Assembly: GCA_004284765.1 (NCBI GenBank)
Contig: NQJD01000004.1
Coordinates: 60,001 to 92,000, forward strand
Reading direction: 5' to 3'
Source of the DNA: Candidatus Electronema aureum
GTDB lineage: Bacteria; Desulfobacterota; Desulfobulbia; Desulfobulbales; Desulfobulbaceae
DNA length: 32,000 bases
Shown: positions 1 to 32,000 of the stretch, in pieces
Layout: each line of letters opens with the position of its first letter
How positions within the stretch are numbered: the first letter of the stretch is position 1
Position numbers and translations under genes: made by a program
Notes under the pieces: generated by a model
The model's database searches: none
The model's input: the letters and a program-made list of their open reading frames with translations, nothing else
What the model was told of the DNA's origin: nothing

Positions 1-185
1 GGCGCGGCCAAACTGAGTATTGCCAACGCAGCAGCCAGTAGCCAAGGCCAGCTCATCAGATGAATTCCTTTCCCTTTCAGCAGGGGGAAGAGAAGACCAA
101 AAAAAAGAATAAATCCTCCTGCAAGAATGAAGCCAAATTTCCTAAGGTCATCATTAAAACCTACTTTTTCCGCATGATATTTCAT
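1..185 (-). CDS. small membrane protein, SxtJ-like; 5' part only, runs off the window start
   Basis: Not in the ORF track because it has no stop in the window. ATG at 185-183, 8 nt after the SGNH stop, and open to position 1. Hand translation is MKYHAEKVGFNDDLRKFGFILAGGFILFFGLLFPLLKGKGIHLMSWPWLLAAALAILSLAA, with two hydrophobic segments. From memory this resembles the SxtJ-type small membrane proteins that accompany carbamoyltransferase genes. Family assignment is unverified. Confidence 0.4.
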   Translation of the reverse strand, partial: MKYHAEKVGFNDDLRKFGFILAGGFILFFGLLFPLLKGKGIHLMSWPWLLAAALAILSLAA

Positions 186-193
186 TTGATTGT

Positions 194-1219
194 TCACTTT
201 TCATCCTTCATTATTTTTCTCAGCTCATCAGCCAATACCTTTCCGGCGATATGATGTCCTTTTGACCCCCAATGCGCTTTATCAGCGGCTCTGACAACAA
301 CCCCCTCTTTTTCGCTCCGTTCAACCGCTTCAGAAACCATAGGCAAAGAAATAAATCCAGCTTTTTGGGTGACACGAATCCACGCCTCTTTTTCTTGAGA
401 GGTACTTGTGCTGCACGTAAATGTGAAGAGCTTTGTCTCTTTTGGCACAGAATCAGCCATCATTTTTAAAAGATTTTGCGTTATCCGTTCAGCTTCCGCA
501 GTATCTTTTATCGTTTTTTCTTTGTCGTTAAGCGATTGAGGGGGATAATATCCCTTATATATTTTAAACTGCATTTTTTGAACAGACAAATCAATGCCTC
601 TGAATAAATATGAATTTGCATATAAAAATCTATACACATCTGCATCTCGATACACGATCTTGTCGCCACCATAATATGGTCGAAGATTTTTTTGATTTCT
701 TACGATCATTTTTTCTTCAAGAATGAAGCTATTATTCGAAAAATCATTTGAACAAAACTGCAAGACGAAATAATCAGGACGTATTATATTGATGTATTTT
801 TTCGTGATGATCAACTCTTGGAGGGTTCCATATCCTCCCCCTCCAAAAGCAAAAATTTCTACGTCGAGATTTTTTTTAACCTGATCGTAATACGCATCTT
901 CGTCAGACATATTTGGATCACCTGTAAAAGAGTCTCCAATGAAAAATATTTTCTTCTTGTCAGTATCAATATTCCCCCATGATCTGAATCCATGCTGATC
1001 CGTTGAAAGGACTATATTATAATTAACCCCAGCTGCATCTGGTCTAACAACGCTGTAATGGGTGCTTTTCTTAGGAACCCAACCAACTTCTTGATCATAC
1101 TGATAGATACAACCTCTTGAAGCGTATCGGTAATACAGCTCTCCAAATGCAATTATTGTTAAAAAAGTCATAACTGGAATAGCTGCTAATACGATCCAGT
1201 ATATCTTTTTTCTTATCAT
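194..1219 (-). CDS. membrane-anchored SGNH/GDSL-type hydrolase (possible glycan O-acyl esterase or transferase)
   Basis: ATG start. N-terminal TM helix IYWIVLAAIPVMTFLTIIAFG. SGNH blocks are FFIGDSF (I), GGGGYG (II), CSNDF (III) and DKAH (V, DxxH). A hand-counted line is 28% GC, far below the neighbouring genes. Confidence 0.7.
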   Translation of the reverse strand: MIRKKIYWIVLAAIPVMTFLTIIAFGELYYRYASRGCIYQYDQEVGWVPKKSTHYSVVRPDAAGVNYNIVLSTDQHGFRSWGNIDTDKKKIFFIGDSFTGDPNMSDEDAYYDQVKKNLDVEIFAFGGGGYGTLQELIITKKYINIIRPDYFVLQFCSNDFSNNSFILEEKMIVRNQKNLRPYYGGDKIVYRDADVYRFLYANSYLFRGIDLSVQKMQFKIYKGYYPPQSLNDKEKTIKDTAEAERITQNLLKMMADSVPKETKLFTFTCSTSTSQEKEAWIRVTQKAGFISLPMVSEAVERSEKEGVVVRAADKAHWGSKGHHIAGKVLADELRKIMKDEK

Positions 1220-1240
1220 AAAACAAACTATTGAACTACT

Positions 1241-3094
1241 TCAATCCAGCTCAAATTCCTGCATCCACTTCTTGTCATCGTCCCATTTAGGCTGTTCCGG
1301 CTTGAGAAGCAGATAATTTTCAATCACCAAGCAGTCCATGTTGGTGCGCATGAAGCAGCGGTAGGCATCTTCTGGGGTGCAGACAATCGGCTCGCCGCGC
1401 ACGTTGAACGAGGTGTTGACCAGCACCGGACAGCCGGTTTTCTCCTTGAACGCGCTGGCCAAGGCATGGTAGCGGGGATTGGTTTCGGTATGGATGGTCT
1501 GGATGCGAGCCGAGTTGTCCACATGAGTGATCGAAGGCAAGGTGGAGCGAAGCACGTTCAGCTTTTCAATGCCAAAAAGCTGCTGTTGCGCTTCGGTCAT
1601 GGGAATGCGGTGCTCCTCTTTGACATCGGCCACGATCAGCATGTACGGGCTAGGCCGGTCCAGCTTAAAATATGCGGACACGTCCTCGGCAAGCACTGAC
1701 GGGGCAAAAGGACGGAACGACTCGCGGAATTTGATCTTCAGATTCATCACTGACTGCATTTTGCTGCTGCGCGGATCGCCGATGATTGAGCGACCGCCGA
1801 GCGCACGCGGCCCGAACTCCATCCGTCCTTGGAACCAGCCGAGCACCTGCTCGTCAGCCAGTAGCTGGGCTAATTGGGGCATGAGCTGCTCGTCGGCAAT
1901 TTTTGCATAACGTGCGCCCAAGGCATTCAGGCATGATTCTATGTCTGTCGCCGCAAATCGCGGCCCCAGATATGATCCAGACATGGCATCATGCACATTG
2001 TCCGCCGTCCGCTGGCCCTTGTATTTCTCATGCCAGACCACCAAGGCCGCACCCAATGCGCCGCCCGCATCCCCTGCCGCAGGCTGAATCCAGATGTCCT
2101 TAAACGGCCCTTCCCGCAGCAGACGACCGTTAGCGACGCAGTTTAAGGCGACTCCACCCGCTAAACATAAATATTCCGCGCCAGTCTCTTGCTGCACCGT
2201 CTTAGCCAAACGGAGGACTATCTCCTCTGTCACATCTTGGATGGAACGGGCGATATCCATTTCCCGCTGGGTCAACGCACCTTCCGGCTTACGGGCAGGC
2301 GCACCAAACAAGTCGGCAAAGCGGGCGTTAATCATGGTCAAGCCGGTGGCGTAGTTGAAATACGCCATATCCAGCCGGAACGTGCCGTCTTCTTTCAAAT
2401 CCAACAGATTGTTTAGAATCAAATCAACATATTTTGGCTCGCCATAAGGAGCAAGGCCCATCAGCTTGTATTCGCCGGAGTTGACTTTGAAGCCAGTGTA
2501 GTAGGTGAAAGCAGAATAAAGCAGACCGAGCGAATGGGGAAAATCCATCTGCCACAAAGCTTGCAAAGTGTTGCCGTCTCCCTGCCAAGCCGATGTGCTT
2601 GCCCATTCACCAACGCCATCCAAACATAAAACAGCCGCTTTCTGAAATGGGCTGGCAAAAAATGCCGAGGCTGCATGGGCCTGATGATGTTCAGAGAAAA
2701 GCAAATTAGGCAGAGCAGCTTGCTTGCATTCGCACAGTTTGCTTAATTCTCTCTTCAGCGTGGTTTTAATGTAGAGCTTTTCCTTCATCCAGACCGGCAT
2801 GGCAGAGACGAACGAACGAAAGCCGTTGGGCGCATAAGCTAAATAGGTCTCTAACAGCCGCTCAAATTTAATCATTGGCTTGTCGTAGAACACCACATCG
2901 CTGACTTGCTCAATGGTGATGCCGGCTTCGTGCAGACAGTAGCTTATTGCATTGACAGGGAAGTCGGGATCATGCTTCTTACGGGTGAAGCGTTCCTCTT
3001 GAGCAGCGGCAATAATTTTTCCGTCAGCCAGCAATGCTGCCGCGCTGTCATGGTAATATGCGGAGATGCCGAGAATGTAAATCGTATTATGCAT
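1241..3094 (-). CDS. carbamoyltransferase, NodU/CmcH family
   Basis: 617 aa. N-terminus ILGISAYYHDSAAALL...AAQEERFTRKKHD and C-terminus VLVNTSFNVRGEPIV are typical of NodU/CmcH O-carbamoyltransferases. Confidence 0.9.
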   Translation of the reverse strand: MHNTIYILGISAYYHDSAAALLADGKIIAAAQEERFTRKKHDPDFPVNAISYCLHEAGITIEQVSDVVFYDKPMIKFERLLETYLAYAPNGFRSFVSAMPVWMKEKLYIKTTLKRELSKLCECKQAALPNLLFSEHHQAHAASAFFASPFQKAAVLCLDGVGEWASTSAWQGDGNTLQALWQMDFPHSLGLLYSAFTYYTGFKVNSGEYKLMGLAPYGEPKYVDLILNNLLDLKEDGTFRLDMAYFNYATGLTMINARFADLFGAPARKPEGALTQREMDIARSIQDVTEEIVLRLAKTVQQETGAEYLCLAGGVALNCVANGRLLREGPFKDIWIQPAAGDAGGALGAALVVWHEKYKGQRTADNVHDAMSGSYLGPRFAATDIESCLNALGARYAKIADEQLMPQLAQLLADEQVLGWFQGRMEFGPRALGGRSIIGDPRSSKMQSVMNLKIKFRESFRPFAPSVLAEDVSAYFKLDRPSPYMLIVADVKEEHRIPMTEAQQQLFGIEKLNVLRSTLPSITHVDNSARIQTIHTETNPRYHALASAFKEKTGCPVLVNTSFNVRGEPIVCTPEDAYRCFMRTNMDCLVIENYLLLKPEQPKWDDDKKWMQEFELD

Positions 3095-3115
3095 TTTTCC
3101 CTGCCGACTACTCTT

Positions 3116-4069
3116 TTATCTTCGCGCCACAAGCGCATTTTCCAAGAACCATGAATACGTATCCGCTATACCATCCCGAAGAACGATTTGGCTTTTCCAG
3201 CCCAAGGCGGAAAGTTTCGATACATCGAGCAGCTTGCGGGGTGTGCCGTCTGGCATGGTAGTATTGTAGCGAAGTTCTCCTCTAAAGCCAACAGCTTCGC
3301 TAACCAAAGTAGCCAGATCAGCAATAGTGACTTCCTGCCCAGAACCGACATTGATAATTTCTGTACTACTGTAATGATCCATCAGAAAAAGACAGGCAGA
3401 GGCCAAATCATCAACATGAAGAAACTCCCGCTTCGGCGTACCAGTTCCCCAAATTTCCACCTCTGGCAGCTTGTTGATCTTCGCCTCGTGGAATTTTCTA
3501 ATCAATGCAGGCAGCACATGTGAGCTATGCAAATCAAAGTTGTCACCCGACCCGTAAAGATTAGTGGGCATCAGGCTGATGGCATCAAAGCCGTGTTGTT
3601 TGCGGTAGGCTTGGCACATTTTAATGCCCGCAATTTTGGCAATCGCATACCACTCGTTGGTCGGCTCCAGCGCACCACTGAGGAGATGTTCTTCCTTCAT
3701 CGGTTGGGGCGAAAATTTAGGATAAATACACGACGAACCGAGGAAAAGCAGCTTTTTTACCCTGTTGCGCCAAGCTGCGTCAATGATGTTGGTCTGAATC
3801 AGCAGATTGTCGCGGATGAAATCTGCTGGACTACTGTTGTTGGCGTGAATGCCGCCGACCTTGGCCGCCGCGAGAAAGACGAAATCAGGCCGAGCTTCGT
3901 CAAAAAAGCGGCGCACGGCAGCCTGATCGGTCAGATCCAGCTCGACGTGAGTGCGGGTGAGCAAATTTGTGCAGCCCGCCTGCGCCAGCGCACGGCAGAT
4001 CGCGCTGCCGACTAAACCGCGATGCCCGGCGACGTAAATGGATGAGGAAGGGGCCAGAGATAAAGCCAT
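3116..4069 (-). CDS. fcl: GDP-L-fucose synthase (GDP-4-keto-6-deoxymannose 3,5-epimerase/4-reductase)
   Basis: 317 aa [14 protein letters not shown] Rossmann motif, YAIAKIAG (YxxxK) and PTNLYG match Fcl/WcaG. No Shine-Dalgarno sequence is visible upstream of the ATG. Confidence 0.9.
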
Positions 4070-4201
4070 GCTGTTTTATTTTCAGAAAAGCTGCTGTAAA
4101 TTACTTAACCGCTTATTTCTTTCCTCGATTTTATCGAGAACTTCTTTGTTGGCAATTTCTTCGTCCAAGCTGAAAACGATAAAAATCTTGCCACAGTATT
4201 T

Positions 4202-4543
4202 TTATACCAATGGTGATGACACTTTGTTAAGCACTGGGAGATGCCCATGAAACATCTCGAATTGGTGCATCCATGTTCTCTCGATCTTTTCAAGAAGACA
4301 TTCTTCAGCTAACAAATAATTAAAGAAAGAAGGCCTGCCGTAAACTCCGCTTTCTGTTTTCTGTTTACTTTCAAGATGCTGGCAAAATCTATTTTTCAGA
4401 CACCTTGAAAGACCAATATACAATATTTCACCAGAGAAGTTCGTTATCGTATAACATCCAGAATTTTCTGGAATTTCAAATGATACTGAATAGGAAAAAA
4501 GCTTTTTTCTGTCAGGGTATGGCATCAACTGATTGTGCATCAT
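4202..4543 (-). CDS. small GIY-YIG domain nuclease
   Basis: 113 aa. GCYTI...GEILYIGLSRCLKNRFCQHL gives the GIY/YIG elements plus the conserved Arg. It is followed by LEKIERTW (Glu) and VLNK (Asn). The ATG overlaps the upstream DGQHR stop as ATGA. About 30% GC. Confidence 0.7.
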   Translation of the reverse strand: MMHNQLMPYPDRKKLFSYSVSFEIPENSGCYTITNFSGEILYIGLSRCLKNRFCQHLESKQKTESGVYGRPSFFNYLLAEECLLEKIERTWMHQFEMFHGHLPVLNKVSSPLV

Positions 4544-5673
4544 AATTCAATGTTTTTATTTAGACTTGATTTATGCATCGAGCTAGCCATTAACGCTGCA
4601 ATTTTATGCAATGCTCCAGAATTAAGATAACTTGCTTTCCCTTTACCGCCGCTATTCCACCACTCAGAATGACCTAACCCTGCATAATCTCCATCAAGAT
4701 TTTCAAAAGTATCTCTCAGGAGACTCTCCATTGTTGGCACTTTGAAATCGTTCATTTCATGCAACTTAGAAAAGAAAGGAACGGAGAATCGACAAAATAG
4801 CTGGATGCCATTATATTTAAACAATACTGTTGGCTCGTTAACATATAGTATGTTGGATATTGCCTTCCAATAATTAAGAAATATTTTCAAACTTTTCTCG
4901 ATCGGATAAATAGTTAGCGGATTATTGGCGACTAGAACAAACTGTTTTATCGTTCTTGCGAAACTCTTTTGATTGACACTTGCGCTTTTACTTTCTTTGT
5001 TAGCCATTTCGATTCTATCTCTCCAAGGAGAATCATCCTCCGAGTTAAGATAATCAATAAACTTTAAGGCGATATCATCTTCTCCTTTCTTCACAGCTCT
5101 TTCAATCCACTTCGGCAATGACGGGATATGTTCTACTTGCAATGCTTTTGTTAAACGCGCATAAATTCGCTGCTCAATAGCTTTGTCCACGCTCTTTTGA
5201 GTGGTATTGACGATCAAGAAATGACACATCTGCGATATTCTTGACAATCCAGTTGCTATATTTACAGGTATTTCAAAATCTAACACCTTTATTTCTTTTT
5301 GACTGGCCATTTTCAGACCTTCAATTCTATGCTGGCCATCAACTACAGAAAAAGGTCCGATAAAATTTATATCGAAAGAAATAGTGTTTGTTTTTATGTT
5401 AAAATCAATATCCTTGTCAGTTGCTATAAAAATACTTGTCGGAAGAAAAACATCTTGAGTTTTCATCCCTTCTATAATGTAGTCTGCAAGTTTCTTTGCA
5501 CGTGCCTTATTCAAGAGACGTTGATACCCCTGATCGCTATTATCATCTGGATCTAACGTTTCAACGCTGTAAAAATTAGGCTTTAGTAAATCTGAAACCT
5601 TTAACGAGGTAGTATATAACGTTAAATTTCCCTGTTTAACGACCGCAGCTGGCCTTGAAATCTTATTCTCCAT
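4540..5673 (-). CDS. DGQHR domain protein (DndB-like, ParB/Srx-fold)
   Basis: 377 aa. Literal VVDGQHRIEGL motif, preceded by QGYQRLLNKARAKKLADYI and followed by FLIVNTTQKSV, as in the DGQHR/DndB family. GGAG lies 8 nt upstream of the ATG. Hand-counted lines are 30-32% GC. Confidence 0.8.
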   Translation of the reverse strand: MENKISRPAAVVKQGNLTLYTTSLKVSDLLKPNFYSVETLDPDDNSDQGYQRLLNKARAKKLADYIIEGMKTQDVFLPTSIFIATDKDIDFNIKTNTISFDINFIGPFSVVDGQHRIEGLKMASQKEIKVLDFEIPVNIATGLSRISQMCHFLIVNTTQKSVDKAIEQRIYARLTKALQVEHIPSLPKWIERAVKKGEDDIALKFIDYLNSEDDSPWRDRIEMANKESKSASVNQKSFARTIKQFVLVANNPLTIYPIEKSLKIFLNYWKAISNILYVNEPTVLFKYNGIQLFCRFSVPFFSKLHEMNDFKVPTMESLLRDTFENLDGDYAGLGHSEWWNSGGKGKASYLNSGALHKIAALMASSMHKSSLNKNIEL

Positions 5674-5704
5674 TTTATTGCTCCGTTAGGTAGTTGGATA
5701 AAAA

Positions 5705-6790
5705 TCACTCAAAATAATTATACGCCCGATACCCCTTCTGCCGCACCACCTGATCTCGCTCCGCCAGCTTAAGGTCTTCAACGATCATCTCCCGCACCAT
5801 CTCCTCAAAGCTGATCTTCGGCTCCCAGCCGAGCTTTTCCTTGGCCTTGGAAGGATCACCGAGCAGGGTTTCAACCTCGGTCGGGCGGAAATAGCGGGGA
5901 TCAACCCGGACAATGGTTTTGCCGCTCTTGCGCTCAATGCCGATTTCCTCTAGCCCGCTGCCCTGCCAAACGATGTGCACCCCCAGCTCCTCGGCGGCGA
6001 TTTCGACAAATTCCCGTACTGAATGCTGCACACCTGTGGCGATGACAAAATCCTCTGCCTGTTCCTGCTGGAGCATCAGCCACTGCATCTTCACGTAATC
6101 CTTGGCATGGCCCCAGTCGCGCAACGAGTTGAGATTGCCGAGAAACAGAGCCTGTTGCAGCCCCAGTTTGATCCGAGCCAAGGCTCTGGTGATCTTACGG
6201 GTGACAAATGTCTCGCCTCGGACTGGCGACTCATGGTTGAAAAGAATACCGTTGCAGCAGTACATTTTATAGGCTTCACGGTAATTCACCGTGATCCAGT
6301 ACGAATAGAGCTTGGCGACCGCGTAGGGCGAGCGAGGATAAAACGGCGTGGTCTCGCGCTGAGGAATTTCTTGCACCTTGCCGAACAGCTCCGAGGTGGA
6401 AGCCTGATAGAAGCGCGTTTTACTTTCCAAACCAAGGATGCGGATGGCCTCCAGCAGGCGCAGGGTGCCGAGCGCGTCGCTGTTGGCGGTGTATTCCGGG
6501 GTTTCAAAGGACACCGCCACATGGCTCTGCGCGGCCAGATTATAGATTTCGTCTGGCTGCACTTCCTGAATGATTCTGATCAGATTAGTGGCATCGGTCA
6601 GATCGCCGTGATGGAGCTTAAAGCGAACATCCTGCTCGTGCGGGTCTTGGTAAAGATGATCCACCCGGTCGGTGTTAAAGAGCGAGGAACGACGCTTGAG
6701 GCCGTGCACCATGTACCCTTTTTCAAGCAGGAACTCAGCAAGATATGCGCCATCCTGACCGGTGACACCGGTGATCAAAGCTGTTTTCAT
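5705..6790 (-). CDS. gmd: GDP-mannose 4,6-dehydratase
   Basis: 361 aa. [36 protein letters not shown] and [10 protein letters not shown] are canonical Gmd motifs. Confidence 0.95.
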
Positions 6791-7749
6791 TTTTGAGTTC
6801 TGAGGAAATCATCAAAATAGGCAATGGTCGGCAGCAGCCCTTCCCGCAGGGAAATCTTCGGCTCCCAGCCGAGCTTTTCCTTGGCTAAGGTGATGTCAGG
6901 TCGCCGCTGGCGAGGGTCATCCTGCGGCAACGGCTTGAAGATCAACTCTGACTTCGAGCCGGTCAGTTCCAGTACGTTTTCCGCCAATTGCAGGATGGTG
7001 AACTCGCCCGGATTGCCCGTGTTGACTGGGCCGGTGAAATCATCTTCAGTGGCCATCAGGCGGATGAACGCCTCAATCAGGTCATCGACATAGCAGAAGG
7101 AGCGGGTCTGCGAGCCGTCGCCGTAGATGGTGATCGGCTCGCCGAGCAGAGCCTGAACGATGAAATTCGACACCACCCGCCCGTCGTTGGGGTGCATACG
7201 CGGCCCGTAGGTGTTGAAAATGCGGGCCACTTTGATCCGCAGCTTATGCTGGCGGTGGTAGTCGAAGAACAATGTCTCGGCGCAGCGTTTGCCCTCGTCA
7301 TAGCAGGAGCGGATACCATTGGGATTGACATGGCCCCAGTAGGATTCAGGTTGCGGATGTACCTGTGGATCGCCGTAAACTTCCGAAGTAGAAGCCTGGA
7401 AAATCTTCGCCTTCACTCGTTTAGCCAGCCCAAGCATGTTGATCGCCCCATGCACTGAGGTTTTGGTGGTCTGCACCGGGTCAAACTGGTAATGGATGGG
7501 CGAGGCTGGGCAGGCCAAATTGTAAATCTCATCCACCTCGATGTAGAGGGGGAAAGTTACATCGTGACGAATTAACTCAAAATAGGGATTGTCCAGCAAG
7601 CCGAGGATATTTTGCTTGGTGCCAGTGAAATAATTGTCTAAACAGATCACCTCATGACCATCAGTCAGCAGTCTTTCGCAAAGATGTGAGCCAAGAAAGC
7701 CAGCCCCGCCAGTGACTAAAATTCGTTTTTTCTGCTCCACAGATTTCAT
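6787..7749 (-). CDS. uxs: UDP-glucuronate decarboxylase (UDP-xylose synthase)
   Basis: [28 protein letters not shown] and YDEGKRCAE match the UXS family. I place the start at the ATG of MKSVEQKK (7749). The longer tracked ORF runs into the tRNA gene. The stop overlaps the gmd ATG as ATGA. Confidence 0.88.
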
Positions 7750-7806
7750 AAAAGATGTCCGATTAAAGCTGATGCAAGAAGGATGGAATGAACAAGAGGG
7801 ATGGGT

Positions 7807-7883
7807 TGGTGCGCCCGGCAGGATTTGAACCTGCGGCACCCAGATTAGGAATCTGGTGCTCTATCCACCTGAGCTACGGGCGC
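7807..7883 (-). tRNA. tRNA-Arg (anticodon CCT)
   Basis: Hand-folded cloverleaf. Acceptor GCGCCCG/CGGGCGC, anticodon stem CCAGA/TCTGG with loop TTCCTAA, T-arm GCAGG-TTCAAAT-CCTGC, encoded CCA. Confidence 0.95.
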
Positions 7884-7941
7884 GGCGACAGCTACTTGCC
7901 GATTTTACCTGAACGTCGGGCAAAAGCAAAGTTTTTCCGCA

Positions 7942-9222
7942 TCAGGCAGCGGAAAAGACCACGCCGTGCTGGCACTCTTCGAGCGGCGCGCTGCTGCGAC
8001 TGAAGCCCGGCTGAACGATGCAGTTGCGGCCGATCTTCATGCCTTCCGGTATCCGCGCCTCTTTGCCGAGCAGAGTGATGCCGCTGTACAGATGCGTCGG
8101 GAAATCCTTGTTGATAATCTTTTTGGCCTCAGCATCGCCGCAGCCCACAACCGCGCCGCAGCCGACGTGAATCCGCTTGTCCGCCACCACTAAGTCAACT
8201 TCAGCCCCGGCTTCTATCACTGAATCTTCGAGAATTACCGAATCGCGCACCGCTGCGCCTTTTCGCACGATCACGCCGGGCGAAAGAACGGAGTTGATCA
8301 CCGTGCCTTCGATCACGCAGCCAGCGGCGATCAGCGAGGAACGCACTGTGCAGCCAGCGGCAAAGCGGGCCGGAGCGCGGTCCATCATCCGCCGCTTGGT
8401 CTCGATGTTCGGCCTGATCCCCCATGCTTCCGGCGAGATGCCTGAATCCGGGCGGATGATGTCCATGTTCGCGTCCCAGTAGGCTTGAATGGTGCCGACA
8501 TCGCGCCAGTAGCCGTAGAAGGGATAGGCGAAGACCTGCCGTTCCTCAATCGCTTTCGGGATGATGTGCATCCCGAAATCAATCTCGCTGCGGTCGCGGG
8601 CGAGCATGGCGAGCAGGTATTCGGTGTCAAAGACATAAATGCCCATCGAGGCCAGATTGGTGCGGGCGACTTTCGGTTTCTCCTCCCAGTCAACAATCCG
8701 GTTGTCCTCGTCAACAATCCCGGCCCCGAACTGATGAATCTCGCTCATTGGCACGACCATCATGCCGATGGTGATGCCTGCCTTCTTGGCCCGATGGCAG
8801 GCGATCATATCGTTGAGATCCATCCGGTAAATATGGTCGCCGGAAAGGATGACCACCTGCTCGGAGGGATTGGCTTTGATGAAGTCAATGTTCTGCCGGA
8901 TAGCGTCCGCCGTGCCTTTGTACCAGTCGGAATCCTTCTCGCCAGTGCGCGGCGGCAGGATTTCCACGCCCCGGCTGCGGCCTGTGAAGTCCCACGCCTG
9001 GCCGCTGCCGATATGCCGCATCAGCGAGAGCGGCTTGTACTGGGTGAGCACGCCAACCCGGCTCAGACCAGCGTTCATCACATTGGACAGGGAAAAATCA
9101 ATGATCCGGTAGATGCCGCCAAAAGGCACTGCCGGTTTAGCCCGGTGGCCGACTAATATATTCAGGCGGCTGCCTATGCCGCCCGCCAGCAGCAGCACCA
9201 GCGCGTCGTTCACGTCTCTCAT
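7942..9222 (-). CDS. glgC: glucose-1-phosphate adenylyltransferase, catalytic-type paralogue
   Basis: 426 aa. LLAGGIGSRL...HRAKPAVPFGG, WYKGTADAI, ILSGDHIY and a C-terminal left-handed beta-helix region. Confidence 0.85.
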   Translation of the reverse strand: MRDVNDALVLLLAGGIGSRLNILVGHRAKPAVPFGGIYRIIDFSLSNVMNAGLSRVGVLTQYKPLSLMRHIGSGQAWDFTGRSRGVEILPPRTGEKDSDWYKGTADAIRQNIDFIKANPSEQVVILSGDHIYRMDLNDMIACHRAKKAGITIGMMVVPMSEIHQFGAGIVDEDNRIVDWEEKPKVARTNLASMGIYVFDTEYLLAMLARDRSEIDFGMHIIPKAIEERQVFAYPFYGYWRDVGTIQAYWDANMDIIRPDSGISPEAWGIRPNIETKRRMMDRAPARFAAGCTVRSSLIAAGCVIEGTVINSVLSPGVIVRKGAAVRDSVILEDSVIEAGAEVDLVVADKRIHVGCGAVVGCGDAEAKKIINKDFPTHLYSGITLLGKEARIPEGMKIGRNCIVQPGFSRSSAPLEECQHGVVFSAA

Positions 9223-10463
9223 CGCAGCTCCTCCAGATCAGCAAGTCCTTCCTGCGGCCATTTGTCCGCGTCCATCTCCGGCGCGACTGAGCAGCCGCCG
9301 CCGATCACCATGCCGTCGGGCACGTGGTTGTTCCAGCCGATCACCGTCACCCGTCCGCCTGCCGCACCTGCCCGCACGCCGCTGCCAAAGCTGGTGTTGA
9401 CATCGCTGATCACCCGCTCCAGTTTGCTGCCTTCCTTCACGGTGTTGTTGAAGAAAAGGATGGAGTTGCTGACCTCCGCGCCCTTCTCCACCTGCACGCC
9501 GGGGAAGAGGATCGAATTCCGCACGATTCCCTCAACAATGCAGCCATTGTAGGCCATCGAATTGTCCAAGGAGCCGTCCGGCCCAACCTTGAGCGGCTGG
9601 CAGTCGCGAATGCCACGATGCTCCAAATTCGTGCGCAGGCCCCAGTGCTCCATGTCAATCAGCGGGCTGTCGCCAAGCAGGTCCATTGAGGTCTGCCAGT
9701 ATTCATCCACAGTGCGGGTATAGCCCCAATAGCCGTTGAATTTGTAGCCGAAAACCTTCATGCCGCGCCGCATCATCATTGGGATGATGTCGCGGCCAAA
9801 CTCGTAGGATTCAGCGGCCTGATTCTCTTTCAATATGGCGCAAAGCACCTTGGGCTTGAAGCAGAGGACAGTGAGCGAAGCCCAGTCGCCCTTCGGCTCC
9901 TCCGGCTTTTCTTCATAAGAAAGCAGCCGTCCGCCTTCAGCAGTGTTATCAGCAATCTCCGCCACGCCGAAACGCCGGGCCGCGTTTTTTTTCTCCACCT
10001 TGATGAAGGCGGCGGTGAGGTCAGCATCCTGCTCATGATGAAAGCGGATCAGCTGCCGGTAGTCCATTTCATAAATATGATCGCCGGAAAGGATGAGTAT
10101 TTCCTCCGGCTTGTTGTAGCGGATGAAATCAAGGTTCTGATAGACTGCGTCTGCCGAGCCGCGATACCAGTGCGGATTGTAGTAATCTTTGAACGGCGGC
10201 AGGATGAAGATGCCCCGGTTCCTGCCGATCATGTCCCAGGCCGCGCCGGTGCCGATGTGGTTGATCAGCGAGTAGGAGCGGTACTGGCTGAGAATGGCGA
10301 TGCGCTCGATGCCGGAGCGCATCAGGTTGCTCAGGGGGAAGTCGATCACCCGGGCAAAGCCGCCGAAGGGGACAGCGGATTTGGGACGGTAGTGGGTGAG
10401 AACCCCCAGCTCGTCAACGCGGCCTCCGGCCAAAATCATCGCCAACGTGGAAGGCGTTGCCAT
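9219..10463 (-). CDS. glucose-1-phosphate adenylyltransferase family, divergent (GlgD-like) paralogue
   Basis: 414 aa, same fold (WYRGSADAV, ILSGDHIY). The glycine-rich loop reads ILAGGRVDEL and RAKPAV is replaced by RPKSAV. There is a 4-nt overlap with the downstream glgC. Confidence 0.8.
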   Translation of the reverse strand: MATPSTLAMILAGGRVDELGVLTHYRPKSAVPFGGFARVIDFPLSNLMRSGIERIAILSQYRSYSLINHIGTGAAWDMIGRNRGIFILPPFKDYYNPHWYRGSADAVYQNLDFIRYNKPEEILILSGDHIYEMDYRQLIRFHHEQDADLTAAFIKVEKKNAARRFGVAEIADNTAEGGRLLSYEEKPEEPKGDWASLTVLCFKPKVLCAILKENQAAESYEFGRDIIPMMMRRGMKVFGYKFNGYWGYTRTVDEYWQTSMDLLGDSPLIDMEHWGLRTNLEHRGIRDCQPLKVGPDGSLDNSMAYNGCIVEGIVRNSILFPGVQVEKGAEVSNSILFFNNTVKEGSKLERVISDVNTSFGSGVRAGAAGGRVTVIGWNNHVPDGMVIGGGCSVAPEMDADKWPQEGLADLEELR

Positions 10464-10549
10464 ACAGACTCCCTGAAGTTCAGGCTGGTTGATGGTTGGA
10501 AATGCTGTCTGCGGCGCAAGACGACTGCTTTTATCTTTTCCGCAGCCGA

Positions 10550-10578
10550 ATTATACTGCGCTCAGATGAAAAGGACAA
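10550..10578 (-). promoter_or_regulatory. putative sigma70-type promoter for the glgD-like/glgC pair
   Basis: On the minus strand, TTGTCC, a 17-nt spacer, then TATAAT, about 85 nt upstream of the ATG at 10463. Pattern match only. Confidence 0.3.
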
Positions 10579-10672
10579 AGGTTTTCGCCGGTCAAATAGC
10601 CCTGCTGCCGCCTGCTTGCCCCGAAAAAAGCACCGCCGTTCTTTTTGTAAAAGTACCACCGTAACATGGTTT

Positions 10673-10778
10673 AAACATCGACCGTTGTTTTATCCAATCT
10701 ACGGTCGTTGTTTTAAAAAACATCGGGCGTTAAATTTCTAAACAACGACCGTTAACTTTTTTCGGAGACGAGCGATGT
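10673..10778. repeat. cluster of short direct and inverted repeats (CGryCGTTGTTTTA and ACATCG motifs)
   Basis: cgaccgttgtttta (10679-10692), cggtcgttgtttta (10702-10715) and the inverted taaacaacgaccg (10739-10751). Also aaacatcgaccgtt (10673) against aaacatcgggcgtt (10718), and an inverted cgatgt (10773-10778). Confidence 0.6.
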
Positions 10779-10810
10779 TCTTTTGGGAGACAGGGTAGAG
10801 CCACTGCCGA

Positions 10811-11848
10811 TCAGAGGTGGCGGGTGGCGATTTTTATCAAGGTGGCGGTGCTGAAATCCTGGCCTTCGCGCCGGGGCGGCAGGTTCTTCAGCGGTAGTTC
10901 AGCCCGTGCCGACTCACGATGGCCGCCGGCAGAGCCGTATTCGCCAAAGGTCTTCTGCGCGAACTTGCCTGCGTGCTTACGGTAGCCGTCGCAGCGGAGG
11001 ATCACGACCAGCTTTTCGCCGCAGCACCCAGACACCAGCACCCAGTCGAATTGATCAACATGATTCAGAAAGTCGGCGATAATCACCAGCACGTCCGGGG
11101 TGCTAACCTTGCCGATGTGGGCATAAGCGCGACCTTTGCTTGATTTGACTTCTTTGAGGGCAATTTTGAAGTATTTCAGCTCAGAGCGGCGTAGCTCAGT
11201 CAGCTCAAACTTGCGCACCAAGTTGCGGTTGGCAAGATTGAAGACGTAGCGGAAGGAGATGCCGTCTGCCAGCTGGAGATTTTTCTTTTCAAAATTGTGG
11301 GTATCAACCTTGATGCCGTAATACAGAGCCGTGGCGAGTGCAACTGAAGGGGTGATGTTAGCGGCCCGCAGGTATTCCACCATCATCGAGGCCACTGCCC
11401 CGTAATCCGGGCGGATATCGATAAATTTTGCGTCCCAGCCACTGCTGATCGGATGATGATCAATCACTGCGTCGAACTGAATTTTTTCAAAGCAGGGGTT
11501 GTGAGTTGGCTGCGAGTCGAGGAGGATTTTTTTAGAATAATCGTTGATCTGAAGGGTGTGCAGGCGTTCAATGGGAATTTTCAGCCGCTCAACCATCGTC
11601 ATGTTATTCAACCTGCGTATCTCATTCGGATAACCGATAGTCACGCTGCCTACCCGATAACTGAGGAGTCGCTTGACTGCCATCGCGCAGGCCAGCGAGT
11701 CGGGATCGGCGACAATGACAAGCAGCACCTGATCGGTGCGGCCAAAGAGCTGATAGAAAGCATTCAGGCGCGTCAGGGCTGAATAACGGCTTTTCTCGCT
11801 GCGATTGATGACACCAGCAATTTTTTCCAATCTGGTCTGCTTTAACAA
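10811..11848 (-). CDS. DHH/DHHA1 family phosphoesterase (NrnA-like)
   Basis: DPDSLACAMA (DxD), IDHHP (DHH) and GSAGGHRESA (DHHA1 GGGH-like). The tracked start is TTG, so the true start is uncertain. Confidence 0.78.
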   Translation of the reverse strand: MLKQTRLEKIAGVINRSEKSRYSALTRLNAFYQLFGRTDQVLLVIVADPDSLACAMAVKRLLSYRVGSVTIGYPNEIRRLNNMTMVERLKIPIERLHTLQINDYSKKILLDSQPTHNPCFEKIQFDAVIDHHPISSGWDAKFIDIRPDYGAVASMMVEYLRAANITPSVALATALYYGIKVDTHNFEKKNLQLADGISFRYVFNLANRNLVRKFELTELRRSELKYFKIALKEVKSSKGRAYAHIGKVSTPDVLVIIADFLNHVDQFDWVLVSGCCGEKLVVILRCDGYRKHAGKFAQKTFGEYGSAGGHRESARAELPLKNLPPRREGQDFSTATLIKIATRHL

Positions 11849-11939
11849 GATGCCTGTTACTGTTGTTTTAAAGTACAGCTCAAACCAATTCTTTGTAAGA
11901 GTAGCACAGAGAGACTAAAAAATGCAAGCAGGCTTTCGT

Positions 11940-13583
11940 TCAACGGAAAACCGGCACAGAGGGGAAGAGAGAGGGATCGGTGTGCGGGATGAAGCGTGAG
12001 CCGGAAAAGCGGATCATGAATTCCTGATTCACGTTCAGCTCAAGATAAGTGATTTTGCGGCAGATATCTTGCGCTCGCTCCCAAAGCGTGTGATCAAGCA
12101 GAAGCTGCTCGGCACCAGCCAGCGAGGTATTGCCAACGGGATTAAAAACCGTCAGCGGTAAATCCGGCAGCATTCCCAGCGTGATGGCTTGGCGCGGGTT
12201 GATGTGCTCGCCAAAAGCCCCGGCCACGTGAATCTGCTCCAGTTCGCTGAAAGCAATGCCAACTTGGGCGCACAGGGTTTCCAAGATGGCATACATGGCA
12301 GCTTTGGAGCGCATCATCGCATCTAAATCGGTCTGGCTAACGCTCACACCCTCGACCAGGAGAAAGGTTGTCTCATTGCCGCACTGCACTAAGCGTTCTT
12401 GGACAAACTGCCGCTGCGCCTCGCTCTGACCGACAAACTCTGCCTGAAACTTGCCGCGCAGGTCAATGATCCGGGCAAGATATAATTCTGCCGCTAAGTC
12501 AATCAGGCCGGAACCACAAATACCAAGCGGCGGGGCATCCGCAATGCTGCGCCACGTCAGCCGCCAGCTCACGCGGTCAATGCTGACCTGCTCAATTGCG
12601 CTCGGTGCGGCCCGCATTCCCATCCGTGCCACCCCGCCTTCCAAAGCCGGACCAGCCGCACCAGCGCAGGCGATCAACCAATCCTTACCACCCAGCACCA
12701 CCTCGGCGTTGGTGCCTACGTCGATGAGCATGGCAGGCTGTTCCGCTTGATCAAGACCAACTGCCAGAATACCAGAAATCAAATCACCGCCAAAATAGCT
12801 GCCCCGGCTGGGCAAAAGCCATGTCATCGCCTGCGGATGCAGCCGCAAGCCAATCTCCGTTGCCAAAAAGGGATCAGGTGCATTGACTAGGGGAATATAC
12901 GGCTCACGGCAAAGGTAATACGGACTAAGGCCGAGCAGCAGGTGCGCCATCGTGGTGTTGCCTGCGGCGGTCAGTGTGCGAATTTCCTCCGGCAGGACGG
13001 CAGCCTCTTGGCAGAACTGGGCAATCAGCCCGTTGATTGAATCGACCGCCGCCTGCTGAAGCTGGCGCAGCCCCTCCTCTTTGGCAGCACAATGAATGCG
13101 CGTGAGGATATCAGCTCCGTATTCCACCTGCTGATTGAGGGCGGTGTTACGGGCAAGAACCTTGCCAGTGAGCAGGTCAATCAAGCTGGCCTCAAGGTGA
13201 GTTGAGCCTAAGTCCAAGGCCAAGCCCGGCAGCAGTTTCGGTTCCTCCGGCAGAAAGTCGATCAGCTCAAGCTGGCCGGGCAAGCAATGAACAACTGCCC
13301 AACCGTGAAAGCCAGCAGCCCGAAATGCTGCGGCAACTGTGGTTATGCAGGCAAAGGGAACCCGCAGCGGCCTGCCTGCCAATTCAGACGGTAGAGCAGC
13401 GGCTAACGTCGCCTTCAAGCGGTCAAGATCAGCGGTGTTGTCAGCCAGACTCGGCGGCACAGCAACCAGCGGCAGGGCCACGGTCAAAGGAATTGTTGCA
13501 ACCATAGAACACACAAAGATGGACGGCTTTTCCGGGTAATGCTTGACTGAACCGCCCGCAGAGGGTAAGAAATATTGCTGCAA
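11940..13583 (-). CDS. ASKHA-fold ATPase, DUF4445 family (RACo-like C-terminal module)
   Basis: LALDLGSTHLEASLIDL, IDVGTNAEVVLG, GAAGPALEGG and GICGSGLID are actin/HSP70-like phosphate and adenosine motifs. The start may instead be the MVATIPL Met at 13505. Confidence 0.72.
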   Translation of the reverse strand: MQQYFLPSAGGSVKHYPEKPSIFVCSMVATIPLTVALPLVAVPPSLADNTADLDRLKATLAAALPSELAGRPLRVPFACITTVAAAFRAAGFHGWAVVHCLPGQLELIDFLPEEPKLLPGLALDLGSTHLEASLIDLLTGKVLARNTALNQQVEYGADILTRIHCAAKEEGLRQLQQAAVDSINGLIAQFCQEAAVLPEEIRTLTAAGNTTMAHLLLGLSPYYLCREPYIPLVNAPDPFLATEIGLRLHPQAMTWLLPSRGSYFGGDLISGILAVGLDQAEQPAMLIDVGTNAEVVLGGKDWLIACAGAAGPALEGGVARMGMRAAPSAIEQVSIDRVSWRLTWRSIADAPPLGICGSGLIDLAAELYLARIIDLRGKFQAEFVGQSEAQRQFVQERLVQCGNETTFLLVEGVSVSQTDLDAMMRSKAAMYAILETLCAQVGIAFSELEQIHVAGAFGEHINPRQAITLGMLPDLPLTVFNPVGNTSLAGAEQLLLDHTLWERAQDICRKITYLELNVNQEFMIRFSGSRFIPHTDPSLFPSVPVFR

Positions 13584-13637
13584 TATCGTAGGAGCGAAAA
13601 ATCTTTCACCCCTACAATCTCCTTGCTACTTTTTACA

Positions 13638-14723
13638 ATGAACCTCCTCAACCGCTATATCCTCAAGCAGTTCGGCAAGAATCTCCTCATGCTGGCTTTG
13701 AGCTTCATCGCCTTGTATATTCTGATCGATTTCTTTGAAAAGATCGACAATTTCATGGAAAAAGGCAAGCCGATGGTGCTGGTGGGAAAATTCTTCCTCC
13801 TCTCCATTCCGTTTGTAGTCGAACAGATGGGGCCAGTCTGCATTCTGTTAGCGGGTGTTGTCACGCTTGGCGTACTTAACAATTCCAATGAGCTGACCGC
13901 GCTCAAGGCAGGCGGCATCTCCCTCAAGCAAATCACTGGCCCGATCATCGCTGCTGGGCTGGCCGCAACGCTGCTGCTCTTAGCTTTGTCGCAGTTTGTC
14001 CTGCCAAGGACAGCTGCGATTACCAACCGAATCTGGCACCGCGAGGTCAAAGGCCAGATGCCGCTCGGCATCTATCGGAGTGGACGCTATTACTATCAGG
14101 GGGAAGACAATTTCTACTCCTTTGCTCGGCCTGATCATGCCAAAACGAAGTTTTTTTTCTTTTCCCATGCTGCTTGGAATAAGCAGTACCAGCTACAAAC
14201 TTTAGTGGCAGCAGAGCAGGCCGTGTGGCAGAACGACAAGTGGCTGCTTTACAACGGCCAAGTGCAGATTGCTCAAGGTGATGGACAGTTCAAAACTGAG
14301 ATATTCAAATGGCGCAGTTTCCCTTTCAAGGAAAAACCAGCAGATTTTTTTATCCCTCGGCTACGGAGCAGCGAGCTATCTATCTTAGAGCTGTACCGAG
14401 ATGCGCTACGCCGCAAGCAGAGCAAAGAGGAAAAGTCCGCCGCCTGGGCGGAGTTCTACGGGCGGGTCTCATACATTCTGCTGGGCCTGCCCTTGCTCCT
14501 GCTGGGCCTGCCGTTTATTCTGCTGGTCTATCGGAAATGGGGCCGCGACCTCTCCCTTGCTGTGCCGGTGAGCTGCGGCATGGCCTTCGCCTGCTGGGGC
14601 ATCTGGGCAATCTTGCAGTCCTTGGCCAAGGCCGCGTATTTCGATCCGCTGGCAGCGGCCTTGTCGGTGCATCTGACCGTGGGTGCACTAGGACTATTTC
14701 TACTGCTGCGGGAGGATACGTAA
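13638..14723 (+). CDS. LptF/LptG family LPS-export permease
   Basis: MNLLNRYILKQFGKNLLMLALSFIALYILIDFFEKIDNF is a typical YjgP/YjgQ N-terminus. It has a periplasmic middle domain and C-terminal TM helices. I place the start at the MNLLNRY Met rather than the tracked 13575. Confidence 0.85.
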   Translation: MNLLNRYILKQFGKNLLMLALSFIALYILIDFFEKIDNFMEKGKPMVLVGKFFLLSIPFVVEQMGPVCILLAGVVTLGVLNNSNELTALKAGGISLKQITGPIIAAGLAATLLLLALSQFVLPRTAAITNRIWHREVKGQMPLGIYRSGRYYYQGEDNFYSFARPDHAKTKFFFFSHAAWNKQYQLQTLVAAEQAVWQNDKWLLYNGQVQIAQGDGQFKTEIFKWRSFPFKEKPADFFIPRLRSSELSILELYRDALRRKQSKEEKSAAWAEFYGRVSYILLGLPLLLLGLPFILLVYRKWGRDLSLAVPVSCGMAFACWGIWAILQSLAKAAYFDPLAAALSVHLTVGALGLFLLLREDT

Positions 14724-14727
14724 CACA

Positions 14728-17352
14728 ATGAACAGCAATGAACTGACCATCAGTAAACCGGTTTCCGTCTGGAACAAGAGCATCAGCCTTGAGCCAAAGA
14801 AGTTCCTGCAAGGCATTGGCAAGGCGGCGATAAAAGGCGCATCGCTTGACTGGAGCGGCGTTGGAGAAGCCGCCTTAGACACCATTGATGCTGCTGGCCT
14901 GCGCGATAAGCCAAATGAGCTTGCCTATTTGCTCATTTTTCGCTCGCTGGCCACTGCTCTTTCTGAGCTGGCGAAAGACTACGTTGACCTTTTCCGCAAT
15001 CCTCCGAAAGAGGAAGAGCTGGACAAGATTTCCGCCCGCTTTGCAGAGGAAATGGGCAAGGCGGAAGTATCCATCAGCCGCGAGTTCTTTGACCGGCCCG
15101 GCGAGCTGCCTTTGCTGAAGAATTTGCAAGGCCCGCTGGCCGCTTGGCTGCATGGCGTGGGTGCCAAGCAAACGGATGCGGAACAGATCGCCTGCCGCTT
15201 GCCGGATTATTTTGTCACCGCCCTGCATGAGACATGGCGGGCCGCGCCGCTGGACTACGCCGCCTTAACTCAGCATTTTGACACGCCGTTCACCAAGGCC
15301 ACGGAAGAAGCCCGGAGCTGGCGGCTCTATAATCAATGGCTGCAACGCCAAGTCAGCGACCGGATGTTTGCCGAAGCCTTTGGTGTGGAAAAGGTTTATG
15401 TGCCGCTGCGGGCGTATTACGAGGAAAAGGAGCGGGACGACGAGAGCAGCCAAGAGCTTGCGCCGCAGCGGGACAAAGTGAAACAGATTGTGGTGGATAT
15501 GGAGAGCGAGTTCCGCAACTGGCTGGACAACTTCGCTGCTGGCTCGGCAGTGCGCTTCATCAGCGGCGGGCCGGGTTCGGGAAAGTCCACCTTTGCCAAG
15601 ATATTCGCCGCCAAGATTGCCGCAGAAACCGACATCCCCTGCCTGTACATTCCCCTGCATCTCTTTGATGCCACGGACAACTTGATCACAGCAATGGAGA
15701 GCCATATCAGGAGCAACCGTTTCCTGTCCGGCAATCCGCTCGCTGCCAGAGACGGCAAAGACCGTCTGCTGATCATCTTTGACGGCTTGGACGAACTGGC
15801 TCTGCAAGGCAAGGCGGCCTCCGAAACAGCGAACAACTTTGTGGACGAAGTGCTGCGCCGCATTCAGGACGGCAACAGCCAAGGTCTGCACCGACAAGTC
15901 ATTATCACCGGGCGGACGATTGCCATTCAATCGGTGGCGGCAAAGCTGCGCGATGCCAAGCAGATCAGCCACGTGCTGCCGTATTTCATTGCGGAAGAGG
16001 AGCGCGAGGAATACCACGACCCAGACGGCCTGCTGATTGAAGATCAGCGGCAGCGATGGTGGCAGCAGTACGGCGACGCTGCGGGCAAAGGCTATGCGGG
16101 CCTGCCTGCGGACTTGGCGCGGCAGCATCTGGTTGAGATCACGGCCCAGCCGCTGCTCAATTACTTGGTTGCTCTCAGCTATGACCGCAAGACCATCACG
16201 TTCAGCGACGAGACCACGCTGAATCAAATCTATGCCGACCTTATCCGGGCGGTTTATTGCCGTCAGTATGAAAATGGTGGCCGGGTAAGTGCTTGTGCGG
16301 GCGGGCTGGATGAGAAAGACTTCATCCGGGTTTTGGAGGAAATCGCCTTAGCGGTTTGGCATGGGGACGGACGCACCGCCACGGTTGCCGGGATTCGGGA
16401 AAAACTCAAGGCGGGCGGCATTGAACGCTATTTGGAGCAGTTCCAAGAAGGGGCAAAAGCGGGCGTGACTCGTCTGCTCACCGCCTTTTACTTCCGGCAA
16501 AGCGATAACCGCCAAGACGGCGACCCGACCTTTGAATTCACCCATAAGAGCTTTGGCGAATACCTGACTGCCCTGCGCATTGTCCGCCTGTTGCGGCAGA
16601 TGGAGAAGCAGCGCAAGCGGCGGCAGGAAGACCCGGACGACGGCTGGTCGGAAAAGGTAGCCTTGCAGAAGTGGACTGCGTTTTGCGCCGTCAGGTGGAT
16701 GGATGATGACCTGCTGCGCTTTATCAGCAATGAGTTCCTCGCCATGATGCAAGAGGAGCTGCTCGCCTTGCAGGGCATGGTGCGGGAACTGCTCAGTTAC
16801 ACCATCAACCAGGGCCTGCCTTTTCCTGATGAGTTTTTGGGCAAAGGCTTCAAGGAGCATCTCCGTTTAGCCGAGAATACGGAAGGGGCATTGCTGGCCG
16901 TGCATTTTCACATTGCGGAGCTGACTAAAGAGGTCTCAAGGCTGACGCTGGAGGATGAATGGACCTTCGAGGAATGGTTCAGGCGAGCAAACGGGATGAG
17001 TCGGTATGCAGACAGGCTAGGGTACTTAGATTTATCCGACTATAATCTTTCAGGGCAGCTTTTTTATGATGCAAATTTTGTCATGTCTCGTCTTGAAGGC
17101 ACAGACTTGTTTTGTTCAATTCTTGCATGCGCAAACTTGCAAGGCGTGCAGCTTGAAAATGCGATTCTTTGTCGAGCCAATTTGCAAGATGCCAACCTTG
17201 CAGGAGCGAATCTCAAGGACGCAGACCTTAGTTATGCGAATTTGCGAAACGCAAACCTTGAAGGGGCGAATTTGGAGGGAGCGAATTTGGAGGGAGCGGA
17301 TTTAGAAGGTGCCATTCTCACAGGCACCATTTTGGAGAAGAAGGAGGCGTAA
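14728..17352 (+). CDS. STAND/NACHT-type P-loop NTPase with a C-terminal pentapeptide-repeat array
   Basis: 874 aa. Walker A GGPGSGKST (nt 15565-15591) and Walker B LLIIFDGLDE (nt 15766-15795). About 270 aa of helical N-terminal region, and a helical middle region after the NTPase core. The C-terminus (nt about 17043-17340) is A(N/D)LxG pentapeptides, ANLQDANLAGANLKDADLSYANLRNANLEGANLEGANLEGADLEGAIL. GGGAGGA lies 11 nt upstream of the ATG, inside the lptF/G 3' end. Confidence 0.85.
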   Translation: MNSNELTISKPVSVWNKSISLEPKKFLQGIGKAAIKGASLDWSGVGEAALDTIDAAGLRDKPNELAYLLIFRSLATALSELAKDYVDLFRNPPKEEELDKISARFAEEMGKAEVSISREFFDRPGELPLLKNLQGPLAAWLHGVGAKQTDAEQIACRLPDYFVTALHETWRAAPLDYAALTQHFDTPFTKATEEARSWRLYNQWLQRQVSDRMFAEAFGVEKVYVPLRAYYEEKERDDESSQELAPQRDKVKQIVVDMESEFRNWLDNFAAGSAVRFISGGPGSGKSTFAKIFAAKIAAETDIPCLYIPLHLFDATDNLITAMESHIRSNRFLSGNPLAARDGKDRLLIIFDGLDELALQGKAASETANNFVDEVLRRIQDGNSQGLHRQVIITGRTIAIQSVAAKLRDAKQISHVLPYFIAEEEREEYHDPDGLLIEDQRQRWWQQYGDAAGKGYAGLPADLARQHLVEITAQPLLNYLVALSYDRKTITFSDETTLNQIYADLIRAVYCRQYENGGRVSACAGGLDEKDFIRVLEEIALAVWHGDGRTATVAGIREKLKAGGIERYLEQFQEGAKAGVTRLLTAFYFRQSDNRQDGDPTFEFTHKSFGEYLTALRIVRLLRQMEKQRKRRQEDPDDGWSEKVALQKWTAFCAVRWMDDDLLRFISNEFLAMMQEELLALQGMVRELLSYTINQGLPFPDEFLGKGFKEHLRLAENTEGALLAVHFHIAELTKEVSRLTLEDEWTFEEWFRRANGMSRYADRLGYLDLSDYNLSGQLFYDANFVMSRLEGTDLFCSILACANLQGVQLENAILCRANLQDANLAGANLKDADLSYANLRNANLEGANLEGANLEGADLEGAILTGTILEKKEA
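17263..17307 (+). repeat. three tandem near-identical 15-nt units inside the pentapeptide coding region
   Basis: ggggcgaatttggag, ggagcgaatttggag and ggagcggatttagaa, encoding GANLE, GANLE and GADLE. Confidence 0.9.
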
Positions 17353-17372
17353 GGGCCCGTCCGCTTTGTCAC

Positions 17373-19535
17373 TTACGGTTCCACCATTACCACTTCTCTT
17401 GGCCTTGAACCGTCGGACGGCCCGATGATGCCATCTCGCTCCATCATCTCAATCATCCGGGCCGCGCGATTGTACCCCACCCGCAGCTTGCGCTGAAGCA
17501 TGGAGATTGAGGCTTGGCGGGTCTCCTTAACCACAGTCACGGCCTGATCATAGAACTCGTCATAATCATCCTCGCCGTCTGCCGCTTCCTCTTCAGTAAT
17601 CTTGAGAACCGACTCGTCGTAGTCAGCTCCGCCCTGTGCTTTCAGAAAATTGATAATTCGCTCAGTTTCTTCTTCGGAGATGTACGCCCCGTGAATGCGC
17701 TGGAGTTTGGCTGCGCCTGGCGGTAGAAAGAGCATGTCGCCCGCGCCAAGCAGATGTTCAGCCCCGGAGCTGTCGAGGATGGTGCGGGAATCGACCTTTG
17801 AGGAAACTTTGAAGGAAATTCGAGTAGGAAAGTTGGCCTTGATCAGGCCGGTGAGAACATCCACTGAAGGCCGCTGTGTTGCTAAGATGATGTGCATTCC
17901 AGCGGCCCGTGCCATCTGCGCCAAGCGGGCAATCGAAGTCTCCACGTCCTTGGAAGCCACCATCATTAAGTCGGCTAATTCATCGACAATGATGACGATA
18001 TAAGGCAGCTTTTCCTCAGCGGTCTCGTTGTAAGAGGTGATGGATTTAACCCGCGCCTCCTCCAGCAGCTTGTAGCGTCGCTCCATTTCTCGCACCGCCC
18101 AAAGTAAGGCGCGGCTGGCCATCTTTGGTTCAACCACCACCGGATGGAGCAAATGAGGAATGCCCTCATACGTCGAAAGCTCGATCCGCTTAGGATCGAT
18201 CAGGAGCAGGCGCACTAAGTCCGGCGTAGCTTTGTACAAAATGGAGCAGATGAAAGCATTAATCGCCACCGACTTGCCCGCGCCCGTGGCTCCGGCGATA
18301 AGCAGATGCGGCATCTTGGCTAAGTTGGCCACAGCGGGTTGACCAACGACATCAACACCGAGGGCAATAGTCAGAAAAGAAGCTGAATTTTGGTACGCGC
18401 TACCGAGCAAAATGTCGCGGAGAAAAACCGTCTTGCGCTGAGGATTAGGTATCTCAATGCCAATGGCCGCTTTGCCGGGAATTGAACCGACCACCCGTAC
18501 CCGATCCACCTTCAGCACCATCGCTATATCATCAGCCAAGTTGACGATCTTGTTGATCTTGATACCCGCTGCTGGGGCAAATTCGTAGGTTGTTACCACC
18601 GGCCCCGGCGAAACTCCAACTACTTCTCCTTCAACCGCAAAGTCGAGCAGCTTGGCCAGCAAGATTTTGCTGACTTCATCATAATGCTGCCGGTCGATTT
18701 CAATGTCTTCTTGGTTATTTTCCTCCAGCAAAGAAATCGGCGGCAACTGGAAGTCCCGTTTGATGATTGGCTTCTTTTTAGGCAGAGTCTCGGCCTTATC
18801 GGATGTTGCGGTTGATTCCGACTCGCGGATAAAAGGCAGCTTTTGGACAATAACCGACAGGCTCGACAAAATCTTCATCGCTTCTTCAGCCTGCGGCGGA
18901 GGCAGTAGAGCTTTGCGCTGCTCTCGCTCGGCCTGCCAATCAGCCAGTTTTTCCTGTGCAACCAAGGCTCCTTCTGCTGTTGTTTTCACTGCCGCCGTTG
19001 TCTGTTCCCACGTCCAAGCGGCAAAGGCGAGGGGTGAAAAACGGATGGCTGCCATCAGCGAAAAGAGCAAAAGCAACAAGAGAAGCAGCACCGAACCAAC
19101 CGTACCCAACACACCTTCCAGCAGTCCCCAGATCAGGTGGCCGAGAAAGCCACCTATCAGGATGGAATTTATTGAAAAAACCAGCTGCTCTGCCCAAGCC
19201 AGCAACCCCGATGCAGCCAGCAAAACACCGGTCAGTCCGGCAACGATGAAAGGTAGGCGATCAAAAACGGCGCGGGCAGTGAGGACAGCAATGGCAAGAT
19301 AGAAGAGCAGCAGCGGTGGAAAAAACGAAATCAGCCCAAAAAAGGAAAGCAGATAACGAGCCGTGTAATTGCCGAAGTGACCACACCAGTTTTCCGCCGG
19401 AAGCTGGGGTAATGGTTGCTGGCCGAGCAGAGGCAGGCTGTAACTGATCAAACTGAGCAGCAGCACTGCGCCGAGAAAGAGACAGGTGACTGCCGCCGCC
19501 TCCTGATGAAGGGCTGCTTGGTTGCGCGGAGGCAT
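17373..19535 (-). CDS. ftsK: DNA translocase FtsK/SpoIIIE
   Basis: N-terminal TM helices, Walker A GATGAGKSV, Walker B IVIIVDELADLMM, and the gamma winged-helix SISMLQRKLRVGYNRAARMIEMME. Confidence 0.95.
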   Translation of the reverse strand: MPPRNQAALHQEAAAVTCLFLGAVLLLSLISYSLPLLGQQPLPQLPAENWCGHFGNYTARYLLSFFGLISFFPPLLLFYLAIAVLTARAVFDRLPFIVAGLTGVLLAASGLLAWAEQLVFSINSILIGGFLGHLIWGLLEGVLGTVGSVLLLLLLLLFSLMAAIRFSPLAFAAWTWEQTTAAVKTTAEGALVAQEKLADWQAEREQRKALLPPPQAEEAMKILSSLSVIVQKLPFIRESESTATSDKAETLPKKKPIIKRDFQLPPISLLEENNQEDIEIDRQHYDEVSKILLAKLLDFAVEGEVVGVSPGPVVTTYEFAPAAGIKINKIVNLADDIAMVLKVDRVRVVGSIPGKAAIGIEIPNPQRKTVFLRDILLGSAYQNSASFLTIALGVDVVGQPAVANLAKMPHLLIAGATGAGKSVAINAFICSILYKATPDLVRLLLIDPKRIELSTYEGIPHLLHPVVVEPKMASRALLWAVREMERRYKLLEEARVKSITSYNETAEEKLPYIVIIVDELADLMMVASKDVETSIARLAQMARAAGMHIILATQRPSVDVLTGLIKANFPTRISFKVSSKVDSRTILDSSGAEHLLGAGDMLFLPPGAAKLQRIHGAYISEEETERIINFLKAQGGADYDESVLKITEEEAADGEDDYDEFYDQAVTVVKETRQASISMLQRKLRVGYNRAARMIEMMERDGIIGPSDGSRPREVVMVEP

Positions 19536-19552
19536 GGCACAGATGAAAAAAC

Positions 19553-19972
19553 TCAGTCCTTCCCTTGCAGTCCGTCGAGAATGCCATTTATAAACGCTAC
19601 CGCATCCGGTTCAGCGTAGCGTTTGGCAATTTCCAGAGCCTCGTTGATAGCGACGGTAGCAGGAATTTCCTCCTTGCCGTATTTCATCTCGTAGGCGGCG
19701 ATGCGGAGAATGTTGCGGTCAACGGCTGCCATGCGCTCCACCCGCCAGTTGTGGGAGCTTCGGGAAAGCAGGTTGTCGATTTCTTGGCGATGGCGGCAGA
19801 TACCCGCGATGAGCTGTTCGGCATAGGCGATAGACTTGGCATCTACAGGAAAACAAACGCAAAACTCATTTACGCGGGCGAGCAGCTCCTCTTCGTTGCA
19901 GGAGCCTTCCTGCACGTCGTGGCCGTAGAGGAATTGAAGGGCCAGTTCCCGTGATTTTCTTCGCAGGCCCAT
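19553..19972 (-). CDS. nusB: transcription antitermination factor NusB
   Basis: 139 aa. RELALQFLY...AAVDRNILRIAAYEM...INEALEIAKRY. The ATG overlaps the ribH stop as TAATG. Confidence 0.9.
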   Translation of the reverse strand: MGLRRKSRELALQFLYGHDVQEGSCNEEELLARVNEFCVCFPVDAKSIAYAEQLIAGICRHRQEIDNLLSRSSHNWRVERMAAVDRNILRIAAYEMKYGKEEIPATVAINEALEIAKRYAEPDAVAFINGILDGLQGKD

Positions 19973-20436
19973 TACAGCTGATTGATCAGGCTGATCATTT
20001 CCAGAGCAGCCACGGCTACATCCGCGCCCTTGTTACCAGCTTTAGTACCAGCTCTCTCAATGGCCTGCTCGATGGATTCGGTGGTCAACACGCCGAACAG
20101 CACCGGAATGCCGGTATCCAGCATGACTTGCGCACTGCCTTTGGCGACTTCATTGGCGACAAAGTCAAAATGCGGTGTTGCGCCCCGGATGACCACGCCA
20201 AGGCAGATCACTGCATCATATTTGCCGGAGCGGGCCATCTTCTGCGTGGCCAGCGGAATCTCAAACGCGCCAGGCACCCGCGCCACGTCAATGTCGTCGC
20301 CCTTCACGCCGGAGCGTGTCAGAATGTCCAATGCGCCTTCAAGCAGCTTTTCCGAGATGAAAGAATTGAAGCGGGAAACCACAATCCCGATCTTGCGCCC
20401 GTTGCCTTGCAGACTGCCTTCGATGAAGTTTGCCAT
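19972..20436 (-). CDS. ribH: 6,7-dimethyl-8-ribityllumazine synthase
   Basis: MANFIEGSL...[21 protein letters not shown]...GAFEIP. I place the start at ATG 20436. The tracked start at 20457 is a TTG. Confidence 0.95.
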
Positions 20437-20457
20437 TATCCGTTTTATGGTGGTCAA

Positions 20458-20787
20458 TTAAAAAGAAAAAAAATCCTGCAAACAGGCGATCATCTTGATC
20501 TGAGTTCCTTTTGAGATTGCGCCCATTTTTTTCATGAGCCTCGATTTGTCAACAGAACGCATCTGATCAAGCAGAATCAGCCCAGTCTTATTCTGAAATA
20601 TGCATGGAATTCTGGTTGGAAAGCTGAAACCTTTGGAGGTCATCGGCGCAATGATCGCGGTGTTCAAGGCGGACATTTCGTCTGGAGAAATGACAACACA
20701 AGGTCTGGTCTTGTTGATTTCAGAACCTTGTGTTGGGTCGAGCTGCACCAGCCAGATTTCAAAACGATGGACTTCCAGCCTCACCAT
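20458..20787 (-). CDS. mazF: type II toxin, MazF/PemK family endoribonuclease
   Basis: FEIWLVQLDPTQGSEINKTRPCVVISPDEM is a PemK-fold signature. The ATG at 20787 overlaps the antitoxin stop by 7 nt. Confidence 0.85.
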   Translation of the reverse strand: MVRLEVHRFEIWLVQLDPTQGSEINKTRPCVVISPDEMSALNTAIIAPMTSKGFSFPTRIPCIFQNKTGLILLDQMRSVDKSRLMKKMGAISKGTQIKMIACLQDFFSF

Positions 20788-21035
20788 TCCCAATCCTCAT
20801 CAGTGGTCAGCGGCGCATCAAGCCATTCCTGATCTGTAGCGCTTGCCTCCTGACATCGAAGGGCTTGGTCAAACTGCTCTTTCCAGCCCTGCCGGGGCTT
20901 TCTGACTGGCTGAATCAGCAGGCCGTCATCAACCACTTTAAATTGCAGCTCGCTGTGTTGCAGGTGCGCCTGCTCGATGATTGCTTTTGGAATCCGCACA
21001 CCGTGTGAATTCCCAATTCTGATCAATGTGGCCAT
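20781..21035 (-). CDS. mazE: type II antitoxin, MazE-like AbrB/SpoVT domain
   Basis: 84 aa. IRIGNSHGVRIPKAIIEQA is a swapped-hairpin AbrB motif, with an acidic C-terminal tail (TTDEDWEW). GGAGGAA lies upstream of the ATG. Confidence 0.8.
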   Translation of the reverse strand: MATLIRIGNSHGVRIPKAIIEQAHLQHSELQFKVVDDGLLIQPVRKPRQGWKEQFDQALRCQEASATDQEWLDAPLTTDEDWEW

Positions 21036-21067
21036 GCCGTTCCTCCGATTTCCGTCTGCATAGTCAC

Positions 21068-21096
21068 ATTGTAATCACAAAAAAGCAATCTGTCAA
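21068..21096 (-). promoter_or_regulatory. near-consensus sigma70 promoter for mazEF
   Basis: On the minus strand, TTGACA (21096-21091), a 17-nt spacer, then TACAAT (21073-21068). It lies in the 64-nt gap after the ribBA stop. A TGTGA-N6-TGTGA direct repeat overlaps the -10 element. Confidence 0.6.
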
Positions 21097-21099
21097 ATA

Positions 21100-22344
21100 T
21101 CATGGCTCCCCAACCACCGGCCCTTGCGGCTCGTCGCCATACAGCTCCAGCAGGTGGCCCATCTTATCGCGCTTGCAGCGGAGGTACTCCCGTGTCTCGC
21201 ACTCACAGACCATCTCTATCGGCAGGCGGGCGACCGCCTCCAAACCGTATCCTTCCAGCCCGATGAGTTTCTTCGGGTTGTTGGTCAGCAGGCGCATTTT
21301 GCGCACGCCGAGATCGCGGAGAATCTGCGCCCCGATGCCGTAATCGCGCAGATCGGGCTTGAAGCCGAGATGAATGTTGGCCTCGACCGTGTCCAAGCCT
21401 TCCTCGTCTTGCAGCTGATAGGCCCGCAGCTTGTTGACCAACCCAATGCCCCGGCCTTCCTGCCGCATGTAGAGGATCACACCCTTGCCTTCCTGATCTA
21501 CCATTTTCATGGCCGCTTGCAGCTGCGAGCCGCAGTCGCAGCGCGAGGAGCCGAACACGTCGCCGGTCAGGCACTCGGAATGCACCCGCACCATCACCGG
21601 CTCGTCCGGGCTGATTTCACCCTTGACCAAGGCGATGTGCTCGAAATCATCCACTTCGTTTTTGTAGGCAATGATCTTGAATTCCCCAGCATGGGAGGTG
21701 GGCAGCCGCGCCTCCGCCACCCGATGCACCAGCACGTCCTCGCGCAGACGATAGGCGACCAGATCGGCGACTGTGGCAATCTTCAGGCCGTGTTTTTCGG
21801 CGAAAATCTCCAAATCCGGCATCCGGGCCATTGTGCCGTCATCCTTCATGATCTCGCAGATAACACCGGCTGTCCGCAGCCCGGCAAGGCGGGCCAAATC
21901 AACCGAGCCTTCGGTCTGGCCGGTGCGCACCAGCACCCCGCCCTTACGCGCCCGCAGCGGGAAGATATGGCCGGGGCTGATGATGTCGCGGGGCGTGGCA
22001 TCCGGGTCGGCGGCGGCCTGAATGGTGCGGGCGCGGTCAGCGGCGGAGATGCCTGTTGTCACGCCGGTACGGGCCTCAATGCTGATGGTGAAGCCGGTGC
22101 CATAGGGCGACTGGTTGTTCTGCACCATCATCGGCAGACCGAGCTGGTCAATGATGTCAGGACTCAGGGTCAGGCAAATCAGGCCGCGCCCGTGGGTGGC
22201 CATGAAATTGATAGCCTCCGGAGTGACCGCCGTTGCGGCCATACAGAGGTCGCCCTCGTTCTCCCGGTCTTCATCATCCACGAGGATGATCATTTTCCCG
22301 GCCCCGATGTCTTGTATCGCCTCTTCAATGGAACAGACCGCCAT
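21100..22344 (-). CDS. ribBA: bifunctional 3,4-dihydroxy-2-butanone-4-phosphate synthase / GTP cyclohydrolase II
   Basis: DDEDRENEGDL (DHBP synthase) and VRVHSECLTGDVFGSSRCDCG (GCH II zinc site). Confidence 0.95.
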   Translation of the reverse strand: MAVCSIEEAIQDIGAGKMIILVDDEDRENEGDLCMAATAVTPEAINFMATHGRGLICLTLSPDIIDQLGLPMMVQNNQSPYGTGFTISIEARTGVTTGISAADRARTIQAAADPDATPRDIISPGHIFPLRARKGGVLVRTGQTEGSVDLARLAGLRTAGVICEIMKDDGTMARMPDLEIFAEKHGLKIATVADLVAYRLREDVLVHRVAEARLPTSHAGEFKIIAYKNEVDDFEHIALVKGEISPDEPVMVRVHSECLTGDVFGSSRCDCGSQLQAAMKMVDQEGKGVILYMRQEGRGIGLVNKLRAYQLQDEEGLDTVEANIHLGFKPDLRDYGIGAQILRDLGVRKMRLLTNNPKKLIGLEGYGLEAVARLPIEMVCECETREYLRCKRDKMGHLLELYGDEPQGPVVGEP

Positions 22345-22373
22345 GATGCGCTCCCGCTCGGAATCAGAATTTT

Positions 22374-23027
22374 TCAGCGCAGGAATCCGTGCTCGGCCAA
22401 AAAAGCCGGGTTGATTCTGCTTTCAGCTACTCCGGCATCCTTGGCCGCGAGCAGCTTTTCCACGTATTTGCCAATCAGGTCAACCTCCAGATTCACCTGG
22501 TCGCCCGCTTTCAGGCCGCCGAGCGTCGTCACCGCCAGCGTGTGCGGAATGATCGAGACTGAAAAGCGGCTGCCCGCGCAGGAGTTGACTGTCAGGCTGA
22601 CCCCGTCAATGGTGATTGACCCCTTCTCAATAACATATTTGGCCAGCTTTTGCTCAAGAGAAAAGGTGAAGAGCGTGAAATCTCCTGCGGCCCGGCGTTC
22701 CTCAACCCGGCCCTGGGTATCCACGTGGCCGCTGACGAGGTGGCCGCCGAGCCGGTCAGCCAAGCGCAGGGCGCGCTCCAGATTGACCTTGCTGCCGATT
22801 GCCAATCCGCCCAAGTTGGTGCGCGATAGGCTTTCCGGTGAGACATCGGCCAGAAAGTGGCGGCCCTGAATGTCGCGGGCGGTCAGGCAGACCCCGTTGA
22901 CCGCGATGGACTCGCCTTCCTGCGGCTCAGTCAGGTCAAAGCCCGCCTCAATGCGGAAGACCATACCACCGCCCACAGGCCGCTTTTCCAGCACTGCGCC
23001 CAAGCTTTGAATGATGCCGGTGAACAT
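22374..23027 (-). CDS. ribE: riboflavin synthase alpha chain
   Basis: MFTGIIQSLG..., an internal duplication, and GGHLVSGHVD. Confidence 0.95.
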   Translation of the reverse strand: MFTGIIQSLGAVLEKRPVGGGMVFRIEAGFDLTEPQEGESIAVNGVCLTARDIQGRHFLADVSPESLSRTNLGGLAIGSKVNLERALRLADRLGGHLVSGHVDTQGRVEERRAAGDFTLFTFSLEQKLAKYVIEKGSITIDGVSLTVNSCAGSRFSVSIIPHTLAVTTLGGLKAGDQVNLEVDLIGKYVEKLLAAKDAGVAESRINPAFLAEHGFLR

Positions 23028-23030
23028 CGC

Positions 23031-23630
23031 TTAAGCCCGCTCCAGCTCATCGGCGCGGGCGGCAAATTCCTCGGCCATGCGCTGGTGCTTGAAATTTCTG
23101 TGAATCGCGGCAATAGTGCGATAGGTTTCCGCCGCCTTGAGCTTGTCGCCCTTTTCTTGGTACAGCTCGGCGATCACCGTCATTGTCTCCACCATGCCCT
23201 TCGGGTCTTTGGTGAGCTGATAATGCTCAACCATGTCAAAGGCATACTCCAAGGCTTGGTCGAATTCGCCCAGTTTGCCGTGCGCCGCCGCCATCTTTTT
23301 GTTAAGAGCAAGGATGGAGAAGGAATCCTCCTCTTTCTCGCAGATGGCATAAGCGCGGCTATAATGCGCCAAGGCGGCGGCGTAGTCCTGCCGCTCCAAG
23401 CAGACATCGCCGAACCGGTCTGCGGCGTTGGCAACGCCCGCCTCGTCGCCTTGCTCCTCAAAGCCTTTCAGGGCGTTGTGAAAGGCCATTGCCGCCATTG
23501 CGTATTCGCCTTTTTTGAACTGCTCGCGGCCTTCGAGGTAATCGCGTTTGGCCGGGTCGTTTTCCGCTGCGACCGGTGCCGATTCTGTTGGGCAAAGGGA
23601 ACTTAGCGGCTGTGTGAAGGTGGATGACAT
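23031..23630 (-). CDS. TPR-repeat protein
   Basis: 199 aa of repeated A-x-x-Y/F helical hairpins (GEYAMAAMAFHNALK, QDYAAALAHYSRAY, GEFDQALEYAF). There is only a 3-nt gap to the ribE start. Confidence 0.7.
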   Translation of the reverse strand: MSSTFTQPLSSLCPTESAPVAAENDPAKRDYLEGREQFKKGEYAMAAMAFHNALKGFEEQGDEAGVANAADRFGDVCLERQDYAAALAHYSRAYAICEKEEDSFSILALNKKMAAAHGKLGEFDQALEYAFDMVEHYQLTKDPKGMVETMTVIAELYQEKGDKLKAAETYRTIAAIHRNFKHQRMAEEFAARADELERA

Positions 23631-23648
23631 TATTTTTTTTCCGTAGTG

Positions 23649-24437
23649 TTATAGCTTGTTCAACGCCGCATCCAAGGTCGCTTTAATCCGCTTTTTCTCA
23701 ATTTCAGGATCAACCTTCTGGAGGTACTCCACCGCTGCCAAGTCATCGCCACGTCTTCTGTTTTGGCGTGGCTCCAGAGCTTCAATCAGAATAGCTTCCA
23801 AAGCTGGAATCATATTCACCGCTTGGTAAATCTCAGGCAATGCGTCAATCTGCCCGTCACCAGAAATCGGCAACAAGCCGAACCACGAAAAACGGTCCCA
23901 GCGCACCGCCAGCCGGTCTTTAGTGTGTTCATACAGCCGTTTTCCCAGAGGTCGTTCCGTGCTTCTGCCAACATAAATTACTTCCCTGCCGTCATACAGC
24001 AAATAAATGCCAAGCTGCTTGCAGAAATCAACCGGCGTGGCTCCGATTTGCTGTATTCCGAGCAGTTTTGGCGTTGCATTCCATTCCACAGCATTCCTCT
24101 GCCAAAACATACCAAATGATGTGATGATTGTTTCGCGCTGTTCTTCTACCTCTTCCTGTTTAATGGCATCAGGTGCAATGTCGTGTACGTCTGAGATTGA
24201 CACACCTTTTTGCAAGGTGAAAATTCCTTTGTCAATACGAATATATGGTGAATTATCTCCATCATGCTTGATAGATGCAGATATTTGCGCACCTACTGTA
24301 GCCAACGGAGTGGCTCCAAGATTCTTTCTTAAGCCATCAGCGACAATCCTCTCTGTTATTTCTTTGTAATGCAGAGGAGTTTCTGACATAGATAATACTT
24401 TTACAATCGCTTTTTGCCACGTTAATTCTGATGCCAT
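23649..24437 (-). CDS. HARE-HTH domain plus GIY-YIG nuclease domain protein
   Basis: The N-terminus LTWQKAIVKVLSMSETPLHYKEITERIV...ATVGAQISASIK resembles the HARE-HTH/RpoE-delta N-domain. The C-terminus has GIYLLYDGREVIYVGRSTERPLGKRLYEH, then EAILIEALEP and QNRRRG, which are GIY-YIG core residues. I place the start at the ATG of MASELTW. The tracked start at 24464 is a TTG. Confidence 0.7.
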   Translation of the reverse strand: MASELTWQKAIVKVLSMSETPLHYKEITERIVADGLRKNLGATPLATVGAQISASIKHDGDNSPYIRIDKGIFTLQKGVSISDVHDIAPDAIKQEEVEEQRETIITSFGMFWQRNAVEWNATPKLLGIQQIGATPVDFCKQLGIYLLYDGREVIYVGRSTERPLGKRLYEHTKDRLAVRWDRFSWFGLLPISGDGQIDALPEIYQAVNMIPALEAILIEALEPRQNRRRGDDLAAVEYLQKVDPEIEKKRIKATLDAALNKL

Positions 24438-24956
24438 GACTTGCTCTTTAGTGTGATTTGTCAATTTGAAACTTGCCTTTGCCGCAGCTCAACCGTTCCA
24501 ACAAGTCTCCTTACTTACAACAACGGTTTGAGGTTGAAAAAAGTTCGGGCAGACATTCACTTTTTTTATTTTTTCTTTCCGAGAACACCTCATTGATAAT
24601 GAGGTGACCATTTTTTACTATTTTACCGCATAACTCTGCATCTCCACCACTGCCTCTGTCACCAAAGTCTCTACTGTTGGCCGCGCTTATACACGGTGTG
24701 TATTTTTCTGCAAGGCTATAACCTGAGAGCTGAATATGCAAGCAATTATTCATAGCATAGTTCTCTTGATTCCAACGTTAAGACCACAAGCTGAGTTACG
24801 TAGTTCAAAGTACAAAATGAACAATTCAACATACTCTTTTGGTGTATATATTCGAAAAAAACTGGAAAGGCTGTACTGGCTTGCCCGCTGTGATACGGCT
24901 GTAACACCTGAAGAACGGGTTAGCCGTAAATAGATAATGAATTTACTTGAGGTAGT

Positions 24957-25034
24957 TGGTCGGGGCGGCAGGATTCGAACCTGCGACCTCCTGCTCCCAA
25001 GGCAGGCGCGCTAACCAGGCTGCGCTACGCCCCG
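24957..25034 (-). tRNA. tRNA-Pro (anticodon TGG)
   Basis: Hand-folded. Acceptor CGGGGCG/CGCCCCG, anticodon stem CCTGC/GCAGG with loop CTTGGGA, T-arm GCAGG-TTCGAAT-CCTGC, encoded CCA. Confidence 0.95.
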
Positions 25035-25098
25035 ACGAAAGCTGCCCACACAGCATAACGTTTTTTTGAACCAAACGCAACCTTTTTTATTTTTCTGC

Positions 25099-25127
25099 TT
25101 GACTCTTTTTCGCCGTCATGATAAATA
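25099..25127 (+). promoter_or_regulatory. putative promoter for tRNA-Asn
   Basis: TTGACT (25099-25104), a 17-nt spacer, then TAAATA (25122-25127), about 35 nt upstream of the tRNA 5' end. Confidence 0.45.
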
Positions 25128-25161
25128 TCCTCAGCAACACTGCTGCACAAGCAATGTCTAA

Positions 25162-25237
25162 TCCTCGGTAGCTCAGTCGGTAGAGCAGGTGACTGTTAAT
25201 CACCCTGTCGGCGGTTCGAGTCCGTCCCGGGGAGCCA
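25162..25237 (+). tRNA. tRNA-Asn (anticodon GTT)
   Basis: Acceptor TCCTCGG/CCGGGGA, D-arm GCTC-AGTCGGTA-GAGC, anticodon loop CTGTTAA, T-loop TTCGAGT, encoded CCA. Confidence 0.95.
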
Positions 25238-25272
25238 AGTTCATTCCCGCTTCACACAGCGTTTTTCGTGAA

Positions 25273-25300
25273 AGCCCGCCCAATCCAGCGGGCTTTTTTG
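25273..25300 (+). terminator. rho-independent terminator after tRNA-Asn
   Basis: Stem agcccgc/gcgggct with loop ccaatcca, followed by tttttt. Confidence 0.7.
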
Positions 25301-25514
25301 TTTCGTTTCCTCGCCCCCCGTAGACCTACCCGTCGTTCTCCTCAGAAGTTGCAGCAAGTGAGTAATCGCTGCATTATGCCTTGGTTCTCTTGCAGAAAAC
25401 TGCCTCCTCTGCTATTATCGCTTGTCGTCGTGCCGTTCATGATGAGAGTTCAGCCCAGCATTCATCCCGCCGCGTAGTGTCAGCGGCGTTCATCTTTGCC
25501 GCAAGGAAAACAAG

Positions 25515-26150
25515 ATGTCAGAAAAACAAGTTACTGTGCCGATTGAAGCCGTGATCGCAGAGCTGGAAAAGGTCTGCCAAGAGAATCCAAATAACCTGAT
25601 TGTGCATCACAAACTTGGCCTGCTCTACCGCCAATCTGGGCGTATCGGTGAGGCGATCCGTGAGTTAGAACGGGCGATTGAGTTAGATGATCACTCGGTG
25701 GAAAGCTACATCAACCTTGGCGCGATCTATTTTGATCAAGGCGAAGTTGACCGTGCCTTAGCTTTGAATGAAAAGGCCTTGTCGATCACGCCGCAGATGG
25801 CTGAGGCGCATGTCAATATCGGCCTGATCCGTCAGCAAGAGGGTGATGCAGAAGCAGCCGTCGAGTGCTACGAAAAGGCGATTCAGATTGATCCGCATTT
25901 GCTTACAGCCTGGATTAACCTGACTTCCGCCTGTACTATGCTGGCCCAAGATGACAAAGCGATAGAATCAGCCCGGCAAGCAGTAACGCTGGAACCAGAC
26001 AGCAGTATGGCTCGCAACAATCTGGCCGTGGCCCTCTATTTTGCTCAAGAGTATGAAGAATCTTGGCAGCACATAGAGAGAGCAACGGAGCTGGGCTACT
26101 CGGTTTCGCCCCGTTTTATTCAGGTCTTACAAGAGAAGCTGGGGAAATAA
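25515..26150 (+). CDS. TPR-repeat protein
   Basis: 211 aa with at least five clear 34-aa TPR units (HHKLGLLYRQSGRIGEAIRELERAIELD, YINLGAIYFDQGEVDRALALNEKAL and others). Confidence 0.8.
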   Translation: MSEKQVTVPIEAVIAELEKVCQENPNNLIVHHKLGLLYRQSGRIGEAIRELERAIELDDHSVESYINLGAIYFDQGEVDRALALNEKALSITPQMAEAHVNIGLIRQQEGDAEAAVECYEKAIQIDPHLLTAWINLTSACTMLAQDDKAIESARQAVTLEPDSSMARNNLAVALYFAQEYEESWQHIERATELGYSVSPRFIQVLQEKLGK

Positions 26151-27280
26151 TGGCAGCGGGAAAACAGCAGCAGACCCGACCTTGGTGTCCCTTCTGCGGC
26201 ATGGATGTGGGCCGTCCTTCAGAGACCGTGCAGCGCACCATGAAGGAATTCCCGGCGGGCCGCTGTCAATGCGGCGCAGTCTATGTCAGCGATGCCACGG
26301 GCCATAACATCGGGGCGGCAATGGTGGAGTGCCTAGTTTTTGCCTGCGGTGATGAGTGGGATTTAGCCTGGGAGCTGATCCCAGAGGACGACTACCTCAC
26401 CGGCATAGTAGAGGATTACGATGATGTCACCCACCAAATTTGCCCCAAGCGCAACTTGGACGGCAGAGCAGTGCGTGGCATTCTCTACTTTGTTCGCCTG
26501 CACAAGGAGGTAGCCGAGATAGCCGCCCGTTTCGCGAAGAAGAAAGAGCAAGAGGCCAAGGCAGCCGCAGCTCAGGGCGGTAACGCGGTGATGCCTGAAT
26601 TAGAGCCTGTCCGTGACCCTAAGCGGCAGAAGCGACAGGCCAACAAGCTCTTGGTTAAGCAGTTAGTTGAGGCGGGTGACATCAACGCGTTAGTTGATCT
26701 CAGCTTTGACGACAAGCGTACCCTGCGCTTTCTCCAGAAGCTCCTCTATCAGCCTGCACCAGAACAGCGTTATAAGACCGCTTGGCTGATCGGGCAAATC
26801 ACGGCTCGGCTTTCCACCCGCGAGCCTGCACCGGTGGCAGACATGCTGCATCGGCTCTTTGAGGCTTGCTCGGATTCTGCTTCCATGCCGTGGGGTATGG
26901 TTGAGGCCATTGGCTCGATTGTTGCCGCACGGACAGACATCTACGGTGCCTTCACCCGCCATCTGCTCAACTTCATGGGTGACGAAGGCACCCGCGAGGC
27001 CGCGTTGCACGGGCTGGTTGAGATAGCCGCTACGCGCCCTGATCTGGTCCGCAGCACACCCTTTTATTCGCTCTTTCCCTTGCTTGACCACGACAGCGCA
27101 AGAGTACGCGGCCTCACTGTGCGCCTGCTGGGTCGAGTCAAGGCCAAGGAAGTTATCTTCCAGATCATGGCCTTACAAAACGATCAGACAGAGATCACCG
27201 TCTATGAGCGCGGTGAGCCAAGCAAGACAACTGTAGCAGCCTTAGTGACTGAGGCAGTGGTACATATTCAACTCGTTTGA
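26150..27280 (+). CDS. uncharacterised protein with an N-terminal Cys4 zinc-ribbon-like motif and a C-terminal HEAT/ARM-like helical region
   Basis: I place the start at the ATG overlapping the TPR stop (TAATG) rather than the tracked 26063. CPFCGM...GRCQCGAVY gives four Cys. The C-terminal part has helical repeats (ALHGLVEIAATRPDLV, VRGLTVRLLGRVK). No family is confidently recalled. Confidence 0.6.
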   Translation: MAAGKQQQTRPWCPFCGMDVGRPSETVQRTMKEFPAGRCQCGAVYVSDATGHNIGAAMVECLVFACGDEWDLAWELIPEDDYLTGIVEDYDDVTHQICPKRNLDGRAVRGILYFVRLHKEVAEIAARFAKKKEQEAKAAAAQGGNAVMPELEPVRDPKRQKRQANKLLVKQLVEAGDINALVDLSFDDKRTLRFLQKLLYQPAPEQRYKTAWLIGQITARLSTREPAPVADMLHRLFEACSDSASMPWGMVEAIGSIVAARTDIYGAFTRHLLNFMGDEGTREAALHGLVEIAATRPDLVRSTPFYSLFPLLDHDSARVRGLTVRLLGRVKAKEVIFQIMALQNDQTEITVYERGEPSKTTVAALVTEAVVHIQLV

Positions 27281-27299
27281 TGCGCGAGGTCTTCGTCGT

Positions 27300-28619
27300 A
27301 TGAAGCAAGATGTACACGTAGTTCTGTCAGGTCGCTGGCTGATCAGCATGGACGGCAACAGCGGGGCGCGGGAAGAGGCAGGTATTTCCGTGGCCATCGC
27401 TCATGACAAGATCACTGAAATTGGCCCCAATCTGGCGGCCAAGTACCCGCAGGCCGAGCATCTTGCCTGTCCACACGGCTTGATCATGCCTGGGCTGATC
27501 AACGCTCACACCCACGCGGCCATGTCCTGCTTTCGGGGCTTGGCTGACGACTTGCCGCTGATGGACTGGCTGACGCAGCACATCTTTCCTCGTGAAGCCC
27601 AGCTGACCAAGGAGATCGTCTATCACTCCACCCTGCTGTCGATCTGCGAGATGATTCGTTCTGGCACGACCAGCTGCAATGACATGTACCTCTTTGCTCA
27701 CGAGGTGGCGCGGGCGGTAGAGGAAGCAGGTATGCGGGCTTGGCTTGGTGAGGTCTTCTTTGATTTCCCCTCGCCCAACTACGGTGCGTTAGAAAACGGC
27801 TTTGCCTCTGTTGAGGAGCTGTTCGAGGTGTATAAAGACAGCTCGTTAGTCCGCATCACGGTGAATCCGCACGCGGTTTATACCTGCTCGCCTGTGCTGC
27901 TCCAACGGGCTGCGGCATTAGCTGAGAAGCAGCACGCCCTCTTGCACATTCACCTTGCTGAAACCAAGGACGAAGTTCGCAGCTGTGTCGAGCGCTACGG
28001 CTGTAGCCCGGTGCAGCATATAGAAAACCTTGGTCTGCTCAATGAACGGTTGGTGGCCGCGCACTGCGTCATGGTTCATGCGGAGGAGATAGAGCTGCTT
28101 GCCCGGCGCAAGGTCAAGATCGCGCATTGCCCTGAGTCGAATATGAAGTTAGCTTCTGGTATTGCCCCGGTGCAACAGATGCTGAACAAGGGACTTACCA
28201 TCGGCCTTGGCACAGACGGCAGCGCATCCAACAATGATGTTGATATGTTTGGTGAGATGAGTACCGCTGCCAAGCTCCAGAAGGTGCATGATCTTGACCC
28301 AACCTCGATGCGTGCGGACGCTGTGCTGCGAGCCGCTACCTTGGGCGGTGCTGCCCTGCTGGGTGCAGAGACAGAGATCGGTAGCCTTGTTGTGGGCAAG
28401 AAAGCAGACCTCATCATGCTGGACATGAACCAGCCGCACCTAACACCGCTCTACAACCCAGTCTCGCACCTTGTTTATGCAGCTAAGGGCAGCGATGTGC
28501 TGCATTCTGTCATCAACGGCAAGGTAGTCATGCGTCATCGGCAGCTGACCACGCTCGATGAGGCAGCTCTTCTTACAGAGATGCGTCGGATCGGCGAGAC
28601 CGTGCAACGAATGCGCTGA
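27300..28619 (+). CDS. mtaD: amidohydrolase, MtaD-like 5-methylthioadenosine/S-adenosylhomocysteine deaminase
   Basis: GLINAHTHAAMS (HxH metal site), HIHLAET, HCV and GTDGSASNN. Confidence 0.82.
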   Translation: MKQDVHVVLSGRWLISMDGNSGAREEAGISVAIAHDKITEIGPNLAAKYPQAEHLACPHGLIMPGLINAHTHAAMSCFRGLADDLPLMDWLTQHIFPREAQLTKEIVYHSTLLSICEMIRSGTTSCNDMYLFAHEVARAVEEAGMRAWLGEVFFDFPSPNYGALENGFASVEELFEVYKDSSLVRITVNPHAVYTCSPVLLQRAAALAEKQHALLHIHLAETKDEVRSCVERYGCSPVQHIENLGLLNERLVAAHCVMVHAEEIELLARRKVKIAHCPESNMKLASGIAPVQQMLNKGLTIGLGTDGSASNNDVDMFGEMSTAAKLQKVHDLDPTSMRADAVLRAATLGGAALLGAETEIGSLVVGKKADLIMLDMNQPHLTPLYNPVSHLVYAAKGSDVLHSVINGKVVMRHRQLTTLDEAALLTEMRRIGETVQRMR

Positions 28620-28673
28620 TAACGCAGGGCAGGCGCAACGGCCTGCCCATCTGCGGCAACATGGAAGAATGTT

Positions 28674-29015
28674 TCAGCCCGGCGGCCAGTTCAGGTCGCG
28701 TCCGCCAAGGATGTGCATGTGGATGTGAAAGACTGTCTGCCCGGCCTTGGCCCCGTTGTTGAAAACCACCCGGAAATCGTCAAAGCCTTCTTTTTTGGCG
28801 ATCTCGCCGCCGATGCGCAGCATCCTGCCGATGAGCTGCTCGTCTTCGGTAGTCACGGCGGCAGGCCCGCTGATGTGCTTCTTGGGAATCACCAAAAAAT
28901 GCAGCGGCGCGGCAGGATTGATGTCGCGGAAGGCAAGCAGCTCGTCATCCTCAAACAACTTGGCAGCAGGGATCTCCCCGCGAATGATTTTACAGAAAAT
29001 ACAGTTATCAGCCAT
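28674..29015 (-). CDS. HIT-family nucleotide hydrolase (HinT-like)
   Basis: 113 aa. CIFCKII...AAPLHFLVIPKKH...HIHMHILGG (histidine triad). Confidence 0.9.
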   Translation of the reverse strand: MADNCIFCKIIRGEIPAAKLFEDDELLAFRDINPAAPLHFLVIPKKHISGPAAVTTEDEQLIGRMLRIGGEIAKKEGFDDFRVVFNNGAKAGQTVFHIHMHILGGRDLNWPPG

Positions 29016-29075
29016 AAGTAATCCTCCGAATTAGATTAAACCTCTTGCACGAGTATGCAGCAGTTGAAAGCGTCA

Positions 29076-29816
29076 TCAACCAACCAGCCCTTTGTTTTCC
29101 CGCAAAACCTCCAGCGCAGCCTTAGCCGCTATCTGCTCGGCCTCCTTCTTACTGGTAGCACGACCAGAGCCAAGCAGCTGGCTGTGAAATTGCACGGACA
29201 CGGTAAACATGCGGGCGTGAGCCGGGCCTTCCTCAGCCTCCAGTATATACTGCGGCCCTTCATTGTGCTGTTCTTGAAGGACTTCTTGCAGCTTGCTTTT
29301 GGCATCTGCTGAGATGAGCTGTTCGCCCTGCTGGTCGATGAGCGGATCAAAGGTCTGTTGTACAGAGCTATGCACCGCGCTATACCCACCATCGAGAAAC
29401 ATTGCGCCAATCATAGCCTCATAGGCGCAGGAAAGGATCGAGGCTTTCTCGCGTCCGTTGGAGCTATCTTCGCCTTTTCCCAGCAACAAGTGCTTGCCCA
29501 AAGCAAGGCTACGAGCAATTTCAGCCAAGCTGGTTTCATTGACCAAAGCCGCGCGGATACGGGTTAGCTTGCCTTCACGCATGGTTGGAAAGCGGGTAAA
29601 CAGGAGATGACCAACTGCCATGTCTAACACCGCATCGCCAAGAAACTCCAAGGTCTCATTGTGGCGACCACAGTCTAAGCGCTCAAAGGCAAAGGAGCTG
29701 TGCACCAAGGCCAGCTGAAGCAATTGGCGGTCGCGGAAGGCATAGCCGATCTGCTCCTGAATTTCGGCTAACTGCGCCGCATGTTTGATCGTTAATTCCT
29801 CAAGCGTGGTTCCCAT
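29076..29816 (-). CDS. rnc: ribonuclease III
   Basis: NETLEFLGDAVLD signature and a C-terminal dsRBD (GPAHARMFTVSV...GSGRATSKKEAEQIAA). Confidence 0.95.
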   Translation of the reverse strand: MGTTLEELTIKHAAQLAEIQEQIGYAFRDRQLLQLALVHSSFAFERLDCGRHNETLEFLGDAVLDMAVGHLLFTRFPTMREGKLTRIRAALVNETSLAEIARSLALGKHLLLGKGEDSSNGREKASILSCAYEAMIGAMFLDGGYSAVHSSVQQTFDPLIDQQGEQLISADAKSKLQEVLQEQHNEGPQYILEAEEGPAHARMFTVSVQFHSQLLGSGRATSKKEAEQIAAKAALEVLRENKGLVG

Positions 29817-29918
29817 GCTTCTCCGGTGACAGCTGGTTGCTGAAAATTTCTGTTCGGGCAGATTTTCCTCTTGTCAACATCACCTCAGATAGAGTATAAA
29901 TTGCCGCACAGTAAGTAA

Positions 29919-29993
<75 letters not shown>

Positions 29994-30005
29994 AGGACAT
30001 TTCAA

Positions 30006-30038
30006 GGCCAGTGAATTTATGTTCACTGGCCTTTTTTT
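30006..30038 (+). terminator. rho-independent terminator after tRNA-Cys
   Basis: 10-bp stem ggccagtgaa/ttcactggcc with loop tttatg, then ttttttt. It lies between tRNA-Cys and the convergent gltA stop. Confidence 0.75.
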
Positions 30039-30057
30039 ATTCTCCAGCAAGCGGCGA

Positions 30058-31353
30058 TTATCGTTCGGACATCGGCACAAAGGGCCGCGCTGACTCACCG
30101 AGATACACCTGCCGAGGCCGTCCAATCTTGGAGCGTGGGTCTTCTTGCTGCTCCTTCCACTGAGCAATCCAGCCGGGCAATCGTCCCAACGCAAACATCA
30201 CTGTGAACATGTTGGTCGGAATACCGAGGGCGCGGTAGATGATGCCGGAGTAAAAATCAACATTCGGGAAGAGGTTACGCTCAATGAAATATTGGTCTTT
30301 GAGCGCAACCTCTTCCAGACGAAGAGCGATCTCCAGCAGCGGATCAGAGACATTCAGCACGGCGAGCAGATCGTCGCAGGCATTTTTGATGATCTTGCCT
30401 CTGGGGTCAAACGTTTTGTACACTCGGTGGCCAAAGCCAGACAGCTTAAAGGGATCAGCCTTGTCCTTGGCTTTGTCGATGTATTTCTTGAAATTGCCAC
30501 CGTCCCGGTAAATAGCCTCCAGCATGGTAATCACTGCTTCATTAGCCCCACCGTGCAGTGGCCCCCAGAGCGCGTTAATCCCAGCAGCTATGGAGGCGTA
30601 AAGGTTTACACCCGCGCTACCGACTAAGCGCACCGTGGAGGTGGAACAGTTTTGCTCGTGATCAGCATGAAGAATGAGCAGCTTGTTCATAGCTGCCACC
30701 GCCTCAGGTCGCAGAGCATAAGGCGCGACCGGATTGTCGAACATCATGTTGAGGAAATTGGCGCAGTAGCTTAAATCCGGGCGGGGATAAACCAACGGTT
30801 CACCAAGGCTCTTCTTGTAGGAAAAGGCAGCGATAGTGCGAATTTTTGAGATCAACCGGGCCGCTGTGAGGTCAAGCGGAGCCAGCGGGTCGTCGTTCAT
30901 CTCTGGGTAGTAGCTGCACAGACTGTTGACCATCACCGACAGAATGGCCATCGGCGGCGCACCGGGCGGGAACCGGTCGAAGAAATGAATCATGTCCTCG
31001 TGGATCAGCGAGAAGCGATTGAGTAAATCCCGATAACGCTCATATTCCGCTGCGTTGGGCAAGTGACCATGCACGAGCAGGTAGGCAACCTCGACGAACA
31101 GACACTTTTCAGCCAAATCCTCAATAGCATAACCTCGGTAGCTGAGAATGCCCTTGTTACCGTCGAGAAAGGTGATTCGGCTGGTGCAGGCGGCGGTGTT
31201 TTTGTAACCAAGGTCAAGGGTGGTACACCCTGTTTCTTGGAGCAACTTACTGATATCGATAGCTCTATCGCCTTCTGTGCCGTACACAACAGGTAAGCTG
31301 TAGGATTTGCCATCAATGATGAGGGTAACGTTCTCGCTGCGGCTATTGCTCAT
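30058..31353 (-). CDS. gltA: citrate synthase (Gram-negative hexameric type)
   Basis: GFGHRVYKTFDPR signature and LILHADHEQNCSTS. I place the start at MSNSRSENVTLIIDGKSY, with GAGG 9 nt upstream. The tracked start at 31470 is a TTG. Confidence 0.95.
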   Translation of the reverse strand: MSNSRSENVTLIIDGKSYSLPVVYGTEGDRAIDISKLLQETGCTTLDLGYKNTAACTSRITFLDGNKGILSYRGYAIEDLAEKCLFVEVAYLLVHGHLPNAAEYERYRDLLNRFSLIHEDMIHFFDRFPPGAPPMAILSVMVNSLCSYYPEMNDDPLAPLDLTAARLISKIRTIAAFSYKKSLGEPLVYPRPDLSYCANFLNMMFDNPVAPYALRPEAVAAMNKLLILHADHEQNCSTSTVRLVGSAGVNLYASIAAGINALWGPLHGGANEAVITMLEAIYRDGGNFKKYIDKAKDKADPFKLSGFGHRVYKTFDPRGKIIKNACDDLLAVLNVSDPLLEIALRLEEVALKDQYFIERNLFPNVDFYSGIIYRALGIPTNMFTVMFALGRLPGWIAQWKEQQEDPRSKIGRPRQVYLGESARPFVPMSER

Positions 31354-31556
31354 GACGGGCACCTCTGTCTCTGGTAGTTGACTGATCGCTTTCATGCTCT
31401 TGCTGCATGAGAGCAGGCGCGCCCCGCAAGCGGCGGAAAGAGATACGCGGTCTTTCCTAACCGGGTACAATGGTTGCGCTGCAAGGGACTGAAAACAGGC
31501 GGCTGTGCGGACTATAGCTGAAGCTCTCGACAGCCTATGAAGTTGGACAAGGGGCG

Positions 31557-31585
31557 ATTGTACCGCACTTCCCAGAAAAGATCAA
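31557..31585 (-). promoter_or_regulatory. putative gltA promoter
   Basis: On the minus strand, TTGATC, a 17-nt spacer, then TACAAT, about 200 nt upstream of the gltA ATG. Pattern match only. Confidence 0.3.
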
Positions 31586-31646
31586 GGCGCAGAAAATCCC
31601 CATCTATTTCCGGCATAAGCTGGGGTGTTGTCCGACTGAGATAAAG

Positions 31647-32000
31647 TCACATCTTTCCGTCTCTCTTCTCAATCTGTTCTTTCTTTTCTGCGGGCAGAGA
31701 GTCATAGAGGGTGTCGATATGCTTTGGTTGTGTGATCATAACATCCGCGATAATATTGACTAATTTGGCGAGTTGGGCAGCAGTGTCAGGATCATCGCGC
31801 AAGTCAAGCTCGCCTGGATGCACTGCCTCATTTCCAATCACGCGAACGATGTCCAGACTCTTTTGAATACGAGGGTTCAAGCCTTTCTTAACCAGCCCGG
31901 CAATATCCTGATTGATGTTCTTGCCAGACTCGCCCAAGTGTGCGCAGAGTTTCTGCACACAGAGCCGGAGCAGTGCGGCAGCACCACGAGGCGAGCGATT
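31647..32000 (-). CDS. DUF4145-like domain protein; C-terminal part only, the frame stays open to the window end
   Basis: The tracked start is a GTG. Hand translation upstream stays open ([24 protein letters not shown]...). The [14 protein letters not shown] motif is typical of DUF4145. Confidence 0.6.

Follow-up and report, generated by a model that had tools for sequence, protein, structure and literature searches.

The stretch of DNA analysed here (the window, 32 kb) originates from Candidatus Electronema aureum, a cable bacterium, and carries on its minus strand, in this order, gmd, a gene for a 377-aa DGQHR-domain protein, a gene for a 113-aa GIY-YIG nuclease and fcl. The two outer genes belong to the host: gmd (5705..6790; TIGR01472, 595 bits) codes for GDP-mannose 4,6-dehydratase and lies upstream, fcl (3116..4069; NF047922, 512.7 bits against a cut-off of 500) codes for GDP-L-fucose synthase and lies downstream. 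The two inner genes form the cassette considered in this study. The DGQHR gene (4540..5673, 377 aa) is recognized by TIGR03187 and PF14072, the minimal GIY-YIG gene (4202..4543, 113 aa) by PF01541, and both are joined by an ATGA start/stop overlap at 4540..4543, which was already reported in the first-pass annotation, is present in the sequence and implies translational coupling of the two genes. The distance of 31 nt from the gmd stop codon to the DGQHR start codon (5674..5704, minus strand) was likewise given correctly. This junction contains a GGAG Shine-Dalgarno sequence, and since a terminator scan of the 31 nt revealed no terminator-like site, gmd and the cassette probably share one transcript.

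The two genes had been described as filling the whole gap between gmd and fcl. They are indeed co-oriented with their neighbors, but an AT-rich spacer of 132 nt is left upstream of fcl (4070..4201, minus strand). The GC content amounts to 36.2% in the cassette and 34.1% in the spacer, compared to 55.0% in gmd, 51.5% in fcl and 52.9% in the whole window. The contrast to the flanking genes noticed at first reading therefore holds, whereas the hand-counted 30-32% for the cassette was too low. The cassette is compositionally foreign to its host. Most of the spacer is the remnant of another gene: the last 35 codons of an RE_MjaI-like gene are found at 4097..4201 on the minus strand, as evident from tblastn and blastn comparisons to relatives (tblastn against the intact gene: 65.7% identity over 35 aa, E 1e-9; by blastn the remnant region is colinear with positions 7775-7909 of locus L003). 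Within this remnant, a consensus scan alone points to a promoter-like site at 4128..4155 on the same strand (TTGCCA-16-TAAAAT, 10/12 consensus matches), which is located 59 nt upstream of the fcl start codon and may represent an internal promoter for fcl.

The same gmd-fcl site is occupied by the cassette in three other Electronema-like genomes, whose gmd and fcl products share 94-96% and 86-89% amino acid identity, respectively, with those of the window, and the gmd-DGQHR junction is conserved in the relatives (L003, L005 and L006). Because the site is common to four genomes, the insertion must be old. A recent insertion between gmd and fcl was rejected on the basis of this shared site. Purifying selection acts on both genes (dN/dS 0.06-0.12 for the DGQHR gene and 0.12-0.22 for the GIY-YIG gene). 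In Electronema, both cassette genes remain intact at this fixed site after a divergence of dS ~1-2, a range in which dS is saturating. The small RE_MjaI-like nuclease gene is still intact in L003 and L005, and the gene of L005 is matched by the Pfam RE_MjaI family. L005 harbors a larger islet with four more genes at the gmd-fcl site, while only the remnant is kept in the window; the Electronema islet once also held a small gene pair of the DUF4160 type. The supposed loss of the Shine-Dalgarno sequence of fcl turned out to be a shared state, since none is present at any of the three readable starts (window, L003 and L005), whatever lies upstream, and consequently it was not caused by the cassette. 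The module probably reached the gmd-fcl junction before the sampled Electronema species diverged, together with nuclease-like and toxin-antitoxin-like genes that made up a small islet with it, and, transcribed with the sugar operon, it is the sole part of this islet surviving in Ca. Electronema aureum. As a separate observation, the cassette has not drifted towards the GC content of its host despite the long divergence.

The DGQHR protein scores clearly above the cut-offs of TIGR03187 (111 vs. 58.85 bits) and of the Pfam family DndB, PF14072 (58 vs. 29.1 bits). The DGQHR motif (D112-G-Q-H-R116) and the accompanying QR (Q51-R52) and F..N..Q (F152, N156, Q159) motifs, which had all been recognized by eye, are invariant in an alignment of 81 family sequences. 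According to the structural model, the N-terminal domain (approximately residues 1-160) adopts a ParB/Srx nucleotide-binding fold, whereas the C-terminal domain is all-helical and has no solved relative. This model (AF2, pLDDT 86, pTM 0.80) was calculated from a deeper alignment and replaced a mediocre first model based on a shallow one (pLDDT 73, pTM 0.48). Foldseek searches with it returned Noc (7ol9, probability 0.99), the N-terminal domain of pNOB8 ParB (5k5d, probability 0.98) and PadC, although with modest E-values between 3e-3 and 1e-1. These three proteins are ParB-family CTPases. Among models of viral proteins, the DGQHR protein matches DndB-like, DUF262/GmrSD-N and ParB-HNH proteins. 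Sequence and profile searches against all PDB chains gave nothing, and DUF262 (PF03235) does not match the protein at E ≤ 0.01. A HEPN-like R-x4-6-H motif is not visible by eye among the conserved columns of the 81-sequence alignment, in contrast to the proposal made for DndB by Makarova et al. 2013.

The GIY-YIG protein exceeds the cut-off of PF01541 only slightly (25.4 vs. 22.6 bits), and the match spans residues 28-63 only. The core of Tyr, Tyr-x-Gly, Arg, Glu and Asn named at first reading is found in the protein, complemented by a histidine. At least 97% of the 81 aligned sequences retain Y31, Y42-x-G44, R52, H56, E88 and N106, and judged by these residues the active site is complete. The protein consists of the catalytic domain and, at its N-terminus, a conserved extension of some 25 aa; no DNA-binding or other extra domain is present in its 113 aa. 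Its closest sequence matches are the N-terminal domains of UvrC, and searches of PDB chains likewise gave only a marginal match to the UvrC N-terminal domain. The homing profile TIGR01453 stays below its cut-off (21.1 vs. 56.05 bits), the PADLOC model HEase matches weakly (E 0.036), and none of the PADLOC models of GIY-YIG defense and restriction nucleases matches.

The two genes occur together far beyond Electronema. A GIY-YIG gene of about 112 aa directly follows the DGQHR gene in 167/167 loci with enough downstream sequence; apart from one archaeon, the carriers belong to a wide range of bacterial phyla. Counted separately, the figures are 85/85 loci and 76/76 metagenomic loci with room downstream. 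The 4-nt overlap is found in the majority of 80 genome loci, and the two proteins diverge in step, their pairwise distances being correlated (r = 0.76, Mantel p = 0.001), with a mean identity across phyla of 64% for the DGQHR protein and 48% for the GIY-YIG protein. When 1,087 flanking ORFs were clustered all against all, no third recurrent gene emerged, and neither a methyltransferase nor any other modification gene accompanies the pair in the loci examined. The self-contained two-gene unit proposed in the first-pass annotation is thereby borne out, and its question whether DGQHR homologs recurrently pair with a GIY-YIG protein of about 110-150 aa can be answered in the affirmative. A sister clade with 33-48% identity, included among these loci and reached by profile search and three context look-ups, shows the order DG+GIY or DG-DG-GIY. 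The metagenome scan covers the main family only (47-80% identity) and did not return such distant relatives.

A peptide-pattern scan of 185,579 species genomes yielded 146 confirmed matches with a patchy distribution, a number that is a lower bound because the patterns were derived from one DGQHR protein. RefSeq megaplasmids bear the pair as well, and carriers among cultivated strains comprise Sediminibacterium ginsengisoli, Flavobacterium restrictum, Sinorhizobium (on plasmids), Nitrosospira and Mesorhizobium. A phage collection of 50,697 records contains no family member; the only match there is a 28%-identical DGQHR protein in Pf phage. The literature searched holds no description of the pair and no experiment on any of its members, and PADLOC-DB v2.0.0 provides no system-specific model for it. 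Overall, DGQHR plus GIY-YIG is a widespread, strongly conserved and previously uncharacterized gene pair.

The pair spreads horizontally as a single unit. Its GC content is more than 5 points below that of the flanks in 66/83 loci, and near-identical cassettes were found in differing contexts, where the nucleotide identity of 86-98% is confined to the cassette and ends close to the two ORFs (-20 to -60 nt on the upstream side and +3 to +40 nt on the downstream side). Some pairs are carried by conjugative megaplasmids, where they lie next to genes for nucleases and helicases. The transferred unit has tight boundaries and yet no mobility gene of its own. These sharp breakpoints, together with the lack of a linked recombinase in most loci, fit a selfish cassette that spreads by homing: the GIY-YIG nuclease, targeted by the DGQHR protein, would cut cassette-free DNA, repair would copy the cassette, and persistence would be a matter of spread and not of protection. 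The position exactly between two conserved and normally abutting genes (the gmd-fcl gap of E. coli measures 2 nt) is in line with this, as is the GIY-YIG fold, which is known from homing endonucleases, even though HEase and TIGR01453 give weak matches below threshold. However, no flanking gene recurs among the 80 genome loci, so that a shared target site is lacking. Around the cassette, terminal repeats (inverted or direct) and target-site duplications are not more frequent than in shuffled controls (143 loci), no member of the family occurs in the phage collection, and the nuclease is devoid of the domains with which Seg or I-TevI-type enzymes bind DNA. Moreover, fixed homing genes normally decay, whereas strong purifying selection has acted on both genes at the fixed Electronema site. 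Homing, which had been offered as an alternative in the first-pass annotation, is for these reasons a weak and unlikely explanation.

The genomic neighborhood gives a mixed picture. Among the immediate neighbors, the only recurring families are Type I R subunits, SNF2/ResIII and AAA_15/21 proteins, integrases and relaxases, while DrmA, Type IIG, AbiEii, PD-T4-6 and AriA were each encountered once. Such defense or mobilome genes adjoin the pair in a minority of loci, the -2/+2 neighbors are mostly housekeeping genes, and many copies, including the one in Electronema, are solitary among metabolic genes. The association of the pair with defense islands appears weak. Regarding the immunity module that had been postulated for the cassette, the two-gene unit itself stands, and its role in immunity is a matter of inference, with defense neighbors in a minority of loci only.

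It might be argued that the pair is a displaced part of a Dnd, Dpd or Ssp system encoded elsewhere, with the DGQHR protein regulating or assisting this system and the GIY-YIG protein serving as its restriction arm. The protein belongs to the DGQHR/DndB superfamily, its best PADLOC matches are DpdB (E 9e-12) and DndB (E 2e-7), and URI/GIY-YIG nucleases sometimes occur in dnd neighborhoods (PMC10853773). Its scores, however, are far below the equivalog cut-offs of DndB (TIGR03233, 23.5 vs. 328), DpdB (NF041060, 46.1 vs. 300) and DGQHR_dnd_1 (63 vs. 450), so that it is not a component of a conventional Dnd or Dpd system, in agreement with the initial assessment. The absence of a dnd, ssp or dpd partner from the window, also noted at first reading, is supported by a profile search of the 32 kb; no gene of this kind was seen in the fetched loci or recurs in their surroundings of 5-8 kb, no TGT-like neighbor recurs across loci, and the cassette moves alone. 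Judged by the window and by these neighborhoods, a displaced part is very unlikely.

Even less can be said in favor of an accessory nuclease of DNA repair or maintenance, in which a UvrC-N or Slx1-like incision enzyme would act with a ParB-like loader and have no role in conflict. The UvrC N-terminal domains as best sequence matches of the nuclease, the vicinity of PriA, RecG or DnaA in some copies and the very high protein conservation would suit such a function, but it is hardly reconcilable with the patchy distribution (at least 146 matches in 185,579 species genomes), with the evident horizontal transfer and foreign base composition, or with copies that conjugative megaplasmids carry next to genes for nucleases and helicases, and we consider it scarcely probable at all.

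A possible, although not probable, explanation is a toxin-antitoxin or abortive-infection pair. The GIY-YIG protein would be the toxin, free to attack the DNA of its own cell once phage infection, cassette loss or a similar trigger releases it; the DGQHR protein would be neutralizer and autoregulator, a role suggested by DndB being a DNA-binding, ATP-modulated repressor. DndB is described as a transcriptional regulator in PMC4507180 and PMC10853773. Two genes that overlap by 4 nt, the downstream one coding for about 110 aa, have the layout of a classic addiction module, and solitary copies among housekeeping genes, the tight boundaries of a mobile unit, the patchy, horizontal distribution and the DUF4160-type gene pair in the Electronema islet would fit as well. 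On the other hand, no PADLOC toxin-antitoxin or Abi model matches either protein, and the upstream protein, with its 377 aa, is large and is the better conserved of the two (mean identity 64% vs. 48% for the putative toxin), while the opposite is usual in type II pairs. Furthermore, the NTP-binding motifs and the whole C-terminal domain of the DGQHR protein are invariant, which makes an enzyme or a switch likelier than a simple neutralizer.

To our preferred reading we would give an even chance: the cassette is a mobile module encoding a stand-alone, two-subunit, nucleotide-dependent DNA endonuclease of a Type IV-like kind, likely directed against foreign DNA. The DGQHR protein, with its predicted ParB/Srx NTP-binding domain and helical domain, would bind DNA and nucleotide and act as recognition or switch subunit, the GIY-YIG protein would be the catalytic subunit that is recruited or licensed by this partner, and the conserved ATGA overlap might ensure that both are made in fixed proportion. 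Since no modification gene accompanies the pair, discrimination between self and non-self would have to reside in the recognition by the DGQHR protein. The most economical proposal is that it recognizes a base or backbone modification of foreign DNA, and the module might then act as a Type IV-like restriction system, an analog of split GmrS/GmrD with GIY-YIG replacing HNH.

Several observations argue for such a two-subunit endonuclease, namely the universal pairing, the 4-nt overlap, the co-variation of distances, the invariant motifs, the purifying selection, the ParB-like fold, the biochemistry of relatives and the accessory, mobile character of the pair. Among these relatives, DpdB is an ATPase required for the action of DpdA on DNA (PMC10164549), a DndB-like protein binds ATP and GTP (bioRxiv 10.1101/2025.10.10.680097), and the DUF262 domain of GmrS is related to the DGQHR domain and has an HNH nuclease as partner (PMC4619093). 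GIY-YIG itself is the effector of the validated defense protein SNIPE (bioRxiv 10.1101/2025.11.03.685801). A DGQHR protein with a mean identity of 64% across phyla is, however, unusually conserved for a defense gene, which counts against defense. We infer the defense role of the pair from these considerations, and likewise its physical complex, NTP dependence, nuclease activity and target.

It is also conceivable, but rather unlikely in our opinion, that the pair is a widespread minimal restriction class that has so far escaped recognition, in which a ParB-fold NTP switch licenses a bare GIY-YIG active site, and at the same time its own mobile element, a 1.5-kb cassette that relocates between unrelated intergenic sites without a recombinase, perhaps via the breaks made by its own nuclease. 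It would then be an immune module and a selfish cassette at once.

If the preferred reading of a two-subunit endonuclease is correct, the pair would be a compact and very widespread addition to the immunity class of ParB-like NTPase plus nuclease, which so far comprises GmrSD, BrxU and SspE, and would contribute to it another nuclease fold and split subunits. A large orphan branch of DGQHR/DndB-like proteins would gain a concrete partner and a testable role outside Dnd and Dpd. The module should be easy to clone and test, because it is small (1.5 kb), strongly conserved and present in cultivated strains. The tight boundaries without a mobility gene and the GC content that does not drift towards the host could bear on the question of how small defense genes spread. 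For the cable bacterium genome it would be mainly a point of annotation, with the gmd-fcl junction as a decaying defense islet in a variable polysaccharide locus.

With homing endonucleases of the Seg and I-TevI class, the GIY-YIG protein shares the catalytic fold and residues and the location between conserved genes. In contrast to them, it has no DNA-binding domain (113 aa; TIGR01453 21 vs. 56), does not occur in phages or introns, lacks a target site shared between loci and is always accompanied by its 377-aa partner. In validated anti-phage proteins, too, the effector that cuts DNA is GIY-YIG (bioRxiv 10.1101/2025.11.03.685801, 10.1101/2024.10.26.620412). The defense and restriction nucleases compared here, i.e. 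SNIPE/PD-lambda-1, PD-T4-3, Uzume and Type II enzymes of the R.Eco29kI type, each consist of one polypeptide that brings its own targeting domains, unlike the pair of this study.

GmrSD, BrxU and SspE combine a DUF262 ParB-like NTPase with a DUF1524 HNH nuclease in Type IV modification-dependent restriction. As in GmrS/GmrD, where the two parts can reside on separate genes, there is no cognate methyltransferase and the system is mobile and sporadic (PMC4619093). The predicted structure of the DGQHR protein matches several models annotated as GmrSD N-terminal domain. The nuclease, however, is GIY-YIG and not HNH/DUF1524, the NTPase matches DndB/DGQHR models and not DUF262 and carries the motif DGQHR and not DGQQR, and its helical C-terminal domain lacks a solved relative. 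Since Pfam DUF262 does not match, the analogy to GmrSD is one of fold and literature and not of family membership.

DndB, the regulator of dnd phosphorothioation operons, belongs to the same superfamily as the DGQHR protein, as evident from the PF14072 and TIGR03187 signature, and DndB-like proteins bind ATP, GTP and DNA. The protein of the cassette differs from DndB in its score (23.5 vs. 328 bits), in the lack of linkage to dndCDE in the loci examined and in its constant coupling to a GIY-YIG gene. In the DpdB-DpdA system of 7-deazaguanine DNA modification, a DGQHR-family ATPase is the obligatory partner of an enzyme acting on DNA (PMC10164549). There, the partner is a transglycosylase instead of a nuclease, the DGQHR protein scores only 46 vs. 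300 bits with the DpdB model, and no dpd genes are nearby. DpdB-DpdA is nevertheless the best precedent for a DGQHR protein that licenses a DNA-acting partner.

The two genes of the cassette lie between gmd (5705-6790; TIGR01472, 595 bits) and fcl (3116-4069; NF047922, 512.7 bits), and all four genes are encoded on the minus strand. The host is the cable bacterium Candidatus Electronema aureum, as shown by an exact protein match. The upstream ORF (4540-5673) encodes a protein of 377 amino acids that passes the cut-offs of TIGR03187 for the DGQHR domain (111 bits, cut-off 58.85) and of Pfam DndB (58 bits, cut-off 29.1); the downstream ORF (4202-4543) encodes a nuclease of 113 amino acids that passes that of Pfam GIY-YIG (25.4 bits, cut-off 22.6). 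Both the ATGA overlap of the two ORFs and the 31 nt between the gmd stop codon and the DGQHR ATG, which is preceded by GGAG, can be read in the sequence, and with 36.2% GC the cassette is poorer in GC than gmd (55.0%), fcl (51.5%) and the window as a whole (52.9%). The layout, the profile matches, the junctions and the base composition therefore bear out the first-pass annotation, except for the age of the site, the spacer and the start of fcl.

The genes gmd and fcl are indeed tightly adjacent in E. coli K-12, where the gap is 2 nt. A recent insertion into the Electronema junction was ruled out, since three other Electronema-like genomes (L003/L013, L005 and L006) have this pair at the corresponding junction and both genes are under purifying selection. 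Between the window and these relatives, protein identity amounts to 84-96% for the flanking genes, 78-79% for the DGQHR protein and 69-79% for the nuclease, with dN/dS ratios of 0.06-0.12 (DGQHR) and 0.12-0.22 (GIY-YIG) at a synonymous divergence of 0.9-2.1. The insertion is thus old and maintained. Its base composition has not ameliorated towards that of the host (GC3 of 0.26-0.36 vs 0.68-0.75 in gmd). A visible Shine-Dalgarno sequence is indeed missing in front of fcl, but this is not peculiar to the window, as none is present in any of the three genomes with a readable fcl start (the window, L003 and L005).

The cassette once belonged to a larger islet at this junction. In L005, four extra genes (7486-9145) separate the nuclease gene from fcl, encoding an RE_MjaI-like protein of 130 amino acids, a protein of 202 amino acids with a PD-(D/E)xK-like D...EAK motif, a DUF4160 protein and its partner of 126 amino acids. 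L003 retains the first of them (7492-7884) and L006 the second (9587-10195), and the extra genes have been lost differentially between the Electronema genomes. The two genes do not, as had been supposed, fill the whole gap in the window. A spacer of 132 nt remains before fcl, in which the C-terminal 35 residues of the MjaI-like protein are still encoded (66% identity, E 1e-9). Together with the extra genes of the relatives, this remnant identifies the window as the most reduced form of the islet, one that has retained the DGQHR-GIY-YIG pair alone. A promoter-like site, recognized by consensus match only, is located inside the remnant.

Downstream of fcl, the glycan genes of the relatives differ from those of the window; L003 and L005 possess an ABC transporter (Wzm/Wzt) and methyltransferase genes in place of the carbamoyltransferase and GDSL genes. 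The gene of the GDSL-like acylhydrolase (194-1219, minus strand), downstream of the carbamoyltransferase gene, is also AT-rich (GC 0.33-0.39). The cassette thus resides within a variable polysaccharide region. At their 3' ends, gmd and the UXS-like SDR gene upstream of it have approximately 32 nt in common that encode 11 amino acids (5817-5835 and 6857-6875). No difference exists within the 29 nt that the scan displays (stem plus tail), and on the opposite strand the stretch also scored as a terminator-like hairpin. It may reflect gene conversion between the paralogous SDR genes.

Close relatives of the DGQHR protein (55-81% identity) occur in many lineages, namely Bacteroidota, Acidobacteriota, Elusimicrobiota, Planctomycetota, Nitrospirota, Alpha-, Beta- and Gammaproteobacteria, Melainabacteria, Paceibacteria, Spirochaetia, Lachnospiraceae and one Methanoperedens archaeon. 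The copies closest to those of Electronema belong to low-GC hosts of the Bacteroidota type (67-68%), and those of other Desulfobacterota and Proteobacteria are more distant (57-60%). The pairing with a small GIY-YIG nuclease, on which the idea of a two-gene module hinged, is universal in our data: a nuclease homolog directly follows the DGQHR gene in all 85 loci first fetched and in all 76 metagenomic loci with room for such a gene. The pair is also present on five RefSeq megaplasmids, annotated as 'DGQHR domain-containing protein | GIY-YIG nuclease family protein', and 167 loci carry both genes in total. The 4-nt overlap is the norm across the family, the two proteins show correlated pairwise distances (r = 0.76, Mantel p = 0.001), and even a sister clade of only 33-48% identity has the same partner, sometimes as DGQHR-DGQHR-GIY-YIG. 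This variant, with two tandem DGQHR paralogs followed by one nuclease gene, is found next to priA (L168, 4815-7493; L171, 6001-8694). Two peculiarities of the records concern annotation. Gene calls for the DGQHR protein in high-GC hosts often include an N-terminal extension of 100-200 amino acids (476-583 amino acids in total; P0130-P0138; L086, 8590-10131), which is probably an over-extended start codon assignment and not an extra domain. The genome of Leptospira interrogans has a GC content of about 35%; the locus L084, labelled with this species, has flanks of 59-60% GC, which are incompatible with it, and is probably a contaminant contig in that assembly.

On average, the cassette has a GC content 11 points below that of its flanks, and the difference exceeds 5 points in 66 of 83 loci. 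In several pairs of loci (L054/L091, L091/L096, L011/L012, L037/L103, L135/L138 and L086/L087), a nucleotide identity of 86-98% ends 20-60 nt upstream of the DGQHR ATG and/or 3-40 nt past the nuclease stop codon, and beyond these points the flanks show no relationship, not even between their proteins. The moving unit therefore consists of the two genes and some 60-70 nt of their own upstream region. In L054, L091, L092 and L096, the conserved leader of about 70 nt that accompanies the cassette contains a repeated TTCGAT and an AGGAAA ribosome-binding site and could serve as promoter or operator in autoregulation; it is missing from the 31-nt junction in Electronema. Terminal inverted or direct repeats did not exceed the shuffled expectation in 143 loci, and integrases or relaxases adjoin it in a few loci only. 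The tight boundaries would suit a selfish homing cassette, the alternative raised in the first-pass annotation. However, this explanation fails, because the target does not recur, no family member was found among 50,697 phage records, the nuclease is devoid of a DNA-binding domain, and selection has been purifying over the long term. A housekeeping role in repair conflicts with the patchy, horizontally transferred distribution.

Clustering of 1,087 flanking ORFs revealed no third recurrent gene. The Pfam families found more than once among 140 immediate neighbors are SNF2/ResIII, Type I R-subunit domains, SMC_N, AAA_15/AAA_21, DinB_2, Metallophos, integrases and relaxases, and individual neighbors match PADLOC models (Type I REase, DrmA, Type IIG, Type III MTase, AbiEii, PD-T4-6, AriA and mad2/3). 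Two Sinorhizobium plasmid copies adjoin genes for PD-(D/E)xK, UvrD, WYL, exonuclease and helicase proteins. The link to defense and mobilome genes is real but weak, as it concerns a minority of loci, and most immediate and second neighbors are ordinary metabolic genes. Elsewhere in the window, an 874-aa STAND NTPase (14728-17352, plus strand) combines an N-terminal NNH3 helical domain, NACHT and C-terminal pentapeptide repeats; with this NLR/Avs-like architecture it could be a further conflict gene. A 271-aa HARE-HTH protein (23649-24464, minus strand) is encoded at the margin of another AT-rich stretch (GC 0.39-0.44, approximately 24000-25000). HARE-HTH domains have been linked to the recognition of modified DNA.

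In 81 nuclease sequences, G29-C30-Y31, Y42-x-G44, R52, H56, K62, E88-R89, W91 and N106 are conserved to at least 97%, and they constitute the complete GIY-YIG catalytic set. The nuclease has no additional domain, but its N-terminus carries a conserved extension some 25 residues long (L6, P8, F16). The DGQHR protein is conserved over its full length, and no solved structure is detectable for it by sequence. Its AF2 model from a deep alignment (pLDDT 86, pTM 0.80) comprises an N-terminal alpha/beta domain and a C-terminal all-helical domain. In agreement with the predicted ParB-like character, Foldseek matched this model in the PDB only to ParB-family nucleotide-binding domains (Noc, pNOB8 ParB-N, PadC), and among predicted viral structures to DndB-like, DUF262/'GmrSD N-terminal domain', ParB-HNH fusion and AIPR proteins. 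A toxin-antitoxin or abortive-infection pair would fit the two-gene layout and the solitary copies, but it fits poorly with an upstream protein that is large, enzyme-like and more conserved than the supposed toxin. That the pair is a displaced part of a Dnd or Dpd system fails on the equivalog and linkage tests in the loci examined; the 377-aa protein stays far below the cut-offs for DndB (23.5 vs 328 bits), DpdB (46 vs 300 bits) and DGQHR_dnd_1 (63 vs 450 bits), as expected of a pair that is not of the conventional Dnd type.

We infer that the two proteins form an NTP-dependent endonuclease, in which the DGQHR subunit would recognize DNA and license the bare GIY-YIG active site. Such a role has parallels: the action of DpdA on DNA requires the DGQHR-family ATPase DpdB (PMC10164549), ATP and GTP are both bound by a DndB-like protein (bioRxiv 10.1101/2025.10.10.680097), DNA binding by DndB is under ATP control (PMC4507180; PMC10853773), and the validated defense nuclease SNIPE has a GIY-YIG effector (bioRxiv 10.1101/2025.11.03.685801). 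We place moderate confidence in this two-subunit nuclease, and the role of the pair in the cell is unproven. Since the pair is never accompanied by a modification enzyme and conservation of the recognition subunit is very high, the most economical, though unproven, target would be some chemical feature by which foreign DNA is recognized in a Type IV-like manner.

Public records give the pair generic annotations only, PADLOC v2 contains no model for it, and no paper treating it as a system was found in the literature searched. Among known systems, a DGQHR-related ParB/Srx module, the GmrS/DUF262 domain, acts with an HNH nuclease in modification-dependent restriction, and GmrS and GmrD can be separate genes (PMC4619093). 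The pair does not belong to the GmrSD type, since its nuclease has another fold and DUF262 profiles do not match, but it is these enzymes that its working would most resemble.

Follow-up and report, generated by a model that had tools for sequence, protein, structure and literature searches.

The window analyzed here is a stretch of 32,000 nucleotides from the genome of the cable bacterium Candidatus Electronema aureum. As shown in Table 1, it contains an ATG-initiated gene whose product of 874 amino acids consists of four parts: an all-alpha N-terminal domain, a NACHT NTPase, NLR-type helical and winged-helix domains, and around 21 pentapeptide repeats. A homology search with aa 1-750 as the query, that is, with the repeat tail left off, retrieved 1749 homologues at E<=1e-5, and because of this number and of dN/dS ratios of 0.23-0.47 we do not regard the ORF as a chance one. 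The AlphaFold model of the full-length protein (pLDDT 83.5, pTM 0.79) showed a helical region (aa 12-217), an alpha/beta NTPase core, a helical/winged-helix region (aa 420-760) and a regular beta-solenoid (aa 767-866). The protein has no signal sequence, and in a search for transmembrane or amphipathic membrane segments none was detected, the highest Kyte-Doolittle mean over 19 residues being 1.17. The composition of the gene is fully native, its GC3 being 0.663 versus 0.666 for the lptG-like gene upstream. The stop codon of the convergent ftsK lies 20 nt from that of the NACHT gene, and homology to other cable-bacterium loci stops at position 17356. All that a preliminary description of this locus had stated at the sequence level (ORF, motifs, repeats, a 4-nt gap to the upstream gene and a ribosome-binding site inside it) was confirmed.

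Table 1. Features of the NNH3-NACHT-pentapeptide locus, with positions in the window.
Feature	Position	Strand	Basis
lptG-like LPS-export permease gene, upstream neighbour, outside the system	13575..14723	+	PF03739 E=5e-64
Shine-Dalgarno-like GGGAGGA within the final codons of lptG, ~12 nt upstream of the ATG	14710..14716	+	Read from sequence
NNH3-NACHT-pentapeptide gene	14728..17352	+	ORF, Pfam architecture, homologues, AF2 model
NNH3 domain, aa 22-219, all-alpha bundle, presumed output/adaptor module	14791..15384	+	PF22735 E=5.7e-40 (Pfam)
Pre-NBD beta-hairpin and helix, aa 228-270	15409..15537	+	Secondary structure of models
NACHT nucleotide-binding domain (NBD), aa 271-420	15538..15987	+	PF05729 30.2 bits, cut-off 26.7
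Walker A GGPGSGKS, aa 280-287	15565..15588	+	Motif read
Walker B LLIIFDGLDE, aa 347-356	15766..15795	+	Motif read
Helical domain/winged helix/second helical domain, aa 421-760	15988..17007	+	Model secondary structure, Foldseek, conservation
Pentapeptide-repeat beta-helix, ~21 units, aa 767-871, presumed sensor	17026..17340	+	PF00805 84.9 bits
15-nt tandem repeat, 3.1 copies, encodes ANLEG units	17258..17303	+	Tandem Repeats Finder
ftsK, convergent, synteny break, outside the system	17373..19535	-	Pfam FtsK domains

The N-terminal domain is preceded by a conserved KPVSVWN motif (aa 10-16) and was modelled with a pLDDT of around 90 over aa 60-200. Its invariant residues are for the most part aromatic or hydrophobic, and the conservation analysis of the homologues revealed no catalytic-looking polar residues. 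A Foldseek search of the NNH3 model against PDB and BFVD, a check proposed in the preliminary description, gave no effector or adaptor fold, with nothing at E<0.1 or TM>0.25, and the death-like, TIR, nuclease and pore-forming folds were discarded as candidates for lack of evidence. As NNH3 has no conserved catalytic-looking polar residues, TM segment or structural homologue, no effector chemistry can be named for it. The same description had presented this region as devoid of any recognizable enzymatic motif, with which the lack of a fold match agrees, and as unusual, which does not hold: the region is assignable to a curated Pfam family found in clade 9 of Kibby et al. In the segment that leads to the NBD an acidic loop (aa 238-247) has low confidence in the models, and a Pfam match to NPHP3_N spans aa 259-325.

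The score of the NACHT domain exceeds the Pfam gathering threshold, though marginally. GGPGSGKS conforms to the GxxxxGK[ST] Walker A of the NACHT clade, and RLLIIFDGLDE (aa 346-356) ends in DGLDE (aa 352-356), in agreement with the NACHT-specific Walker B signature D[GAS]hDE, for which the definition of Kibby et al. (bioRxiv 10.1101/2022.07.19.500537) and of Koonin & Aravind was used. Residues G280, G285, K286, D352 and E356 are invariant across 89 diverse sequences of the family, and the motif TFEFTHKSFGEYL (aa 601-613), within the helical/winged-helix region, is near-invariant. When the full-length model was compared with PDB by Foldseek, the best matches were NLRP3 (7zgu, E=6e-10) and NLRC4 (4kxf, E=7e-10), followed by pentapeptide beta-helices; the alignment to NLRP3/NLRC4 covered more than 700 columns (E around 1e-9 to 1e-10), so that the predicted structure includes the NBD-HD1-WHD-HD2 extension. 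Motifs and model together place the protein among the STAND NTPases, in their NACHT clade, and the proposal of a bacterial NLR-like protein with a C-terminal repeat sensor is thus well founded. NLRC4 (4kxf) and NLRP3 (7zgu, 7pzc) share with it the succession of N-terminal output domain, NACHT and C-terminal repeat sensor, but the sequence identity is only 12-13%, and here a pentapeptide beta-helix takes the place of the LRR horseshoe and NNH3 that of the CARD or PYD death-fold domain.

The initial characterization of bacterial STAND NTPases was as NTP-dependent transcription regulators, and this gene lies in line with operons; a signal-transduction regulator of the MalT/AfsR type, controlling the transcription of its neighbours upon a metabolite, was accordingly considered. 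However, neither Pfam nor NCBIfam revealed a DNA-binding or HTH output domain, no neighbour that might serve as a regulatory target is conserved, and the NACHT-specific signature and the NLR fold point to the NACHT clade rather than to MalT/AfsR, which makes such a role extremely improbable.

The pentapeptide units of the tail are in register, and in the model a strand recurs every 5 residues over aa 767-866, as in the right-handed quadrilateral beta-helix of A(D/N)LXX units of Np275/276, HetL, MfpA, Qnr and AlbG. A sequence-profile search of PDB with the protein matched this part only, and the sequence and fold matches of the tail in PDB were Np275/276, HetL, MfpA and Qnr (E=1e-8 to 1e-45); over around 110 aa the tail is 39-48% identical to Np275/276 and HetL of Nostoc, and AlbG also resembles it in sequence and fold. 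Across the family the tail measures 99-211 aa, with around 20 to 42 repeats, and the 15-nt tandem repeat is likely a substrate for changes in repeat number. These resemblances, the acidic character of the tail (net charge -10) and the presence of a GyrB/ParE-like protein gene upstream in Ca. Electronema sp. PJ would suit a nucleotide-regulated DNA mimic directed at DNA gyrase or some other enzyme that binds DNA, like Qnr or MfpA with its partner GTPase MfpB, in a housekeeping or stress-protective rather than immune function. We consider this very unlikely. The tail reaches no Qnr, MfpA or HetL equivalog threshold (27-28 bits for Qnr/MfpA versus NCBIfam cut-offs of 240-450), which sets it apart from the topoisomerase-protecting DNA mimics; among homologues its charge runs from -12.5 to +6 per 100 aa, its length is not constant and its outward residues diversify; the gyrB-like adjacency was found only once; and at its centre the protein has an NLR-type NACHT and not a small GTPase. 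Unlike the stand-alone pentapeptide proteins, the helix here forms a short module at the C-terminal end of a NACHT protein, and the surface charge of the helix is not conserved.

By its domain layout the gene product is of the clade 9 type, with NNH3 directly before NACHT and a C-terminal pentapeptide array. Table S1 of Kibby et al. gives clade 9 as NNH3/NNH4, NACHT and Pentapeptide, a layout listed verbatim there, and the six NNH3 rows of that table all fall within it (bioRxiv 10.1101/2022.07.19.500537). Members such as NJO80537.1, WP_168505314.1 and WP_118166576.1 show the same three parts with similar boundaries (NNH3 around 1-248, NACHT around 265-730, then the tail). The cable-bacterium protein differs in its short tail and in lacking the EAD10, REC or Ntox49 domains of certain clade-9 rows, and its lineage, Ca. 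Electronema-like Desulfobulbaceae, is missing from the table. The Supplementary Discussion of the same preprint counts pentapeptide repeats among the sensors of "antigen receptor type" (bioRxiv 10.1101/2022.07.19.500537). Within 51 diverse NNH3 proteins, NACHT was found in 45 and pentapeptide repeats in 44, and the architecture occurs in hundreds of sequence clusters from Nostoc, methanotrophs, Vibrio, Shewanella and cable bacteria. Nostoc proteins of this layout are 44-46% identical to the cable-bacterium protein over their full length; a comparison of the Nostoc homologues with the clade-9 accessions of Kibby et al. through cluster membership gave no identical accession. Judged on these sequences, the layout is already catalogued and widespread, and the idea that a pentapeptide sensor arm would be unusual has to be abandoned.

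The NACHT gene was present in every sampled cable-bacterium genome of both genera, Electronema and Electrothrix. PADLOC-DB v2.0.0, which includes STAND/Avs-type systems, gave no significant model (best mad8, E=0.014, and PDC-S05, E=0.03). Phage collections contained no copies and plasmid collections only distant relatives, and a literature search on cable bacteria with NACHT or pentapeptide brought up nothing of relevance. The neighbouring genes in the window, as in most cable-bacterium loci, are housekeeping ones with no defence island, and certain relatives are placed among TIR, ParE, PIN or NERD genes or beside transposase remnants.

The upstream gene scores higher as LptG (TIGR04408, 192 bits) than as LptF (TIGR04407, 90 bits), both under the equivalog cut-offs, and its homologues have 361 aa and are annotated from the ATG at 13638. 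The two genes are separated by 4 nt (CACA), and as neither a sigma70-like promoter on the + strand nor a terminator was found between them, co-transcription in this genome is plausible. From this tight coupling the preliminary description had suggested an envelope-linked role, in which the protein would monitor or regulate LptFG or outer-membrane biogenesis. The ribosome-binding site within lptG fits such a role, as do the same adjacency in Ca. E. nielsenii F5 and Ca. Electronema sp. TJ and several other insertion contexts that are membrane-related (ddl, RND efflux, ndhF/ndhD). However, when the conservation of the adjacency was checked, it appeared in only four of around 11 cable-bacterium genomes (the source genome, F5, TJ and S01.Bin068, the last retaining merely 60 nt of lptG beside the NACHT gene), and the gene is unlinked to lptG in V4, JC, JM, PJ, halotolerans, Electrothrix scaldis and all the distant relatives. 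The gene directly upstream among cable bacteria can be lptG, ddl, ubiE, pgi, a gyrB-like gene or hcp. Conversely, lptG stands without the NACHT gene in D. propionicus and Ca. Electronema sp. JM, and in Ca. Electronema sp. VV the slot 3' of lptG is filled by a Schlafen/AlbA_2 gene. The ancestral order is lptG-orf250-orf225, and this comparison indicates that the NACHT gene was inserted in a variable slot of that operon. Linkage to lptF/lptG is not conserved across lineages as it would be for an Lpt accessory component, and the protein lacks both a TM segment and a signal sequence. The envelope-linked role is thus largely refuted by the comparative data, and we give it next to no credence; the position behind lptG is an accident of insertion with no functional link, and the gene probably borrows the transcription of lptG.

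The NACHT gene occupies at least six chromosomal positions in around 11 cable-bacterium genomes, and homology between copies stops at the CDS borders. A site-specific mobile element was discarded: no direct or inverted repeats flank the gene in the window, no integrase adjoins it, and the breakpoints are not the same from genome to genome (60 nt upstream in S01.Bin068, around 16 nt inside the CDS in JM). Therefore, spread by rearrangement or recombination seems more likely than a dedicated transposition mechanism. Divergence between alleles is flat, with amino acid identities of 75-82% and dS around 0.5, whereas the flanking genes go from 98% identity at a dS of 0.2 up to a dS of 1.2; a codon-bias artefact behind the low dS of the NACHT gene was rejected on account of the GC3 value shared with lptG. 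In the sister genomes V4 and JC, where the locus is the same, the NACHT alleles are 77% identical versus 91-98% in the flanks. Such near-equal allele divergence, whatever the relatedness of the hosts, is the behaviour of a conflict gene. The alleles form a pool; they have passed from one species to another and been inserted anew, in line with various housekeeping operons. Disrupted copies of the gene recur.

Selection differs along the protein. The beta-helix had the highest dN/dS, 0.47, against 0.23-0.31 in the helical domains, NNH3 and the NBD, and by these values the gene is functional. Within the repeats, dN was 0.08-0.11 at the core A and L positions versus 0.44-0.52 at the outward ones. 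The outward face of the beta-helix is the fastest-evolving part of the protein, under overall purifying selection.

With moderate confidence, we favour a stand-alone, single-protein sensor of conflict or infection related to NLRs (bNACHT), of the NNH3-NACHT-pentapeptide type that Kibby et al. number as clade 9. If it works like NLRC4, NLRP3, Avs and those bNACHTs that have been tested, the resting protein would be an ADP-bound monomer in which the beta-helix and the helical/winged-helix domains keep NACHT autoinhibited. A trigger, either a protein that comes from a phage or a host protein that has been perturbed, would contact the variable outer face of the beta-helix, and this contact would lead to nucleotide exchange and oligomerization of the NACHT modules. 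The NNH3 domains would in this way be clustered, and their output would most likely stop the growth of the infected cell or kill it in a non-enzymatic way, for example through the recruitment or sequestration of a host factor or the formation of a toxic assembly.

Phage defence by other bNACHT clades depends on Walker A (Kibby et al., bioRxiv 10.1101/2022.07.19.500537). bNACHT25 detects the MS2 coat protein via DnaJ (PMC12169576), and bNACHT01 belongs to clade 14 and has a short SNaCT C-terminus (bioRxiv 10.1101/2022.07.19.500537). Both are single-gene systems with a central NACHT with Walker A and a fast-diversifying C-terminal sensor region, as here, but they belong to other clades without NNH3 and pentapeptide repeats, and the antiphage activity demonstrated for them would be only a predicted property of the cable-bacterium protein. 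The Avs proteins are reportedly (Gao et al. 2022) STAND NTPases that carry an effector at the N-terminus and, at the C-terminus, a repeat sensor whose binding to conserved phage proteins leads to oligomerization, an organization that resembles the one proposed here. Their NTPases are not known to fall within the NACHT clade, their sensors are TPR-like and their effectors are usually enzymes, and the cable-bacterium protein had no significant match in PADLOC-DB.

Several observations sit uneasily with an antiphage role. The "bNACHT" label of tested systems stands on no clade-9 row of Table S1 in the preprint, no PADLOC-DB model matches, the neighbours are housekeeping genes and the composition is native. 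Retention in all the sampled cable bacteria is unusual for a typical accessory defence gene. To these are added the lack of a nameable effector chemistry in NNH3, the absence of phage copies and the merely distant plasmid ones.

Some of these data invite another explanation, a switch for allorecognition or programmed cell death in the multicellular filament, in which divergent alleles would mark lineages, or damaged or invaded cells would be sacrificed, without being specific to phages. The fungal HET-E/HET-D NACHT-WD40 incompatibility proteins, clade 18 in the Kibby et al. scheme, likewise combine NACHT with a hypervariable repeat sensor, and pools of their alleles are kept across lineages in a multicellular organism; they differ in clade and repeat type, and allorecognition is known for them and only a candidate reading here. 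The presence of the gene in both cable-bacterium genera would fit, as would the roughly equal divergence of its alleles, including those of V4 and JC, and a family rich in filamentous or multicellular taxa (Nostoc, Anabaena, Symploca, Leucothrix); NTPase conflict systems of this kind have been linked to multicellular prokaryotes (Kaur et al. 2020). However, the family is also found in unicellular Vibrio, Shewanella, Methylomonas and Solidesulfovibrio, a partner "het-like" locus is not evident, and diversifying sensors and allele exchange are just as expected of antiphage genes, and we hold this explanation to be unlikely.

A bolder variant, to which we give a rather slim chance, is that in cable bacteria the gene is not an ordinary accessory phage-defence gene and would instead be a lineage-wide, always-retained "self/altered-self" switch of the multicellular filament, NNH3 then being a new non-enzymatic death or adaptor fold. 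It fits because the gene is in all the sampled Electronema and Electrothrix, is compositionally native and forms a pool of roughly equally diverged alleles. The beta-helix might in that case be an integrated DNA-mimic decoy that baits the DNA-binding proteins of invaders, or the alleles might mediate allorecognition or the sacrifice of single cells in the cable, like the HET-type NLRs of fungi.

Clade 9 (NNH3/NNH4-NACHT-pentapeptide) is a large NLR-related family with no member among those tested in the tables of the preprint. It joins an output domain without structural homologue to a beta-helix, often a DNA mimic, that has no defined ligand as a sensor in any NLR. The practical value of the analysis lies in negative evidence, as the coupling to lptG is an insertion accident and the layout taken for unusual a published, curated type. 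The cable-bacterium orthologues, with many alleles, several insertion sites and empty sites, are a clean natural data set that could serve to study how genes of this kind move and diversify in an uncultured multicellular bacterium.

The gene under study (the NACHT gene, for an NNH3-NACHT-pentapeptide protein) starts 4 nt after the stop codon of a gene for an LptF/LptG-family permease (PF03739, E=5e-64 in Pfam), which scores higher as LptG than as LptF and is called lptG here. A GGGAGGA sequence lies around 12 nt 5' of its ATG, inside lptG, and neither a sigma70-like promoter on the + strand nor a terminator was found between both genes. The product carries a Walker A motif (GGPGSGKS, aa 280-287), the sequence RLLIIFDGLDE (aa 346-356) and around 21 in-register pentapeptide units over aa 767-871, with a 15-nt tandem repeat that codes for ANLEG units of the beta-helix. 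The preliminary description was correct in all its statements at this level (ORF, 4-nt gap, RBS in lptG, P-loop motifs and repeats).

In Pfam, aa 22-219 match PF22735, "NACHT N-terminal Helical domain 3" (NNH3; E=5.7e-40), and aa 277-409 match NACHT with 30.2 bits, above the cut-off of 26.7. The tail at the C-terminus was recognised as Pentapeptide with 84.9 bits. No transmembrane segment was predicted in the product. The D[GAS]hDE signature of Walker B, set out as NACHT-specific by Kibby et al. (bioRxiv 10.1101/2022.07.19.500537), is present as DGLDE, and 89 aligned sequences of diverse relatives show no variation at G280, G285, K286, D352 or E356, so the NTPase site is maintained. An AlphaFold model of the full protein, built from 35 homologues, was confident (pLDDT 83.5, pTM 0.79), and its best PDB matches were human NLRP3 (7zgu, E=6e-10) and NLRC4 (4kxf, E=7e-10), followed by the pentapeptide beta-helices of Np275/276, HetL, MfpA and Qnr. 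The NACHT signature and these fold matches support the initial proposal of an NLR-like STAND/NACHT sensor. A STAND protein acting as a transcription regulator is scarcely credible, since Pfam and NCBIfam searches found no DNA-binding output domain. A separate model of NNH3 gave an all-alpha bundle with good confidence (pLDDT ~90 over aa 60-200). The invariant residues of the domain are for the most part aromatic or hydrophobic, and searches of PDB and BFVD yielded no significant structural match for it (best E 0.14 and 0.47, TM<0.25).

The architecture had been taken for unusual, which does not hold, as NNH3 is a curated family, the clade-9 layout is already catalogued and homologues are numerous. 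The search with aa 1-750 as query matched 1749 proteins (E<=1e-5), and nearly all the best 120 of these have the NNH3+NACHT+Pentapeptide arrangement. These best 120 include homologues from cable bacteria (72-88% identity, 75-88% for full-length matches), from Syntrophorhabdaceae (58%), many from Nostoc (44-50%), and others from methanotrophs, Nitrosomonas, Desulfobacter and Shewanella baltica; the source organism was recognised by homologue search as a cable bacterium, Ca. Electronema-like. NNH3 alone yielded 780 clusters (50% identity) among 1.84 billion representatives, the domain nearly always standing at the very start of a protein 860-1100 aa long, and within 51 diverse NNH3 proteins a NACHT match was detected in 45 and pentapeptide repeats in 44. 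Nothing significant was found for the product in PADLOC-DB. Pentapeptide repeats are one "antigen receptor type" sensor according to Kibby et al. (bioRxiv 10.1101/2022.07.19.500537), in whose Table S1 clade 9 comprises "NNH3+NACHT+Pentapeptide" and "NNH4+NACHT+Pentapeptide" and takes in all six NNH3 rows. The "bNACHT" label is on none of these six rows and therefore, as far as the table indicates, none of them was among the proteins tested there. Because some clade-9 proteins of Table S1 have EAD10 ahead of NNH3, or a C-terminal REC or Ntox49, NNH3 may serve as a fixed module of adaptor type and need not be the terminal effector in every case.

Every domain is under purifying selection in nine cable-bacterium orthologues, with dN/dS values of 0.29 for NNH3, 0.23 for NBD, 0.23 for HD/WHD, 0.25 for HD2 and 0.47 for the beta-helix, the least constrained domain. 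The inward repeat positions A and L are conserved (dN 0.11 and 0.08) and the outward ones evolve fast (dN 0.44 and 0.52), so that the sensor surface diversifies, and among homologues the tail varies from 99 to 211 aa in length and from -12.5 to +6 per 100 aa in net charge. This varying charge and diversifying surface, together with scores far under the equivalog cut-offs, make it very unlikely that the protein protects gyrase in the manner of Qnr or MfpA.

The composition of the gene is native (GC3 0.663, vs 0.666 for lptG), and its divergence is decoupled from that of the hosts. Between the window and Ca. Electronema sp. TJ, the flanks (DHH, RACo, LptG) showed a dS of 1.1-1.2, against 0.47 for the NACHT gene (76% aa identity); between the cable bacteria V4 and JC, at the same ddl locus, the flanks showed 91-98% aa identity and a dS of 0.19-0.54, against 77% and 0.47; and between the MAG S01.Bin068 and TJ, 90-92% aa identity against 75%. 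As the alleles are approximately equidistant at any host distance, the comparison points to a putative allele pool exchanged among cable bacteria, along with fast protein evolution. Such an equidistant pool, the lineage-wide retention of the gene in cable bacteria and the over-representation of filamentous bacteria in the family also fit a role in allorecognition or PCD in the multicellular filament, which we nonetheless regard as unlikely. Disrupted copies were detected in Ca. E. nielsenii F5, with a frameshift just 5' of the pentapeptide tail, in a Chromatiaceae MAG, and in the Nostoc cluster members P0386/P0387 (split 451+416 aa), corresponding either to recurrent pseudogenisation or to sequencing errors in the repeats. 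In its dynamics the gene behaves as a conflict gene and not as an Lpt accessory factor.

Coordinates of features in the window and in loci of relatives (L labels, own local coordinates)
Sequence	Position	Strand	Feature
Window	4202-5673	-	Low-GC islet (GC 0.36, GC3 0.33): DndB-like protein (PF14072) and GIY-YIG nuclease-domain protein
Window	14728..17352	+	NACHT gene ORF, product 874 aa
Window	20458-21035	-	MazE/MazF (PemK) toxin-antitoxin pair, GC3 0.53 (lower)
Window	21124-23606	+	Overlapping ORFs of 581 and 249 aa, GC 0.59-0.61 (high)
Window	23649-25237		HARE-HTH protein gene, GC3 0.445, low-GC stretch
Window	24753-26063		No ORF of at least 70 aa picked
L007, F5	1339-3931		NACHT gene, 804-aa ORF + 71 aa in other frame
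L017, Chromatiaceae MAG	1088-3901		NACHT gene split 215+717 aa
L018, Ca. Contendobacter MAG	4842-12171		NACHT gene between RND adaptor and its pump
L016, second gammaproteobacterial MAG	5983-12060		Same RND pump downstream of NACHT gene
L024, Nostoc sp. MS1	4453-11962		NACHT gene between ndhF-like and ndhD-like genes
L013, PJ	3949-5802		GyrB/ParE-like type IIA topoisomerase B subunit, 617 aa
L020, Ca. Electronema sp. VV	7111-8286		Schlafen/AlbA_2 (PF04326) gene
L019, JM	7088-7160		40-aa ORF and palindrome, directly 3' of lptG
L009	8610-8631		Palindrome
L015	8607-8628		Palindrome
L012	2357-2378		Palindrome
L011	5937-5958		Palindrome
L010	8892-8913		Palindrome
L001	11847-11868		Palindrome
L019, JM	7139-7160		Palindrome

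Upstream of the NACHT gene, the window, F5 and TJ have lptG, and S01.Bin068 has just its final 60 nt; the upstream neighbour is ddl, with a 4-nt overlap, in V4 and JC, a ubiE-like methyltransferase gene, with a gap of 6 nt, in Electrothrix scaldis, pgi in Ca. Electronema sp. JM (mfd lying 10 nt downstream), hcp in Ca. E. halotolerans and a GyrB/ParE-like gene in Ca. Electronema sp. PJ. The PJ neighbour, seen in one genome only, is curious, as the Qnr and MfpA pentapeptide proteins target gyrase. Outside the cable bacteria, the NACHT gene has the orientation of the host genes at each of the RND and ndhF/ndhD sites shown in the table, and it lies 3' of a NERD gene in Shewanella, 3' of a transposase remnant in Methylomonas, and amid TIR, ParE and PIN genes in Syntrophorhabdaceae. 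Nucleotide homology of differently placed copies runs from around the start codon to 4 nt past the stop. The RND and ndhF/ndhD sites, added to lptG/orf250, ddl and ubiE in cable bacteria, suggest that this type of gene habitually inserts in line within housekeeping operons.

Desulfobulbus propionicus has lptG in translational coupling with a conserved pair of ORFs, orf250 and orf225; TJ and S01.Bin068 carry the NACHT gene inside this arrangement, with lptG on one side and orf250/orf225 on the other. In VV this slot, there bounded by lptG and orf254, is taken by the Schlafen/AlbA_2 gene, which makes the lptG 3' flank a minor hotspot of variable genes, probably of defence type. In JM the slot has no NACHT gene, and around 20-35 nt like the NACHT 5' end are followed by a GC-rich palindrome; the 40-aa ORF found there (MTGNEL...) aligns to that 5' end (ATGA..GCAACGAACTG). 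This remnant resembles a footprint left by deletion of a NACHT gene; the intact JM copy, between pgi and mfd, is without the MNSNEL start. Because the upstream gene differs among relatives and the lptG 3' flank is variable, the tight junction of the window is the outcome of an insertion into the lptG-orf250 junction and no sign of a functional partnership. The preliminary description had seen in the coupling with lptG, an LPS-export permease gene, a hint of an envelope-linked role; with upstream genes that vary and lptG slots that are empty or otherwise filled, the comparative genomic data refute this role, which retains hardly any probability.

Perfect GC-rich palindromes, GGGGCG(N4-14)CGCCCC, were found once per cable-bacterium locus (chance expectation 0.05 per 32 kb), none of the listed sites being in the window. 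They lie at most ~300 nt from the NACHT border or the JM footprint in most loci, and 1.2 kb downstream in L001, and a 30-nt element is 100% identical in three species where the surrounding DNA is 15-20% diverged, suggesting a REP/MITE-like repeat tied to cassette borders. Elsewhere in the window, the low-GC islet, probably a defence-type module of foreign origin, interrupts a sugar-nucleotide/polysaccharide gene cluster, the MazE/MazF pair comes directly after ribH-nusB-ftsK, and the HARE-HTH gene adjoins divergent tRNA-Pro(TGG) and tRNA-Asn(GTT) genes in what may be a tRNA-associated islet. The overlapping 581- and 249-aa ORFs gave no Pfam match at E<=1e-4.

The best-supported reading, which we hold to be rather probable, is that the protein works alone as an NLR-like sensor. 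A trigger would be recognised by the variable side of the pentapeptide beta-helix, the NACHT module would then exchange nucleotide and oligomerise, and the clustered NNH3 domains would give a non-enzymatic output. The sequence and structure comparisons demonstrate the domain layout, an active site that is conserved, a fold of NLR type, a sensor that diversifies and a gene that is mobile; an antiphage role, a ligand, autoinhibition and this NNH3 output are presumed parts of the model. The value of the locus lies in clade 9, the NNH3 output domain and the beta-helix sensor, for which the portion of the literature covered yielded no experimental characterisation. The NACHT gene is a cable-bacterium addition to the catalogued clade-9 NNH3-NACHT-pentapeptide bNACHT proteins and has no particular connection with LPS export.
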